From Spirochaetia bacterium (GTDB lineage: Bacteria; Spirochaetota; Spirochaetia; SZUA-6; Bin103), in contig OZ241863.1 of assembly GCA_965203055.1 (NCBI GenBank), positions 3,296,001 through 3,360,000 on the forward strand: a DNA stretch of 64,000 nucleotides, given 5' to 3'. This document shows, one piece after another, positions 1-64,000 of this stretch. A model generated the notes under the pieces. That model searched no databases and was not told the DNA's origin. It saw only the letters and a list, made by a program, of their open reading frames with translations. Both the position numbers and the translations under genes were made by a program. Every line of letters begins with the position of its first letter. The first letter of the stretch is position 1.

Positions 1-304
1 CAAAGTGAGCAGCGAAGTCGGCCCCCTTCTGAAGCTGCACCGACACGTGGGATACCTCGGCCCTGCCGCTCTTGAGCTCCAGCGGAACCGTGACCACGTG
101 ACGTTCGTCAGCAGCCGGATAGAAGACAACGAAATCACATCTGCTCCCTTCCCATCGATGAGCGGGAAACGCCAAGTCCGCGTCAACGATGATCCGTTGA
201 TCCGGAAGACCGGTGTCGTCGACGCCGCACTCATCCCGGCTCAACGACTGACTGATATTGCGTTCGCCTACCGCCGACCGGATTCCATCGAGAACCTCAT
301 TCAT
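1..304 (-). CDS. Putative PD-(D/E)xK-like nuclease, partner of the upstream ABC ATPase (3' end outside window)
   Basis: Not in the ORF track. Manual translation from ATG 304: MNEVLDGIRSAVGERN...SRCDFVVFYP...VPLELKSGRAEVSHVSVQLQKGADFAAHF, open to the window edge. ATGA overlap with the ATPase stop. CDF...ELK...QL pattern. Confidence 0.6.
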   Translation of the reverse strand, partial: MNEVLDGIRSAVGERNISQSLSRDECGVDDTGLPDQRIIVDADLAFPAHRWEGSRCDFVVFYPAADERHVVTVPLELKSGRAEVSHVSVQLQKGADFAAHF

Positions 305-1824
305 GGATCGCTCGACACCTCCAACCTGTTCTGCAGATCGGCAGATCGGTTGTAGAGTTCCTCCGCTACGTCGTAGTATTCGTCTGGTTCCACGCCTTCG
401 CTGCGGTCGAACGGAATCTCCTGAATGGTTGATCCTTGATCTGTTCCGTCCTGACGAAACAGCCATACTCCTACCTCGTTCGGATGCAGTGCGCTCGGTA
501 GCGCCGACTCGGAAGGCTGCTTTCCCAATTGCTCCTCAAGTTCCCCTTCCCGTATGAGAATTCCGATCTGCTTCAACAGCCAATCGCTATGAGTGGTGAT
601 GAGCACCCGGATCCCCGCGCGGACAAGCCCCGCCAACGTCTTTGCGACTTGTGTCTGCGCCGCCGGATGAAGGTGAGCCTCCGGCTCCTCTATGATCAAG
701 GTATCTCCAACATGGATGACACCGGTGAGAAACAGGACCAAGGGAGCAATCTCCAAGATCATCGACGAAGCTCGCGTCAAGGGAATATCCTGTCTTGTTC
801 CAAGCGGGCGGTACGCAAAGTTCACGTAGCCTCCCGGCATGGTGCGGATGCCTATCCGTCCTACCAACGTCTCTTGTTGAAGAACGGATGCCAGATCTTG
901 TAGAATTTCATTATGGGGCGTCCGGTCATCTGCTCTGTACAGAACGATCCTTCGCATGAAGTCTGCAACGACCCCCGAGAGTGTAGGAATACCGGGAATG
1001 CTGTCTGATGTTCCACGGGTGGAGCGAATTATGAGTGAACCTGCAATAACTTGTAGAGTTTGCATGATACCGCTTCGAACCGCCGGCAAGTAATGGATTT
1101 CAGCTGGTCTGATGAGATCCTCGGTAAGAGATACCAGAGTGGCCATTTCTTCTAGAATGGAGTAAACCGATGCTCTCCTGTTCCTTATTAGAAAATTCGA
1201 CAGTCTACTCCGATTTATGTCAGAACTTCGAGATCGACCGATTTCGGGAATCAATACGAAGTCATCGACCTCCCCGGACACAGTACTGCGTTCATCCAAC
1301 AGGCTCATGTTCATATGCCAGAGAATGTTGCCACTACTCGGTACCTGAAGATTGATCTTGATATCGTTCTCGGATGACGATGTACGGACGAGCTCGGACA
1401 GACTGGCCGAGTCGAAACATCGATTAAGTTCAGACTCTAGATCAACACCGGATTCTTCCACGTTGGTCTTCAATGCGCTACGCAGGCCGACGGGCAAGTC
1501 GTGGTACATGAATGGCTCCCGGGTTTCGGTCAGAGTCCTGATAAACTGAGAGTAACTTTCTTCGGACAACGATGATCGATAGTACGGAGATCGAAATCTG
1601 CGAGGGAAAATGGGGAAGGGACGAAGATCACCAAGTACTTTGTGCAGCGCGTATATCAGGATGGACATGTACGTTTTGCCGGTATTGCTAGGACCGACGA
1701 ACACGGTGAGAGGCCGCAGAGCCACCAGTCCATGGGCGATTGGACCGAGATCGCGTACTTCGATCTGAACGTCAGCCCCCGAGCGGTCTTGCTGATGTTC
1801 AACGGTGTTCCTGCGTACGCTCAT
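301..1824 (-). CDS. ABC-type/AAA_15-AAA_21 ATPase
   Basis: Walker A GPSNTGKT, Walker B/D-loop LIIEEPEAHLHP, H-loop ITTHSD. Central region is lower in GC. Confidence 0.9.
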   Translation of the reverse strand: MSVRRNTVEHQQDRSGADVQIEVRDLGPIAHGLVALRPLTVFVGPSNTGKTYMSILIYALHKVLGDLRPFPIFPRRFRSPYYRSSLSEESYSQFIRTLTETREPFMYHDLPVGLRSALKTNVEESGVDLESELNRCFDSASLSELVRTSSSENDIKINLQVPSSGNILWHMNMSLLDERSTVSGEVDDFVLIPEIGRSRSSDINRSRLSNFLIRNRRASVYSILEEMATLVSLTEDLIRPAEIHYLPAVRSGIMQTLQVIAGSLIIRSTRGTSDSIPGIPTLSGVVADFMRRIVLYRADDRTPHNEILQDLASVLQQETLVGRIGIRTMPGGYVNFAYRPLGTRQDIPLTRASSMILEIAPLVLFLTGVIHVGDTLIIEEPEAHLHPAAQTQVAKTLAGLVRAGIRVLITTHSDWLLKQIGILIREGELEEQLGKQPSESALPSALHPNEVGVWLFRQDGTDQGSTIQEIPFDRSEGVEPDEYYDVAEELYNRSADLQNRLEVSSDP

Positions 1825-2603
1825 AGTAGCTTTACCTCAGCTTCAGTCGGAGTTGCGCTATATGGCAACTGGCGCCACGGTCTGCCGTCGATCGTTGCGT
1901 GGTCGCCGCCGCGTTTGTTGCGGACGCCGCCGAGTTGCTTGAGAAAGAAGGGGGTGTCGGTTCGGACCGACTGATCGCGCAGGGCGCGCGCCCATTCGAT
2001 GCGCATCGGCCTCGCGCCGGGGCCGCTCTCACCGCCGGCGATTACCCAGTGGAGCGTCCCGTCCGACAGCCACGGGGTGAGGTCGAGCGGCGCGAGCAGC
2101 GGTTCGGCGGATACGAACCGGACCGGGGCCGGCAGGCGGGCCAGCACGGTCAGTCGCGGAGCGTACTTCTGATTCTCTACGGATGTCCCGATCCAGATGT
2201 TGGCAGGCCATCCGCGCGGGAACCGATCCCGATAGCGGGACCACCAATGGACGGCGCGGCCGGGCCGCTTGGTGAGGACCTGGAAAATATGCCCGCGCCG
2301 CGCCGCAGATTCGACCATCACCGAGAATATATCGGTGAGGAAGTCGAATGGCACGCGCGGATGGAACAGGTCGGACATGCTGTTCACGAATACCAGGCGT
2401 CGGGTCCGCCACGTGAGCGGCGTCTTGAGGCGTTCCGGCAGGATGCGAACGGTATCGGGCGTCGTATCGTAGCCGGCGACCCCCATGGCTCGCAACCGCG
2501 GATACAGGGCATACATGTAGCAGTGATCGCAGCCGGGGGAGATCTTGGTGCACCCGGTCACGGGATTCCAGGTCTCGTCAGTCCACTCTATCGCCGATGC
2601 CAT
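1821..2603 (-). CDS. DUF5131 / phage Gp37-Gp68 family protein (three-Cys motif)
   Basis: IEWTDETWNPVTGCTKISPGCDHCY, FVNSMSDLFH, FQVLTKRP, RFVSAEPLL, WVIAGGESG, PFFLKQLGG. Confidence 0.92.
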   Translation of the reverse strand: MASAIEWTDETWNPVTGCTKISPGCDHCYMYALYPRLRAMGVAGYDTTPDTVRILPERLKTPLTWRTRRLVFVNSMSDLFHPRVPFDFLTDIFSVMVESAARRGHIFQVLTKRPGRAVHWWSRYRDRFPRGWPANIWIGTSVENQKYAPRLTVLARLPAPVRFVSAEPLLAPLDLTPWLSDGTLHWVIAGGESGPGARPMRIEWARALRDQSVRTDTPFFLKQLGGVRNKRGGDHATIDGRPWRQLPYSATPTEAEVKLL

Positions 2604-2675
2604 GAATCCTCACATGTTTGCACAAGTATACCAGCATCCGGTGCAGGAACACGCGGGTAATGTCCGAAATACCCA

Positions 2676-5180
2676 TCAGCGTCCCACCGCCACCGGGGCT
2701 TGGATTTTGTTGGCAACCGCGGTGTAGAGATCGACGTCGACTTCAGGTGCCGTGATGCTGACGACCAAGGCGTAACGAGCGGCACGCTCGTCGCGTTTGA
2801 GCCCGGGGCGCGATTTCCACCAACCCAGTGTCGGATAGACGGCCATGACTGCGCGGCTCGCCAGCTCGGCGGCGCTCCCGCGCCAGATGTCGCTATGCAG
2901 GGAGCCTCGATGGCGAGACTGTTTACCGATCGTCCAGTTAGGATCATCGCCGCCCCGAGTCATTCCCGCCTCATCATCGCGTGCCGCAGCGTTGATTCTG
3001 GTTCGAAAATCTTGGATCGATTCAGCGGGACGCTTGACATCGAATCGTAGGCCGTGTGACTCGTATCGATAACGTGAACGGTCGCCCCGTCGCGACGGAT
3101 TGGGCTCGATGAAGTATGACAGCGTAACCCGCATCGTGACCGGAGTATCGCCAAGATTTTCCAGAACGTCTTGCGGCCATGGCAAACGATGTACGTGCAT
3201 GTCACGGAGTGTAGCATGCTTTCCGATCTCTCGTTTGAAGGGATGCAGTCTCTCCTGGACTACCATCGTCAATGAGTTTGCGACACTCCAGAGGGCGCGG
3301 TCGAGACTCGGCACGCCGAAGCCGCATCGCTGCACGAGTCTACGGTAATCGGCCTTGGATGGTACCTTCCTCACTGGAAGAAAGGAGCGCTTCATGGCGT
3401 CGGTCCACTCCGCGGACTGAACGATCAGAGCGCGAATCGTTTCAGGCCAGAGGTCGGGGTAGGCAGCCATCACTTGCGCTGCCAACCGCGAAGCAAGAGC
3501 GGTTGCGGCGCTGGTGGCGTTGGCGGTGGTGAACATTCGTTCGTTCAGTCGATGATGGGTGGTCAACAGGCTAAGGCTGCGCATCCACACTGCGCTGAAG
3601 GCGTCCTTCGCGGCGTTGCCGCCTTCAAGTACCACGTCAGGCTTCAGCGGCCACCGCCGTTCCCACGTCAAAGAGGTTGTGCTGAACGGGCTCAGACCGC
3701 CTCTCGGGGCGACCGGATAGTAGCCGTCAGCATCGTCCTCGGTGATTTGCACAAGGTTGGTGTACGCCCCGACGGTGAGTACGTTCCATGCCTGAGCAGG
3801 GTCATGCACTCCTTCGATCTCGTTACCCTCCGGATAGTCCGACCATACGGCATTATCACTATTACCCGCGGACACGACCAGCAGGCGCGGATTGGCACCG
3901 TGTCCGGCGCTGGCGGCGGCCAGCGAATCGAGCGTGGCCGACCACGCCGATGGCCTGCCGCGGTCGCGGTTGTCGCGGGCCGTGACCGCCATTGAGAACA
4001 CCCGTGATCTGTGCAGTGCGGTGACCTCCGGCCTGGCCACGGCTTGCTCGGTGAGGTATCCGTGGTGTCGCGGGTTACCGCCATTGGTGCTCGTCCGCAA
4101 GAGTTTGACCGATTCCAGGCGGTGTTCGATATTCACGTTGTCACGTCCGCTGAGGAGATCAGTCAGATCGCCGAAGATAGCCAAACCCGCCATCGACGTA
4201 CCATGTCCATCGTCGTCTCCAACCAGCCACGCGGGTTCCACGGTATGGAGATCGGCGGTGTCAAGCGCATTTTTCAGCAAAGGATGGTCGCGCGTCACTC
4301 CTGTATCGAGTACACATACGTACGTCACCTCATCCGCATTGTTGACGAAAGATGTCCTCCCGCGTAAATCTTTGAGCCACTCATGCTGTTCAACGGGCTC
4401 TATAGAGTCGAAGAACTTGGCCGTCTCCTTGGGGCGCCGTAACTCCGCGATGCTGTTGAGCGTGAGCATGGAGCGCTGCATCTGTTCGACAGATGCGGAG
4501 ACAAGCAGTACCGTCCGCTCCGGGAAGTCTACGGTACCGGGCGCCACGCGCATTCCCTGTGCTGCCACGAGTGTGCGGAACGCGTCGACGGTTTCGCCTC
4601 TGTTCTGCCTGACCGGCAACCACACCTCCCACCACCAGATGGCGCCGTCGCCGACGGTTGGCAGAACGGCTCCGTCGTCAGTCCAAAGTGCTCGAAGGCT
4701 GGCCGCACGGATCTCTCGAATCGCATTGAGCAAGCGCTTGTTGTCGCGAGCCCGTCCTATGCTGTCTCGCTTTTCCGCCAAGTAGTCATTGATGAGATTC
4801 TCGAAGTGAACGAGCTTACCGTCAGGTACGAACACCGTGGCGCGGGTCCGACCGGCGTTGGAACGGACATTCAGCAGTTCGATCCCCGAACGCTCGCGCG
4901 CCAGGCTCTCGAACGCAAGCTCTATACCAGGAAAGCTCTCGAACTCGACTAGGAGCCCCAACCCTTCGTCCAATCCGGCTTGCTGTTGCGCGTTGCGTGC
5001 GGCTTCCGCTTGCGGACGGAGTGCGTCGAGCTGCCGCTGCAAAGCCGCCCCGTGCCTCTGACGATTCCACTCCGGTATCCAAGGCCGCTTGCCTCCCTGC
5101 CGCGGGGAACGGTATGACTCCACTTCGGTAACGCCGTCGAGGATGAAATGCCGATGCTGTTCTTCGGTCCCGTTCGCCAT
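2676..5180 (-). CDS. S8 family serine peptidase (IetS-like subtilase)
   Basis: Catalytic motifs VLDTG, DGHGT and NATSAA, plus SAGN and KPDVV. Lies directly downstream of an AAA+ ATPase. Confidence 0.88.
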   Translation of the reverse strand: MANGTEEQHRHFILDGVTEVESYRSPRQGGKRPWIPEWNRQRHGAALQRQLDALRPQAEAARNAQQQAGLDEGLGLLVEFESFPGIELAFESLARERSGIELLNVRSNAGRTRATVFVPDGKLVHFENLINDYLAEKRDSIGRARDNKRLLNAIREIRAASLRALWTDDGAVLPTVGDGAIWWWEVWLPVRQNRGETVDAFRTLVAAQGMRVAPGTVDFPERTVLLVSASVEQMQRSMLTLNSIAELRRPKETAKFFDSIEPVEQHEWLKDLRGRTSFVNNADEVTYVCVLDTGVTRDHPLLKNALDTADLHTVEPAWLVGDDDGHGTSMAGLAIFGDLTDLLSGRDNVNIEHRLESVKLLRTSTNGGNPRHHGYLTEQAVARPEVTALHRSRVFSMAVTARDNRDRGRPSAWSATLDSLAAASAGHGANPRLLVVSAGNSDNAVWSDYPEGNEIEGVHDPAQAWNVLTVGAYTNLVQITEDDADGYYPVAPRGGLSPFSTTSLTWERRWPLKPDVVLEGGNAAKDAFSAVWMRSLSLLTTHHRLNERMFTTANATSAATALASRLAAQVMAAYPDLWPETIRALIVQSAEWTDAMKRSFLPVRKVPSKADYRRLVQRCGFGVPSLDRALWSVANSLTMVVQERLHPFKREIGKHATLRDMHVHRLPWPQDVLENLGDTPVTMRVTLSYFIEPNPSRRGDRSRYRYESHGLRFDVKRPAESIQDFRTRINAAARDDEAGMTRGGDDPNWTIGKQSRHRGSLHSDIWRGSAAELASRAVMAVYPTLGWWKSRPGLKRDERAARYALVVSITAPEVDVDLYTAVANKIQAPVAVGR

Positions 5181-5183
5181 GCG

Positions 5184-6185
5184 CTAGGCCTTCGTAGTCA
5201 GTTGGGCGGCGATGGTTCGGCGTTCGTCGAGCATCGCGTTGATCTTGGCTTCGCAAACCCGTCCGGTTGGGGTGTTGAGCAGCGCATCCTTCAAGGCTTC
5301 GTCCGCGGCGCGGGCGATGTCGGCGTGGCTCAGGCCGACCGCCGCCGAGGCGAGGCGTCCCCATGCCAGTCGCTTGACGGCGGTCCGCGCCAACCGCATC
5401 TTCAACAGCTTGGCGATCTGCGCCGCGTCGGGGAGCTCGTAGTACAGCACGTCGTCGAAGCGCCGGAACAGGGCGGGATCGAGGATGTCGGAATGATTGG
5501 TGGCCGCCACGACCATGCTGTGCGAGCGTTCCTGCTCGATCATCTGCAGGAAGCTGTTCAGCACCCGGCGGATTTCTCCTACGTCGTTGGCGAGGCCGCG
5601 TTGCGACCCGATGGCGTCGAACTCATCGAAGAAATAGACCCCCCGCGTGCGGCTCGTCGAGTCGAATATCTGCCTGAGACGGGCCGCGGTCTCTCCCATG
5701 TACTTGGTGATGAGCGAGTCGAGCCGAACCTGGAGCAGGGTCAGCCCCAGCTCGCCGGCCAGCGCCGAAGCGGTCATGGTCTTGCCGGTGCCGGACGGTC
5801 CGACCAACAGGAGCTTGCTGCGGGGCGCAAGGCCCTGTTCGATGATCCGGGCGGCGTGACGTTGCTCGCGGATGACTCGCTCGATCTGCTGCGCCACGCC
5901 GTTGCCCAGGACCAGGTCGCCGAGGCGGCACTTCGGGTAGGACGCATCGAGCAATCCGGTGGGCAGGCCGCGAGCGTTCGGCGTCGCCAGAGGCCCGCCG
6001 GCGAGCGCCCGCGCGTCGCGGCCGTTCTTGGCCTGGTCGACCAGCGCGCGCAGTTCCACGGCGAGCTTGCCGTGGCCGACTCTGGCCTCGTGGGCAGCTA
6101 CCTGCAGGGCGACCGACAGGAAGCGCTCCTCATCGCCTTCCAGGTGCGACTTGAGCAGTGCCTTGAGCTGTTCAGCGCTAGCCAT
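5184..6185 (-). CDS. AAA+ ATPase (IetA-like)
   Basis: GPSGTGKT, FFDEFDAIG, VAATN, LDPALFRRFD. N-terminus MASAEQLKALLKSH...LQVAAHEAR is typical of protease-associated ATPases. Confidence 0.9.
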   Translation of the reverse strand: MASAEQLKALLKSHLEGDEERFLSVALQVAAHEARVGHGKLAVELRALVDQAKNGRDARALAGGPLATPNARGLPTGLLDASYPKCRLGDLVLGNGVAQQIERVIREQRHAARIIEQGLAPRSKLLLVGPSGTGKTMTASALAGELGLTLLQVRLDSLITKYMGETAARLRQIFDSTSRTRGVYFFDEFDAIGSQRGLANDVGEIRRVLNSFLQMIEQERSHSMVVAATNHSDILDPALFRRFDDVLYYELPDAAQIAKLLKMRLARTAVKRLAWGRLASAAVGLSHADIARAADEALKDALLNTPTGRVCEAKINAMLDERRTIAAQLTTKA

Positions 6186-6215
6186 GGGGCGTCGCGGACC
6201 ATCGCACGGGCGGGT

Positions 6216-9158
6216 TCATACGCGGAACACCTTCATTACTTCGTCGCCGAGGTGGTTGATGACCTTGACGGCGATGCGGCCCGACTCCGGGCGGTCGAAG
6301 GGACGGGAGGTGTCGCTGTGGAGGGTCTCCCAGGCGTCGCGGTCGATCTCGGCCTTGAGGGTGGTCTTCAGCGCCTTGTAGGGGTCGCTGGCGCCCAGGA
6401 AGTAGGCGTGGCGGACGAAGAAGCTCTCCTCGTCGTAGTCGGTGTCGATGAACCAGCAGGCGATGCCGTCAGGGCCGTCGCTGCGGACTTCGCCGGTGTT
6501 GGGATGGAACACGTCCACGCCGTTGACCTTGACCCGGAGGCGGTCGCCGGCGCCGCTGCCGTCCGCGACCTGCAGGAGGTCGATGTCGGGCTCGCCGAAG
6601 ATCACGAACAGGTTGCCTTTGCCGGTGTTCTTCAGGTCGCCGGCCATGTGCAGGTCGGCGTTCATGCGCGCCTTCAGGATCGGAATGCGGCCGAGGCGGG
6701 CGAGTTCGCCGGCGTGCGCGTCGTAGCTGAAGGCGCAGGCGATCAGCACGTCGTAGTCGGCGTCGGCGGCTTCGCGGGCGGCGGCGGCCAGGTCGGGGCG
6801 GGCGACGGTGCCGAACTCGGGGCCGATGAAGACGCCGGCGCGCCGTTCGGCGCCGGTGTCGGGGGCGCCCTCGAGGTAGCGCCCTTCGGCGCAGATCAGC
6901 TTGCCCGGCCAGGGGGTGAGGGCGGTGAAGGAGATGCGGTCTTCCTTGTGCGCCTGCTGGACGCCGGCGGTGCGCAGGTTTTCGAGGATCATGGCGGCGA
7001 AGTCGTGCTGGCCGCGGTCGTCGTAGCCGGTCTTGCGCTCGGCGAGGTGGTCGATCAGGTCGTCGTCCTCGTCCACGCCCAAGGTGCGGTGCGGCGCCAG
7101 GCTTTCCACGGTGAACGGGCCGGCCACGCGCACGATGCCCCGGTCTTCGTAGGGCTTGTCGTAGAGGTACTCGTAGTCCGCCTTGGCGGCGATGGAGGCG
7201 TCGATCTCCTGCTGGCGGGCGATGCGCGCGTCCCACCAGCGGCGGTGCAGGTCGGCGGGGCCGGCGTCCCACGGGTCGAGCGGTCGGTCCGGGACCGTCG
7301 CCGGCGAGTAGGTGCGGTTCAGCGCGCGGTTCAACGCCCGCAGCGCGGTCGCCTTGGCGGCGTCGGTCGGCGCGTCCTGAGTCCGCTGCCACGCCGCGGC
7401 GGCCGCGGCCGGCCACGGATCGCCCGGTTCGCGCGGGATTTCCCACTCTTCATAGATGCGGTCGAGGGCAGCGTTGAGTGCCGCGCGCAGCGGCTCCAGG
7501 GTCTCCTGCCAGCGCTCATGGATCACGTCGATCTCGGCGTTGTTGGCGATCGACTTGAGGGTGACGTGCGGCACGCGCTCGTACACGAACCCCTGCCGGA
7601 TGTCGCCGCTGGTCACGCTCTCGGACGGAACCGTCTGCGACAGTTCGGCTTCCTTGCGCCGCCCTTCCACACTGTCCGCCAGCAGGTAGTAGGGATAGCG
7701 CGCGCCCATCACGCGGGAGCGTGCCAAGGCCAGTGCGACGCGCGAGGTGTCGATGGTGATCCAGCGCCGCCCCCACTGCTCGGCCACGTAAGCGGTGGTC
7801 CCGGACCCGCAGGTAGGATCGAGCACGAGGTCGCCGGGATCGGTGGCCATCAGTATGCAACGCTGCGTAACTCGTATATTGGTTTGGACTACGTATATTA
7901 CGTCTTGCGCTCCCATAACATCGGTCCAAAGATTATTTAGTTCAGTTACTGGATGATCATTGAGAAAACGGATGAATCTTGGTGTACGACCACTGGAATA
8001 GAGTCTGCCAGCTCGAATTAAGCGCCACATATTATCTGCCGTTGTAGACCATTGACGATTAGAAGGTAGACGAAATACCTTCCCGTCTGCTTCTATTGTA
8101 GGATACAGACATGATTGTACGCCAGCATACATCGTGTGAAGTGACGTAGGCTGAAAAACCTTTGCGGTAGTATCCTCAGTGGAAAGCTTCTTCGTCGATA
8201 CTACTTCTCTATTCGGTCGGAGTGCATATCCGTACTGCGAAGCGGTACCGGATTCTTTCTTTTCTTGATAAAGACTACGAAACTTGGCGTCAGATCGAGA
8301 CTTTGCGTACCAGAGAATGAAGTCGGATACTCCAGTCAATCCGGACGATCCCAGTCCTCCGGTCTTCCGAACTGTAATCAACGAAAGGGCGTTCTCCGCA
8401 CCAAATACTTCATCCATCAGGGATCGAACGCGATGGACGTTCTCGTCGCCGATCTGCACGAAGATGCTGCCGCTCTCGGTGAGCAGGTCGCGCGCCACGG
8501 TCAGGCGGTCGCGCAGGTAGGTCAGGTAGGAGTGAATCCCGTCGCGCCACGTGTCGCGGAACGCCTTGACCTGCTCGGGTTCGCGGGTGATGTGTTCGGC
8601 TTTGCCGTCCTTCACGTCGCGGCTGGTGGTGGACCACTGGAAGTTGGAGTTGAACTTGATGCCGTAGGGCGGGTCGAGGTAGATGCACTGCACCGCGCCG
8701 CGCAGCCCCTCGCGCTCGGCCAGCGACGCCATCACCTGCAGGCTGTCGCCCAGGATCATGCGATTCGACCAGTTGGCGTCGTGGCGGTAGAACTCGGTGC
8801 GGGCATCACCGTCCGGCAGGCCGTTGAAGTCGGCGAACAGGTCGATCTGGTCGTCCGCGGCGCGCTCGCTCGCCTTGCTGCGCCGCAGCAGGTCGTCGAT
8901 CAGGGCCTTGGGGTGGACCTTCTCCTGGATGAACAGCGGGGGCGCCTGGACCACGAGGTCGGACCAGTCCTGCTCGTCCTTGCCGCGCCACACGAGTTGC
9001 GGATCGAGATCCTGGTTGCGCCGCTGATACGCCACCCGGACCGGGTGCTGATCGGCCTTCTCCATCAGCGACCGGTACTCGGCGGTGGGAATGTTCTTGC
9101 GCGACGCCTCGTCGTGCGTAATGGTCTCGACGGCCTTGGCCGCCCTGCGCTTCGCCAT
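6216..9158 (-). CDS. mod: Type III restriction-modification methyltransferase (Mod)
   Basis: Motif IV YLDPPYG and motif I VLDPTCGSGTT. C-terminus IAVKVINHLGDEVMKVF. Cognate res gene lies upstream. Confidence 0.92.
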   Translation of the reverse strand: MAKRRAAKAVETITHDEASRKNIPTAEYRSLMEKADQHPVRVAYQRRNQDLDPQLVWRGKDEQDWSDLVVQAPPLFIQEKVHPKALIDDLLRRSKASERAADDQIDLFADFNGLPDGDARTEFYRHDANWSNRMILGDSLQVMASLAEREGLRGAVQCIYLDPPYGIKFNSNFQWSTTSRDVKDGKAEHITREPEQVKAFRDTWRDGIHSYLTYLRDRLTVARDLLTESGSIFVQIGDENVHRVRSLMDEVFGAENALSLITVRKTGGLGSSGLTGVSDFILWYAKSRSDAKFRSLYQEKKESGTASQYGYALRPNREVVSTKKLSTEDTTAKVFQPTSLHTMYAGVQSCLYPTIEADGKVFRLPSNRQWSTTADNMWRLIRAGRLYSSGRTPRFIRFLNDHPVTELNNLWTDVMGAQDVIYVVQTNIRVTQRCILMATDPGDLVLDPTCGSGTTAYVAEQWGRRWITIDTSRVALALARSRVMGARYPYYLLADSVEGRRKEAELSQTVPSESVTSGDIRQGFVYERVPHVTLKSIANNAEIDVIHERWQETLEPLRAALNAALDRIYEEWEIPREPGDPWPAAAAAAWQRTQDAPTDAAKATALRALNRALNRTYSPATVPDRPLDPWDAGPADLHRRWWDARIARQQEIDASIAAKADYEYLYDKPYEDRGIVRVAGPFTVESLAPHRTLGVDEDDDLIDHLAERKTGYDDRGQHDFAAMILENLRTAGVQQAHKEDRISFTALTPWPGKLICAEGRYLEGAPDTGAERRAGVFIGPEFGTVARPDLAAAAREAADADYDVLIACAFSYDAHAGELARLGRIPILKARMNADLHMAGDLKNTGKGNLFVIFGEPDIDLLQVADGSGAGDRLRVKVNGVDVFHPNTGEVRSDGPDGIACWFIDTDYDEESFFVRHAYFLGASDPYKALKTTLKAEIDRDAWETLHSDTSRPFDRPESGRIAVKVINHLGDEVMKVFRV

Positions 9159-9234
9159 CTACGGATGATCCTTCTCGGTCTCGGCCGACAGGCTGCGCAC
9201 CGCCGGCACCGGCGCGCGCGGTTCGATCGCGGTG

Positions 9235-9312
9235 TTACACATCGATCGCATCTCCCTGTTGGTGTCGATGGCCAAGTCTACCGGTCTCCCCACAAGTCTT
9301 CCAGATACTCCC
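9235..9312 (-). pseudogene. C-terminal remnant of an MNT-family nucleotidyltransferase
   Basis: Reads EYLEDL / VGRPVDL / DAIDV* across frameshifts, matching the usual MNT C-terminus. Confidence 0.45.
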
Positions 9313-9384
9313 GGGTGGGCGGCGGGGCGCCGCGCGCCCATGCAAAAGCGCCGCCGACGCCGCGCCGTTGTAGGGGGCAGAGAA

Positions 9385-10338
9385 ATGGCATCGACCCTGC
9401 ATCAGCCCCACGATCACCTGTTCCGCCTGGTGTTCGCCGACCCCGAGGAGACCTCCGCCTTCCTCCGCGCCCGGCTGCCGGACTCGTACCAGGGCGGCAT
9501 CCTCTGGTCCTCCCTGCGCCGCGCCGCAGGCTCCTTCGTCGACCAGGAGCTGCGCGGCTCCGTCACCGACCTGCTGTTCGAAGTGCGTAGCGCCGCCGCG
9601 GCGCCGCGGCAGTGGCTCTACCTGCTGTTCGAACATCAGTCCCAGCCCGACCGCTGGATCACGCTGCGCCTGCTGCGCTACTGCTGCCGCATCTGGGAGA
9701 ACGACCGCCGAGACCACCCCGACGAGCAGTACCTGCGCCCGGTGCTGCCGCTGGTGTTCTACCAGGGCGAGCACCACTGGCGCTACGCCATCGAACTGGC
9801 GGAGTCGTTCCCGCCGGCGCTGCGCGGCCAGCCGTGGGTACCCCACTTCTCCCCGCTGCTGCTGGACCAGACCCGGATGGCGCCGGCGGCGGTGGCCGGG
9901 GAACTGCACGGGCGGTTGCTGCAACTGGCGATGATGCACACCTTCGAGCAGGAGCTGGGGGAGGCGCGGAAGCGAATCGCGCCGCTGATAGGGGAGTTGA
10001 AGTGGAAGCCGACGCATGGCGGGGTGGATTACTACCAAGCGTTCCTGAAGTATATTGTGAAGACCGGGCCGGCGGACACGCTGGAAGCGCTGGGTGAGCT
10101 GCTGCGACGCTTGGCGCCGGAACTGAGAGGTGATCTGATGACCTGTGGCGAGATACTGCGCCGGGAAGGTGAATTGAAGGGCCGACAGGAAGGCCGGCTG
10201 GAGACCATCGACGGGCTCCTGCGGGCCGGGATCGGGTGGCCGGTGATCCAATCCGCGACCGGTATCGACGAGCCCACCTACCGCGCCCTCAAACGCGACG
10301 CCGCCAACGGCACGGAGCAGACCGCCCCCCGCCAATAA
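9385..10338 (+). CDS. Rpn/YhgA-like PD-(D/E)xK nuclease (recombination-promoting nuclease/putative transposase)
   Basis: HDHLFRLVF, SFVDQELR..TDLLFEV, YLLFEHQSQPD, PLVFYQG, and C-terminal EGRQEG repeats. ATG 9385 preferred over the 9232 ORF start. Confidence 0.92.
   Translation: MASTLHQPHDHLFRLVFADPEETSAFLRARLPDSYQGGILWSSLRRAAGSFVDQELRGSVTDLLFEVRSAAAAPRQWLYLLFEHQSQPDRWITLRLLRYCCRIWENDRRDHPDEQYLRPVLPLVFYQGEHHWRYAIELAESFPPALRGQPWVPHFSPLLLDQTRMAPAAVAGELHGRLLQLAMMHTFEQELGEARKRIAPLIGELKWKPTHGGVDYYQAFLKYIVKTGPADTLEALGELLRRLAPELRGDLMTCGEILRREGELKGRQEGRLETIDGLLRAGIGWPVIQSATGIDEPTYRALKRDAANGTEQTAPRQ
10138..10338 (+). CDS. Putative intragenic small protein (RpnS-like antitoxin), in frame with Rpn
   Basis: Strong SD GAGAGGTGA immediately precedes an internal in-frame ATG (10138) at the start of the variable C-terminal domain: MTCGEILRREGELKGRQEG... 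Confidence 0.55.
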   Translation: MTCGEILRREGELKGRQEGRLETIDGLLRAGIGWPVIQSATGIDEPTYRALKRDAANGTEQTAPRQ

Positions 10339-10885
10339 TCCGCGCCCCGCGATAGTCCCGCCGGGCCGGGCGCGTCCATCACGGCCAGCGCGCCGCGCCG
10401 CCCAAAAACGCCGCCGACACCGCGCCGTTGTAGGGTCAGAGAATGTGGCATCGCCCCCTGCATCAGCCCTACGATCACCTGTTCCGCTTGGTGTTCGCCG
10501 ACCCCGAGGAGACCGCCGCCTTCCTCCGCGCCCGCCTGCCGGACTCGTACCAGCGCGGCTTCCTCTGGTCCTCCCTGCGCTGAACTGGCGGAGTCGTTCC
10601 CCCCGGCGTTGCGCAGCCAGCCCTGGGTGCCGCGCTTCTCCCCGCTGCTGCTGGACCAGACCCGGATGGCGCCGGCGGCGGTGGCCGGGGAGCTGCACGG
10701 GCGGTTGCTGCAACTGGCGATGATGCACACCTTCGAGCAGGAGCTGGGGGAGGCGCGGGAGCGGATCGCGCCGCTGATGTGGGAGTTGCAGGGAGAGCCG
10801 GTGCGCGGCGGCGTGGACTACTACCAAGCGTTCCTGAAGTATATTGTGAAGACCGGGCCGGCGGACACGCTGGAAGCGCTGGGTG

Positions 10886-12574
10886 CAGGAAAATCCCATG
10901 CTACAGAGGCTGGTGGGAGCCGCGCCGACGCGGAGGCCGCAGTGGCCAGCGACAATCAAGATGAGAACCTAGCGGCTGCCTCCGGCGGAGGGGAATGGGA
11001 CAGCGGGTGGCGCACCTGAGGGCTTGGTCCGACCGTAGTCGCACAGTTGACCCAGACGGCGACCGGATGGGAGCGCGGGGCGGGCCGGGAGTGGTTCGAG
11101 GAGTGGGGGCGGAGCGCTCGAAGCGGGCTGCGCCAGCCTCAGCCGGGCGCCATGAGGGCCTTGATGGCTACCTTCGGGCGCCCGGTAAAGTAGCGTAGTG
11201 CCGACGCCAAGTTGGTCCACCGGCGGTAGCGCAGGATCAGTGCCAGCACCAGGTTGTTGCACACCGCGCGGTTGGCAGGCGCCGCGTGGCGCCGCGCCAG
11301 GCAGGCATCCTCAGCCAAGGTGCGGTCACGGCGATGGTGGTTCTTCGACTCGATCGCCCAGTGGCCGCGGTTCCAGGCCAGCAGTTGCTCCGCAGAGGCT
11401 TCGGAGGCCGGCACCGAAGTGATGCCGTAGGCGTAAGTAACGGTCTTCTCGCCGCTCTTGAGCACGTGGCGGTCGCGGCGCACCCGGAACACCTGCGCGA
11501 CGTGCGGGTAGTTGAGGGTGTTGGGCGGCAAGGTCATAACTTCGATGTGGCGCCGTTCGATGCGGCCATGGGCCTTCTCGGACGCTGTGGAGAAGCGCGC
11601 GGTAGCGTGTTCCCAGGGGATGCTGACGAGTGCCTCGTAGGTCTCGGAGGAGTTCTGCTTGACGGTCATCTGATAGTGGGCCTGGTGCTGTTCGACGATC
11701 TTGGTGGCGGTGTCGCGGGTGGTGTGGAGGGCATCGAGGGTGATCACCGCGCCGCCGATCGAGACCGTCTCGAGCAGGGCGCCGACGGCGGCCAACTCGC
11801 CATTCTCGTCGTGGAAGTTGAGACTGGCGAGCGGCACGCCGGTGCCGTGCTCGACCAGGGTGGCGGTCTCGTAGCGTAGCGAGCCGTGGCGATTGGCGCC
11901 GCGAATGCGCTTGCCGTCGGCCGCGATGGCGCGGCGTTGGCGCGGAGCTGGCGGTGGCAGGCGGGACTCGGAATAGCGCTGCAGGATGGCTTCGAGGTGC
12001 TCGGTATCGGCGTGCATGAGCACCCGGTGGATGGTGGACTTGGGGGGCGGATGGTAGCGCCCGGAGCGCCGATTGCGCCACGCGCCAATATCTTTGAGGT
12101 CCTTCTGCGTGAGCCTCTGAGCATACTCCGCCGCCGCGACCGGGCCGCGAAAGTTGCCCAGCGCAGCCAACAGGTAGACCGTCAGCACGGTCGCAATGGA
12201 GTGCTTGCGCCCCTGGCCGCGGCGGTAGTCGGGGAGGTCTTCGAGTTCGGCGTACAGACTGCGCTTGTCGACTGCGGCGTTATCGTCTGGGTGTTCGGGC
12301 CGTGCCCGCCAGCAGTCTGGCAGCTTGCCGGACTGGCTGAGGATGCGCCGGGCATCGCGCCGCAAGGGGCGCACGAAGAGACGCTTCGGGTGGCCGTGAG
12401 GGTCGGTGTAGTGGCCGTTGCTGCGCGCGTAGCCCTTGCTGTCGCCGACGTAGGTCCAGTTGCCGGCCTGATACAGGGTGCCGGAGAAGCGCTGCGGATC
12501 GACGAAGCTCTCCGCAACCAGCAGCGGATGGCCGTAGTGCTGCTGCCAATCGGAGCTAGCATGGGATCGCCTTG
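10886..12574 (-). mobile_element. ISAs1-family insertion sequence (apparently internally deleted)
   Basis: Imperfect 18-bp terminal IRs CAGGAAAATCCCATGCTA / CAAGGCGATCCCATGCTA (14/18). 9-bp TSD CGCTGGGTG at 10877-10885 and 12575-12583. Confidence 0.88.
11139..12556 (-). pseudogene. ISAs1 transposase with a partial DUF4338-like N-terminal domain, 5'-truncated
   Basis: ISAs1 motifs LPDYRRGQGRKH, IAADGKRIRG, ITLDALHT, EKAHGRIERR and RGHWAIE. The DUF4338-like segment DWQQHYGHPLLVAESFVDP starts right after the IR. Confidence 0.8.
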
Positions 12575-12939
12575 CGCTGGGTGAGCTGCTGCGGCGCTTG
12601 GCGCCGGAACTGAGAGGTGATCTGATGACCTGTGGCGAGATACTGCGCCGGGAAGGCGAGTTGAAGGGTCGGCAGGAAGGCCGGCTGGAGGGCCGGCTGA
12701 GGGCCGCCTGGAAGGGCGCCAGGAAGGTGAGTTGAAGGGCCGGCGTGAAGGCCGGCTGGAGACCATTGACGGGCTCCTGCGGGCCGGGATCAAGTGGCCG
12801 GTGATTCAATCCGCCACCGGCATCGACGAGCCCACCTACCGCGCCCTCAAACGCGACGCCGCCAACGGCACGGAGCAGACCGCGCCCCGCCAATAATCCC
12901 GGCGCAACGACGGCCACTGCGCGCGCGGTTCGATTGCGG

Positions 12940-13107
12940 CGTTACCCATCGCACCAGCACGTCGACGTCGCTCTCGGCCGCAGCCTGATCGCGGGCGAAG
13001 GAGCCGAACAGAGCAACGCCGGAGACGCCGAACCGCTCCTTGAGCGTCGCCTTGCTCGCGCGGAGCAACTCCAGAACCTGGTCTCGGTTCGTGGTGCCCT
13101 GCCTCAT
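12940..13107 (-). pseudogene. N-terminal part of an MNT-family nucleotidyltransferase
   Basis: NRDQVLELLRASKATLKERFGVSGVALFGSFARDQAAAESDVDVLV contains the GS..R and DxD motifs. The C-terminal half is missing. Confidence 0.75.
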
Positions 13108-13133
13108 CGTCGCCAACAATCCGAACCATCCTG

Positions 13134-13718
13134 CTACCGTATCAGTTCCTCTACCGTACGCCACATCTTGTCGAATGACGGTGCCCCTCGCCTCGCCTGA
13201 TCAAGATCGAACAAGGAACTGAACGCCGGTTGGTCACGAGTCTCTTGGTATGCTCGTCCGGCCGCCATGCGGCCGGCAAGCCATCCCTTCGCATTGCGGG
13301 TCGATTCCGGGTTGGCTGGCGCTGTCGTGTCGCTGCCTAGGTCCCGGTGCCCGGCCAACGAATCGGCGGCGGCCAGAAACCACGCCTCGTATTCTCTACA
13401 TGCCAGCACGACCCCAATGCGGCGATCGTTTCGAGCGGTCGTAGCGCGCCGGAGAATCTCCGGCGCCTTGTCGCAAGGAAGGTCGTCGTCGGCGTCGAGC
13501 ACTATCAGTATACCGCCGTTGGGACCGGATTGACGCGCGGCGAGATCGACGTACCGCTCCAGTACGTTCTCCTTGAGCAGGAGGTCGCGGTTCACCCTGA
13601 TCGGTTTCGGCACCCGCGGTACGGTGCCGGGAACGATGGCGTCAGCAATGCGGCGGATCAGGATCGGCACTGCCTGCACTTCTCCAACTCCCTCGACGAT
13701 CGCGATGATCACGGGCAT
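13134..13718 (-). CDS. DUF4276 family protein (TOPRIM-like)
   Basis: IVEGVGE, ILIVLDADDD, REYEAWFLA, SFDKM. Lies directly downstream of an ABC ATPase. Confidence 0.85.
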   Translation of the reverse strand: MPVIIAIVEGVGEVQAVPILIRRIADAIVPGTVPRVPKPIRVNRDLLLKENVLERYVDLAARQSGPNGGILIVLDADDDLPCDKAPEILRRATTARNDRRIGVVLACREYEAWFLAAADSLAGHRDLGSDTTAPANPESTRNAKGWLAGRMAAGRAYQETRDQPAFSSLFDLDQARRGAPSFDKMWRTVEELIR

Positions 13719-13721
13719 CGG

Positions 13722-14945
13722 TCAGTGCGTGGTGTCGGTCTGGAACAGGTCGAGGCGAAGCTGGGATGACTGGTCCGGGTCAGGGCGCAACTGATCGATC
13801 CGCAGCAGCTCGCCGGCGCGGAAGAGGTGATCGCGGAGCGACGAACGGCCCGCTTCGTCCAGGGGGCCAATTCTAGTTTCGGCATGCTCGGAGAGTACGG
13901 CGAGGATCGAGGTGTCGGGGATGGTGTCGTGGTCGAGCAGGTCGGCGCTGTGGCTGCTGACGATGACCTGCGCCGCTCGGCTGGCCTCGGTCAGACTGTC
14001 CATGAGCACGCTGGCGGCGGCCGGGTGCAGGGCGCTCTCCGGCTCTTCGATGCCGATCAGGGTTGCCCGCTCCCCGTTGCCGCTCGTCCCCTGGAACAGC
14101 GCGACGAGCACCCCGAGCGCGCGCAGCGTGCCGTCGGACATGTTGCTGGCCAGGAACCGCCACGGATGGTGAGCTCCGCGCACGTCCTGACGAAAGTCCA
14201 GGGTGAGTTTCGTCCCCATCGTGCGAGGCTCAACGCCCGTGACGCCGGGCGTGATGGCGGCCAGATATTCCTCGACCGCCGTCTTGCCGCGCCCTCCGAG
14301 GTTTGCGAGGACGCTCGCCAAGTTGCCTCCATCTCGCTTCAGCAGATCTCCAGGGTCGGGCGCCTGGAGATCGCGGATCGCTTCGGGGTTCAGATTGTAG
14401 AACCCCATCTCAGACAATGCATCGTAGACTGGCCGGAACGTGGTGAATCCCGACATGGCGACCAGATAGAGACGATCTCTTGCGCACGCCGGCGGATTGG
14501 GAATCGTGCTGTCAACTACTGTGCCGTCCTCGACCTTGTAACGGTCGTAGCCGGATGCGCCGGCGATGAAGCATTCCTCCTCTTGCACGCTGTAGCCACC
14601 GCGAGGTTGCGCGCCCACCCGGAACGCGTACCAGCCTTCGGCGCGGGGAAGCCGCAGGTCGAGCCGGATGCCGAAGTGGTTCGGGTGGCCGCCGGAACGT
14701 CTGCGCACTTCCTGAATGCCGCCCCGGTCGCGCAGCGCGTGGTCCAGTGAGAAGCGCAGCGCCTCGGCCACGAAGCGCAACGCATCCAGGAAGTTGCTCT
14801 TGCCGCTCCCGTTCGGGCCGACCAGGAAGGAGAGCGGCGCCGGCCGCACGTCGCACGCGGCAATGCTCTTGTAGTTCCGCAGGCGCACGCGGGTCACCAG
14901 CCGGGAGTCGGTGTCTCCAACGTGGCTCACGGGGAAATCAGCCAT
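13722..14945 (-). CDS. ABC/SMC-like AAA_21 ATPase
   Basis: LRNYKSI, GPNGSGKSN, signature MSDGTLR, IGIEEPESALHP, SSHS. Confidence 0.92.
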   Translation of the reverse strand: MADFPVSHVGDTDSRLVTRVRLRNYKSIAACDVRPAPLSFLVGPNGSGKSNFLDALRFVAEALRFSLDHALRDRGGIQEVRRRSGGHPNHFGIRLDLRLPRAEGWYAFRVGAQPRGGYSVQEEECFIAGASGYDRYKVEDGTVVDSTIPNPPACARDRLYLVAMSGFTTFRPVYDALSEMGFYNLNPEAIRDLQAPDPGDLLKRDGGNLASVLANLGGRGKTAVEEYLAAITPGVTGVEPRTMGTKLTLDFRQDVRGAHHPWRFLASNMSDGTLRALGVLVALFQGTSGNGERATLIGIEEPESALHPAAASVLMDSLTEASRAAQVIVSSHSADLLDHDTIPDTSILAVLSEHAETRIGPLDEAGRSSLRDHLFRAGELLRIDQLRPDPDQSSQLRLDLFQTDTTH

Positions 14946-16875
14946 CCAGTACCGCCTGTGGGGCCTCGTCCCGACGATCGCGGTTCCCGCCAGGGCCAGC
15001 CGGTGCGACCAGACCCATTTCCGTAAGAAACTGCGAGGGCGGTTTGCGGTATCCGTAATACTTACGGGCTCTGGTCAACGTGAGGGTATCGCTGGCGCGG
15101 GTGACCGCCACGAAACAGTTCCTGCGCTCCTCCTCGACCTCCTTGCTGAACATTCCCCGGCGCAGCGCCTGGAACGACGGCAGCACTTCCTGCGCCAAGC
15201 CGATCAGATAGACGTGCTTGAACTCCAGGCCCTTCGCGCGGTGCACGGTCATGCAGCGCACGGCATCCTTACCGGGCCGCGGTTCCTTCGACGCCAGATC
15301 GAGTTGCGGAAGATAGTCGTGCAGCGTGATGCCGCTGCCGTGCTCGCCCATGATCTCGTGGTGAAGCGTGCGCCACGTATCGACTTCCTCTTTGGTAACC
15401 GCGCCGTCGCCGTTGCCGCACCACTCCTTCCACCCCTGGTCGAGGAACGCTTCGATCACCGCCGGAAACGCAAGCGAATCGACCAGCTCAGAGCGAATCA
15501 CGCGCAGCGCGCCGGCGGCTCGCTGGTCGGCAACCGCCCCCGCAGCGTCGGCCCACGAACGCAGAAAGTCGCCGCCGACCAGCGCCGCCGCGGCCGCCAC
15601 CGTTTCCGGCTCCAGCGCGGTTCCGCTCAGCGCTTCCCATGCCAGGCACAGCCGGCGCAGGATCGTCCGGTCGTGGCGCGCGTTGGCCAGCCGCAGGGCA
15701 TGCAGGATCGTGCCTACCGCGGGAGACTCGAACTCCCTGGTCCTCTGCGGCAGGTGCGCGTCATAGCCGGCGCTGCGCAACGCGGCGGCGGCGCGCTCGA
15801 TGAGCTTCACCGTACGCCCGATGACGACGCATTCGGCGGCAAGCAACTCCCGCTCCGCCATGTCTTGCGCCACGAACGCGGTCTCTTGCTCAGGTGATTC
15901 GAATACCTTGCACCGCACCACGTCGCTGCGCTGCGCGCCGCCCGATTGAGCGCTGATCGGCTTCTTGCCGGAATCCCGCTCCATGTTATGCGCGATCAAC
16001 CGGTTCGCGAGCTCGACGATCGGCTGCGGGCAGCGGTAGCATTCCGGCAACTGCACGATCTTCGGCTGATATTCCCGGCGCAGCCGCCGGAGCCGTTCCG
16101 GGCTGGCGCCGTTCCACTGGAAGATGATCTGATCGTCGTCGGCGACCACGAACAGATTGCGCGGCGCCGGCGCAATGAGGCGCAGCAGTTCGTACTGCGC
16201 GTTGTTCGTGTCCTCAAACTCGTCGATGCAGACGTGCGACCAAGCGAGGCGCAGCCCGCGCGCAACGCCGGCCTGCTCCACGAGGAGCCGGCGGGCGAAG
16301 TGCAGCAGACTGCCGTAGTCCAGCCGGTTGGCGGCGACCAGAGAGTCGCAGTAACCCCGGTACAGACGCGGCAGCCAGGCGGGGGTATCTAGCAGGAACG
16401 GCGCCTGCCGGCCGCCGTCGTACGATTTGGCGAACAGCCGATCGATCAGGTGCACGAGGTTCTTTCGGTCGGCGGGCGGCGATTCCTCCTCCTCCGGCTC
16501 CTCCGGCAGTTGCGCGATCGTCTCCTCCAACACCGCGATGCGGTCCTCGTCCTGCACCAGCAGGCTGAAGTCGGGCCGCAGCCCCACGTGGCTGCCGTGT
16601 TGGCGCAGGAGATCGGCGGCGAACGCATGGATGGTGCACAGGCGCGCGCGGTCCGTCCGCCCGCCGAGCAGCGCATCGAGGCGCTCCCGCATCTCCGCAG
16701 CCGCCTTGTTGGTGAAGGTAAGCGCCAGCACCGAGGCGTGTTCGTCCGCTTCGATCACCCGCGCCACGCGCTGCGTCAGCACCGTAGTCTTGCCCGAACC
16801 CGGCCCCGCCAGCACCAGCAGCGGCCCGTCGTCCCAGCCCACGGCGGTCCGCTGGTTTTCGTTCAAGGTCTTCAC
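14938..16875 (-). CDS. UvrD/Rep-like SF1 helicase
   Basis: LNENQ, AGPGSGKT, LTFTNKAA, DEFEDTN, DDDQIIF, MTVHRAKGLEF, FVAVTRA. Probable GTG start at 16875 overlaps the res stop (GTGA). Confidence 0.9.
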   Translation of the reverse strand: MKTLNENQRTAVGWDDGPLLVLAGPGSGKTTVLTQRVARVIEADEHASVLALTFTNKAAAEMRERLDALLGGRTDRARLCTIHAFAADLLRQHGSHVGLRPDFSLLVQDEDRIAVLEETIAQLPEEPEEEESPPADRKNLVHLIDRLFAKSYDGGRQAPFLLDTPAWLPRLYRGYCDSLVAANRLDYGSLLHFARRLLVEQAGVARGLRLAWSHVCIDEFEDTNNAQYELLRLIAPAPRNLFVVADDDQIIFQWNGASPERLRRLRREYQPKIVQLPECYRCPQPIVELANRLIAHNMERDSGKKPISAQSGGAQRSDVVRCKVFESPEQETAFVAQDMAERELLAAECVVIGRTVKLIERAAAALRSAGYDAHLPQRTREFESPAVGTILHALRLANARHDRTILRRLCLAWEALSGTALEPETVAAAAALVGGDFLRSWADAAGAVADQRAAGALRVIRSELVDSLAFPAVIEAFLDQGWKEWCGNGDGAVTKEEVDTWRTLHHEIMGEHGSGITLHDYLPQLDLASKEPRPGKDAVRCMTVHRAKGLEFKHVYLIGLAQEVLPSFQALRRGMFSKEVEEERRNCFVAVTRASDTLTLTRARKYYGYRKPPSQFLTEMGLVAPAGPGGNRDRRDEAPQAVLDG

Positions 16876-19800
16876 TTGGCCGGCGGCGGCTCGCTGATTG
16901 CGGCGTCGAAGTCTTCCTGCAGGGTGTAGACGTCGGTGAGCTCGGCGAAGTCCCAGCGGCCGCAGGAGCGCAGTCCGTTCACTCCCGGCACCCAACAGGT
17001 CTTCATGGTCGCCTTCTTTTCCTTGGCGTCCTCGCGCCGGTAGCCCTTGATCTCGACCACCAGGTGGAGCGGGTCGTCCTCGCCGCGGCCGTCGTCCACC
17101 AGCACGATGAAGTCAGGGAGATAGGTGCGCGCCTCGGCGCCGCAGCGATAGGGCACTTCCAGGCCCAGGCCGTGGTTCTTGACGTAGGCGCGGACCCGCG
17201 GGTGCGATTCGACGAAGCGGCAGAACTCCGCCTCCCAGTCGCTGTCGCACACCACCCAGTTCACGTGGCAGCGGCGCGGATCGGTCTGCCAGCGGGTCTG
17301 CCTGGAGGTGGTGAAGTTGACGTGGATCGTCGAACCGGCCGGGTTGTACGGATCGAGCACGGCCGTGACGGGGCGCTCGCCGACGTGGCGCGCCACGATG
17401 CCGCGCGTGATGCGCAGGCAGGCGCGGTCCGCCAGTTCCCGGTAGATCAACTGGGCGGGGAAGGTGCCGCCCTTGCAGATCAGGTGATCGTGCAGCCACT
17501 GCCGCGTGATGCGCTTGAGCTGGCCGAACAGATGCAGCTTCGGCTCCTCGCCGGGATCGCGCCAATGTTGTTCCAGCAGCGTCTTGGTGAGATGGTACGT
17601 CACCGTCGACGGGCGCATCGCCTTGAGATGGTCCAGGCTGAGATCGACCCCCTCGCCGATGATCCCCTCGTTGCGGGTGATGGACGGTCCCACCAGCTCC
17701 GGCGTGAGCACCAGCGTCGAGTCTTCGGTGAACGCCGCGGCGACGTGCTCGTCCGGCAGTTCCACGCGGTAGCCCCGCACGTGCGGAAAGCGGAGCTCGC
17801 AGCCGTCCCGGTCCGGCGTGATCGCCCTGACGGTTACGGTGGCGCGCGCCTTCTGCGGTCTGGCGACCACCGGCTCGGCGGTGAAGTCGAACGGGATGCC
17901 GAGCACGTCGGCGTACTCGACGTCGAACCGCCCCTCCTCGTTCAGCTCGTAGGACTGCCGGCGCAGAGCGCGCCCGACCACCTGCTCGCACAGAAGCTGG
18001 GTGCCGAACGCGCGCACGCCCAGGACGTGGGTGACGGTGCGCGCGTCCCAACCCTCGGTGAGCATGGCGACCGAGACCACGCAGCGGGTCTCGCCCCCCA
18101 GCCGGCCCGCCATGCCGACCGTGTTCATCACCTCGCGCAGCAGGTCCTGGTCGGAGAGCGCCTCCGCCTGGCGGCGGTCGCCGGTGCGCTCGACGATCTC
18201 GCGCCGGAAGCGCGCGATCTCGTCGCCCGCGGCGGCCCGGAAGTCGGCGCCGAGCGCCTCCCCGGAATCGAGCTGCTCGCTGTCGATCAGCAGGGTGCGC
18301 GGCCGGGCGAGCTGATTGCCGTACTCGTCGAAGTTGCGGAACAGCGCCAGGCGCCCGTTCTCCAGCGTGGTGGAGCCGTCTTCGTTGCGGCGCTCGAAGC
18401 CGGCGATGTAGTCGTACACCAGCTTCGAGGTCGCGGTGTTGTTGCAGACCACGATGAAGCAGGGCGGCGCCTCGATGCCCGCCTCCCGCCACTGCTCGAA
18501 GGTCGCGGCGTAGTGACCGTAGAGCGCTTCGAGCGCGGTCTGCAGCTCCACGGGGATGTTCAAGGGATCGAGGCCGCCGGCCTTGCCGCGGCCCTTGCGC
18601 GGCATGCGCCGGCCGACGTGCGCCCACAGGTTGCGGAACTTGGGCACGTCGGCGCCGGGGATGTTGTCGGCCACCGGCACGCGCGGCAGCTTGACGATGC
18701 CGCACTCGATCGCGTCCATCAGCGAGAAGTCGCTCATCGTCCACGGGAACAGCGTCCCCTCGGCGTAGCCGGAACCGCGCAGGAAGAACGGCGTGGCCGA
18801 CAGGTCGATGACGCGGCTCAGGCCGAGCTTGCGCTGCACCGCCTCCAGGCCGGAGATCCAGACCCGCGCCGCTTCCTGGTTCTTCTCCGCCTCCCGCCGG
18901 TCCTCCCCCTTGAGGTCGCCTTCCTCGCTCTCCTCCCGGGGGCGCTCGCGGTAGCAGTGGTGCGCCTCGTCGTTGAACGCCAGCACCCGCTTCATGCCCA
19001 TGAGGTCGGGCATGACCCGCTGCAGCATCTGCCCCTCGGTCTCCTGCGTGCGCAGCTTCGGGCCGCGGCCCTGCAGCAGGGAGCGCCCGCCGCGCGAGAG
19101 CTCCTGCGTCTCGCGGCGCATGAAGGCGTGGTAGTTGGTGATGACGATCTTGGCCCGGTGCAGGTCGCCGAGCAGATCGCGCGGCACCAGCTCGCGGCTG
19201 CGGTAGTAGCTGTCCGGGTCGTTGGGCTGCAGCACGCGCAGCCGGTCGCGGATGGTCAGCCCCGGCGTGACCACCAGGAAGCCGCGCGTGAACCGGCGGC
19301 TGCCGGGATGGCGCACCGCGTTGATCGTCTGCCAGGCGATCAGCATGGCCATGACGGTCGTCTTGCCGGCGCCGGTGGCGAGCTTGAGCGCCAACCGGGC
19401 GAGGATCGGGTTGGCTTGCTCGTTCACCGTCTCCAGGTGGTCGAGGAACTGCCGTCCGCGCGCCCCGGCCGGCGCGGCCTCGGTCAGCCAGATCACCGTC
19501 TCCGCGGCTTCCACCTGACAGAAGAACGGCCGCAGGCCGCTGAACCGGTGATGCCGCCAGTGGTCCAGCAGGCGCGCGGTCTCGGGCGTGACCCGCCAGC
19601 GGGCGCGCGGCAGCCGCCGCCACTCGTCCACGGCGCGGCGCACGCTGTCGATGAGCGCCGACAGGTCGTATTGCTGGCCGTCGGCCTCCAACCCGGCCGC
19701 CGCGGTGTCGAACACGATCTCCCGCTGCCGGCCGCGCTGCTTGCGGACCGGCGGAATCGGCGTGATGAACGAGACGCGGCGGCGGCGGTCGGCGATGCGG

Positions 19801-19895
19801 TTGGTGGGCTGGCGGTTCTCGTCCAGCTCCCAGTGCCGTCCCGGATACTCGTACGGCGAGTTCAGGACCGGCCGCCGAAAGAACTCATCCATCAT
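16872..19895 (-). CDS. res: Type III restriction enzyme Res subunit
   Basis: LATGAGKT, DEAHH, SATP, MLTEGWD, EQVVGRALRR, and C-terminal nuclease motif PDFIV...VEIKG. Start could be 19892, 19895 or 19913. Confidence 0.92.
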   Translation of the reverse strand: MMDEFFRRPVLNSPYEYPGRHWELDENRQPTNRIADRRRRVSFITPIPPVRKQRGRQREIVFDTAAAGLEADGQQYDLSALIDSVRRAVDEWRRLPRARWRVTPETARLLDHWRHHRFSGLRPFFCQVEAAETVIWLTEAAPAGARGRQFLDHLETVNEQANPILARLALKLATGAGKTTVMAMLIAWQTINAVRHPGSRRFTRGFLVVTPGLTIRDRLRVLQPNDPDSYYRSRELVPRDLLGDLHRAKIVITNYHAFMRRETQELSRGGRSLLQGRGPKLRTQETEGQMLQRVMPDLMGMKRVLAFNDEAHHCYRERPREESEEGDLKGEDRREAEKNQEAARVWISGLEAVQRKLGLSRVIDLSATPFFLRGSGYAEGTLFPWTMSDFSLMDAIECGIVKLPRVPVADNIPGADVPKFRNLWAHVGRRMPRKGRGKAGGLDPLNIPVELQTALEALYGHYAATFEQWREAGIEAPPCFIVVCNNTATSKLVYDYIAGFERRNEDGSTTLENGRLALFRNFDEYGNQLARPRTLLIDSEQLDSGEALGADFRAAAGDEIARFRREIVERTGDRRQAEALSDQDLLREVMNTVGMAGRLGGETRCVVSVAMLTEGWDARTVTHVLGVRAFGTQLLCEQVVGRALRRQSYELNEEGRFDVEYADVLGIPFDFTAEPVVARPQKARATVTVRAITPDRDGCELRFPHVRGYRVELPDEHVAAAFTEDSTLVLTPELVGPSITRNEGIIGEGVDLSLDHLKAMRPSTVTYHLTKTLLEQHWRDPGEEPKLHLFGQLKRITRQWLHDHLICKGGTFPAQLIYRELADRACLRITRGIVARHVGERPVTAVLDPYNPAGSTIHVNFTTSRQTRWQTDPRRCHVNWVVCDSDWEAEFCRFVESHPRVRAYVKNHGLGLEVPYRCGAEARTYLPDFIVLVDDGRGEDDPLHLVVEIKGYRREDAKEKKATMKTCWVPGVNGLRSCGRWDFAELTDVYTLQEDFDAAISEPPPAK

Positions 19896-19921
19896 CGGAA
19901 TGCTCACGCCCATCTACCGCT

Positions 19922-22486
19922 TCAGTGGGGGAGGTAGGCGGCGTGGAGCTGCTCGGCGGCTGCTCCGGCGGCGATCAAGCGGTCGATCCGGGCGTCGTCG
20001 TGGCCCAGCTCGCGCAGGATGGCGCGGGTGTCGCTGCCCACTTTCGGCATCGGGCGGGGGATCCGCAGGCGGCTGTTGGCGAAGCGGGCGTAGGTGGGAG
20101 CCGGCGTGTCGGCGGGGCTGCCGACCGGGTGGTCGAGCAGGCGGATCACCGAGATGGCGGAGCCGCCGCTCCACGCCGCGCGCTGCTCGTCGGTGAGCTC
20201 GCGCAGGCCGGCGCGGCGCACGTCTTCGATGCAGTCTACGCGGTGGCAGCCGAATCCCGCGGCGTTGAACGCGCGTTCCCAGTAAGCCACCGGCCGGGTG
20301 CCGATGGCGGCTTGCAGGGCGGCAATCCGCGCCGCCTCGTCGCCGGCGTCGACCGGTACCGCCGCCAGCTCCGCAATCTCCCGCAGCCGCGGCAGGTCCG
20401 CCGCCAGGCCGGTCAGCGCCAACCAGCCGTCGGCCGCGCGGTAGAGGTGTTCCAGGGAGTGCGCGCCCAGCGCTTCCTGCCCCTGCGGGCCGTCGTCGGG
20501 TTGGCGGTCCGCGGCGGCCCAGGCGAACGGCGCCTGCACCAGTTGCGCGCCCTGCGCCAGCGAGGTGAGCACCAGGTCGCCGCCGCCCTCCCGCTTGCGG
20601 CGCAGCAGGGCCAAGGCGATGCCGTAGGTGCCGGAGTAGCCGGTGAGGTAGTCGATGCAGGAGGCGAAGCCGTGCAGCTCCGGGCGCGCGCCCGGGCCGC
20701 CGTAGCGGCGCATGATCCCGGTCGCCGCCTGCAGCACCGGATCGAAGCCGGGCAGATCGGTCCACGGCCCCGGCTTCGGCCCGTTGAACGCGGTCAGGTT
20801 GAGGTAGACGATCTCCGGGTTGAAGCGCGCCACGCTGGCGTAGTCGATGCCCAACCGCTCGGCCACGCCGGGGCGGAAGTTGTGCACGATCACGTCGGCA
20901 GCGCCGGCCAACTGCTCGAACACCTGCTTGCCGGCCTCCTGCTTGAGATCCAGGATCATGCTGCGCTTGCCCTGGCTCACCTCGATATGCGCCCAACACA
21001 TGGTGAAGGGGCCGAAGTAGGGGTCGGGCGCGTCGATCTTGATTACCTCCGCGCCATACTCCGCCAAGGTGCGGGCGCAGCAGGGGCCGGCCAGCACGGT
21101 GGACAGATCGAGCACCTTGAGACCTGCCAGGATCTGCGCCCGCGCCTGCGGCCGCGCTGCAGGGCGCCCCGCGCCGTTCGCACTGCCATTGCCGCCCGCG
21201 CGGTCGGCGTCCCCGGCCGCTGCCGGCCACGCGCGCAGCAGGGCGGGGAGATCGGCCGGACGGGCCGGGCGCGGGGTGAGCCAGCGCTCCCCGGTGCGCC
21301 CCAGGGAGGTCTGCACGCCAAGCTGGCGCAGCGCTCCGTGCAGCGGATCATCGATCTCCACGGTGAGCGCCGCGGCCGCCGTCTCCGGCGCCTGCAGCCA
21401 CTCCCGGGTGGTGCGGTGGACGCTGAACGGCACCCCGAAGCGGCGCATGATCGGCGTCCAGGCGGCGGCCGGCCGCTGCCGGAAGGCGGCCGCCATCCGC
21501 TCGCGCAGCGTCACTTTCCATTCCGGCGACATACCGTCCACGTCCTGCAGGTTGTTGTCACGGGTAAGATCGGGGTAAGGCGCGGCGTCGACCATGCCGT
21601 CGGCCAGCAACCCGTCATAGATGCCGAGCGCCTTGACGAGCTGCGCCGCGTGGCGGCGGTTGCCGCCGGCGAGCAGGAACACCCAGCCGCCGTCGCCGGC
21701 CTGGTAGCTGTCGAACATCGGCGGCTGGGTGGGGCGCAGCCGGTCGATCAGCCGCCGTTGCTCGGCGGCGCCGGCCCGCCGCATCCGCTCGCGCAGGGCG
21801 TCGCGGGCGGGATTGGGGCGCTTGCCGTAGCGTGCCGGCGGGTCACCCACGCGCAGCAGGAAGGCGCCCATCGCCGACAGCGCGGCGCCGGCCAGCGGCA
21901 CTTCGATCACCTCGCCGCGGCCGCTGTCTTCGCGCGCGTAGAGCGCCAGGGTCACCGCCAGCGCGCCGTGGATCGCGCCGTAGGCGGACGCCAGCGGGAT
22001 CGGCGTGTAGAGCGGCGGCGCCTGCAATTCGCGGCGGATCGAGTGCAGGTCGGTGAACAGCCCGGTGGCCGCGCCGAGGACGCCTTCGAAGGCGCGCAGC
22101 GCGGCGCGCTCCTCGCCGGCGCCGAACCCCGGCAGGGAGAGGTACACCAGCCGCGGGTTGGCGGCCGCCATGGCGGCGGCGCCAAGTCCCAGGCGTTCCA
22201 TCACCCCGGGGCGGAAGTTCTCGATCACCACGTCCGCCGCCCGCACCAGTTGGAGCGCGGCGCCGCGCCCGGCGGCGCTCTTCAGATCCAACTCCAGGGT
22301 CTGTTTGCCGCGGTTGAATACGGCGCCGGCCGGCGTGGCGCAGTCCGGTTGGCCGGGGCGCGCCACCTTGATCACCTCGGCGCCCTGATCGGCCAGCAGC
22401 ATCCCGGCCAGCGGTCCGGCAAGGTAATGGCCGAAGTCGATAACCCGAACGCCCGCCAGCGGCGGCTCTGCAGTCGATCCCGTCAC
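19922..22486 (-). CDS. Two-domain class III (CaiB/BaiF) CoA transferase, DddD-like
   Basis: Two CaiB repeats (PLAGVRVIDFGHYLAGP...ENFRPG and LAGLKVLDLSTVLAGP...HNFRPG). Probable GTG start at 22486. Confidence 0.88.
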   Translation of the reverse strand: MTGSTAEPPLAGVRVIDFGHYLAGPLAGMLLADQGAEVIKVARPGQPDCATPAGAVFNRGKQTLELDLKSAAGRGAALQLVRAADVVIENFRPGVMERLGLGAAAMAAANPRLVYLSLPGFGAGEERAALRAFEGVLGAATGLFTDLHSIRRELQAPPLYTPIPLASAYGAIHGALAVTLALYAREDSGRGEVIEVPLAGAALSAMGAFLLRVGDPPARYGKRPNPARDALRERMRRAGAAEQRRLIDRLRPTQPPMFDSYQAGDGGWVFLLAGGNRRHAAQLVKALGIYDGLLADGMVDAAPYPDLTRDNNLQDVDGMSPEWKVTLRERMAAAFRQRPAAAWTPIMRRFGVPFSVHRTTREWLQAPETAAAALTVEIDDPLHGALRQLGVQTSLGRTGERWLTPRPARPADLPALLRAWPAAAGDADRAGGNGSANGAGRPAARPQARAQILAGLKVLDLSTVLAGPCCARTLAEYGAEVIKIDAPDPYFGPFTMCWAHIEVSQGKRSMILDLKQEAGKQVFEQLAGAADVIVHNFRPGVAERLGIDYASVARFNPEIVYLNLTAFNGPKPGPWTDLPGFDPVLQAATGIMRRYGGPGARPELHGFASCIDYLTGYSGTYGIALALLRRKREGGGDLVLTSLAQGAQLVQAPFAWAAADRQPDDGPQGQEALGAHSLEHLYRAADGWLALTGLAADLPRLREIAELAAVPVDAGDEAARIAALQAAIGTRPVAYWERAFNAAGFGCHRVDCIEDVRRAGLRELTDEQRAAWSGGSAISVIRLLDHPVGSPADTPAPTYARFANSRLRIPRPMPKVGSDTRAILRELGHDDARIDRLIAAGAAAEQLHAAYLPH

Positions 22487-22594
22487 GGTTCGGCAGCATA
22501 GCCAGCCGCCGGACCGGTGTCGAGGAGACGGCGCCCGCCGGGCCCGCCGGCGGTTTGCCATGAGCGCCGCGCTTCGGGTAGGGTCGGGCGCATC

Positions 22595-24280
22595 ATGGCA
22601 ACTATGACCGGCGCGCGTTTCGTCGCCGAAATGACCCGCGGGTATGGCATTACCCACGTGTTCTTCATGCCGTTCTTCGGCCCGCGCACCCTGATGGAAA
22701 TGGAGAAGCTGGGCATCCGCCGCATCCAGACCCACGGCGAGAAGGCGGCCGCGTACATGGCCGACGCCTACGCCCGGGTCCGGCGCGGCCCCGGCCTGTG
22801 CATGGCGCAGTCGGTGGGGGCGGTGAATCTGGCCGCCGGGCTGCAGGATGCCTGGTTGGCGTGCTCGCCGGTGATCGCGCTGACCGGTCGCGAGCTGCTC
22901 GACAGCCAGCAGCGCCACGCCTACCAGGAAGTGGATCACGTCAAGCCGTTCACCACGGTCGCCAAGTACAGTGCCTACGTCGGCGCCGCGGAAGATCTGC
23001 CGGTGTACCTGCGGCAGGCGTTTCGCGCCGCGACCAGCGGCACCCCGGGACCGGCGCACCTCGATCTGGAGGGGCTGGCCGGCCAGGTGGTGTTCGACCG
23101 CGAGGCGGACCTGGAGGTGATCGTCGAGCAGCCCTTTACCGGAGTGCCGGCGTTTCGGCCCGAGGCGGACGCCGGCCAGGTGGCGCAGGCGCTGACCCGG
23201 CTCGCGCAGGCGCAGCGGCCGGTGATCGTGGCCGGCGGCGGGGTGACCGCCTCCGGGGCGCGGGCGGAGCTGATTGCGTTCGCGGAACGGCTCTCCATTC
23301 CGGTGGCCACGGCGCTCAACGCCAAGGCGATGTTTCCGGCTGACCACCCGCTGGCGGTGGGGGTTCCGGGGTCCTACTCGCGCGAATGCTCCAACCGGAT
23401 CGTGTGCGAGGCCGATCTGGTGTTCTTCATCGGCAGCCACACCGGCGGTCAGGTCACCAACGGCTACACCATCCCGCCGCAGGGCAGCCGCATCATGCAG
23501 CTCGACGTCAACGCCGCGGAGCTGGGCCGCAACTACCCGCTGGAGGTCGGGCTGCAGGGCGACGCCAGGAATACGCTGCGGCGCCTGCTGGCGCACGCCG
23601 AGGCGCACCCCGAGCTGACGCCCGAGCGCGGCGCCTGGGTGGCGCGGGTGCAACAGGCGGTCGCCGCCTGGAAGGAGAGCGTGCGCGACGTGGTCGAGTC
23701 GGACCTCGCGCCGATGCGGCCCGAACGGCTCTGCGCGGAGCTGGCGCGCTACCTGCCCGAGAATGCGCTGCTGGTGTCCGACACCGGCCACTCGGGGGTG
23801 TGGACCGGCACCATGCTCGACCTGGGCCATCCCGGCCAGGGGTTCATCCGCTGCGCCGGCTCGCTCGGTTGGGGGCTGCCGGCGGCGCTGGGAGCCAAGT
23901 GCGCGGCGCCGGACCGCCCGGTGCTCTGCTTCACCGGCGACGGCGGCATCTGGTATCACTTGGCGGAGCTGGAAACCGCCGCCAAGTACGGCATCAACAC
24001 GGTTACCCTGGTCAACAACAACCACTCGCTGAACCAGGAGAAGGGCGGCAACGAGCAGGTCTACGGCGGCCAGACTCCCGGCTCCGACGATCTATGGATC
24101 TTCCCGGACGCCGACTTCGCCGCCATCGCCGAGTCGCTGGGCTGCTTCGGCATCACCGTCAACCGCGCCGCCGAGCTGCCCGCCGCGCTCGACCAGGCGT
24201 TCGCCGCCGGCCGCCCGGCGGTGGTGGACGTGAAGACCCACCTCGAAGGGATCGCGCCGCGCGCCTGGACCCCGCGGTAG
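22595..24280 (+). CDS. Thiamine pyrophosphate-binding enzyme (acetolactate synthase-like)
   Basis: HGEKAAAYMADAYAR and TPP-binding motif GDGG...NN. Confidence 0.9.
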   Translation: MATMTGARFVAEMTRGYGITHVFFMPFFGPRTLMEMEKLGIRRIQTHGEKAAAYMADAYARVRRGPGLCMAQSVGAVNLAAGLQDAWLACSPVIALTGRELLDSQQRHAYQEVDHVKPFTTVAKYSAYVGAAEDLPVYLRQAFRAATSGTPGPAHLDLEGLAGQVVFDREADLEVIVEQPFTGVPAFRPEADAGQVAQALTRLAQAQRPVIVAGGGVTASGARAELIAFAERLSIPVATALNAKAMFPADHPLAVGVPGSYSRECSNRIVCEADLVFFIGSHTGGQVTNGYTIPPQGSRIMQLDVNAAELGRNYPLEVGLQGDARNTLRRLLAHAEAHPELTPERGAWVARVQQAVAAWKESVRDVVESDLAPMRPERLCAELARYLPENALLVSDTGHSGVWTGTMLDLGHPGQGFIRCAGSLGWGLPAALGAKCAAPDRPVLCFTGDGGIWYHLAELETAAKYGINTVTLVNNNHSLNQEKGGNEQVYGGQTPGSDDLWIFPDADFAAIAESLGCFGITVNRAAELPAALDQAFAAGRPAVVDVKTHLEGIAPRAWTPR

Positions 24281-24369
24281 TAGCGCCGCGGCGCAGCCCG
24301 GCAGCCCGCGAGGGCGGACCCGGGGGGCGGCCGCCGCGGGTCGCGCCGCCCCGGCGCCGCGGAGCGGCG

Positions 24370-24993
24370 CTACTGCGGCGCTTTGGGCGGTGACGGAGGG
24401 GGCGGATCCGCTGGGCCGGCGGGCGGGTTCGCATCCGGCGGGGATGGCTGCGGCGGAGTGGATTCCGGTTCCTCAGCCGCCGGCACCGCCGGCGCGTCAT
24501 CCGTTTGCGGTCCGTGGTCCTCGAACGGGATGCCGCAGAAGGTCGCCAGCTTGACCGCGGAGTTTCGGGTCTCCTGCAGCGAGCTTCCCTTTACCATGTC
24601 CAGCCCGTAGCTCTTGCCGTCGCGGTCCACCACCGACAGAATCGCCGCCGCCCGGCTGATGGCGCGCACCATCCGCGGGCGCTCGTGGTGGGCCGGGCCG
24701 ACCTCGCGCAACACCACGCGCTGCAGCCGATCGAGGGGCAACCGCTTGCGGGTGTGCAGGAACAGCAGGCCGACGTTCTTCTCGAACAGGTTGCGTTCCT
24801 TGTCGAACACCCAGCGCTCCAGGTACAGCGCTCCGAACACGCTGAGCGCGAGGAAGATGACCACTATCACGTTGGGCTGCCGCATGCTCACGATCAGGAA
24901 CACCGCAATGGCAGCGAACACCACGCGAAACGCCACCGAGGTGGAGTACACCAGGCGCCGTTCCGACACCTCCCGGAGAATCGGATTGAACAA
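24370..24993 (-). CDS. Hypothetical membrane protein with two TM helices and a Pro-rich tail
   Basis: Two hydrophobic stretches near the N-terminus. Codon usage matches the host. Confidence 0.7.
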   Translation of the reverse strand: MFNPILREVSERRLVYSTSVAFRVVFAAIAVFLIVSMRQPNVIVVIFLALSVFGALYLERWVFDKERNLFEKNVGLLFLHTRKRLPLDRLQRVVLREVGPAHHERPRMVRAISRAAAILSVVDRDGKSYGLDMVKGSSLQETRNSAVKLATFCGIPFEDHGPQTDDAPAVPAAEEPESTPPQPSPPDANPPAGPADPPPPSPPKAPQ

Positions 24994-25020
24994 CCTCGCT
25001 CCCCTTATGCGCTTGCGGCG

Positions 25021-26121
25021 CTAGCCGGCGCGTTGGGCGGCGCCATTGCCCGCCCCGAGTTGCAGCCAGCCGCGCGGGTCCGGGGCCAATCGCCGCCAGT
25101 GGTCGGTGATGCGGGCGGCTTCCTCGCGGCTGATCTCCCCTGCCCGGAGCGCCAGATAGGAGTAGGGCACCCCGTGCGCGGTGCGATAGGTCAGCGCCCG
25201 ATCCCACATCGTGCTCCACAGGTAGGGATTGCGCAGTTCGCGCTCCGGGGCGCTGCGGCTGCGCGCCACGAAGCCGGGCAGGAACGGCCGCCCGCTGGTT
25301 TCGCCGACCGGCAGGTAGCGGAAGTTGAACGCCCACCGGAAGTCGCCGGCGCTGGTGTTCCGCGTGGCGCTGTGCAGCAGCTTGTTGTCCAGGAACAGCA
25401 CGTCGCCGGGACTCATGGGTATGGTTACCGCGCCCTCCGCGAAGCCCTCCGGGAACGGCTCGCCGCGCACTCCCATGGTGTGGCTGCCGGGTATCACCAT
25501 CAGGCAGCCGTTCTCGGCGGTGGCCTCGGTAAGTGGTATCCAGGCGTTTACGATGCGGCTGGCGTGCGAGTCGCTGAGGCCCGAGATGGCATCCATGTGC
25601 CAGTCGGTCTTGCCTACCTGGAAGTTGTAGAACCCCTCCAGCGCGGGATTGTCCTGCCCGCTGGCCTTGGCGGCCTCCTCTACTTCCCGCAGGTGGCGCT
25701 GCGCCAGCTTCACGTTGACGTGATAGATGGGCGAGGCGAAGATCTCGGGGCCGATGAGCTGCTCCAGTACGTCGAGCAGCCGCGGATGGCGGATGCTGGC
25801 GAACAGTTCCGGCGTCTGCGCCGCCGGCAGGTCGCGGCGCAACCGGAAGTGCTCAAGATAGATGTTGAGCACCGGGTCGAGGTGATGCATCGCCGCTCCG
25901 CCGCTGGCGCCGAGCAGGGTGGCGAAGCGGCGCGGAAAGGGCTGCGCGGCATAGCCGTCGAGCGCCGCCGGCAAGGTCTCGGTCAGGTAGACGTACGCCA
26001 AGGCGTCGATCAGCGCGGTATACGAATCCTTCAGATAGCGGACGTCGCGTTGCGGGTCGAGCAGGCCGCGGACCAACAGATAGCCGTCGGTTGCATACCG
26101 GGATGCGAGTGAATCGGACAT
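25021..26121 (-). CDS. Phytanoyl-CoA dioxygenase (PhyH) family protein
   Basis: WHMD (HxD), WIPL...ENGCLMVIPGSH, LLHSA, FNFRY. Start ATG 26121. Confidence 0.88.
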   Translation of the reverse strand: MSDSLASRYATDGYLLVRGLLDPQRDVRYLKDSYTALIDALAYVYLTETLPAALDGYAAQPFPRRFATLLGASGGAAMHHLDPVLNIYLEHFRLRRDLPAAQTPELFASIRHPRLLDVLEQLIGPEIFASPIYHVNVKLAQRHLREVEEAAKASGQDNPALEGFYNFQVGKTDWHMDAISGLSDSHASRIVNAWIPLTEATAENGCLMVIPGSHTMGVRGEPFPEGFAEGAVTIPMSPGDVLFLDNKLLHSATRNTSAGDFRWAFNFRYLPVGETSGRPFLPGFVARSRSAPERELRNPYLWSTMWDRALTYRTAHGVPYSYLALRAGEISREEAARITDHWRRLAPDPRGWLQLGAGNGAAQRAG

Positions 26122-26236
26122 GGCGCCCCCTTCCCCCATACGATGCTGCGCCGGCGCCCGCAGGTCAACCGCTCCGGCGCGCCCGCCCGCGGCGGGCAGG
26201 AAGTGATGGATGATATGGATGATGACGTGATGGGAC

Positions 26237-26812
26237 GTGATGGCTGAGCGACCGGCGGCGCGCCGGAGGATCGACGTTGCGGAGCGGCGGACGCGCCTGG
26301 GCCGCCGGCTGGCGGCGTACGGCCCCGGCACCATGACCGATCTCACCTGGTGGAGCGGTTGGACGGTGCGGCAGACGGAGGCCGCCCTGGCCGCCGCCGG
26401 CGCGGTTGCGGTGGAGCTGGATGAAGGTATCGGCTTCGTGGCCGCCGATGACCTGGACCCGGCGCCGGAGTGCGGCCCCTGGGCGGCGCTGCTGCCGGGG
26501 CTGGACCCGACGGTGATGGGCTGGAAGGAGCGGGCCTGGTATCTGGGCGGCCATCAGGCGCAGTTGTTCGACCGCAACGGCAATGCCGGCCCCACCGTGT
26601 GGGTGGATGGCCGCATCGTAGGCGGTTGGGGCCAGCGCCGCGACGGCGCCGTGGCGCTGGAGCTGTTGGAACCGGTGGCGCCGGAGGCGTGCGAGCGAAT
26701 CGCCGCCGAGACCGCCCGGGTGCAGGCGTGGCTCGGCGAAACGATCGTCACGCCCCGGTTCCGCACGCCCCTCGAACGGCGCCTGGCAGCGGGCCGCGCG
26801 GGCGCGGGCTGA
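26237..26812 (+). pseudogene. AlkZ-like/HTH_42 winged-helix DNA glycosylase family gene with a large in-frame internal deletion
   Basis: The N-terminus IDVAERRTRLGRR joins directly to the C-terminal part LAAYGPGT..DLTWWSGW...LLPGLDPTVMGWKER...GPTVWVDGRIVGGW. About half the usual length. Confidence 0.7.
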
Positions 26813-26979
26813 CCAGACCGGTGCGCGCGGCCGGAACGCGGTGCCGGCCGCCGCGCGAGGCCGCCGCGCCGGGCCGCCGCGCCGGGCCGCCGCGCCAAGC
26901 CGCCTCCCGCCGTGAGCGGCGGGCAGGGGGCAGGGCTGGCTGAGCGCTCCCTGCGTGCGCGTGCGTCCGGCGGCGCTTG

Positions 26980-27564
26980 CTACCCGCGGGTCATGAACTC
27001 GGCGTCGATCTCGATCTCCACCTCGTTGGCGACTACGAGTCCGCCATTGTCCAGGGACCTGCTCCAGGAAACGCCGAAGTCGTGGCGATCGATGGTCGCG
27101 CGTCCCGAAACGCCGATCACCATGTTGCCGCGGAATTCGACCGGTCCGGTGATGGTGACCGGCAGATCGATCTCCTTGGTCACGCCGCGGATCGTGAGGT
27201 CGCCCGTCACCACGTAGCCATCGTCCATCATCGACAGGCCGGTGCTCCGGAAGGTAATCGTGGGGTGGCTGGCGACGTCGAGGAAGTCGGGGCTGCGCAG
27301 ATGATTGTCGCGCCGGCCGTTGGCGGTGTCGATGCTGTCCGCCTGGATGGTCGCCATCAACGAGAACTTGGACATGTCTTCGGGGTCGAAGTGAAACGAA
27401 GCGTCGAAGTCGTTGAACGATCCGGTCGTCTTGGAGATCACCATGTGCGCGACCCGGAAGCCGACGTTGGTGTGGGCCTGGTCGACCTGATAGTCGACGG
27501 CCAACAGAGGCTGGGCGGCAATGAACGCGGCCAGCCCCGCGAAAACGAAAAACCTGCGGTACAT
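26980..27564 (-). CDS. YceI family protein (secreted lipid/polyisoprenoid-binding)
   Basis: Signal peptide; YQVDQAHTNVGF, SIDTANGRRDNHLRSPDF, GDLTIRGVTK. Confidence 0.92.
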   Translation of the reverse strand: MYRRFFVFAGLAAFIAAQPLLAVDYQVDQAHTNVGFRVAHMVISKTTGSFNDFDASFHFDPEDMSKFSLMATIQADSIDTANGRRDNHLRSPDFLDVASHPTITFRSTGLSMMDDGYVVTGDLTIRGVTKEIDLPVTITGPVEFRGNMVIGVSGRATIDRHDFGVSWSRSLDNGGLVVANEVEIEIDAEFMTRG

Positions 27565-27793
27565 AGGGGGTACTCCTTGGATGAGATTCGTACCGTAACC
27601 TGATGGCGCAGCCTGCCCATTGTCAAGGAGGAGTGCGCGTGCGGTTCGCGGCCACGCGCGGCCCGGCGCGGCCGCAGGCGCGCGGCTGCGGCGTGTGCGC
27701 CTGGCCGAGTTTCACGGGTCCGCACGCGGCGGCAACAGCCCGCTACGGCGCCCGCGGCCCGGCGCCGGCGCGGTGCTGACGGCGCCAAGCGCG

Positions 27794-28861
27794 CTACGGC
27801 GCCTGCGCCCGGGGGCTGAGGGCAGGCACGCCGAGGCGGCCGGCGAGATCGTCGAGCTGGGACACCGTTCCCTGGTCGAGCGGCACCCCGCCGCGGCTCC
27901 GGGCCTCGAGGGTGCGCAGCTCCGGTTCGCCGGGCAGGAGGATTTCATCGACCCCCGGCTTGCGGGCCGACGACTTGAGCAATGCGATGTACTCCTCGTG
28001 CAGCTCCTCCATCGCGGCGCGCCCGACCAGGGCGTCGGGGTCGGCCGCCCACAGGGTGAAGTTGTTGGAGAACTCGCCGCTGCCGCGGGCGCCGCCGGCG
28101 CGCCCGCCGGCCAGCATGGCGCCGACCAGATCGACGATCACCGACATGCCGTACCCCTTGTAGCCCATGTCGCCGCCCAGGGGCAGCATGGAGCCGCCGT
28201 CGTACAGGTCCTCGGGGCGGGTGGAGGGGCGGCCCTCGCGGTCGAGGATCTGGCCGGGGGGCAGTTCCTTGCCGGCGAAGCGCGCTACCCGCACCTTGCC
28301 CTCGGCCGTGACGCTGGTAGTGCAGTCGAGCACGATCGGGCCGCCGTAGGTGGGCACCGCGACGGCGATGGGATTGGTGGACAGCAGCGGCGTGGTGCCG
28401 CCCCAGGGGGCCACGATGCCGGCGCCGCGGCCGCTGCAGAACACCTGCCCCACCAGTCCCGCGGCCGCCATCCTCCGGGCGTAGAACCCGGCCCTGCCGA
28501 TGTGGTTGGCATTGCGCACGCCGACCACCGCGACGCCGCCGGCGCGCGCCTTGAAGGTCGCCAAGCCGGTGGCCTCCAGTCCGGCCACCTGGCCGAACAC
28601 TCCCGGCGCGTCGAGCAGCGCCGTGGTCGGGGTGTCGCGCACCTTGCGCGGCGTTGCCTTGGGGTCGATGCTCCCCTGCTCGATGGCGCCCACGTACTGC
28701 AGCAGGCGATGCACGCCGTGGGAATCGTGGCCCAGGAGGTTGGAGTCGGCCAAGTGGTCGGCTACCGCACTGCCGTGGCTCGGCGGCGCTCCCGCGGCTG
28801 CCAGCACCGCGAGGGCGAACTCATGCAGAGTGTCATAGGTAAATCGCACTTCTTCAGCCAT
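27794..28861 (-). CDS. Ldh_2 family (malate/L-lactate/sulfolactate-type) oxidoreductase
   Basis: GHDSHGV, NHIGRAG, STNPIA, GYKGYG, LPGEPE. Confidence 0.9.
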   Translation of the reverse strand: MAEEVRFTYDTLHEFALAVLAAAGAPPSHGSAVADHLADSNLLGHDSHGVHRLLQYVGAIEQGSIDPKATPRKVRDTPTTALLDAPGVFGQVAGLEATGLATFKARAGGVAVVGVRNANHIGRAGFYARRMAAAGLVGQVFCSGRGAGIVAPWGGTTPLLSTNPIAVAVPTYGGPIVLDCTTSVTAEGKVRVARFAGKELPPGQILDREGRPSTRPEDLYDGGSMLPLGGDMGYKGYGMSVIVDLVGAMLAGGRAGGARGSGEFSNNFTLWAADPDALVGRAAMEELHEEYIALLKSSARKPGVDEILLPGEPELRTLEARSRGGVPLDQGTVSQLDDLAGRLGVPALSPRAQAP

Positions 28862-29136
28862 ATCAGATGTTCCAGCCCGGATGATAGCACGAATGCCGCC
28901 TGTGGGGCGCGGGCCGGCCGCCGGGGGGCGCACTTCCAATTTGTTGGTACCGGTCCCGCCCTCGAAGCCGCCGGAAAGGCGTAACGAGATCGACGAGGCC
29001 GCCTGGGGCCGTAAGAAGAAACCCTGCCGCCCGACGCCGGCGACATTCTCGGCGGTAGCATCTGACGGAACGTCCAGCCGCTTGGAAATGCGCCGCCGAG
29101 TCACGCCAGCAAGTGGCATCTTCCGGGCCGAAGAAC

Positions 29137-29165
29137 TTGACTCAAGTAGTTTCCATGATTATACT
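29137..29165 (+). promoter_or_regulatory. Sigma70-type promoter of the HNH gene (probably leaderless)
   Basis: TTGACT - 17 bp - TATACT, with ATG 29172 only 6 nt after the -10 box. Confidence 0.7.
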
Positions 29166-29171
29166 TATGTC

Positions 29172-30529
29172 ATGTACAATCATGCTTCCGACGAGGCCGT
29201 CACCACTACCGTATCCGCCCTCTCAGACGACCGCCTGCTGGCGCGGACCAAGGAACTTTCCGGCATCGAACACCATCTCGAAGTGGTCGTGATCGACCAC
29301 CTGCGGGAGATTCAGAAGCGCCGCCTGTATCTGCGCCGCGGGTTCTCGAGTCTGTTCGATTACGCGGTACGCGAGCTGGGTTACAGCGACGCCGCGGCGT
29401 GGCGGCGCATCAAGGCGATGCGGCTCTGCGCGGACGTCGATGGCGTGCGGGAGCGCCTGCAGAATGGCACGATGACGCTGAACGCGGCCGCGCAGTTGCA
29501 GAACGCCTTCGACCGGCAGGAGCGCAAGAAGGAACGGGCGGCGCGTAGCGCGCCGGGCGGGACCGGGTTCGGGGCTGCCGCTCAGTCGCAGGAGGGCTCG
29601 GCGCCGCCGCGGCCGGCGGAGCGGAAGCCGGCGCCGACGCCGGTGCTGGACCCGGAGGCGCGGCGGGAGCTGGTGGAGCAGGCGTCCGGCAAGAGCAGCC
29701 GGGAGGTGATGCAGTTGCTGGCCGAGGTGGACCCCGAACTGGCGGCGCCGGCGGAGCGGGTGCGGCCGCTGGGCGGCGGTCGCTGGGAGCTCAAGGCGGT
29801 GATCGACGATGAGTGCCGGCGCGGCTTGGAGCGGCTCAAGGGCCTCCTGTCGCACGTCGATCCGCACCTGACGTTGGGCAGCTCATGGGGCGGCTGGTGC
29901 GGGAAGGGCTCGACCGCCACGATCCGGCCCGGCCGCCGCGCGGGCGGCGCGCCGCGCCAGCCAAAGGCGCCGAGCAAACTTCGGCGCCGAAGACGCAGGC
30001 GGCCTCGGCTCGCGGCGCTGCCCCGGCAGCGAAGCAGGAGGCCGGCGCGGACAACGCCGCTCCTTCGGCGGCGAAGGTATCGGCTCAGGCGGCGGCGCAG
30101 CCGGGAGACGAAGCCGCTGACCGCTCGGACACTTCGGCAGCGAAGACGGCGACCGACACCACTTCGGCGGCGAAGACGCGGCGCCTCGGCCGGCAGGCTG
30201 CGGCGTGCGCGCAGCCGGCTGCGCCGCCGCGGACCCGGACTTCGGCAGCGAAGCCGGGCGGCGTGACCGGCCGCGCCATCCCGGCGGCGGTCAAGCGCGA
30301 GGTCTGGCGGCGCGACCGCGGCCGCTGCCGCTACGTGGACCGCACCAGCGGGCGCCGCTACGGCTCGCAACACCTGCTGCAGATCGATCACGTCGTGCCG
30401 TATGCCTGCGGCGGCGCCGCCGAGCCGAACAATCTCCGCCTGCTGTGCGCCGCCCATCACCGCTACCGCCACCTCGGCGCCGGATTCGGCCGCCCCGGCG
30501 AGGATCGGCAGGCGCCGGTAGACCGGTGA
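29172..30529 (+). CDS. HNH endonuclease with a helical N-terminal domain; 1-nt frameshift at about 29875
   Basis: N-terminus LSDDRLL...HLREIQKRRLYLRRGFSSLFDYAVRELGYSDAAAWRRI. After the frameshift: IPAAVKREVWRRDRGRC...LQIDHVVP...NNLRLLCAAHH. Confidence 0.82.
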
Positions 30530-30686
30530 TTCAAGATCGCCGAGAAACGTCATTTACACTGGGACTGAGCTTGGCCGCCAAGTGGCATGACCTACAACAC
30601 TTACCTACATTTTGGAATGCGCCCGCCGCCGGGCACCCGGCGGGGAGGGCTTGAGCCGGGCGGCGGTACGGTGTTTCATTCCTCAC

Positions 30687-32645
30687 GTGACTGATGCAGG
30701 CAGCGTACGGCAGCGGGCGGGCGCCGCGTTCGACTCGTGGGAGGCGATTGCGGCCGACGACGCGGCCATACGGGATGCTCTGAGGCACGCCAACGTCCCC
30801 GCGCTGCTGGCGGCGTTGGCCCATCTCACCGGCGACCTCGGGCTGCTCCGAGGGGAGGTTCGACCGCGCGTGGTCTGGGGCGACGCGCAGATGGGGCTCA
30901 GCCGGGCGCAGCAGGAGCAGGTGCGGACCCGCGCCCTGGAAATCATCGCCGCCTACCGCGACGGCGGGTTGCGCCCGGCGCCGCCGCCGACCCGCGAACA
31001 GGTGCATGAGATGGCCAGTTTCCTCGTCGGCCGGTCGCTCGGGGAGGACTACGTCGAGTTCCTGGTGACCGAACTCGGGCTGGCCGGCCACGACCCGGGC
31101 GCCGCCGGCTTCCTCCGCGAGGTGCCGGCGGAGCGGCGCACCGGCTTCCACGTGGCGGTGATCGGCGCCGGTATGTCGGGAATCCTGGCGGCGCATCGCC
31201 TGCAGCAGGCGGGCATCCCCTATACCGTGCTCGAGAAGAACGCCGACGTGGGCGGCACCTGGCTGGAGAACACCTACCCCGGCTGCCGCGTCGACACCCC
31301 CAATCACTCCTATTCCTACTCGTTCGCACCCAAGGATTGGCCGCAGTTCTTTTCCTCCCAGCCGGTACTGCTGGAGTACTTTCGAGAGTGCGCCGCCCGG
31401 TTCGGCATTCGCGACCGGATCCGCTTCGCCACCGAAGTCGAGCGCCTCGCGTTCGACGAGCGGAGCCAGACCTGGACGCTCCATACCCGGAGCGCCGGCG
31501 GGGAGCTGCGCCCGCCGCTCCGCGCCAACGCCGTGATCAGCGCCGTCGGCCAACTCAATCGCCCGCGGCTGCCGCAGATCGCCGGCCGGGATACGTTTCG
31601 CGGCGCCGCGTTTCATACCGCGCGCTGGAATCAGGCGGTTGATCTGACCGGCAAGCGGGTCGCGGTAATCGGTACCGGCGCGTCGGCCTTTCAGGCGGTG
31701 CCGGCAATCGCCTCCTCGGTCGCGGAGCTGTTTCTGTTTCAACGTACGCCGCCGTGGGTCAATCCGCGCCCCGACTACCACCAGGAGGTGCCCGCCGGCA
31801 AGCACTGGCTGCTGCGCTGCGTCCCCCACTACGCGCAGTGGTTTCGGCTGCTGCAGTTCTGGCTCACCGCCGAGGGCGCGCTGGCGTACGTGTACCGGGA
31901 CGAGCAGTGGGACGAAGCGGGCAGCATCGGCGCCGCCAACCGCAAGCTGCGCCGCCTGCTGGTCAGGCATGCCAAGGAGTCACTGGGAGATGATCCGGAA
32001 CTACTTGAAAAATGCATCCCGGCCTATCCGCCGGCGGGGAAGCGGATGTTGTACGACGATGGCACCTGGTTCCGCACGCTGAAACGCGCCAACGTTCACC
32101 TGATCACCGAGCCAATTGGCCGCCTCACCGAGACCGGCGTGGTCACCGCCGCGGACCGGCGCTACCCCGTCGACGTGGTGATCTACGCCACCGGCTTTCG
32201 CACCACCGAAATGCTGTGGCCGATGACCGTCACCGGGCGCGGCGGGGCGCGCCTGCAGGAAACCTGGCGGGGAGACCCGCGCGCCTACCGCGGCATCACC
32301 GTCCCGCGCTTCCCCAACCTGTTCTGCATGTACGGGCCGAATACCAACGTGGTGGTGAACGCCAGCATCATCGTGTTTTCGGAGTGCGAGATTCACTACG
32401 TCATGAGCTGCCTCAAGCTGCTGCTGGAGTCAGGACGGCGCAGCATGGAGTGCCGGCAGGAGGTGCACGACGCCTACAACCGGTGGATCGACGCCGGCAA
32501 CGGCCGCACCGCCTGGGGAGCGCCGCAGGTGCGCAGTTGGTACAAGAACGATAGCGGTCGGGTGACCCAGAACTGGCCGTTCAGCGTGCTGGAGTTCTGG
32601 CAGCAGACGCGCGCCGCCGACCCCGCCGACTACCACTGGCGTTGA
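30687..32645 (+). CDS. Baeyer-Villiger monooxygenase (HAPMO-like FAD/NADPH monooxygenase)
   Basis: GAGMSG, GGTWLENTYPGCRVD, FHTARW (FxGxxxHxxxW), GTGASA, with a HAPMO-type N-terminal extension. Confidence 0.9.
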   Translation: MTDAGSVRQRAGAAFDSWEAIAADDAAIRDALRHANVPALLAALAHLTGDLGLLRGEVRPRVVWGDAQMGLSRAQQEQVRTRALEIIAAYRDGGLRPAPPPTREQVHEMASFLVGRSLGEDYVEFLVTELGLAGHDPGAAGFLREVPAERRTGFHVAVIGAGMSGILAAHRLQQAGIPYTVLEKNADVGGTWLENTYPGCRVDTPNHSYSYSFAPKDWPQFFSSQPVLLEYFRECAARFGIRDRIRFATEVERLAFDERSQTWTLHTRSAGGELRPPLRANAVISAVGQLNRPRLPQIAGRDTFRGAAFHTARWNQAVDLTGKRVAVIGTGASAFQAVPAIASSVAELFLFQRTPPWVNPRPDYHQEVPAGKHWLLRCVPHYAQWFRLLQFWLTAEGALAYVYRDEQWDEAGSIGAANRKLRRLLVRHAKESLGDDPELLEKCIPAYPPAGKRMLYDDGTWFRTLKRANVHLITEPIGRLTETGVVTAADRRYPVDVVIYATGFRTTEMLWPMTVTGRGGARLQETWRGDPRAYRGITVPRFPNLFCMYGPNTNVVVNASIIVFSECEIHYVMSCLKLLLESGRRSMECRQEVHDAYNRWIDAGNGRTAWGAPQVRSWYKNDSGRVTQNWPFSVLEFWQQTRAADPADYHWR

Positions 32646-32660
32646 GCGCCGCGCCCGCGT

Positions 32661-34415
32661 TCAGTCGGCGGCGCCGGCGGCCGGTCGGGTGATCCGCAGC
32701 AGGACGCCCGCCTCCGGCACCGCGACGCGGGACACGGCGCCGTCCGGCCACACCACTTCGAGCTGTCCCGGGTCTCCGGCGCCGGCCGCGCCGAGGCCGA
32801 AGTGAACCCGCGCCGGGTCGCTCGAGAGGTAGCCGCTGCTGGCGCGCATCTCGCGCAGCAGCGTGCCGCCGGCGGTATGCAGACGCAGCACGGCGCCCAG
32901 CGCGCGGCTGTTGGCCGCGCCCTCCTGGCGCAGCTCCACTTCCAGGGCGGCGCCGCCGCACAGGCGATTCTCGAACAGCAGCGCCGGCGCCGCCAGGTTG
33001 TTGACCACCACGTCCAGGTCGCCGTCGTTGTCCAGGTCGCCGAGGCTCATGCCGCGCCCGCTCTGAGTGGCGTTCAACCCCCATTCCGGCGCCGGCAGGA
33101 AGCGCCCGCCGCCGGTGTTGCGCAGCGCCTGGTTTTCTTCCACCAGCTCATCTCCCGGCAGGTGGGAGAAGATTTCGGCCGCGATCATGCCGTTCACCAC
33201 GTACAGGTCGAGGTAGCCGTCGTTGTCCAGGTCGCCGAACTGGGCCGACCAGCTCCAGCCGGTGGCGTCCACCCCGGCAGCCTCGGCGGTGTCGAGGAAC
33301 GAGTCGCCGCCGCCTGCGGCCGGCCGCGCGTGCAGTACGTTGGCGGTGACCTGCACGCCGTCGGTGGGCTGCAGGTGGGCGCTCTCGGCCCACAGCGGCC
33401 CCCAGACCTCTTCGGTGGAGGCGTCGCGGTGGTACGGCTTCATGTCGGTGGCCAGCAGCTCGGTGCGCCCGTCGTTGTCGAGGTCGCCCTCGGCGAAGCT
33501 CATGGTGTTGACGGGGGTGCGGGAGAAGGGCGCCGTCTCGCTCCAGCCGCCGGGCGTGTTGAGGTAGACCACGTCGGGGGGCGAGAAGTCGTTGCCGATC
33601 AGGATGTCGCGCCGCCCGTCGCCGTTCAGATCGGTGAGCAGCATCGCCAGCGCGTGAGCGCTCCGCCCCAGCCGTTCGAAGGTGAGCAGGCCGGTGCCGT
33701 CGTTGCGGTAGAAGAACACGCCGCCGCCGACCACCATACCGTCCGCCAGCGCGCCCAGCTCGGCGTCGTAGGAGGCGCCGACCATGTCCAGGTCGCCGTC
33801 CTGGTCGAGATCCGCCCACGCCATGGAGTAGGCGGGAAACCAGGCGCGAAACCGCTCATCCTCCATCCGCGCGAACGCGGGGCGGGCGCCGGGCGCGCCG
33901 GCCGCCGCGCGCCACCAGGAGGGCAGGCCGCCGGAGTGGGTGAACACGAGGTCGATGCGGGCGTCGCCGTCGACGTCCACGGCATTGACGGCGCGGGTCA
34001 TCTCCGCCGGCAGGTCGCCGCGGCGAAAGAACAGGTCCCCCTCGTTCCAGAGCAGGGAGGTGGCCCCGTGCAGGCCGGCCAGGACGATGTCGATGCGGCC
34101 GTCCTGGTCCAGGTCCGCCAGCGCCACGCCGGCGCCGTTGCTGTCGAAGAAGCCGATGAACTCGTCCGGCCCGCGGGTGTAGTGGGGGAGCGGCTGCACG
34201 TCGAACCGCCCCGTGCACTGGCGCGGGTCGGCGCGCAACGGCGTGCTCAGGACCGTGACGCCGGTCTCGGCGTGGAGCGCGCCCGGCGCCGCGCAGAGGG
34301 CGCAAATGACGCCGAGGGCGTGCAGCCGCCAAGCCGAGGCAAAGCCCGTACCGGGGAACGCGCCGCGGCGCGCGGTGGGCTGATGCCGGCGCCGCGGCGG
34401 CCGGGCCGCCGGCAT
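32661..34415 (-). CDS. CRTAC1/ASPIC-UnbV family FG-GAP repeat protein
   Basis: Several DxDxDG repeats (DLDQDGRID, DLDNDGYLD and others). C-terminus NSRALGA...SSGYLSS..RVHFGLG. Confidence 0.88.
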   Translation of the reverse strand: MPAARPPRRRHQPTARRGAFPGTGFASAWRLHALGVICALCAAPGALHAETGVTVLSTPLRADPRQCTGRFDVQPLPHYTRGPDEFIGFFDSNGAGVALADLDQDGRIDIVLAGLHGATSLLWNEGDLFFRRGDLPAEMTRAVNAVDVDGDARIDLVFTHSGGLPSWWRAAAGAPGARPAFARMEDERFRAWFPAYSMAWADLDQDGDLDMVGASYDAELGALADGMVVGGGVFFYRNDGTGLLTFERLGRSAHALAMLLTDLNGDGRRDILIGNDFSPPDVVYLNTPGGWSETAPFSRTPVNTMSFAEGDLDNDGRTELLATDMKPYHRDASTEEVWGPLWAESAHLQPTDGVQVTANVLHARPAAGGGDSFLDTAEAAGVDATGWSWSAQFGDLDNDGYLDLYVVNGMIAAEIFSHLPGDELVEENQALRNTGGGRFLPAPEWGLNATQSGRGMSLGDLDNDGDLDVVVNNLAAPALLFENRLCGGAALEVELRQEGAANSRALGAVLRLHTAGGTLLREMRASSGYLSSDPARVHFGLGAAGAGDPGQLEVVWPDGAVSRVAVPEAGVLLRITRPAAGAAD

Positions 34416-35362
34416 CAGCCCTGAGCGCGCCACTCCTCGGAGTCGGCCTGCTCGGCGGCGGTGAACGCGGCGCGGATGGCGGCGACCTGCTCCGCGGGCA
34501 GCGCTCCCTTCTCCGCCGCGGCGATGTTGGCCGCCACGTGGCGGGGGTTGGTGGTGCCGACGATGGCGGTGTGCACGCCGGGCTGCGACAAGGTGAAGCG
34601 CAACGCCAGCTCCGGCCAAGCCTCGTCGGGCGCGCCGGCGCCGGCGTAGCCCAGTCCTTCCAGCGACAGCCCCATCTTGGCGAGCCGTTGATGGTAGATG
34701 GTGGAGTAGTTGCGGTAGAAGCCGGGCTGCTGTTCCGGCTGCTTCCAGGCGGCGTTGGCGATGGGGCGCTTGGCCAGCACGCCCAGGTTGCGCCGTTGCG
34801 CCACCGCCAGCGCGCCGTCGATATTGTGTTGATCGGCGATGCTGATGGACGTCTCGATGACCGCTACGTCAGGCTGCTCGGCGGCCCAGACCACGGCCTC
34901 GTTGTCGCCGGAGTAGCCGAGGAAGCGAATCTTGCCGGCGGCGCGCGCCTGCCGCAACGCCTCCAGCGCCTCCCCGCGCTGCAAGATCTCCAGCGCGCAG
35001 GAGTGCAGCAGCATCACGTCGATATGGTCGGTGCGCAGGCGGCGCAGGGAGCGGTCGACGCTGTTGGCGATCAGCTCGGCGGACCACGCCTCCGCCGTCT
35101 CATCGCCGACCTGCTGGCCGCACTTCGATACCAGGGTGTACCGGTCGCGGCGCGCGCCGATGGCGCGGCCAATCGCCGCTTCGGAGCCGGCGTAGCTGGC
35201 CGCGGTGTCCACCAGCGCGACGCCCAGATCGAGCAAGGCGCCGAGCAACCGGTCGCTATCCGATTCCGGCACCTCGAGCAGGCCAAACGGCGCGCCGCCG
35301 AAGCCGACCGGCGTCGCCTGCAGCCCGGTAGCGCCAAGAGAAAGGGTGTCCATGGCCCGCAT
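34415..35362 (-). CDS. Aldo/keto reductase
   Basis: VDTAASY, SKCG, SLRRLRTDHIDVMLLHS, GKIRFLGYS. Confidence 0.9.
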   Translation of the reverse strand: MRAMDTLSLGATGLQATPVGFGGAPFGLLEVPESDSDRLLGALLDLGVALVDTAASYAGSEAAIGRAIGARRDRYTLVSKCGQQVGDETAEAWSAELIANSVDRSLRRLRTDHIDVMLLHSCALEILQRGEALEALRQARAAGKIRFLGYSGDNEAVVWAAEQPDVAVIETSISIADQHNIDGALAVAQRRNLGVLAKRPIANAAWKQPEQQPGFYRNYSTIYHQRLAKMGLSLEGLGYAGAGAPDEAWPELALRFTLSQPGVHTAIVGTTNPRHVAANIAAAEKGALPAEQVAAIRAAFTAAEQADSEEWRAQG

Positions 35363-35496
35363 GGTGGCCCACCCGCCGCCAACTGTCCAGCCACCCGCCG
35401 CCGCCCCGGCTTCGCCGTTACCGACCAAATGGCGGCCAGCCGGCAGCCAACGGTCAACCTTGACGGCTGGCTCCCTCCCTCGTGATTATTCCCGAC

Positions 35497-36597
35497 ATGG
35501 CCGCCACTGATCTAGCCGAGATCGAGGCGCTGGCCGCGGCCGGCGAGTCGGAGACCCTGGAGTTGAAGAAGTCCACCGGCGAGCGCCGTACCGGCATGAA
35601 GACCGAACCCCTGCACGAGCAGTTCCGATGGGAAAACCAACCTGTCCCGGACTGGACGGTCGACGATCTCGATCAGACCGAGATCGTTCGTACGCTCGAG
35701 GACGCGATTCGCCACGGGCGGGCGTCAGAGCCCGGAACGCGTGACCCGGCGGAGCTGCTGCGTGGATTCGGTTTGCTCCGCGCCGACCGGCTGCTCCGCG
35801 CCGCAGTCGTGTTGTTCGGCAGATCCGATCGGCTGAGCGCCGAGTACCCGCAATGCATGCTGCGGATTGCCAAGTTCGACGGTACCTCTCGCACCGACGA
35901 GTTTCTGGACAACCGGCAGGTTCACGGCAACGCGTTTTCTCTCCTGGGCAGCGCGGAGCGCTTCTTTCGTGAGAACCTGCCGATCGCCGGCCGCATTGAG
36001 CCCGACCGTTTCGAACGGGTGGATGAGCCGCGGTATCCGCCTCCTGCTCTGCGTGAGGCGCTTGCCAACGCGATCTGTCACCGGGATTACACCATGGGCG
36101 GCGGGTCGGTGGCGGCGGCGATCTACGACGACCGCCTCGAAGTGACTTTTTCGGGTTCCCTGCCCTTCGGGCTCACCGCGGAGGCATTGTTTCAGCCGCA
36201 CGAATCGCGGCCTTGGAACCCGCTGATCGCGCGAGCCTTCTATCTTCGCGGGTTCATCGAGCAGTGGGGGCGCGGTACGATTGAGCTGCGGGAACTGACC
36301 ACCAGCGCCGGACTGCCGGCGCCGGAAATCGAGGATGCCGGCGGTTGTGTCACGGTGCGCTTCAGACCGGGCACGTACATGCCGCGGCGCGTCGAGCGGG
36401 AGGTGACCGAGCGCCAGCGGGAGATCCTCACCCTGCTGGCCGCAGCCGGCGCGGGATTGGCGTTCCGGGAGATCGTCCGGCAATTGGATAATTCACCTAA
36501 TTGGTGGCAGATACGAGACGATCTGAGGGGCCTGCGAGCGCTCGGCTTGGCGACTGTCGAGGGACGTGGCCGAGGAGCGCGATGGAAGCGGCAATAA
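35497..36597 (+). CDS. AlbA_2/Schlafen + HATPase_c_4 (RecG-C-like) + HTH protein; AlbA domain largely deleted
   Basis: GESETLELKKST is followed almost at once by RWENQP. ALREALANAICHRDY, WNPLIARAF, IEQWGRG, GRGRGARW. Confidence 0.8.
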   Translation: MAATDLAEIEALAAAGESETLELKKSTGERRTGMKTEPLHEQFRWENQPVPDWTVDDLDQTEIVRTLEDAIRHGRASEPGTRDPAELLRGFGLLRADRLLRAAVVLFGRSDRLSAEYPQCMLRIAKFDGTSRTDEFLDNRQVHGNAFSLLGSAERFFRENLPIAGRIEPDRFERVDEPRYPPPALREALANAICHRDYTMGGGSVAAAIYDDRLEVTFSGSLPFGLTAEALFQPHESRPWNPLIARAFYLRGFIEQWGRGTIELRELTTSAGLPAPEIEDAGGCVTVRFRPGTYMPRRVEREVTERQREILTLLAAAGAGLAFREIVRQLDNSPNWWQIRDDLRGLRALGLATVEGRGRGARWKRQ

Positions 36598-36618
36598 GTT
36601 GGTATCCGGGTCCTTTCC

Positions 36619-36801
36619 ATTCCTTCTCATTGTCTGCTTCCATATGCCATAAATGATTTACTTGTAACGAGTTGACAAACACTTCCCATTCATCTTCCCA
36701 TTCCTTCTCATTCCTTCTCATTCCGGCTCTATTGATTCCAAGTATCACACAGGTAAGGAGTTAAAATCGTAATTTCTTATTCTTCCTATTCCTTCTCATT
36801 G
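36619..36801. repeat. AT-rich intergenic region with repeated ATTCCTTCTC(ATT)
   Basis: Copies start at 36619, 36700, 36710 and 36788. Confidence 0.8.
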
Positions 36802-36818
36802 CAAGCGGCCGGATGGAA

Positions 36819-37940
36819 CTAGGCCTGGGCCACGCGGTGCCGGGCGATCAGGTCGTCGTTGAGTTCGTAGCCCAGGCCGGGGGCGGTGGGCGGGATGATG
36901 AAGCCGTCCTGCCAGACGATCGGCGCCTTGAGGATCTCCCGGTGGAACTCCGAGAAGGTTTCGATGCCTTCCTGGATCAGGAAGTTGGGGGAGCACACGT
37001 CTACCTGGATCGCCGCGGCGGCGGCGAAGGGGCCGCCCCATACGTGGGGAGCGATGTGCGCGTAGTGGGTCTCGGCCAGGGCGGCTATCTTCCGGCCCTC
37101 CGCGATGCCGCCGGTGATCGACAGGTCCATCTGCACGATCGACGCGGCCTGCTTCTGCAGCAGCGGCAGGAACTCGTAGCGGGTCATGAGCCGCTCGCCG
37201 GTGGCGACCGGGATCGAGGCGGCGTGGGCGACGCGCGCCATCTCGTCAACGTTGCCGGGGGCCACCGGTTCTTCGAACCACAGCGGCTCGTAAGGTTCCA
37301 GCCGCTTGGCAAGCCGAATCGCCGCGTGGGTGGTCAACTGGCCATGGGTGCCGATCAGGATGTCGCAACGGTCGCCGGCCGCCTCGCGCATCGCCCTGAT
37401 CACCTGCTCGACGTAGGTCAGGGTCTCCAGGCGGTGCGGCTCCAAGGCGCCCACCGGATCGAGCTTCACGGCGCTGAAGCCGAGGTCGAGGTAGCGCAGG
37501 GTGTCTTCCGCCGCCTGTTCGGGGGGATCGCCCACCTTCCACCCGTACAGATAGGTGTAGGCGCGGAGCTTGTCGTGGAACACGCCGCCGAGCAGGTTGT
37601 ACACCGGCTGGCCAAGGGCCTTGCCGACGATGTCCCAACAGGCCATCTCGATGGCGCTGAGCACCGGCGTGACGATCGGCCCGGGGTGGAGCACGGCGTG
37701 GCGCCGAAACACCTCCCACCAGATGCGCTCCCGGCGAAACGGATCCGCGCCCTTGAGAATCTGCTCGAAGATCTCCTGCGCCACCTGCAGCGCGGACTGG
37801 CGGTGGGTGCCGTGCCAGGTGCACTCGCCGCAGCCCTCGATCCCCTCGTCGGTGATCAGCTTGACGAATACCCAGCTCCTGCCGCCCTTGCCGGGCGGCG
37901 GGACCGGCACCAGGTAACCCTCGAATCGCTCGATCTTCAT
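36819..37940 (-). CDS. Mandelate racemase/muconate lactonizing enzyme family (acid-sugar dehydratase-like)
   Basis: SAIEMACWDIVGKALGQPVYNLLGG, KLD, WFEEP, ATGER, APH, IQE. Confidence 0.9.
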   Translation of the reverse strand: MKIERFEGYLVPVPPPGKGGRSWVFVKLITDEGIEGCGECTWHGTHRQSALQVAQEIFEQILKGADPFRRERIWWEVFRRHAVLHPGPIVTPVLSAIEMACWDIVGKALGQPVYNLLGGVFHDKLRAYTYLYGWKVGDPPEQAAEDTLRYLDLGFSAVKLDPVGALEPHRLETLTYVEQVIRAMREAAGDRCDILIGTHGQLTTHAAIRLAKRLEPYEPLWFEEPVAPGNVDEMARVAHAASIPVATGERLMTRYEFLPLLQKQAASIVQMDLSITGGIAEGRKIAALAETHYAHIAPHVWGGPFAAAAAIQVDVCSPNFLIQEGIETFSEFHREILKAPIVWQDGFIIPPTAPGLGYELNDDLIARHRVAQA

Positions 37941-38075
37941 GCCCTTGACGGTAGCCCGGATGAGCCGCCGGCGCAATTCACCTGACTTGCTTGCTTGCCG
38001 CCTGTTGCCGTGCTTCGGCCGGCAACGCGCCGCGCGCCTGTTCCCGGACCGGAGGGGAAGGTAGACTGCCGTTCC

Positions 38076-39227
38076 ATGAGCGTCGCGCCGCGCCGGCTCA
38101 CGCACGGGCCGGCCCACCACTTCTTCGGCTACTACGGCATCAACGCGTGGGACCGCGGCGGGCGCTTCCACCTCGCTCTGGAAAGCGACTTCCACCGCCG
38201 CCCGCCCACGCCCGCGGACCGGGCGCGGGTCGGCTTGGTGGATGCCGCCGGCGGGGCGTTCGAGCCCCTTGCGGAGACGGCCGCGTTCAACCTGCAACAG
38301 GGCAGCATGCTGCACTGGATCGACGCCGGGCGCGGCGAGGAACTGACCTGCAACGCATGGCAGGGGCCGCGGGTGGTGGCGCACGCGCTGCCCCGCGCGG
38401 GCGGCGCCGCCCGCGTCCTGCAGGCGGCGGTGGCCGCGGTGTCGGCCGACGGGAGGCAGGCGCTGGGACTCAACTACGCGCGCATGTACCACTGCCGGTC
38501 CGTGGTCGGCTACGCCAACGACCAGGATCCCGCGGCCCTGGCGCCGGCGCCGGAAGATGACGGGCTGTACCGCATCGACCTGCCCTCCGGGCGCGCCGAG
38601 CTGCTGCTCTCCCATGCCCGGGTGATCCGCGCCGCCGAGTTGCCGGAGCCGCCGAGCGGCTTGGTGTGGTTCAACCACGTGGTGTTCAACCCCGACGGGT
38701 CGCGTGTGCTGTTCCTGTGCCGCATGCGGCGCCCTGCGGGACAGGGGCTGCGCACCTCGCTGTGGACCGTGCGCCCGGACGGCAGCGAGCTGTCCCTGCA
38801 GATCGACTTTGCGCATCGCATTTCCCACTTCGCGTGGCTCGATGCCGACCGCATCCTGATCTCCACCGACCTGCTCGGCGCGATGCAGTTCCTCACCTTC
38901 ACCGTGGACCGCAACGACTTCGCACCGTTCGGCGCCGGAGCGCTGCCGCCCGACGGCCACGCCTGCCTCTCCCCGGACGGGCGCTGGCTGGCGTGCGACA
39001 CCTACCCGCAAGGCGCGCAACGGCTCTCCCGGTTGATGCTGTACGAGATCGCCACCGGGCGGCGGGTGGACGTCGCCGGCTTCCACTCCGAGCCGGTCTT
39101 TACCGGCGACGTGCGCTGCGACCTGCACCCGCGCTGGCACCCGGACGGCGCCATGCTGACCGTCGACGCGGTTCCCGACGGAGAACGCCAGATCTACCTG
39201 CTCGACGTAGCCGGCATCGTATCCTGA
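38076..39227 (+). CDS. Beta-propeller hypothetical protein (oligogalacturonate lyase/TolB-like)
   Basis: HHFFGYY, AFNLQQGSML, FNPDGSR, DGHACLSPDGRW, RCDLHPRW. Confidence 0.7.
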   Translation: MSVAPRRLTHGPAHHFFGYYGINAWDRGGRFHLALESDFHRRPPTPADRARVGLVDAAGGAFEPLAETAAFNLQQGSMLHWIDAGRGEELTCNAWQGPRVVAHALPRAGGAARVLQAAVAAVSADGRQALGLNYARMYHCRSVVGYANDQDPAALAPAPEDDGLYRIDLPSGRAELLLSHARVIRAAELPEPPSGLVWFNHVVFNPDGSRVLFLCRMRRPAGQGLRTSLWTVRPDGSELSLQIDFAHRISHFAWLDADRILISTDLLGAMQFLTFTVDRNDFAPFGAGALPPDGHACLSPDGRWLACDTYPQGAQRLSRLMLYEIATGRRVDVAGFHSEPVFTGDVRCDLHPRWHPDGAMLTVDAVPDGERQIYLLDVAGIVS

Positions 39228-39962
39228 CCGCGGCGGGGGTGGCGCAACGATGAGCTACTTCGACCGTTGGTGGTGGATGATCCGCCGCTGGTGGTGGGCA
39301 GTAAAGCCCTACCGGCTTCTCATTTTGGTTCTGGTCGTCATGTTTCTGGTGGGGATGTGCGGCCGGTTGTATCTCTTTCAACTCAGGGACGCTGGCTACT
39401 AAGCTACCTTTGCGTGCTTCCCTTCTGTTGCTGGTGTCGGGGCGCCGCTACGAGTGTTCTGCGGGAGGTTCCGAGGTCGGCGGCGGGCCGATTTCCAGCC
39501 TGGTCTCGATGCGCACCAGCCGAACGTCGATGACGTGGAGCAGGAATGAGCGCGCGGCAGTCCCATGCCGAACCAGCAGACCGCACCTTCCGCAGGTAGC
39601 TGGCCGGCGCCGCGGAGACGGCTAACCCGGCGGGTAGATGCTCCAGTTCTGGAAGAGCCGCTCCAGCTTCGGCAATAGCAGTTCGCTCTGGTCCGGCGCG
39701 AGCGTCTGCTTTACCAGCTCCTTGACCTGCTCGGAAATCAACCACATCTGTTCAGCATCATTGGTTGGGTAGAATACGTCGTCGTCCGCGGCCGGCTGAG
39801 CAGACGGGTTTGGGTCTCCGCTACGGGGCGCAGTCATGGCAGCAGCGTAACGCGGCCTGCACGGTCGTAACAAGATCACGAATCAGCGCAACGCATGCTT
39901 GACGGCCCGGTATGACCGTGGTATGGCGTACTGAATTGGGTTCGGATCGAGGAGGAGAGGCC

Positions 39963-41579
39963 ATGCAACAGATTCGCGCGCTGGCGGGAGTGGCAGTGCT
40001 GATCGCGCTGGGAGCCGCGGGGGCGTTTGCCGGCGCCGCCGAAGAGACCGGGATGGCGGCCGCCGACATCTATACCGATTCCGGCTATCCGGTGACCACC
40101 GAGAAGATCACCCTGGAGATGGTGGCGGTGATCACCCACAAGACCTACCCGCACCAAGCTCTGGAGTTCTTCGACATGGTGGAGGAGAAGACCAACGTTC
40201 ACGTCGAGTGGCGCCAGATTCAGGAAGAGGCGTACCAGGAGAAGAAGAACCTGCTGTTCGCCGCGGGCGACTATCCGGACGCCTTCTTCATGCACAAGAC
40301 GCTCGATCCGGCGGACATCCTCACCCACGCGCCGCAAGGGGTGTTCCGGGCGCTCGAGGATGATCTTGAACAGTGGGCGCCGAACCTGAACCGCATCCTG
40401 CAAGACCGGCCCGAAGTACGCCGGGCGATGCAGGCGCCGGACGGCCATGTCTACTCGTTTCCCGGCATCTGGGAATCGGGCGTGGAGCCGCAGCTTCACT
40501 TCTTCATCAACCGGAACTGGCTCGACAAGCTGGGGCTGGACATGCCGCAGAACTACGACGAGTACCGCGAGGCGCTGCGCGCCTTCAAGCACCGCGACCC
40601 CAACGGCAACGGCGAGGCGGACGAGATCCCGCTCTCCTTCCGCAGCTTCGGCTGGCTGGGCGTGTACCCGCTGTTCAGCAGCTTTGGCATCGACCGCCAG
40701 CACCACATCGGCGAGGAGATGGGCATCTCGATCGACCGCGACGATCCCACGCGGGTGATCTACGTTGCCGCAACCGACGCCTACCGGGAGGGCATCGAGT
40801 ACTTCCACGGATTGTGGTCGGAAGGGCTGATCGACATCGAGGCGTTTTCCCACTCCTACGCCGAACTGACCGCCAAGCAGCGGCAGATCGATCCGCCGAT
40901 CCTGGGTTCGTTCACCGCGTGGAGCGCGGCCTACCTGTTCGGCGAAGGGGTGGACAGCGGCTACGTCACCATGGACCCGTTGGAGGGACCGGCCGGCCGG
41001 CGCTGGCCGGGCGACCCGCCGAGCTACTTCCTCAACGCGTTCACGGTCACCAGCGCCTCCGAGTATCCGCAGGCCGCGGTGCGCTGGGCCGACCTGCAAT
41101 ACGATCCGACCTGGGCGCTGCAGTCGTGGTTCGGGATCATCGGCGAGCACATCCTCGAACAGGGCGACGGCACCTACGTGCATGCCGCGGTGCCGGACGG
41201 GTTCGAGAGCCGCATAAGCTGGAAGAACCAGTCGGTGCCGCGCGGCACCGGCCTCTACGCGCTGCCGGTCGAGGTGATGCGCCGCATGGAGCCCACCGCC
41301 GACCAGCTCGACAAGTTCGCCGGCAACGACCAGTACGCCCCCTACATCGCCAGCTACGTCCGCTTCCCGCTGGTCTACATGCTGGAAGATGAGAACGACG
41401 AGATCGCCGACCTGGCGCCGGAGATCAACCAGTTCACGCAGGAAATGGGCGCCAAGTGGATCGTCGACGGCGGCATCGAAGAGGACTGGGACGGGTATCT
41501 GCAGCGCCTCGACAGCATGGGCCTGCCGCGCCTGCTGGAGATCTATCAGACCGTCTACGACCGCCACTTGAGCGATTAG
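39963..41579 (+). CDS. Carbohydrate ABC transporter solute-binding protein
   Basis: SD GAGGAG, signal peptide, GDYPD, APDGHVYSFP, INRNWLDKLGL, DPNGNGEADEIP. Confidence 0.9.
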   Translation: MQQIRALAGVAVLIALGAAGAFAGAAEETGMAAADIYTDSGYPVTTEKITLEMVAVITHKTYPHQALEFFDMVEEKTNVHVEWRQIQEEAYQEKKNLLFAAGDYPDAFFMHKTLDPADILTHAPQGVFRALEDDLEQWAPNLNRILQDRPEVRRAMQAPDGHVYSFPGIWESGVEPQLHFFINRNWLDKLGLDMPQNYDEYREALRAFKHRDPNGNGEADEIPLSFRSFGWLGVYPLFSSFGIDRQHHIGEEMGISIDRDDPTRVIYVAATDAYREGIEYFHGLWSEGLIDIEAFSHSYAELTAKQRQIDPPILGSFTAWSAAYLFGEGVDSGYVTMDPLEGPAGRRWPGDPPSYFLNAFTVTSASEYPQAAVRWADLQYDPTWALQSWFGIIGEHILEQGDGTYVHAAVPDGFESRISWKNQSVPRGTGLYALPVEVMRRMEPTADQLDKFAGNDQYAPYIASYVRFPLVYMLEDENDEIADLAPEINQFTQEMGAKWIVDGGIEEDWDGYLQRLDSMGLPRLLEIYQTVYDRHLSD

Positions 41580-41603
41580 CCTCGAAGTCTTGGATCGATA
41601 CCG

Positions 41604-42383
41604 TTGCATCTGACCGACGCCGACACCGCGTTCTTTGCCGAGAACGGGTACTTGATCTACCGCCACCAGCTCTTTCCGGGGGAGAAGTTTCGCCGGCTGC
41701 AGCGCTTCTTCGACGGGATGCTGGCGCAGTTGCCGGAGGACGCGCGGCCGGAGGGAATGGACACTCCGCACTTCGGGCTCCCGGAGCTGTTCGAGTGGTT
41801 GCGCGCGGACGAGGTGCTCGACTTCGTGGAGCGGCTGATCGGCCCCGACATCGCGCTCTGGTCCAGCCATTTCCTGTGCAAGCTGCCGCGCAAGGGTTTG
41901 GCGGTGCCGTGGCACGAGGATTCCGCCTACTGGAACAGGACTCTGAGCGAGCACAAGGTAATCACCGTGTGGCTGGCGATCGACGACTCGCTGCCCGACA
42001 ACGGCTGCATGCGGGTAATTCCCGGCACCCACCACCATGGCTTCTCGGAGTATGAGGAGGTGGACGCCGCAAGGCACGTGTTCGGTACCCGCATCCGCCC
42101 CGATCAGATCGACGAGAGCAAGGCGGTGGACTTGGCGATTCGCGCCGGCGAGTGCCACGTCCACCACGCCAAGCTGATGCACGGCTCCAGCCCCAACACC
42201 AGCGGCCGCCGCCGCTGCGGCTATACCATGCGCTACATGCCCACTGACGTGAAGTTCGACCCGGCGCCGCAGCGCGGCCGGCACGCCATCTACCTAGTGC
42301 GCGGCCGCGACCTCGCCGGCAACGACTACGCCGATCCTGCGCGCGTGTTCGAGCCCGGCAAGCTGCGCTGGATGGGTGGCTAG
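41604..42383 (+). CDS. PhyH family dioxygenase
   Basis: VPWHEDSAYW, TVWLAIDD...NGCMRVIPGTH, MHGSSPN. Confidence 0.9.
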   Translation: MHLTDADTAFFAENGYLIYRHQLFPGEKFRRLQRFFDGMLAQLPEDARPEGMDTPHFGLPELFEWLRADEVLDFVERLIGPDIALWSSHFLCKLPRKGLAVPWHEDSAYWNRTLSEHKVITVWLAIDDSLPDNGCMRVIPGTHHHGFSEYEEVDAARHVFGTRIRPDQIDESKAVDLAIRAGECHVHHAKLMHGSSPNTSGRRRCGYTMRYMPTDVKFDPAPQRGRHAIYLVRGRDLAGNDYADPARVFEPGKLRWMGG

Positions 42384-42530
42384 CGAGCCAAGGGTCTCCT
42401 GCAGGCGGCAGCTCAGTCTAGTTCGCTGCACGAACGAGTTCGGCAGGTGGACATATTGACCTGCCGGCCCGCGATTCGGCGACAAGCTCGCGACGACGTG
42501 CGGTACGGTTCATGCTATACTGACGGGACG

Positions 42531-42851
42531 ATGGAAACGCGCGGGTTACCGAGCAGGGACGGCGTTCTGCAGCGGGCCGGCAGATTGTTCTGGGATCGAC
42601 CGCTTGCCCCGGGCGATCTCGACGCGTATCCCCGCTGGGTGGTATCACGGGTGATCCACTACGGCGATCTGGACGATGTGCGCGGTCTCGCAACGGTGAT
42701 GGGGAAGCGGTTGTTTCTCACTACGATCTCGGGCCTCAGAGTGCAGTCCGCCAGGGTGGCAGCGCTCTGGGACGCCGTGCTGAAGCTGGAGGGCCTCCCT
42801 TGTACACGGCAGTGCTCCCGGCGGCCAGTGGCGAGTTACTGGCCGCCCTGA
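42531..42851 (+). CDS. Putative antitoxin (DUF6922-like) of an AbiE-type TA pair
   Basis: LFWD...LD...WVVSRVIHYGDLDD. Overlaps the AbiEii gene. Confidence 0.65.
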   Translation: METRGLPSRDGVLQRAGRLFWDRPLAPGDLDAYPRWVVSRVIHYGDLDDVRGLATVMGKRLFLTTISGLRVQSARVAALWDAVLKLEGLPCTRQCSRRPVASYWPP

Positions 42852-43429
42852 CCGCTCACGCCGGCGTCGAGTTGAACGGCTGGGTGTTGGCCGGAGGAAC
42901 CGGGCTGGCGCTGCAGCTTGGCCACAGGATTTCCGAGGACTTCGACTTTTTCCGCACGCAAGGTATGGAGACCCGTGCGCTGTTCGCGGCATTGGGCGAG
43001 GCGGCGCCCTGTACCACGCTGCATGCCGACGAGCGGACGCTGACGGTGCTCATGCTTGGCGTCAAGCTCTCTTTCTTTCAGCTAAGCGATCCGTTTCTGT
43101 TTCCGGCAGTGCCGTACGCGTTCTTCAGCGTCGCCGACCTGCGAGACATCGCCTTGATGAAGCTGCTGGCCGCGACCAATCGCGGCAGTCGCAGGGACTT
43201 CGTTGACCTTTACACGATCCTTCGGTCAGGCCCCTCCCTACACGACTACCTGCGGCTGCTGCCGCGAAAATATGGGCACGGCCGGTTGAACCCCTATCAG
43301 GTAGTGATGAGCCTGACCTACTTCGATGACGCGGAGGCGGAGCCGATGCCGCACATGCTGGTTCCCTTCGATTGGTCGGAATGTAAGGAGTTCTTTGTTC
43401 GGGAAGTCCGCAGCCTGGTGCTGCCGTGA
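42800..43429 (+). CDS. AbiEii/AbiGii family nucleotidyltransferase toxin
   Basis: LAGGTGLALQLGHRISEDFDFF, IALMKL, RGSRRDFVDLY, SLTYFDDAE. Confidence 0.88.
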   Translation: MYTAVLPAASGELLAALTAHAGVELNGWVLAGGTGLALQLGHRISEDFDFFRTQGMETRALFAALGEAAPCTTLHADERTLTVLMLGVKLSFFQLSDPFLFPAVPYAFFSVADLRDIALMKLLAATNRGSRRDFVDLYTILRSGPSLHDYLRLLPRKYGHGRLNPYQVVMSLTYFDDAEAEPMPHMLVPFDWSECKEFFVREVRSLVLP

Positions 43430-44325
43430 TTCTCAAGACGATTCGGCGCGAGCATCAGCTTTGGATTCTGGCGGCGCCGGCGGTCTGCTACTTCATCCTG
43501 TTCCACTACGTCCCGATGTACGGGGTGCAACTCGCGTTCAAGGACTTCGTGGCCACGCTCGGCATCACCGGCAGCCCCTGGGCGGGCCTGGTCCACTTCC
43601 GCAAGTTCTTCAACTCGTTCCTGTTCTGGCGCGTGATCGGCAACACGCTCGGCATCAGCCTGTATGAGCTGGCGGTCGGGTTCCCGGTGCCGATCATCTT
43701 CGCCCTGATGCTGAACGAGATGCGCGCCGCCGCCTACAAGCGAGTGGTGCAGACCGCGGTGTACGCCCCCCACTTCATCTCCATCGTGGTGCTCGCCGGC
43801 ATGCTCTACGCGCTGCTGTCGCCGGTCAGCGGCATGGTCAACCACCTGCTGGCGCTGCTCGGCGGCGAACCGGTCAACTTCCTGGCCGAGGCGCGCTGGT
43901 TCAAGACGATCTACGTGTTCTCCGGCGTGTGGCAGCACGCCGGCTGGGGCGCGATCATCTACCTGGCGGTGCTCGCCGGGATCGACCCCGCCCTGTACGA
44001 AGCGGCCCGCATCGACGGCGCCACCATTCGCCAGAAGATCGTCCACATCGACCTGCCGATGCTGATGCCGACGGCCGTGATCCTGCTGATCCTGAGCCTC
44101 GGCCAGATCATGAACGTGGGCTTTCAGAAGGCGTATCTGCTGCAGAATCTGCTCAACGCGGAAGCCTCGGAGATCATTGCCACCTACATCTACAAGGTGG
44201 GCCTGATCAAGGCGCAATACGACTACTCGACGGCGATCAATCTGTTCAACACCGTCATCAACATGGTCCTGCTGATCAGCGTCAACCAGATCGCCAAGGC
44301 GCTGCGGCAGAATACCCTCTGGTAG
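43426..44325 (+). CDS. Carbohydrate ABC transporter permease (LplB-like)
   Basis: YVPMYGVQLAFKDF and EAA motif LYEAARIDGA. Confidence 0.92.
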   Translation: MILKTIRREHQLWILAAPAVCYFILFHYVPMYGVQLAFKDFVATLGITGSPWAGLVHFRKFFNSFLFWRVIGNTLGISLYELAVGFPVPIIFALMLNEMRAAAYKRVVQTAVYAPHFISIVVLAGMLYALLSPVSGMVNHLLALLGGEPVNFLAEARWFKTIYVFSGVWQHAGWGAIIYLAVLAGIDPALYEAARIDGATIRQKIVHIDLPMLMPTAVILLILSLGQIMNVGFQKAYLLQNLLNAEASEIIATYIYKVGLIKAQYDYSTAINLFNTVINMVLLISVNQIAKALRQNTLW

Positions 44326-44341
44326 CGGGAGCGAAAGCGCG

Positions 44342-45232
44342 ATGCGGGCAGGCGCCATCCGGCCATCCGGCGCGGACCGGATCAACCTCGCCGTCATCAA
44401 CGGGTGCGTGGCGCTGGCGCTGCTGCTGGTTGCCTACCCGCTCTACTTCGTGTTGATCGCTTCGGTTTCCGACCCGGTCGCCATCTACGCCGGCAGAGTG
44501 TGGCTGTGGCCGCGCGGGCTGACCTTCGCCGGCTACGAGCGCATCTTCAACACCGGCGCCATCTGGCGCGGCTACGCCAACACCATCTTCTACGCGGTGT
44601 TCGGCACGCTGCTCAACATCGCCATGACGGTGACGGTCGCCTATCCGCTCTCGACCCGGCGCTTCTCCGGCCGCTACCTGCTGATGATCTTCCTGCTCGT
44701 CACCCTCTACTTCGAGGGCGGACTCATTCCCAAGTACCTGCTGGTGCGTTCGCTCGGCCTGCTCGACACGCGCGCGGTGATGGTGATCATGGGCGCGGCC
44801 ATGGTGTGGCACGTCATCGTTACGCGCACCTTCTTCCAGACCACCATTGCGGACGAGCTGTACGAGGCGGCGGCGATCGACGGTTGCAACCACATCCCCT
44901 TCTTCGTGCGCATCGTGCTGCCGCTTTCGAGCCCGGTCATCGCGGTGCTGGCAATCTACTACGGCGTGGAGCACTGGAACGATTACTTCAAGGCGCTGAT
45001 CTTCCTCGAAAGCCCGGAAAAGCATCCGCTGCAGATCGTGCTGCGCTCGATCCTGATCCTCGACGATCCGCAGACGGTGGCCGACATCGCCGACCTGCAG
45101 GAGCGGCAGCGGGCCGCCGAGTTGATCAAGTACGGCAGCATCGTGGTGGCCAGTCTGCCGCTGCTGATCGTATATCCGTTCCTGCAGAGGTACTTCGTGC
45201 AGGGGATCATGATCGGTTCGCTCAAGGGCTGA
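44342..45232 (+). CDS. Carbohydrate ABC transporter permease
   Basis: LYEAAAIDG, WNDYF, YPFLQRYFVQGIMIGSLKG. Confidence 0.92.
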   Translation: MRAGAIRPSGADRINLAVINGCVALALLLVAYPLYFVLIASVSDPVAIYAGRVWLWPRGLTFAGYERIFNTGAIWRGYANTIFYAVFGTLLNIAMTVTVAYPLSTRRFSGRYLLMIFLLVTLYFEGGLIPKYLLVRSLGLLDTRAVMVIMGAAMVWHVIVTRTFFQTTIADELYEAAAIDGCNHIPFFVRIVLPLSSPVIAVLAIYYGVEHWNDYFKALIFLESPEKHPLQIVLRSILILDDPQTVADIADLQERQRAAELIKYGSIVVASLPLLIVYPFLQRYFVQGIMIGSLKG

Positions 45233-45269
45233 CCGGGCGCCGGAAGGAGGCCCCGAAGGAGGCAGCGGT

Positions 45270-47339
45270 ATGGTGCAGTGGGGAGTGATTGGAGCGGGCA
45301 CCATCGCCCGCGTGTTCTGCAACGGCATGCGGTTCTCGAAGAGCGGCCGGATTGCGGCGCTGGCGAGCCGCAGCCGGGAGCGGGCGGCCGCCCTGGCCGA
45401 CCCGTTTGCGATTCCCAAGCGGTTCGACGACTACGAGGCGTTGCTCGCCGACCCCGAAGTCGACGCGGTCTACGTCAGCACCATTCACCCGGCGCACGCG
45501 GAGTGGGCGATCAAGGCGGCGGAGGCGGGCAAGCACCTGCTGGTGGAGAAGCCGCTCGGCATGAACCACCTGGAGGCGGCGGCGATGATCGACGCCGCGG
45601 CGGCCCACGACGTGTTCCTGATGGAGGCGTTCATGTACCGCTGCCACCCGCAGACCCGGCGGCTGGCAGCGCTGGTGCGCGCCGGCGCCGTCGGGGAAGT
45701 GCGCATGGTGCGGGCGGTGTTCAGCTCCCAGGGGCGCTACGCGCCCGAGTCGCGCAGCTTCGGCAACGCGCTTGGCGGCGGCGGCATCCTGGACATCGGC
45801 TGCTACGCCGCCTCGGCGGCGCGGCTGATCGCCGGGGCGGCCGCCGGCGAGCCGTTCCGGGAGCCGCACCTGGTGAAGGGGTGCGCGCAGTTGGGACCCA
45901 CCGGGGTGGACCACTACGCCGCCGCCACGCTGCAGTTCGACGGCGGCGTCATCGCCGAGCTGATCGCCGGGGTAGACTGCCGGGTGCCGAGCCAGTTGGC
46001 GGTGTACGGCAGCGACGGGATCCTGGAAGTGCCGGAGCCGTGGACGCCCGGCTCGCCGTGCCGCCGCGCGGCCGCGCCGCTGCCGCTCGACACCGCGTTT
46101 CCGCCGGGCCGGCTCCTCCTCACGCGCCCCGGCGCGTCCGCCCCCGAGACGATCACCGTCGAGGTCGACCGCGACCTGTTCACCTACGAGGCCGACACCG
46201 TGGCCGAGCATCTCGCGGCGCGGCAGGCGCCGGCGATGAGCTGGCAGGACAGCCTCGGCAACATGAAGCTGCTCGACCGCTGGCGCGAGGAGGCGGGGCT
46301 GGTCTACGAGCAGGAGCGGCGCTTCCACGCCGGCACGCTCGCCAACCGCCCGCTGCGCCGGCGCGCCGCCCGCGCCGCCCGCGCCGCGCCGGCGATGCAA
46401 TACGGCGCCATCCCGGGGCTGGACCAGCCGGTCGCCCGCCTGGTGCAGGGCGCCGACCGCAACGTCACCATCCCCTACACCGAGGTGCTGTTCGACCAGT
46501 ACTTCGAGCTGGGCGGCAACTGCTTCGACACCTCGCACGCCTACCGCGGCGGCGCCTGCGAGCGCAACCTGGGCGCCTGGATCCGCAGCCGCGGGGTGCG
46601 CGACCGGGTGGTGGTGTTCGAGAAGGGCGGCAATCCTCCGCACGGCACCCCGGAGGGCATTACCCGCGAGCTGCTGGCGGGCCTGGACGGCCTCGGCCTG
46701 GACCGCGTCGACGTGTGGCTGATGCACCGCGACAACCCTGAGGTGCCGGTCGGCGAACTCGTCGACGTGCTGAACGAGCATTGCGCGGCCGGGCGCATGA
46801 CCCTGTTCGGCGTCTCCAACTGGTCGCTGCCGCGGCTGCGGGAGGCCAGGGAGTACGCCGACCGCGCCGGGCGCAGCTACTTCTCCGTGGTCAGCAACCA
46901 GTTCAGCCTGGCGCGCATTCTCGATGCGTGGTGGACCATCGACGGCAGCTTTCCCTACTGGCAGAGCGCTTCCGATCCGGAGTTTCGGCGCTGGTTCGAG
47001 ACCACGCAGACGGTGCTGGTACCCTGGTCGAGCCAGGCCTCCGGGTTCTTCATCGAGCAGGAGGCGCAGCAGCCGCGCGACCGCGACCTGCCGCGCTGCT
47101 ACCACAGTCCGGACAACTTCACGCGCCGCGAGCGCGCGTTCGAGCTGGCGCGCCGGCGCGGCGTGAGCCCGATGAACATCGCCCTGGCCTGGGTGCTGCA
47201 GCAGCCGTTCCCGGTGTTTCCGATCATCGGGACGCGGCTGCCCGTCGAGACCCGCGACTGCCTGCGCGCCCTGGAGGTAACGCTGACGGCTGACGAGCTG
47301 CGCTGGCTGGACCTCGAGGAGCAGGAGGAGATTCGCTGA
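45270..47339 (+). CDS. Gfo/Idh/MocA oxidoreductase fused to an aldo/keto reductase
   Basis: GAGTIA, EKP and GGGILDIGCY, followed by FDTSHAY, HRDNPEVP and FGVSNW. Confidence 0.9.
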   Translation: MVQWGVIGAGTIARVFCNGMRFSKSGRIAALASRSRERAAALADPFAIPKRFDDYEALLADPEVDAVYVSTIHPAHAEWAIKAAEAGKHLLVEKPLGMNHLEAAAMIDAAAAHDVFLMEAFMYRCHPQTRRLAALVRAGAVGEVRMVRAVFSSQGRYAPESRSFGNALGGGGILDIGCYAASAARLIAGAAAGEPFREPHLVKGCAQLGPTGVDHYAAATLQFDGGVIAELIAGVDCRVPSQLAVYGSDGILEVPEPWTPGSPCRRAAAPLPLDTAFPPGRLLLTRPGASAPETITVEVDRDLFTYEADTVAEHLAARQAPAMSWQDSLGNMKLLDRWREEAGLVYEQERRFHAGTLANRPLRRRAARAARAAPAMQYGAIPGLDQPVARLVQGADRNVTIPYTEVLFDQYFELGGNCFDTSHAYRGGACERNLGAWIRSRGVRDRVVVFEKGGNPPHGTPEGITRELLAGLDGLGLDRVDVWLMHRDNPEVPVGELVDVLNEHCAAGRMTLFGVSNWSLPRLREAREYADRAGRSYFSVVSNQFSLARILDAWWTIDGSFPYWQSASDPEFRRWFETTQTVLVPWSSQASGFFIEQEAQQPRDRDLPRCYHSPDNFTRRERAFELARRRGVSPMNIALAWVLQQPFPVFPIIGTRLPVETRDCLRALEVTLTADELRWLDLEEQEEIR

Positions 47340-47354
47340 GCGCTGCCGGTGAGG

Positions 47355-48311
47355 CTACCGGCGATCCGGCAGCCGGCGCAGGAAGTCCGCTTCGTCGCGG
47401 CACTCCAGCGCGGCTTGCATCAGTGCCGCGGTAGAGTGGTCCTCCAGCTCCGCCAAGCGCCGGGGCAGCGCCGCCGACACCGGCAGACCGCGCGAGCTGA
47501 ACACCTGCAGCACCGCCTCGCGCTGCGTTTCAAGCCGGCCCGCGGCGCGGCCCGCCTGGCGCTCGGCGCGCAGGAACGGATCGTCATCCGGCCCCGTGCC
47601 GGCCGCGGCGCCGAGAGCCCCGGCCACGCGGCGCAACGCCGCCGCGGTCGCCTCCGACAACTCCGGCTCGTTCAATGCCAGGTGAATCTCCGCCGCGGTC
47701 CAGCCGGGAAATGCCCGGCTGCTCGGCGCCGAACGGAAGCCGTGCTCCTCCAGCAGGTGAATCGTCAAGCCGGGCCGCAGTCCCGCGGGGCGGCTCGGCG
47801 ACGACGTGTCGGGCACCTCGACCCACACTTCCGGAAAGCCCCACGACTCGTACAGCGCGAGCTTGCCGCGGCGCACGTCGGTGGTGTTGTCCACCTCCAG
47901 CACGACGTCGGGAAGCGTGTCGCTGCCCACCTCGATGGCCGGGCCCCAGGGCCGCGTCGCGCGCGGGCGCAGGTACACCGTCTGATCGGCCTGCATGATT
48001 CGCAAGCGGGCGCCGCGCGCATCGCGCACCAGGAGATCGGATGCTCCGAAGGTCTCGATGGGCGAGCCCCGGACGTGGGAGATCGTCTTGAGCAACCCCG
48101 CCAGGCGCTGCGGCGGATGTTCGTGGTAGATGCTGACCGGCTCGCACACCATGGCGACTTCGGTATGGGCATCCCAATACTCAATGCGCCCTTCGTAGTC
48201 GGTGATCGCTTCCCGCGAGATACGCACCGGCCGGCAGCCCGGGAACTGCAGCGACTCCGGCTCGCCGTACGGTTCCGGCTGCTGGAGCGCGCCGGCGTCA
48301 TATTTGACCAT
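47355..48311 (-). CDS. Uma2 family PD-(D/E)xK endonuclease
   Basis: MQADQTVY, PDVVLEVD, KLALYESWGFPEVW. Confidence 0.8.
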   Translation of the reverse strand: MVKYDAGALQQPEPYGEPESLQFPGCRPVRISREAITDYEGRIEYWDAHTEVAMVCEPVSIYHEHPPQRLAGLLKTISHVRGSPIETFGASDLLVRDARGARLRIMQADQTVYLRPRATRPWGPAIEVGSDTLPDVVLEVDNTTDVRRGKLALYESWGFPEVWVEVPDTSSPSRPAGLRPGLTIHLLEEHGFRSAPSSRAFPGWTAAEIHLALNEPELSEATAAALRRVAGALGAAAGTGPDDDPFLRAERQAGRAAGRLETQREAVLQVFSSRGLPVSAALPRRLAELEDHSTAALMQAALECRDEADFLRRLPDRR

Positions 48312-48416
48312 GACCCGATGCTAACACGCGGCGGCAGGATGCGGCAGGGCGGGCGGGCGGCTGCCAGGCGGGCTGCTTGACCACACCCGGAGGGGTAGGG
48401 TTTGCTCGTTGCCACG

Positions 48417-49247
48417 ATGCCGGAGGCAGTGACGGACGACCGGGTACGGCGCTTCTTTCCCCTCGGCGCGCCGCACCCGCGGGTGCTGAGCCGCGCGCAG
48501 GTCAGGCAGTTCAACGAGCGGGGCTACCTGTTTCCGTTGGAGGTGTTCGACGCGCGGGAGGTGACCGCGCTCCGCGCCTACTGCGACGATCTGTTCGCCA
48601 AGGCGCTGGCGGCCGGGTTCGGCAGCTACGCCATCAACGGCTGGCACTGTCATTGCGCCGGTCTCTACGACCTGTGCACCGAGCCGCGCGTACTGGATCT
48701 GGTGCAGGACCTGCTCGGCGAAGACCTGATCCTGTGGGGCACCCACTTCTTCCTCAAGCAGCCCGGCGACCGCAAGCAGGTGAGTTGGCACCAGGATGCC
48801 TCCTACTGGCCGCTGTCGCCGAGCAAGACCGTCACGGTATGGCTGGCGATCGACGACTCCGACGCCGGCAACGGGGCCATGCGCGTCATTCCGCGCTCAC
48901 ACGTCAACGCCCAGCTCGCCTATCAGCGCAGTACCGCGGAGGAGAACAACGTACTCTCGCAGACCACGCTGCAGGCCGAGGCGCAGGGCGATCCGCCGGT
49001 CGTGCTCGCCCTGCGCGCGGGGCAGGTGTCGCTGCATACCGACTGGCTGGTGCACGGCTCCGAACCGAATCGCTCCGCGCGCCGCCGCTGCGGATTGACC
49101 CTGCGCTTTACGTCGGCCGACGTGCGCGCCCTGAAACCCGATTGGGCGCGGCGCAGCGTGATCTGCCGCGGCCGCGACCGCAGCGGCCATTGGGCGCACC
49201 ACCCGCGCCCGGCGGGCGAACAGATTCCCTCACCCAAGGCACGTTGA
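48417..49247 (+). CDS. PhyH family dioxygenase
   Basis: VSWHQDASYW, TVWLAIDD, VHGSEPN. Confidence 0.9.
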   Translation: MPEAVTDDRVRRFFPLGAPHPRVLSRAQVRQFNERGYLFPLEVFDAREVTALRAYCDDLFAKALAAGFGSYAINGWHCHCAGLYDLCTEPRVLDLVQDLLGEDLILWGTHFFLKQPGDRKQVSWHQDASYWPLSPSKTVTVWLAIDDSDAGNGAMRVIPRSHVNAQLAYQRSTAEENNVLSQTTLQAEAQGDPPVVLALRAGQVSLHTDWLVHGSEPNRSARRRCGLTLRFTSADVRALKPDWARRSVICRGRDRSGHWAHHPRPAGEQIPSPKAR

Positions 49248-49277
49248 AGCCCCGAAAGGCCGATCAGCCTGCCTTGT

Positions 49278-49706
49278 TCAGCAAGAAAGATCGTCGCGGC
49301 AGTCGTGGTCCAACAGAACGAACCGCGGGGCGGCGGTACCTATCCGCCTCGAAAGGACCCGAATTCTTGACGGCCTGTTGAGCGTCTCGTTTATTGGCGA
49401 CACGTCGATGGATCGATCGATCCGTCCGGAAATCACCTTATCGGTGTGATCTTCCAGGAACTCGAAGACCCTCTGCGAAGGAAGCGCTCCGAGAAAGCGC
49501 CCATCAATTATTCGTTCTTCTTCATGAATGTTCTCCTGGAACGATTCCTTCGGATGATCGGGCAGTGAAGCAAGTTCTTCCTCCACCTGACTCATACGAT
49601 ATTCAAGGCTGGTACGTTCGAGTATACTTTCCGCCGGTAGCCCATTGATCAGGTCTTCCAGTGTGTTCAATTCCGCCCGTAGCAATCGATATTCCGGCAG
49701 GTTCAA
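49278..49706 (-). CDS. Low-GC hypothetical protein, possibly internally deleted
   Basis: TTG start LNLPEYRLLRAEL..., C-terminus GRFLGALPSQRVFEF...ISGRI. GC is lower than in the flanks. Confidence 0.5.
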   Translation of the reverse strand: MNLPEYRLLRAELNTLEDLINGLPAESILERTSLEYRMSQVEEELASLPDHPKESFQENIHEEERIIDGRFLGALPSQRVFEFLEDHTDKVISGRIDRSIDVSPINETLNRPSRIRVLSRRIGTAAPRFVLLDHDCRDDLSC

Positions 49707-49780
49707 TTTGGTCTTGTCACGCTGTGACTCTGGCTGTCGCCTTGGCCATGACTCCGGCGGCACTCCGTTTCCTGTTGCCC

Positions 49781-50600
49781 TTACGACCCGTCGGCGGTTT
49801 GGTAGGCGGCGGAATAGCGGAACTCCAACCACAGGCCGCCGCCGGGCTCGATCTTCCACTCCGGCCGCGGGTTGCCGGCCGCCTCGCACGCGCTGGCGAT
49901 GCGCCCGATGCCCCGGCCCCGCGCCTCGATCATCCCGGCCCGAAGGAACGCATAGGCGATTCCCGGATTGTACGGTCTCGATGCGTGCTCATGGGACAGG
50001 CGCTCGACCGTCCAGTCAGCCGGCAGGTGTCCGGGATTCCACAATATGATCCGGTCGTCGTACACGCGAATCTGAATCGGCACGGGATCGGCGTAGTCGC
50101 GATGGATCACGGCATTGATCACCGCCTCGCGCATCGCTTGGCGCGGCACGGGAAAGGTCTCCACGCGGTACACGCCGTCGTAGGAGACCAGCCCCCGCGA
50201 ATACTTGGAGTAGAGCAGGTCCATCGTACGGTCGACCTGCGTAAACAGATCACCTTCGATCACGTCCTGAAACAGCAGCTCGGCGCCGCGAAAGCATCCG
50301 ATCTTCACGTACGCATCCCGTACCAGGATTCCCGGTTCCGGGTGGAAGAGCAGCACGGCGGCCCGTTTCAGGTACTCTCCCTCCCGCAGGCGGAGCTTTT
50401 CGATCACGCCGGAGTCGGACTCGTCGAGAATGTCCCCGGCCAAGCGCCCGCTGGCGGCGGCGCGGCGGCGGAACTCGTCCAACGTGCGCCCGTCCAGGTC
50501 GCTGACGCCGACGCCGGGCAGCGGTACGTCGTCCCACGTGCGTCCGTACTTCTGACTCTCTCTCGCCACGCCTCCCACCTTCCTTTTACGGAGGTATCTT
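49781..50600 (-). pseudogene. HATPase_c_4/RecG-C-like ATP-binding protein fragment lacking its N-terminal AlbA domain
   Basis: GRTWDDVPLP, AMREAVINAVIHRDY, PYNPGIAYAFLRAGMIEARGRG. Confidence 0.72.
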
Positions 50601-50761
50601 AGCCCAATATCTGGTTCGACGGGCGAGCAGGCCAATGCTGCCCGACACTGCCAAGCGCCATGCTCTAGCCTAGCGCGTCATGGTTGCAACTCGGACAGCG
50701 CTCGGCCGCCCTCCTCGGGGAGATACTCGACATCGCCGCGCGGCGTGGCTAAGGTGGCGGC

Positions 50762-51688
50762 ATGAACCCTTGTCGTACCCTGTCGGGCCTTGCCGTGCTG
50801 CTGGTTGCGCTGGCCGCGCCCGTGTTCGCGCAGACGCCGTGTGACGCTTCCGGCGAGCCGCTGGATGCGATCCGGACCCGCCACCAGCTCAAGCGCTTCG
50901 TGCAGTGCGCGCTCGGCCACGTGGAGGCGGTAGGCTGGAGCCGGGCGGCGCAGGACTTTCAGACCGGCGGCGACTGGCTGGACGGCTCCATGTACCTGTT
51001 CGCGGGCGACGTCGAAGGAGTCGTCCATTTCGTTGCCGGGTCGGACTTCGCGCCGGGAACCGATCTCTCGGATCAGCAGGACTCCAACGGTCACTACTTC
51101 GTGCGCGACATCATGCGGGTGGCGGGTGACTACGGCGAGGGCTACGTATACTACCGCAACCTCAACCGCAACTCCGGGGAGGAGGAACCGAAGGTATCCT
51201 ACGTGATGGCGCTGGAAGTGGACGGCGAGCAGCTCTACCTCGGCGCCGGCACCTATCCGCTGGACGCGCCCGGCGCGTGCCCGGCGGACCGGGTGCGCGC
51301 GGAGTTGGCCGCCGGTGAGCGCGGGGTGGAGCAGTTCGTGCACTGCGCCGCCGAGCACCTGCGGCGGGCGGGCCTGGTCGCCGTGGCCGAGTTCGAGACC
51401 GACCCGCGCTGGCTCTCCGGCTCCACCTACCTGTTCCTGCTCGACCTGGAAACGCTGGTCACGGTCTCCAACGCCGGGGACCCCGGCCTGCGCGGCAAGT
51501 ACCGCGGCGACGCCGCGCACGTGCGGGAGATGCAGCGCATCCTGCGCGACTACGGAGAAGGGTACGTGTACTACGACCGGCGCAATCCCTCCTCCGGCGC
51601 CGTGGAACCCAAGGCATCGTTCGTCCGGCGGGTGTCCATCGACGGCCACGACTACATCCTCGGCGCCGGCCTCTACCGGGGACACTGA
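50762..51688 (+). CDS. Secreted protein with two Cache-like domains
   Basis: Signal peptide; two repeats of W..GS.YLF...GEGYVYY...NP....EPK.S.V......Y.GAG.Y. Confidence 0.78.
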   Translation: MNPCRTLSGLAVLLVALAAPVFAQTPCDASGEPLDAIRTRHQLKRFVQCALGHVEAVGWSRAAQDFQTGGDWLDGSMYLFAGDVEGVVHFVAGSDFAPGTDLSDQQDSNGHYFVRDIMRVAGDYGEGYVYYRNLNRNSGEEEPKVSYVMALEVDGEQLYLGAGTYPLDAPGACPADRVRAELAAGERGVEQFVHCAAEHLRRAGLVAVAEFETDPRWLSGSTYLFLLDLETLVTVSNAGDPGLRGKYRGDAAHVREMQRILRDYGEGYVYYDRRNPSSGAVEPKASFVRRVSIDGHDYILGAGLYRGH

Positions 51689-51707
51689 ACCCGCAGACCT
51701 AAGCGGC

Positions 51708-52369
51708 GTGGCGGTTAGCTCACTTCATCCCGAACGGTTGCGCGTCGTCACGCCCGACGACCGTACGGTGGCCGACCTTTCCGCGCTGCAGGGGTCTGGA
51801 CGCAGGCGCAGTACCTCAAGCTGACCAACCACGGCAATCGTCTGATCGAGTTTACCGACGGCTGGCTCGAGGTGCTGCCGATGCCCACGCAACGACATCA
51901 AGCCATTTCGCGGTTCCTGTTCCTGGCGCTGGTCACCTTCGTCCACGACCGCGGCGGCAACGTGTTCTACGCGCCGTGGCGCCTGCGGATCCGCGACGGC
52001 AAGTTCCGCGAGCCGGACCTGCTACTGGTTCGCGACGCCGGCGACCCGCGCTGCCGGGACGATTACTGGCGCGGCGCCGATCTGGTGGTGGAGGTGGTCA
52101 GCCCGGCAGCCCCCGACCGGGACCTGGTCGACAAGCGCGCGGACTACGCGGAGGCCGGCGTACCGGAGTACTGGATCGTGAACCCGAGCGGCGAAACGAT
52201 GACGGTGCTGGCGCTGGCGGAAGGCGGCTACCGGGAATACGGCGTGTTCCGGCCGGGAGAGCGGGCCGGCTCGTGGAGCCTGCCCGGCTTCTCCGTGGAG
52301 GTGCGCGCGGCCTTCGCCGCGGCAGGGGGCGCGCCGGCGCCCGGCGGCTGCCCCCCGGCCGGAGCATGA
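51708..52369 (+). pseudogene. Uma2 family endonuclease with a 1-nt frameshift at about 51795
   Basis: LSALQG / WTQAQYLKLT..NRLIEFTDGWLEVLPMPT; REPDL, LVVEVVSP, KRADYAEAGVPEYWIV. Confidence 0.8.
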
Positions 52370-52383
52370 CGAACTAACTAACC

Positions 52384-54420
52384 CTAATTCTTCCAGTACC
52401 ACTGCTCGGCGGCGTCGCCGACCACCACCGAATAGTAGCCCTCATCCTCGGCGATGCCGATGTTGCCCAGGTTGACGTTGTACACGAACGGCACCGGCGC
52501 GGCGGCGACCGTGCCGATTACCCAGACGTTCTCCGCCTGGCTCTCCCAGATCTCCTTGTGAGCGCGCTGGCGCGCGGCCGGGTCGCCGGTGGACTGCATG
52601 ATTTCCTTGAGCTCGTACAGCCGCTTTACCTCGTCGGGCGGCTCGTCGCCCGCCTCGCCGCCGGTGTTGATCCAGTTGTGCCAGCCGAACGCGGTGACGC
52701 TGAAGAACGCCGGGCCGTAGATGTGCATGTACTGCACCGGCAGCCACCAGTCGGCGAAGTGGATCTCGGCGGCGCGGTTCTGGCTCCAGTAGAGGCGCCC
52801 GTCCACCTGCTTGATCTGCGTGTCGATGCCGATCGGCTTCATGAATTCGGGAAACAGCTCGGCGCCCGGGGTAGCCGTCGGGGTGACCTCGTAGTAGGTG
52901 AAGGGAATGGCCAGCCGGCGGCCGTCCGGCAGCAGGCGGTATTCCTGCTTGTCGTCCCACGCCAGTCCCATCTCGTCCAGCAGCGCGTTGGCGGCGTCCA
53001 CGTCGTAGCGGACGTAGGCGTCGTCCATGTACGGCTCCCAGACGTCCGAGCCCTTGGGCGGCGCGTACTGCGCCTCCCGGCCGAAGTCGAGGAACACCGA
53101 CTTCTTCACCTCGGAGCGGTCGATCGCCATCGATACCGCCTGCCGGAACCGCTTGTCCTGCACCACCTCGGCGTACACCTGATCCTCAGGCGTGAGCGAG
53201 GCGAAGTAGATCAGGAGCTGGTCCTGCCACGCCGGCAGCGCCATGGTGCGGTAGCCGCCCCGTTCTTCGTTGGACTTGAACAGCGGGAAGTCGCCGAGGC
53301 GGATGAACTGGAACTGCAGATCGGTCTCGCCGGCCACGATCTTGGCGGTCATCACCTCCAGGTCGGTGACGAAGATGCGGTGGCCGCGGTCGATGTAGGG
53401 AAGCTGCTTGCCGGTGGGATCGATCTTGAAGAAGTAGGGGTTGCGCTCCAGGATGAACTCGCCGGGGTTGGGTTCCTCCGTTACGTGCCACGGATGCAGC
53501 GAGGGCGCTTCGATGGCGTTCGGAAAGCGGGTCGGGATGTGATTGGCCGCGTCGGTGCTGGCCGGGTCGAAGGAGTTGTAGAACTTGCCCCACTCCTCGG
53601 CGGAATACCCCTGCTCCCGAATGACCGGCATGATCTCGTCGAGGTCGGTGTAGTCCTTGTGGAACTGCTTCATGTAGTGGCTGGGCCGCATGAACCGTCC
53701 CGCGGGCTGCCCGGTGAGCTCGCTGAGAAACAGGCCGTAGGGCTTGGCGAAGGCAACCGAGAAGGTGTAGTCGTCGATGATCGACAGCCGCACCGGTTCG
53801 CCGCCCCAGCGCGCCCAGCTCGGCAGGTTGGGCGTGATCTCCTCGTTGAAGTAGTTGTCTTCGAAGGTGTAGCGCACGTCCTCGGTGGTGACCGGCGCGC
53901 CGTCCGACCACTTCAGGCCCTTGCGGATGCGAAAGGTGAACTCGGTTGCGGCGTCGTTCTGCTCCCAGCTTTCGAGGATGGAGGGCTGGATCTCGGCGCC
54001 CACGAAGTTGTAGCGATGATTGCTCGCCGACGGCGCAATTTCCATCAGCTTCACCGCGTTCAAGTGGCGCAGATAGTGGCCGTGATCGATGGTGTACTCG
54101 GTCCAGGTGAGGGTGCCGCCGTACTTGCCATCTTCCATCCAGGTCTCCATTACCACCGGGTTTTCGGGCAGCCGATCCTCGATGGGAGGCAGCCCCATGC
54201 CGGCCAGGTAGGGGGACTCCGAAAAGACGATCTCGGCGCCGGTCAGGCGCAGGTACTCGTCCATGTTGTACTGGCCGAGCGGCAGAGGCTTGGCCCGTGC
54301 CGCCGGCGCCTCCATGGCGCCGTCATCGGCGGAGGCTGCCGTCTCTTCGCTGCCGCCGGCCACCAGCAGCAGCGGCGCCGCGCACAGCATGAGCACGGCA
54401 AGCGCTGACGTTCGTTTCAT
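52384..54420 (-). CDS. Family 5 (peptide/nickel) ABC solute-binding protein
   Basis: LPPIEDRLPENP, GKYGG, GLKWSDGAPVTTEDV, ERNPYFFKIDPTGKQLPYID. Confidence 0.9.
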   Translation of the reverse strand: MKRTSALAVLMLCAAPLLLVAGGSEETAASADDGAMEAPAARAKPLPLGQYNMDEYLRLTGAEIVFSESPYLAGMGLPPIEDRLPENPVVMETWMEDGKYGGTLTWTEYTIDHGHYLRHLNAVKLMEIAPSASNHRYNFVGAEIQPSILESWEQNDAATEFTFRIRKGLKWSDGAPVTTEDVRYTFEDNYFNEEITPNLPSWARWGGEPVRLSIIDDYTFSVAFAKPYGLFLSELTGQPAGRFMRPSHYMKQFHKDYTDLDEIMPVIREQGYSAEEWGKFYNSFDPASTDAANHIPTRFPNAIEAPSLHPWHVTEEPNPGEFILERNPYFFKIDPTGKQLPYIDRGHRIFVTDLEVMTAKIVAGETDLQFQFIRLGDFPLFKSNEERGGYRTMALPAWQDQLLIYFASLTPEDQVYAEVVQDKRFRQAVSMAIDRSEVKKSVFLDFGREAQYAPPKGSDVWEPYMDDAYVRYDVDAANALLDEMGLAWDDKQEYRLLPDGRRLAIPFTYYEVTPTATPGAELFPEFMKPIGIDTQIKQVDGRLYWSQNRAAEIHFADWWLPVQYMHIYGPAFFSVTAFGWHNWINTGGEAGDEPPDEVKRLYELKEIMQSTGDPAARQRAHKEIWESQAENVWVIGTVAAAPVPFVYNVNLGNIGIAEDEGYYSVVVGDAAEQWYWKN

Positions 54421-54670
54421 GTGTTCTGCTCCCCTGTCGTGTTTTGGTCCCGCTCCGGGCGGAACCGCCGCAGGGTAGGGTGAGTGAGGCCGCTCGTCAA
54501 GGACGGCGTGGCTGGCTACCGCTCCGGCCAGCGAGCCAGCGCGCGCCGGTGCCGGCGCGCGCTGGCCTGGATACGGGTGGCGGGGGAAGCGGTCTCCCGT
54601 GCGGCGCGGCCGCCGGGGCGCCGCGCCGCAAGACGGGGAGACCGCCAGCGGCGGCGGACCGCTCCGACGG

Positions 54671-55756
54671 CTACTGCACTATCGGCAGATGCGCGACCAC
54701 TCCCGCATGGTCGGACGGCCACAAGCCCTTTGAGGTTTTGTCACCCGCCTTGTCGCCCACGGTATACGTGGTGATGGTAGCGGACCGCCGCAGTGACACC
54801 CCCTTGGTGAAGATCAGGTCGATCCGCCCGCCGTCGTCGCCCGTTCCCAATTCGCTCATCGCGTTCCTGAGGTTGTCGGCCTGGCAACACGTGTACCCGG
54901 GGCCGGAACCGGCTTGCCACATGTCGGTAAATCCTGCCGCCGTTATGGCCTTGTACGCCGCGCCGTCGGGAGCCTTCGTATTGAAGTCGCCCATCAGGAT
55001 CACCGGCAGTTTCTGGTCCTTCAGGCTGGCTATCAGTTCTTGAGTTTGACCGTCGCGCACTTTCTGGTCGAAGAACTCCAGGTGGGTGTTCACGACGCGG
55101 TACTTCACGCCGCCGACGGTGGCATCTACGGCAACGTAACCCCGCGGGACCTTGAGTTCACCCAGTGACTTGACTGAATATGAGTCTTTGTACTTTGCGT
55201 CTGTCGCCGCCGAAAAAGCGATGTCACCACGCACGAGAATCACGTCATGGTCCGTCAGACGTATGTCGACAAGTCCCTCCGCGGTTGGCATCGGCATCTC
55301 GAGGTCAAAGGTCGAGACTTGGCCGGCGACCTTGTAGTCCAGGCCTTCATCCTTGAGTTTCATCATGAATACTTCGCGGAAGTTCTGCTCGACGTCGGTG
55401 GCGTTCGGCTCCCGCACCGTCTGCGCATCCGAGGGATCCTGCTTGCGAACCAGCGAGATTTCCTGCAGGCCGATGATGTCGGGTGCGGTCCGCTTGATGA
55501 TCTTGGCGATTGCCGCCGCGCGTCCGGGGAAGTCGGAAGCTTGGTAATTCCGATAGAACTCGGCGACTTTCAGCGGAACTTCAGCCTGGCTCATGACGTT
55601 CAAGAGCTCGTGTGGGGGCGCGCCGACGTAGACGTTGTACGTCATCACGGTGAGTTGCGGCCAGGGGCGCGCCGGCGTCAATCCTCCGCACGCGGTCATG
55701 GCAAGGAGCACCACGATCGACGCCAGAGAAATGGCAAGGGCTTTCAACTTGGGCAT
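54671..55756 (-). CDS. Endonuclease/exonuclease/phosphatase family lipoprotein
   Basis: Lipobox-like MTAC; MTYNV, PDIIGLQE, NTHLE, MGDFN, RIDLI, PSDHAGV. Confidence 0.88.
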   Translation of the reverse strand: MPKLKALAISLASIVVLLAMTACGGLTPARPWPQLTVMTYNVYVGAPPHELLNVMSQAEVPLKVAEFYRNYQASDFPGRAAAIAKIIKRTAPDIIGLQEISLVRKQDPSDAQTVREPNATDVEQNFREVFMMKLKDEGLDYKVAGQVSTFDLEMPMPTAEGLVDIRLTDHDVILVRGDIAFSAATDAKYKDSYSVKSLGELKVPRGYVAVDATVGGVKYRVVNTHLEFFDQKVRDGQTQELIASLKDQKLPVILMGDFNTKAPDGAAYKAITAAGFTDMWQAGSGPGYTCCQADNLRNAMSELGTGDDGGRIDLIFTKGVSLRRSATITTYTVGDKAGDKTSKGLWPSDHAGVVAHLPIVQ

Positions 55757-55999
55757 ACGTACCTCCTCGTACGGTTCATCCTCGACCGGCGATGCGGCGT
55801 GTCGGACGGCGCCTGCCACCACCAATCGACGGGCATCATACCGCAAGCCGCGGCAGGGGAACAGCATCCAAAGCCATGCCGCGTTGACCGCGGGACCGCC
55901 GGCGGGCGCGCCGCCGGGTCGCCGGGCCCGCCCGGCAGCGGCGGCCGCCCGGCGGCGGCTACGCGGTCGGCGTCATCGAAGGCGGTCCATCCACTCGTG

Positions 56000-56042
56000 A
56001 TACCTTGAAATCTCGGCGGCGACCGCTGATATTTCAAGGTAT
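56000..56042. other. Long hairpin / inverted repeat
   Basis: ATACCTTGAAATCTCGGCGG-cga-CCGCTGATATTTCAAGGTAT: a 20-bp stem with 18/20 Watson-Crick pairs. Confidence 0.75.
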
Positions 56043-56096
56043 GGATGGCGAGGTGGCCCTCTTCCGGGTCACCGAGCGGCTCACGGCCGGCTCAAC

Positions 56097-57619
56097 GGGC
56101 GCACTTCCAATTTGTAGGTAGGCCCAAATAGAGAAGCCCTCCCAGCGACAGGTGATGTAACATCAGGCCGTCACTGGGAGGGCAACATATGTGTGATTCA
56201 TTGGTAACCGAGATTCTCAACTACTGCAAGGCCACCTGTGGTCTCGAACTGGGCCGCGCTAGCGGTCCCCACGACCTGTTGCGGGCAGAACTGAGTCTCC
56301 TCAAGTGCTTGGTGCGCCTGTGCCGCGCCGCCATGGTGGAGTGGTTCAAGGAACTGGGCCGCGATTACCGCGGCGCCACGGTCCAGCGCAACGGGGTGTC
56401 GTATCGGTTTGTCGGCCACCGCTCCAAGACCCTGCACGGACTGTTCGGGACGGTACCCTACGAACGGGCCTACTACGCCAGCGGTAGCGGCCAGGGCTGG
56501 GCGCCGTTGGATGAGCGGCTCGGCATCAAGCGCGGCCATACGCCGGGCTGCCAGTACTTTCTGAGTCAGTTCGTAGCGCGCCAGGCGCACGCAGAGAGTC
56601 TGCGGCAGTTTCACGAGGTGTTCCGCGCCGACGGCGGGGAGCTGGTGTCGGAGAAGAAGGCGTTCACGATGGTGCAGGAGGTAACGGAGGGGTTGGAACG
56701 GCAGCGCCAGCAGGAGGTGGACAACTACCAGCAGACTGCGGCGGGGCCGGAGCTGCACGAGCCGATTGGCGGGACGGTGGCGGTATGCATCGACGCGGGG
56801 AAGGTGCCGGTGCGCGGCAAGGAGCGGGTAGATGATGCCGGGAAGAAGCGCTACGAGCGGGAGTACCGGGACGCCAAGGTGGCGGTGGTGGCGGCGGTGG
56901 AGTGGGACGCTGAGGAGCAGGAGGCGCAGTGCAGCAGCAAGCCGAGCTACGTGGCGGCGAGCGAGCATGCCGACCAGTTCTTCCCGCGCATCGAAGTGGA
57001 GCTGAAACGGCGCTGCGGCGAGGGGGCGGCGCGGCAACTGGTAGTGCTGGCCGACGGGGCGGGATGGATTTGGGATCGGGCGGAGACCTGGGCGGCAGGG
57101 GGGCTGCGGGTGTGGTACATCCTGGATTTCTGGCACGCCTGCGAGCATCTCGCGGAGGCGAGTCGGAGCGTCTACGGGGAGAGGAGCAAGCAGGCAGAGG
57201 AATGCTTTCGGAGGTGGCGGACGATGCTGCGCGGCAGTCGGGCGGGGGAAGTGATAGAGGAGCTGGAGGAGTTGCGCGACGGCGGGGGGTTGAGTGCCCG
57301 GCAGCGGCACGAGGTGCAGGGGGAGATCAACTACTTGAAGAGCAACCAGGGACGGATGGACTACCGGCGGTACCGGCGGGAGGGGCTGCCGATCGGCAGT
57401 GGGGCGGTGGAGAGTACGTGCAAGAACATGGTGGGGGCGCGGCTGAAGGGGAGCGGGATGATCTGGTCGTTGGGAGGGGCGCAGGGGATGCTGCAGCTCT
57501 GCACCTCGGTGAAGAGCGGGCGGTTCAAAAGGGACTACGCGAGCCTGCTGTCCGCCTCGGTGCCGCAGGAGGCCCAGCCACAGGCCGCCTGACGCTACCT
57601 ACGTTTTGGAAGTGCGCCC
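56097..57619 (+). mobile_element. ISKra4-like (IS256/Mutator superfamily) insertion sequence, complete
   Basis: IRs GGGCGCACTTCCAATTTGTAGGTA / TACCTACGTTTTGGAAGTGCGCCC. 9-bp TSD CGGCTCAAC at 56088-56096 and 57620-57628. Confidence 0.92.
56189..57592 (+). CDS. ISKra4/ISLre2-type DDE transposase
   Basis: CIDAG, LADGAGWIW, ILDFWHACEHL, RMDY..YRREGLPIGSGAVES, RLKGSGMIWS. The SD is embedded in a hairpin (56137-56182). Confidence 0.9.
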   Translation: MCDSLVTEILNYCKATCGLELGRASGPHDLLRAELSLLKCLVRLCRAAMVEWFKELGRDYRGATVQRNGVSYRFVGHRSKTLHGLFGTVPYERAYYASGSGQGWAPLDERLGIKRGHTPGCQYFLSQFVARQAHAESLRQFHEVFRADGGELVSEKKAFTMVQEVTEGLERQRQQEVDNYQQTAAGPELHEPIGGTVAVCIDAGKVPVRGKERVDDAGKKRYEREYRDAKVAVVAAVEWDAEEQEAQCSSKPSYVAASEHADQFFPRIEVELKRRCGEGAARQLVVLADGAGWIWDRAETWAAGGLRVWYILDFWHACEHLAEASRSVYGERSKQAEECFRRWRTMLRGSRAGEVIEELEELRDGGGLSARQRHEVQGEINYLKSNQGRMDYRRYRREGLPIGSGAVESTCKNMVGARLKGSGMIWSLGGAQGMLQLCTSVKSGRFKRDYASLLSASVPQEAQPQAA

Positions 57620-57739
57620 CGGCTCAACCCTGTTGTTGACATCCTGTTGCCGTAGTATGTTCGTTTCCAATGCTCGGTGGCGGCCCCTAGCCCCCAAGCC
57701 GCCCGGCTCGATGCCGACCTGGCAGGAGGGGATGCCCCG

Positions 57740-58291
57740 ATGGAGAACCTGAGCTTGACCATAGTGCTTACCGGCGTAGGGGTGGTGGTTGCCTTGGTGG
57801 CCGCTGCTGTCGGCGCTACCTGGAAGGTGACCACCAAGATCACCGACACGGACAAGGCAACCCGCAAGGAGATTTCCGACGAGTCAAGGGATGCCCACAA
57901 GGGGATCACCGAGAACATCAAAACCGTAGACGGCAAGATCGACGCCCTGCGCGATAGCGTAGACGCCAAGATCGACAGGACCGACGGCAAGATCGACGCC
58001 CTGCGCGATAGCGTAGATGCCAAGATCGACAGGACCGACGGCAAGATCGACGCCCTGCGCGATAGCGTAGACGCCAAGATCGGCGCCTTGAGCAAGGATG
58101 TAGGCGACCTGCGCGATAGCGTAGACGCCAAGATCGACAGGACCGACGGCAAGATCGACGCCCTGCGCGATAGCGTAGACGCCAAGATCGGCGCCTTGAG
58201 CAAGGATGTAGGCGACCTGCGCGTTGACATAGCGCGTTTGGTTGGCCCCCGCGCGCAGGACCCGGCCCGAAATGAGCGAAACCGCCCATAG
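57740..58291 (+). CDS. Membrane-anchored coiled-coil repeat protein
   Basis: SD AGGAGG; N-terminal TM helix; DGKIDALRDSVDAKIDRT-type 18-aa repeats. Confidence 0.75.
   Translation: MENLSLTIVLTGVGVVVALVAAAVGATWKVTTKITDTDKATRKEISDESRDAHKGITENIKTVDGKIDALRDSVDAKIDRTDGKIDALRDSVDAKIDRTDGKIDALRDSVDAKIGALSKDVGDLRDSVDAKIDRTDGKIDALRDSVDAKIGALSKDVGDLRVDIARLVGPRAQDPARNERNRP
57929..58222 (+). repeat. 54-bp coding tandem repeats (two unit variants)
   Basis: GACGGCAAGATCGACGCCCTGCGCGATAGCGTAGACGCCAAGATC... repeated in frame. Confidence 0.9.
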
Positions 58292-58351
58292 CGCCCCGGA
58301 GTGTGCGTAGGTTGACGACCTGAACCTGACCCGCGCGGCGCGGGCGGGGGG

Positions 58352-59527
58352 TCAGGCGGCGTAGGGGTCGGCGGCGTCGCGCAGGCCGTCGCCGATGAAG
58401 CTGAACATCAACACCGCCAGCACCACGAACGCGCCGGGGATCACCAGCCACGGCTGCAGGGCGAGCACGGAGATCGACTGCGCGTCCTGCAGCAGCGTGC
58501 CCCAGCTCACCGCCGGCGGGCGGATGCCCAGCCCCAGGAAGCTGAGCGCGGTCTCGCCGATGATCATGCCGGGGATGGCCAGGGTGATATGGGTGATCAG
58601 GTAGCTGGTGAAGCCGGGAATCAGATGGCGCCTGATGATGGCGCCGTTCCTGGCGGCCGCGACCCGGGCGGCCATCACGAAGTCCTCCTCGCGCAGGCTG
58701 ATCAGCTTGCCGCGCACTACCCGCGCCAGGCTGGTCCAGCGCTGCACCGCCAGGATCAGGGTAATGGCGAAGTAGATCCTGAGGATGCCCCAGTCGTGGG
58801 GCAGGGCCGCCGACAGCGCAATCCACAGCGGGATGTCGGGGATGCTCAGCAGCATCTCGATGATGCGCTGGATCACGTTGTCCACCACGCCTCCGTAGTA
58901 GCCGGAGATGCCGCCGAAGATCACCCCCAGGACGAACGCCACGAACACCCCGCCGAAGCCGATGAACAGCGAGATGCGGCCGGCGAAGAAGGTGCGTGAG
59001 AACACGTCGCGCCCCAGCCGGTCGGAGCCGAACAGGAACAGCGGCACCGAGGCATCCTCGATCCCGAACAGCCTGGTATTCCAGGGGATGAAGCCGAGCA
59101 GGGTGAACGGTTCGTCGCTGCGCACCCAGAAGCGGATCACGTGCTCCTGGTCGCGTTGTTCGATGTAGCGGTACTTGAAGGTGGCCTTGTCCAGCTCGCG
59201 CACCGTGGCGAACACGAACGGCCGGCTCAGGCCGCGCTCGGGACTGATGATGCGGATGCGGGTCGGCGGCGCCTCGCCAAACTCCTTGAAGCGGTGCAGC
59301 GCCGGATAGGGGGAGAAGAACTCGGCGAAGATCGACGTGAGGTAGAGCGCGGCCAGCACCACCATCGCCACCAGCGCCAGCTTGTGGCGCCGGAACCGGC
59401 GCCACACCAGTTGTCTCTGGGAGGCGACGTAGGCGCGCTCGGCGCCGGACGCGTCGGCCGCGCCGTTGTCGTAGGCCGCCTCGGCAACCGGAGCCGCGTC
59501 CGCCGCGGGCTCGTGCGGCGCCACCAC
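58352..59527 (-). CDS. Peptide ABC transporter permease (OppC/DppC-like)
   Basis: SQRQLVWRRFRRHKLA, GSDRLGRDVFSR, ETALSFLGLG, GDGLRDAADPY. Confidence 0.92.
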   Translation of the reverse strand: MVAPHEPAADAAPVAEAAYDNGAADASGAERAYVASQRQLVWRRFRRHKLALVAMVVLAALYLTSIFAEFFSPYPALHRFKEFGEAPPTRIRIISPERGLSRPFVFATVRELDKATFKYRYIEQRDQEHVIRFWVRSDEPFTLLGFIPWNTRLFGIEDASVPLFLFGSDRLGRDVFSRTFFAGRISLFIGFGGVFVAFVLGVIFGGISGYYGGVVDNVIQRIIEMLLSIPDIPLWIALSAALPHDWGILRIYFAITLILAVQRWTSLARVVRGKLISLREEDFVMAARVAAARNGAIIRRHLIPGFTSYLITHITLAIPGMIIGETALSFLGLGIRPPAVSWGTLLQDAQSISVLALQPWLVIPGAFVVLAVLMFSFIGDGLRDAADPYAA

Positions 59528-60525
59528 TAGCCGGCGCTCCGGCCGAGGCGGATGCGGGGATCGGTCACCGCCAGCAGAATATCGGAAATCAGGGTGCCGA
59601 CGATCACCAGGGCGCTCAGAATCATCACGATGCTGCCCACCAAGTACATGTCCTCCGACAGCGCCGCTTCCAGCAGCACCGGCCCCAGGGTCTCCAGCCC
59701 CAACACCCGCGACACGATCACCTCGCCGCTGACCAGGGTCGGCAGCGTCCAGCCGATGGTGCTGATCAGCGGGTTCAAGGCGATGCGCACCGGATACTTG
59801 AAGATGACGCGCGACTCGCGCAGTCCCTTGGCGCGCGCCGTGGTCACGTACAGCTTCTTCAACTCGTCGAGCAGGGTGCTGCGCAGGATCCGCACCAGCT
59901 GCCCGGTGGCGCCCACGCCGACTACCACCACCCCCAGCCAGGCGTTCTTGGCCACGTCGACCAGCTTCGCCCACGACCACGGGGCGTTGCGGAACTCCAG
60001 CGAGTACAGGCTGGTGATCGCGTGGCCGGTGTAGACGAATACCAGGTAGGCCAGTCCCAGCGCCAGCAGGAAGTTGGGGACCGCCAGACCGATGAAGCTC
60101 ATGGTGGTCGCCAGGTAGTCGGTGACGGAGTATTGCCGCACCGCGGACCAGATGCCGATGGGCACGGCGATGATCCAGGTCACGGCGAACGCCACCAGGG
60201 TGAAGGCGACCGACAACGGCAGGCGCTCCAGGATGATCTCCGTCACCGGCACTTCGTAGATGAAGGAGCGGCCCATCTCACCGCGCAACAGAAAGTTGCG
60301 CATCCACAGGAGGTACTGGTCGACCGGCCCGCGGTCCAGTCCGTACTGGCGGTAGAGCTGCTCCACGACGCTCTCGTTGGCCAGGAACCCCTGCTGCTCC
60401 AGGCGCTGGATGTAGGTCTCGACGTAGCTTCCCGGCGGCAGCAGGATGATGCCGAAGGAAATTATCGAGATCGCCGCCAGCAGCGGGATGGCGATGAAGA
60501 AGCGTTGGCGGATGTAGGCGAGCAC
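59527..60525 (-). CDS. Peptide ABC transporter permease (OppB/DppB-like)
   Basis: YVTTARAKGL, ISDILLAVTDPRIR. Confidence 0.92.
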   Translation of the reverse strand: MLAYIRQRFFIAIPLLAAISIISFGIILLPPGSYVETYIQRLEQQGFLANESVVEQLYRQYGLDRGPVDQYLLWMRNFLLRGEMGRSFIYEVPVTEIILERLPLSVAFTLVAFAVTWIIAVPIGIWSAVRQYSVTDYLATTMSFIGLAVPNFLLALGLAYLVFVYTGHAITSLYSLEFRNAPWSWAKLVDVAKNAWLGVVVVGVGATGQLVRILRSTLLDELKKLYVTTARAKGLRESRVIFKYPVRIALNPLISTIGWTLPTLVSGEVIVSRVLGLETLGPVLLEAALSEDMYLVGSIVMILSALVIVGTLISDILLAVTDPRIRLGRSAG

Positions 60526-60546
60526 GCGCCGTTACTCGAAGTGAAT

Positions 60547-60576
60547 GAATGGGCGGAGCGTGAACTCCGCCCATTC
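60547..60576 (-). terminator. Intercistronic stem-loop after the SBP gene (terminator or mRNA-stabilising hairpin)
   Basis: Perfect 12-bp stem GAATGGGCGGAG / CTCCGCCCATTC with a 6-nt loop. Confidence 0.6.
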
Positions 60577-60609
60577 GTTGGTTCTCAAACCGTTCGGCAG
60601 GCGATCTGC

Positions 60610-62541
60610 CTAGTTCATGGTGCGAAAGAAGAGCTGCTCCATGCCGTAGTCAAGCGCCCGGTCGAAGGGGTAGCCCTCCTTGATCACGTTGCCCAGGTCG
60701 GCGTTGTACACCGTCGGCACCGTCATGCTGCCGGTGGGCCAGATCGACACGTAGTTGCGGCTGAACCAGTCCATCAGGTTGGCGAACGCCGCCTCGCCCT
60801 GCGGTGACTGCGGCGGATACACCTTCCAGGCTTCCCACAGATCGAAGTACTCCTCCATGTAGGCCGGCGGTTCGCGGCCGGTTTCGCCGTTCGAGCGGTA
60901 GTAGAGCCACGACTGGTTCGCCCAGTCGCCCTTGGCGTACGGTCCGAAGTCCTCGGAAATGCCGGGCGCCCAGATCGGGCGGTCGGACCAGTGCACCGTG
61001 GCCATGTGCTCGTTGTTGGCTTGACGCTGGTTCCAGATCTGATTCCCCAGAACGGTGAACGAGGTGCGCACGCCGATCTCCTCGAAGTACTGCTTCATCA
61101 ATTCGCCCACCGTCAGGAAGTCCGGCGACACGTTGGCGGTGATGATGTCGAGGGTGAACCGCGTGCCGTCGGGGCCCAGGCGGAAGCCGTCGCCGTCGCG
61201 CCGGTTCATGCCCGCCGCGTCGAGCAGCCGGTTGGACTGCGCCGGGTCGTAGGCGCGGTCGGTGATGGTGTTCAGCTGGTACTGGCCGAAGTAGACGTTC
61301 TCGTTGACGTCGTCCTTGTCGATGGCCAGCGACAGCGCCTTGCCGAACCGCTTGTCGTTCATCAGCATCTGCCACGTGCTGTCGGGCTTGTCGTGCTCGA
61401 AGTCCTGGTTCAGGAACAGCACCGGCGGGTTGTTGATCGAGCCGTGCAGCACCGTGCGGATGCCCTTGTCCGCGTTCTGCAGATAGATCGGCAGCTCCTT
61501 GAGCTGGGCGTAGCTGGTCACCACGTCATACTCGCCGGCGGCGGTGTTGAGCTTGATCGCCTCCAGGTCGGTGGAGTTTTCGGCGACGATGAAGTCGGCG
61601 TAGGGGAGCTGGTTGCCGGCCACGTCCACCTTCCAGTAGTAGGGGTTGCGCTCCAGCCGGTAGCCGGTGCTGGTGGCCTCGACGCCGACCCAGGGCGCCA
61701 GCGACGGTACGTCCAGCCCGTGCGCGCGGTGAAGCTCCCAGTGCTGCATGTCCTTCTGCTGCACGAGCTGCTCCCAGGTATCCAGCTCCAGCTCATCCAG
61801 GAGCGGCTGAATCTGGTCCATCGGCGTGTAGTCGGCGTGGAACTGCTTGATGAAGTGCGCCGGGCGGAACAGCAGCGTGTAGTCGGGGATCCAGGATGCC
61901 AGGTTGGCCAGGAAGAAGCCGTACGGCACGTCGAACTCCACGCAGAACGACAGGTCGTCGATGATGGTGACCGTCGGCGGGTTGCCGTCGGGGTCGGCGG
62001 CGCGGAAGTAGAAGGTCGGGTAGATGCGCTCGTCGCCGTACAGCTCGAAGGTCATGCGCACGTCTTCGGTGGTGACCAGCTCGCCGTCCGACCAGCGCAG
62101 CCCCTCGCGGATGGTAAAGCAGAACTCCCGGAAGTCGTCGCTGATGTCATACTCGCTGACGACCGCCGGCAGCGGATCCTTGGTGCTCTGATCGGGAGCG
62201 CGCAGGATCGACATGCCCAGCGCCAGGTAGATCTCGTGGACGCCGCTGTTGTTCAGGTTCGGCACCCGGATGGTCCCGCCGTGATTGCCCGGCTCCCAGT
62301 CCAGCCACTGCTCGGAGTTCAACACCCCGGGGCCGACCACGAACGGCTCCGCGGGAATGCGGTCCTCGATCGGCGGCAGGTCGCCGGCGGCCACGCGCGC
62401 GGCCAGCAGCGGCGACTCCTTGAAGTCTTTGGGGGGGGCGTACTTCTGCCGCCCCGTCGGATCCATGGCCCACTGCGCCGACGCAGCGGTGCCGACCGCC
62501 AGCAGCGTCAACGCCGCCAGCAAACGCACAGGTCGAGTCAT
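60610..62541 (-). CDS. Family 5 ABC solute-binding protein
   Basis: ESPLLAARVAAGDLPPIEDRIP, GLRWSDG, ERNPYYWKVDVAGNQLPY. Confidence 0.9.
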   Translation of the reverse strand: MTRPVRLLAALTLLAVGTAASAQWAMDPTGRQKYAPPKDFKESPLLAARVAAGDLPPIEDRIPAEPFVVGPGVLNSEQWLDWEPGNHGGTIRVPNLNNSGVHEIYLALGMSILRAPDQSTKDPLPAVVSEYDISDDFREFCFTIREGLRWSDGELVTTEDVRMTFELYGDERIYPTFYFRAADPDGNPPTVTIIDDLSFCVEFDVPYGFFLANLASWIPDYTLLFRPAHFIKQFHADYTPMDQIQPLLDELELDTWEQLVQQKDMQHWELHRAHGLDVPSLAPWVGVEATSTGYRLERNPYYWKVDVAGNQLPYADFIVAENSTDLEAIKLNTAAGEYDVVTSYAQLKELPIYLQNADKGIRTVLHGSINNPPVLFLNQDFEHDKPDSTWQMLMNDKRFGKALSLAIDKDDVNENVYFGQYQLNTITDRAYDPAQSNRLLDAAGMNRRDGDGFRLGPDGTRFTLDIITANVSPDFLTVGELMKQYFEEIGVRTSFTVLGNQIWNQRQANNEHMATVHWSDRPIWAPGISEDFGPYAKGDWANQSWLYYRSNGETGREPPAYMEEYFDLWEAWKVYPPQSPQGEAAFANLMDWFSRNYVSIWPTGSMTVPTVYNADLGNVIKEGYPFDRALDYGMEQLFFRTMN

Positions 62542-62686
62542 GTCAGTCTTCCTCCTTGCTCGAACACCGTTGTGTTTTGGCCCCAACCGGTGATTCGCCC
62601 CGGCCGGGGGCACGGTGTCGGCCAACCTACCCCGCAAAACCGCTTCCTGTCCAGCCAGCCCGAGCGCGGCTATACGAGGACGCTGA

Positions 62687-62947
62687 TCACGACGGCGCCG
62701 GGCCGCGGTTGCGGCGGGCGGTGTGGATGCTCTGTTCCAGGTCGCGGCCGGCGGCGCGCAGCAGCGCCAGGTCGCCGGCGGCCAGCGCTGGACGAAAGAA
62801 TCCCTCCGGCCACGTTCCGGCGTTCCTGGCGATAGCCTCCTGACAGGCTCGAATGACGAACTGGTTGCGGTTCACGCCCAGACGGCGGGCAATCGCGTCG
62901 ACGCGCTCCAGCAACGGCTGCGGAAAGCGCACGGTGGTGGAAGGCAT
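62687..62947 (-). CDS. CopG/RHH family protein (VapB-like antitoxin)
   Basis: MPSTTVRFPQPLLERVDAIARRLGVNRNQFVIRA is a ribbon-helix-helix pattern. Confidence 0.75.
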   Translation of the reverse strand: MPSTTVRFPQPLLERVDAIARRLGVNRNQFVIRACQEAIARNAGTWPEGFFRPALAAGDLALLRAAGRDLEQSIHTARRNRGPAPS

Positions 62948-63005
62948 GAACCGAAGTATAGTCCATTCGGGTTGTGGACTGCCGGCGGCGCCCGGTGCCG
63001 GTGAG

Positions 63006-63473
63006 TCAGCCCGCGGCAGTGGGCGCGAACTCGGTGGGGATGCGCTGCAGGCAGGCGAGGGTCTCGGTCCAGTAGTAGATGGTGCGGAAGAAGACCAGCA
63101 GGTCGCCCTGCTCCAGGAGCAGCTTGCGGTACATGAGCGCGCGGCCCGCGTCGTAGCCGTTCAGCACCTCGCGCCAGGCGGCGCAGTCGCCGGCCAGCAG
63201 GAAGCTGCAGCGCGGTTCCGCCGCGGCCCGCGTGGTCAGGGCGGCGCCGGTGCATGCGCCGCGCTCCAACTGCAGCACGATCGCCTCGGGAGCGCCGGGC
63301 GGCAGATCCCGCACCGCCAGCCCGAGCGTGCCGTTGACGGCGGCCTTGGCGCGCTCGACCCACTTCCAGAAGCCCTCCAGCTTGCGCTCGATCGTCGCCT
63401 GGTCGGGACCCTCGTTGATTACCGCGCGCGCCGCCTCGGCCCACCGCGCCGAGAAGAACGGGAGCTTCTCCAT
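63006..63473 (-). CDS. SCP2 sterol/lipid-binding domain protein
   Basis: PFFSARWAEA, LQLERGAC, FLLAGD..AWREVL, ALMYRKLLLEQGD. Confidence 0.7.
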   Translation of the reverse strand: MEKLPFFSARWAEAARAVINEGPDQATIERKLEGFWKWVERAKAAVNGTLGLAVRDLPPGAPEAIVLQLERGACTGAALTTRAAAEPRCSFLLAGDCAAWREVLNGYDAGRALMYRKLLLEQGDLLVFFRTIYYWTETLACLQRIPTEFAPTAAG

Positions 63474-63486
63474 GCGGCCGCCGCCG

Positions 63487-64000
63487 TCAGCCGCCCGCCA
63501 GCAGCGGGTCCATCTGGTCGATCAGCGCCTCGACGTCCGCCGGCAGCGCGGCGCCGAGCAGATTCAGCTTCTTGCGGAGTTGCCGCCCGCGCAACGCCTG
63601 TTCGCGCTGCGCCGACCAGCCGAGCACTTCGAAGGTGACGCGCTTGCCGCCGGTGTTGGAGAACGCCAGCAGCGTGCGCATGGTCTCGTGCAGATCGTGC
63701 ACCAGCCCCGGCTCCTGCCGGAGCAGCTCGCGGATGAAGCGCAACCCGGCCTGCACGTGGCGCGCCTCGTCGCGGCAGGTAGCGGTGAACCCGGCGTAGT
63801 AGCCGGGCAGCACCTTGCGGTCGCGCGCGAACCCCAGCGTGATCTTCATCGATGACAGCGCCAGCACGCCCTCGATCCACAGCATGTAGGTCACCGCGTA
63901 GCGCATCAGCAGGTGGCTGTCGTACGGGTTGCGGCGCAACGCGTCGGTCAGACCGGCGAGCAGGCCGAACGGCCCGGCGAAGGTGTCGTCGACGAAGGGG
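63487..64000 (-). CDS. Ferritin-like dimetal protein, R2lox/RNR-R2-like (5' end outside window)
   Basis: TYMLWIEGVLA...LPGYYAGF...RDEARHVQAG (ExxH). Confidence 0.72.
   Translation of the reverse strand, partial: PFVDDTFAGPFGLLAGLTDALRRNPYDSHLLMRYAVTYMLWIEGVLALSSMKITLGFARDRKVLPGYYAGFTATCRDEARHVQAGLRFIRELLRQEPGLVHDLHETMRTLLAFSNTGGKRVTFEVLGWSAQREQALRGRQLRKKLNLLGAALPADVEALIDQMDPLLAGG

Follow-up and report, generated by a model that had tools for sequence, protein, structure and literature searches.

How did a gene for an HNH endonuclease come to lie between the ends of an insertion sequence (IS), with no transposase gene beside it? The question is raised by a segment of ~1.7 kb (28926-30624) in the window analysed here, a stretch of 64,000 nucleotides from a Spirochaetia bacterium. 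Our preferred answer, to which we give a probability of about 70%, is that the segment descends from an ISKra4-family IS and is now a cassette without a transposase, i.e. a mobile insertion cassette (MIC) or non-autonomous IS, which has a selfish HNH gene as its passenger and was moved in trans.

Ends and target duplications of the cassette and of the intact IS

A perfect 9-bp target site duplication (TSD), GCCGCCGGG, lies directly outside both repeats of the cassette, at 28917-28925 and 30625-30633 (no strand assigned), as read directly from the sequence. The left inverted repeat (IR; GGGCGCACTTCCAATTTGTTGGTA, 28926-28949, plus strand) agrees at 23 of 24 positions with the left repeat of an autonomous IS in the same window, and the right repeat (30602-30624, minus strand) is 23 nt long and differs from the right end of that IS by one substitution and one deleted base. 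We searched the window with the 24-mer GGGCGCACTTCCAATTTGTAGGTA, allowing up to three mismatches, and it matched only at 28926 (one mismatch), 56097 (none) and 57619 on the minus strand (three); 100 shuffles gave no match. The near-identity of the two pairs of ends that a sequence-only reading had reported is thus found again.

The autonomous element is an ISKra4-family IS at 56097-57619 (plus strand; 56088-57628 with its TSD). It is bounded by a perfect 9-bp TSD, CGGCTCAAC (56088-56096 and 57620-57628), and by left and right 24-nt IRs (56097-56120 and 57596-57619) that are complementary at 21 of 24 positions. Its transposase of 467 aa (56189-57592, plus strand) scores 216.8 bits on the ISKra4 family transposase model NF033572, against a cutoff of 205, over model positions 28-421 of 422, and also matches PF06782. 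The cassette and the IS are independent insertions, since each has its own IRs and its own perfect 9-bp TSD. Together the shared IRs, the TSD and the NF033572 transposase bear out the view of the sequence-only reading that the cassette is a non-autonomous derivative of an ISKra4-type IS, carrying an HNH gene.

The copies of this IS have no HNH gene. On the window's contig only one further transposase cluster, P0123, was found among the matches listed, and it is internally deleted. The right repeat of the cassette is nearer to the right ends in two related loci, L001 and L006, than to the right end of the window IS, and the true transposase partner of the cassette may be a sister IS rather than the window IS. 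In the cassette the HNH unit ends in a 3' tail (to ~30555), followed by a subterminal stretch like the transposase 3' end (together 30530-30601, plus strand); the similarity covers ~20-35 nt internal to the right repeat.

The methyltransferase relic and cassette copies at other sites

Adjoining the left repeat is a decayed relic of the 3' end of a gene for an MmeI-like type IIL RM enzyme or DNA methyltransferase (28950-29070, plus strand), placed by its DNA homology to L002, a locus in a related genome. The homology covers 3658-3723 of L002 and resumes from 3811 on, the cassette relic being ~87 bp shorter than that in L002. The identity of the relic comes from tblastn against plasmids and from comparison with one annotated methyltransferase only: the L002 stretch has matches among annotated DNA methyltransferase and MmeI genes (E 1e-7 to 1e-4) and aligns with a methyltransferase fragment at positions 97-124 (E 2.5e-8), while the relic in another copy, the protein P0390, aligns with the fragment at positions 56-76 (E 0.002). 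The window relic itself is too decayed for a direct match (best E 0.19), and Pfam and NCBIfam gave no meaningful match for the DNA that separates the HNH gene from the left repeat. The relic has an internal deletion that differs from copy to copy. A relic at the left repeat with copy-specific deletions fits the descent of all copies from a single ancestral cassette, and the presence of a chromosomal methyltransferase relic points to a captured stretch of chromosome, not to a purpose-built module.

The identical junction between left repeat and relic occurs beside three different outside flanks, namely in the window, in L002 and in P0390. Homology between the window and L002 sets in precisely at the outer edge of the left repeat (window 28925, L002 3658), and the flanks outside it differ. 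P0390 has 10 unrelated N-terminal residues, then GRTSNLLV, which is the translated left repeat, and then the same interior. The same left junction at three flanks argues that the cassette moved repeatedly and is not a one-off capture. L001 retains the right repeat and the same subterminal sequence. Since L001 and L002 keep one repeat each, complete transposition from IR to IR with a TSD is seen for the window copy only. P0087 is uninformative as to the left repeat, because this protein begins only downstream of the junction. The 13 related loci, with flanks of up to 4 kb, contain no transposase.

The cassette probably originated when chromosomal DNA became enclosed by a left and a right IS end. 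The captured stretch would have comprised ~110 codons from the 3' end of an MmeI-like methyltransferase gene and the HNH unit just downstream of it. As the TSDs and the junctions suggest, an ISKra4 transposase supplied in trans, e.g. the one encoded at 56189-57592, would recognise the 24-nt ends and insert the cassette, making the 9-bp duplication. The passenger is more than ordinary cargo, being a member of a large family of selfish HNH genes, each with its own promoter and a presumably leaderless ORF. In the predicted protein a helical domain (possibly DUF222-like) forms the N-terminus and an HNH domain the C-terminus, with a disordered linker in front of the latter. On this reading the cassette is one selfish gene riding another, and its window copy is already dead.

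The HNH gene, its family and the proposed partnership

The leader of the HNH unit (29071-29136, plus strand), in which homology to L001 begins at 29071, is followed by a sigma-70-type promoter, TTGACT-17-TATACT (29137-29165, plus strand). The promoter scan found it as the only promoter-like site within 28700-30800, where 0.1 would be expected. The ATG of the HNH gene (29172) lies 6 nt beyond the -10 hexamer, from which we infer that the mRNA is leaderless; the promoter and the 6-nt spacing are kept in all 11 sequences compared. The first part of the gene (29172-29879, plus strand, frame 0) encodes the N-terminal helical and middle domains, and the second (29879-30529, plus strand, frame 2, with the stop codon at 30527-30529) encodes the disordered linker and the C-terminal HNH domain, which matches PF01844 with 25.4 bits against a cutoff of 21.4. 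No transposase gene was found in the cassette by ORF and domain search, and it contains a promoter and an HNH gene, as had been read from the sequence before, besides the methyltransferase relic.

The two parts are separated by a 1-nt deletion at 29879 (GGCCAG to GGCAG), which shifts the frame. In addition, a zinc-ligand Cys has become Tyr in the window copy (RRYGSQH); this position is Cys in all 88 close paralogues that have the motif and in 30 of 37 diverse relatives. Judged from the frameshift and the loss of the zinc ligand, the window copy is a pseudogene.

The predicted structure of the HNH protein is confident over residues 13-126 and 161-249. When the AlphaFold model was compared with PDB structures, no fold matched at E<=0.001, the hits being weak HNH-domain matches and a low-probability ParB match only, and comparison of the protein with the sequences of solved structures gave nothing below E 0.07. 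Neither the transposase nor the HNH protein, intact or as its N-terminal part, found a match by tblastn in the plasmid collection.

The HNH family is a large selfish gene family, which multiplies also without IS ends. With a limit of E<=1e-3 it comprises 16,698 cluster representatives, and with E<=1e-30 it comprises 872; the window protein has 1888 homologues. The window's contig of 4,557,819 bp has at least 16 clusters of HNH paralogues, among 120 clusters listed; these 120 relatives are all at least 86% identical to the N-terminal part of the window protein. A C-terminal HNH domain occurs in 30 of 37 relatives. As counted by protein clusters from the cluster tables, the cassette-type HNH subfamily may be much more numerous than the transposase, and this would be in keeping with an active partnership. 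The flanks of homologous units were checked for IRs: in 11 of 13 related loci no ISKra4-type repeat adjoins the HNH unit and the flanks are mutually unrelated, and around the units of L003-L009 no flanking direct or inverted repeat scored above shuffles. The family can therefore spread without the IS ends, contrary to the dependence on them that the sequence-only reading had considered.

Among three cassette-type HNH copies dN/dS is 0.25-0.43, which shows that the nuclease has stayed under selection after capture. Inert cargo would be expected to drift, yet these values and the retention of the HNH motif in 88 of 119 close paralogues count against a reading of the gene as passive cargo. In the sister subfamily L003-L009, which has the same copy number and no IS ends, dN/dS is 0.16-0.51, so selection on the nuclease does not need the transposase.

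The coding region also contains conserved palindromes. A palindrome scan gave 15 matches against 0.88 expected, including five exact CTTCGGCNNCGAAG in the linker of the cassette gene (29979-30253, plus strand), each coding for T-S-A-A/P-K, and the leader contains a further palindrome, CTTCCGGGCCGAAG, at 29120-29133. Within the related loci the motif occurs solely inside HNH linkers. Codon choice at the CTTCGGCNNCGAAG palindromes is fixed, which indicates conservation at the nucleotide level. We rejected the idea that three 5'-truncated HNH fragments all begin exactly at a palindrome, since comparison puts their starts merely inside the palindrome-bearing linker. One may ask whether the family is an uncharacterised mobile gene with a nuclease that acts on the CTTCGGCNNCGAAG palindromes in its own leader and linker and, in the cassette lineage, cooperates with the ISKra4 transposase, the transposase integrating and the nuclease driving copying or retention. 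We consider this rather unlikely; if true, such cooperation between a palindrome-acting nuclease and a transposase would account for the purifying selection on the cassette copies and for their excess over the transposase.

Also improbable, and somewhat more so, is a dedicated partnership in which the HNH nuclease promotes the spread or retention of the cassette, perhaps by cutting empty or excision sites so that repair recopies it, with integration left to the transposase. It would fit the dN/dS values among cassette-type copies after capture, the intact motif in most close paralogues, the shared left-repeat junction at three sites, and the at least 16 HNH clusters on the window's contig versus one intact and one deleted transposase. 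Against it, L003-L009 reach the same copy number and a similar dN/dS range without IS ends, the IS copies have no HNH gene, and the cassette includes a chromosomal gene relic. In addition, IS256-type relatives transpose by copy-out-paste-in and leave the donor intact, which would make a retention nuclease unnecessary.

The absence of a guide-RNA family and of a RuvC/IscB architecture argues against a partnership of this kind as well. Scanning 28500-31000 with Rfam at E<=1 found no RNA family. The IscB model reaches 23.1 bits on the HNH protein against a cutoff of 175, over the HNH part only. These results speak against an RNA-guided role similar to that of TnpB or IscB. What stands of the suggested association of nuclease and transposase is that an HNH gene lies between IS ends, moved repeatedly with them and was under selection; its dedicated character is not supported, given the spread of the family without these ends, the chromosomal relic and the pseudogene in the window.

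Possible self-insertion and the relation to known elements

The HNH unit could instead have moved by a mechanism of its own into an existing MITE or IS copy, replacing or splitting its interior, with no capture from the chromosome by IS ends. HNH units do occur at unrelated sites without such ends, and the left boundary in L001 lies ~66 nt upstream of the promoter, matching the units that have no IS ends. Moreover, an IR-like 13-mer, TTGGAAATGCGCC, in the HNH leader (29082-29094, right-end orientation, 1 mismatch of 12) makes 28926-29094 look like a small IR-bounded element. However, this 13-mer corresponds to the outer half of the IS repeat only and may belong to the methyltransferase tail (E 0.19, a weak match), and what separates the left repeat from the HNH leader is methyltransferase relic, not IS interior. 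We regard self-insertion as quite doubtful. For the same reasons 28926-29094 was rejected as a separate MITE: its inner 'repeat' fits the outer 13 nt only and its interior is the relic. That the ends are debris of unrelated IS, and that the segment as a whole never moved, is scarcely credible, since a right end degenerate by one deletion and one substitution is set against a perfect 9-bp duplication exactly outside both repeats, as long as that of the intact IS, no chance matches in the shuffles and the same junction at other sites.

A transposase-less cassette moved in trans is a known kind of hitch-hiking cassette, and its passenger is unusual. MIC231/IS231 is an example of a mobile insertion cassette. 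MICs are described in PMC3129680 as IS-related objects without a transposase that can be activated by a cognate transposase. The segment has the ends of an autonomous IS, a passenger gene, a TSD, no transposase and copies at different sites. Like MICs and other non-autonomous IS (MITEs, transporter IS), it combines IRs and a TSD with a passenger, lacks a transposase and has a cognate intact IS in the genome. It differs from MICs in its parent, an ISKra4-family (Mutator-like) IS, and in its passenger, a multi-copy selfish nuclease gene together with a chromosomal gene relic; its trans-mobilisation is deduced from sequence.

The protein resembles the DUF222-HNH proteins and REP13E12 of mycobacteria, which are also multi-copy and have N-terminal helical and C-terminal HNH domains. 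The host lineage differs, and the window protein does not match DUF222 (PF02720). Four of 37 relatives do so at 15.9-21.2 bits, below the cutoff of 24.4, over the N-terminal ~100 residues, and in one neighbouring Atlas cluster 21% of the proteins have DUF222. We know of no means by which REP13E12 and DUF222-HNH elements spread, and to our knowledge a palindrome-bearing linker has not been described for REP13E12. The two are named together as repetitive elements in PMC10589994. TnpB and IscB share with the cassette a nuclease gene in a transposon-like element, the nuclease not being the integrase. In contrast to them the cassette HNH protein has no RuvC domain, no accompanying RNA family and an IscB score of 23 bits against 175; the IS family is another one, and the HNH family is also found outside IS ends.

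In the cassette two selfish elements are stacked: a multi-copy HNH gene has been packaged between the ends of a bacterial IS of the Mutator-like type and has moved with them to several sites. The arrangement offers a concrete system in which one can test whether a non-autonomous transposon fares differently when its passenger is a nuclease. Attention is also due to the HNH family itself, which is very large, with thousands of cluster representatives, and has conserved DNA palindromes in its coding region. For annotation the finding explains the repeated 'HNH endonuclease' genes and pseudogenes in these genomes.

Four ISKra4-group elements have extra genes (Guerillot et al. 2014, PMC3942029). 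The window IS shares with that group its transposase family and near-perfect IRs (21 of 24); the cases published there retain their transposase, in contrast to the cassette, which lost its own. Part of the group is also described there as inserting ~16 bp upstream of sigma-A -35 boxes, in either orientation (PMC3942029). Consistent with this, a TTGACA at 57636-57641 begins 16 nt past the right repeat of the IS, with a 14-nt spacer to a -10-like hexamer, although the scan called no promoter there. In the left flank of the cassette, TGCTATCAT (28881-28889, minus strand) places a -35 position 16 nt from the left repeat, with a non-consensus hexamer. The promoter scan called no promoters in the flanks of the cassette and of the IS, and the argument for promoter targeting is weak for this reason. 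The site of the cassette is the intergenic region between Ldh and BVMO.

HNH gene between insertion sequence ends

The HNH gene lies in a cassette (28926-30624) that starts with GGGCGCACTTCCAATTTGTTGGTA, ends with TACCTACATTTTGGAATGCGCCC and is bracketed by a perfect 9-bp target-site duplication (TSD), GCCGCCGGG, at 28917-28925 and 30625-30633. The intact ISKra4-family insertion sequence (IS) at 56097-57619, with first bases GGGCGCACTTCCAATTTGTAGGTA and last bases TACCTACGTTTTGGAAGTGCGCCC, has a TSD of the same length, CGGCTCAAC, on both flanks (56088-56096 and 57620-57628). The IS-like ends and separate duplications claimed by the sequence-only reading were thus borne out to the base by direct reading. 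The 24-mer repeat has no further occurrence in the 64 kb with up to three mismatches, and none was found in 100 shuffles; the fourth end, with one deleted base, was recovered by an error-tolerant search. The IS encodes an ISKra4-family transposase of 467 aa (56189-57592; NF033572, 216.8 bits against a cutoff of 205), also matched by Pfam UPF0236, and ORF and domain searches within the cassette found no transposase, as had been claimed.

Homology between the window and L002, a related HNH locus, starts precisely at the outermost base of the left repeat, beyond which the flanks are different. In the protein P0390, from another contig, 10 unrelated residues are followed by GRTSNLLV, the translated left repeat, and then by the same interior, so that one left-repeat junction stands beside three different flanks. 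The related locus L001 keeps the right repeat and subterminal sequence; its left part is rearranged, with homology from ~66 nt upstream of the promoter. The right end is absent from L002. Full transposition from inverted repeat (IR) to IR with a TSD is thus demonstrated only for the window copy. The HNH unit of L001 is bracketed by an imperfect direct duplication of ~65 nt of flank (3831-3895 and 5384-5447; score 77, where shuffles reached at most 36), a length well beyond that of a DDE-type TSD.

Judged from the sequence, the proposal of an HNH gene enclosed by IS ends and, by inference, moved in trans is well supported by the ends, the TSD, the absence of a transposase and the repeated junction. 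The intact transposase of the cognate type is 27 kb away, and an ISKra4 transposase would move the cassette in trans. The cassette is of an established type, known as a mobile insertion cassette or non-autonomous IS (PMC3129680).

The transposase may also place the cassette near promoters. According to PMC3942029, some elements of the ISKra4 group insert, if their IRs are nearly perfect, at a distance of 16 bp upstream of -35 boxes and in both orientations. TTGACA begins 16 nt past the right repeat of the IS, and on the minus strand the extended -10 element TGCTATCAT puts a -35 position 16 nt from the left repeat of the cassette; the promoter scan called no promoter at either place. The empty site reconstructed by removing the cassette and one TSD copy (28910-28925 joined to 30634-30650), CCGCCGGGCACCCGGCGG, consists of an 8-bp inverted repeat with CA at its centre, and the divergent Ldh_2 and flavin monooxygenase genes lie on either side of it. 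The ORF 57677-58291, shortly downstream of the IS, contains tandem repeats (57929-58223) of ~108-bp period and 91-98% identity. The 4,557,819-bp contig of the window holds a second transposase copy, P0123, with a core internal deletion of ~90 residues, which is presumably inactive.

Cassette structure and origin

The left repeat (28926-28949) is followed by a decayed gene relic (28950 to ~29070), a leader (29071-29136) and the promoter TTGACT-17-TATACT (29137-29165), the sole promoter-like site that the scan called in 28700-30800, where 0.1 is expected. The HNH ORF starts with the ATG at 29172, 6 bases past the -10 hexamer, and stops at 30527-30529; then come a short tail, ~20-35 nt resembling the 3' end of the transposase gene, and the right repeat (30602-30624). 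The sequence-only reading gave the segment a promoter and an HNH gene only. Both were found, but a methyltransferase relic is present too and the ORF is broken by a frameshift at 29879 (GGCCAG to GGCAG), where P0002, an intact natural paralogue of 442 aa, has the sequence LTLGQLMGRLV. The window copy also has Tyr at an HNH zinc-site position that is Cys in all 88 close paralogues keeping the motif and in 30 of 37 diverse relatives.

From these 37 relatives an AlphaFold model was obtained (mean pLDDT 76.8), in which a helical N-terminal domain (13-126), a second domain (161-249) and the HNH domain (360-428) are confidently predicted and a linker at about residues 250-355 is predicted to be disordered. 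The model matched no solved structure at E<=0.001. Pfam assigns HNH to 30 of the 37, and DUF222 below threshold to four, over the first ~100 residues. The family seems distantly related to the DUF222-HNH (REP13E12-type) proteins, all DUF222 matches being sub-threshold.

L002 has the left repeat and interior of the window cassette with ~87 extra bases within the relic, and its relic translation matches DNA methyltransferase and type IIL restriction-modification enzyme MmeI genes in a plasmid collection (E 1e-7 to 1e-4). On a fragment of 170 residues from near the C-terminal end of one such gene (P0391, from locus L014), the relics match at 97-124 (L002), 67-104 (P0087, another copy) and 56-76 (P0390). 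It is one common relic with different internal deletions in different copies; the shortest, that of the window, can be identified only by DNA homology with L002. These matches put part of an ordinary chromosomal gene inside the cassette, which argues that the IS ends came to flank a chromosomal stretch where the HNH unit already stood behind a methyltransferase gene. An IR-like 13-mer, TTGGAAATGCGCC, lies inside the cassette in right-end orientation (29082-29094) and recurs in L001, L002, P0048, P0087 and P0390; it could be an older IS end remnant or a chance likeness within the methyltransferase tail.

HNH family and the question of a partnership

The N-terminal part of the HNH protein matches 1888 proteins at E<=1e-3, the best 120 of which show at least 86% identity. 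Cluster representatives, searched exhaustively, gave 16,698, 7,088 and 872 matches at E<=1e-3, 1e-10 and 1e-30. The genome scan gave 13 HNH loci, nine in OZ241907.1 (MAG: Spirochaetia bacterium), three in OZ251573.1 and one weak HNH-only match. When the flanks of these homologues were checked for the same IRs, an ISKra4-type repeat was found adjoining the HNH gene in L001 and L002 and in none of the other 11. L006 has a solo ISKra4-type right end (151-174, minus strand, GAGCGCATTTCCAAAATGTAGGTA) unrelated to its HNH unit, 3.8 kb away, and the parent element runs off the locus end.

The DNA common to L003-L009 begins no more than ~60 nt before the promoter and ends at about the stop codon (window 29134-30519, 84-86% identity), with ragged boundaries and unrelated flanks, and no flanking direct or inverted repeat scored above shuffles there. 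Every copy shown keeps the promoter and its distance of 6 nt from the ATG, including the two most distant, L012 and L007 (45% and 56% protein identity). For the N-terminal domain dN/dS is 0.16-0.51 across all 36 pairs and 0.25, 0.25 and 0.43 for the three cassette-type copies. The ORF is uninterrupted through HNH in five of the nine OZ241907.1 loci, frameshifted in three and 5'-truncated in one. The passenger of the cassette is a member of a selfish gene family. In L012 the broken HNH unit adjoins a homologue of the 980-aa N6_N4 DNA methylase of the window.

An undescribed partnership of transposon and nuclease had been suggested as a possibility from the sequence alone; one in which the nuclease helps the cassette spread now seems improbable. 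Purifying selection on the nuclease did persist after capture, and members of the cassette-type subfamily seem more numerous than the transposase on the contig of the window (at least 16 HNH clusters, including the window's own, against one other transposase cluster, P0123). However, the family spreads without ISKra4-type ends, the cassette contains chromosomal debris, and the IS copies lack the HNH gene. Nor was any IscB- or TnpB-like architecture or RNA found.

Linker palindromes and other mobile features

The palindrome CTTCGGCNNCGAAG has five exact copies in the window HNH linker (29979-30253) and one, with a single mismatch, shortly before the -35 hexamer (29120-29133); the search gave 15 hits against 0.88 expected. 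Exact copies in L001-L011 are confined to HNH linkers, several per copy, including relatives at 56-60% identity. The motif codes T-S-A-A/P-K with fixed codons: Thr is ACT in 20/20 (6/115 elsewhere in these genes), Ser is TCG in 23/23 (58/201 elsewhere) and the fourth codon is GCG or CCG in 23/23 (GCG elsewhere 228/537), so the constraint is on the nucleic acid, along with or in place of the peptide. The three 5'-truncated HNH fragments (L005 4036-4236, L008 4005-4197 and L010 4013-4419) all start inside this linker. The pattern suggests that the palindromes are candidate cis-acting sites. Two of the three fragments sit 130-190 nt upstream of a full-length HNH copy.

Elsewhere in the window, a defence- or mobile-type gene cluster (1824-19913) encodes DUF5131, an S8 peptidase adjoining an AAA ATPase, the 980-aa N6_N4 DNA methylase, DUF4276 adjoining an AAA_21 ATPase, and a ResIII helicase-like protein. 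The segment 9232-12917 has one gene of the YhgA-like Transposase_31 type and one of the DDE_Tnp_1 type amid internal repeats (9793-10096 and 10582-10885 at 93%; 10158-10341 and 12716-12899 at 93%), an arrangement that looks like nested or duplicated mobile elements.
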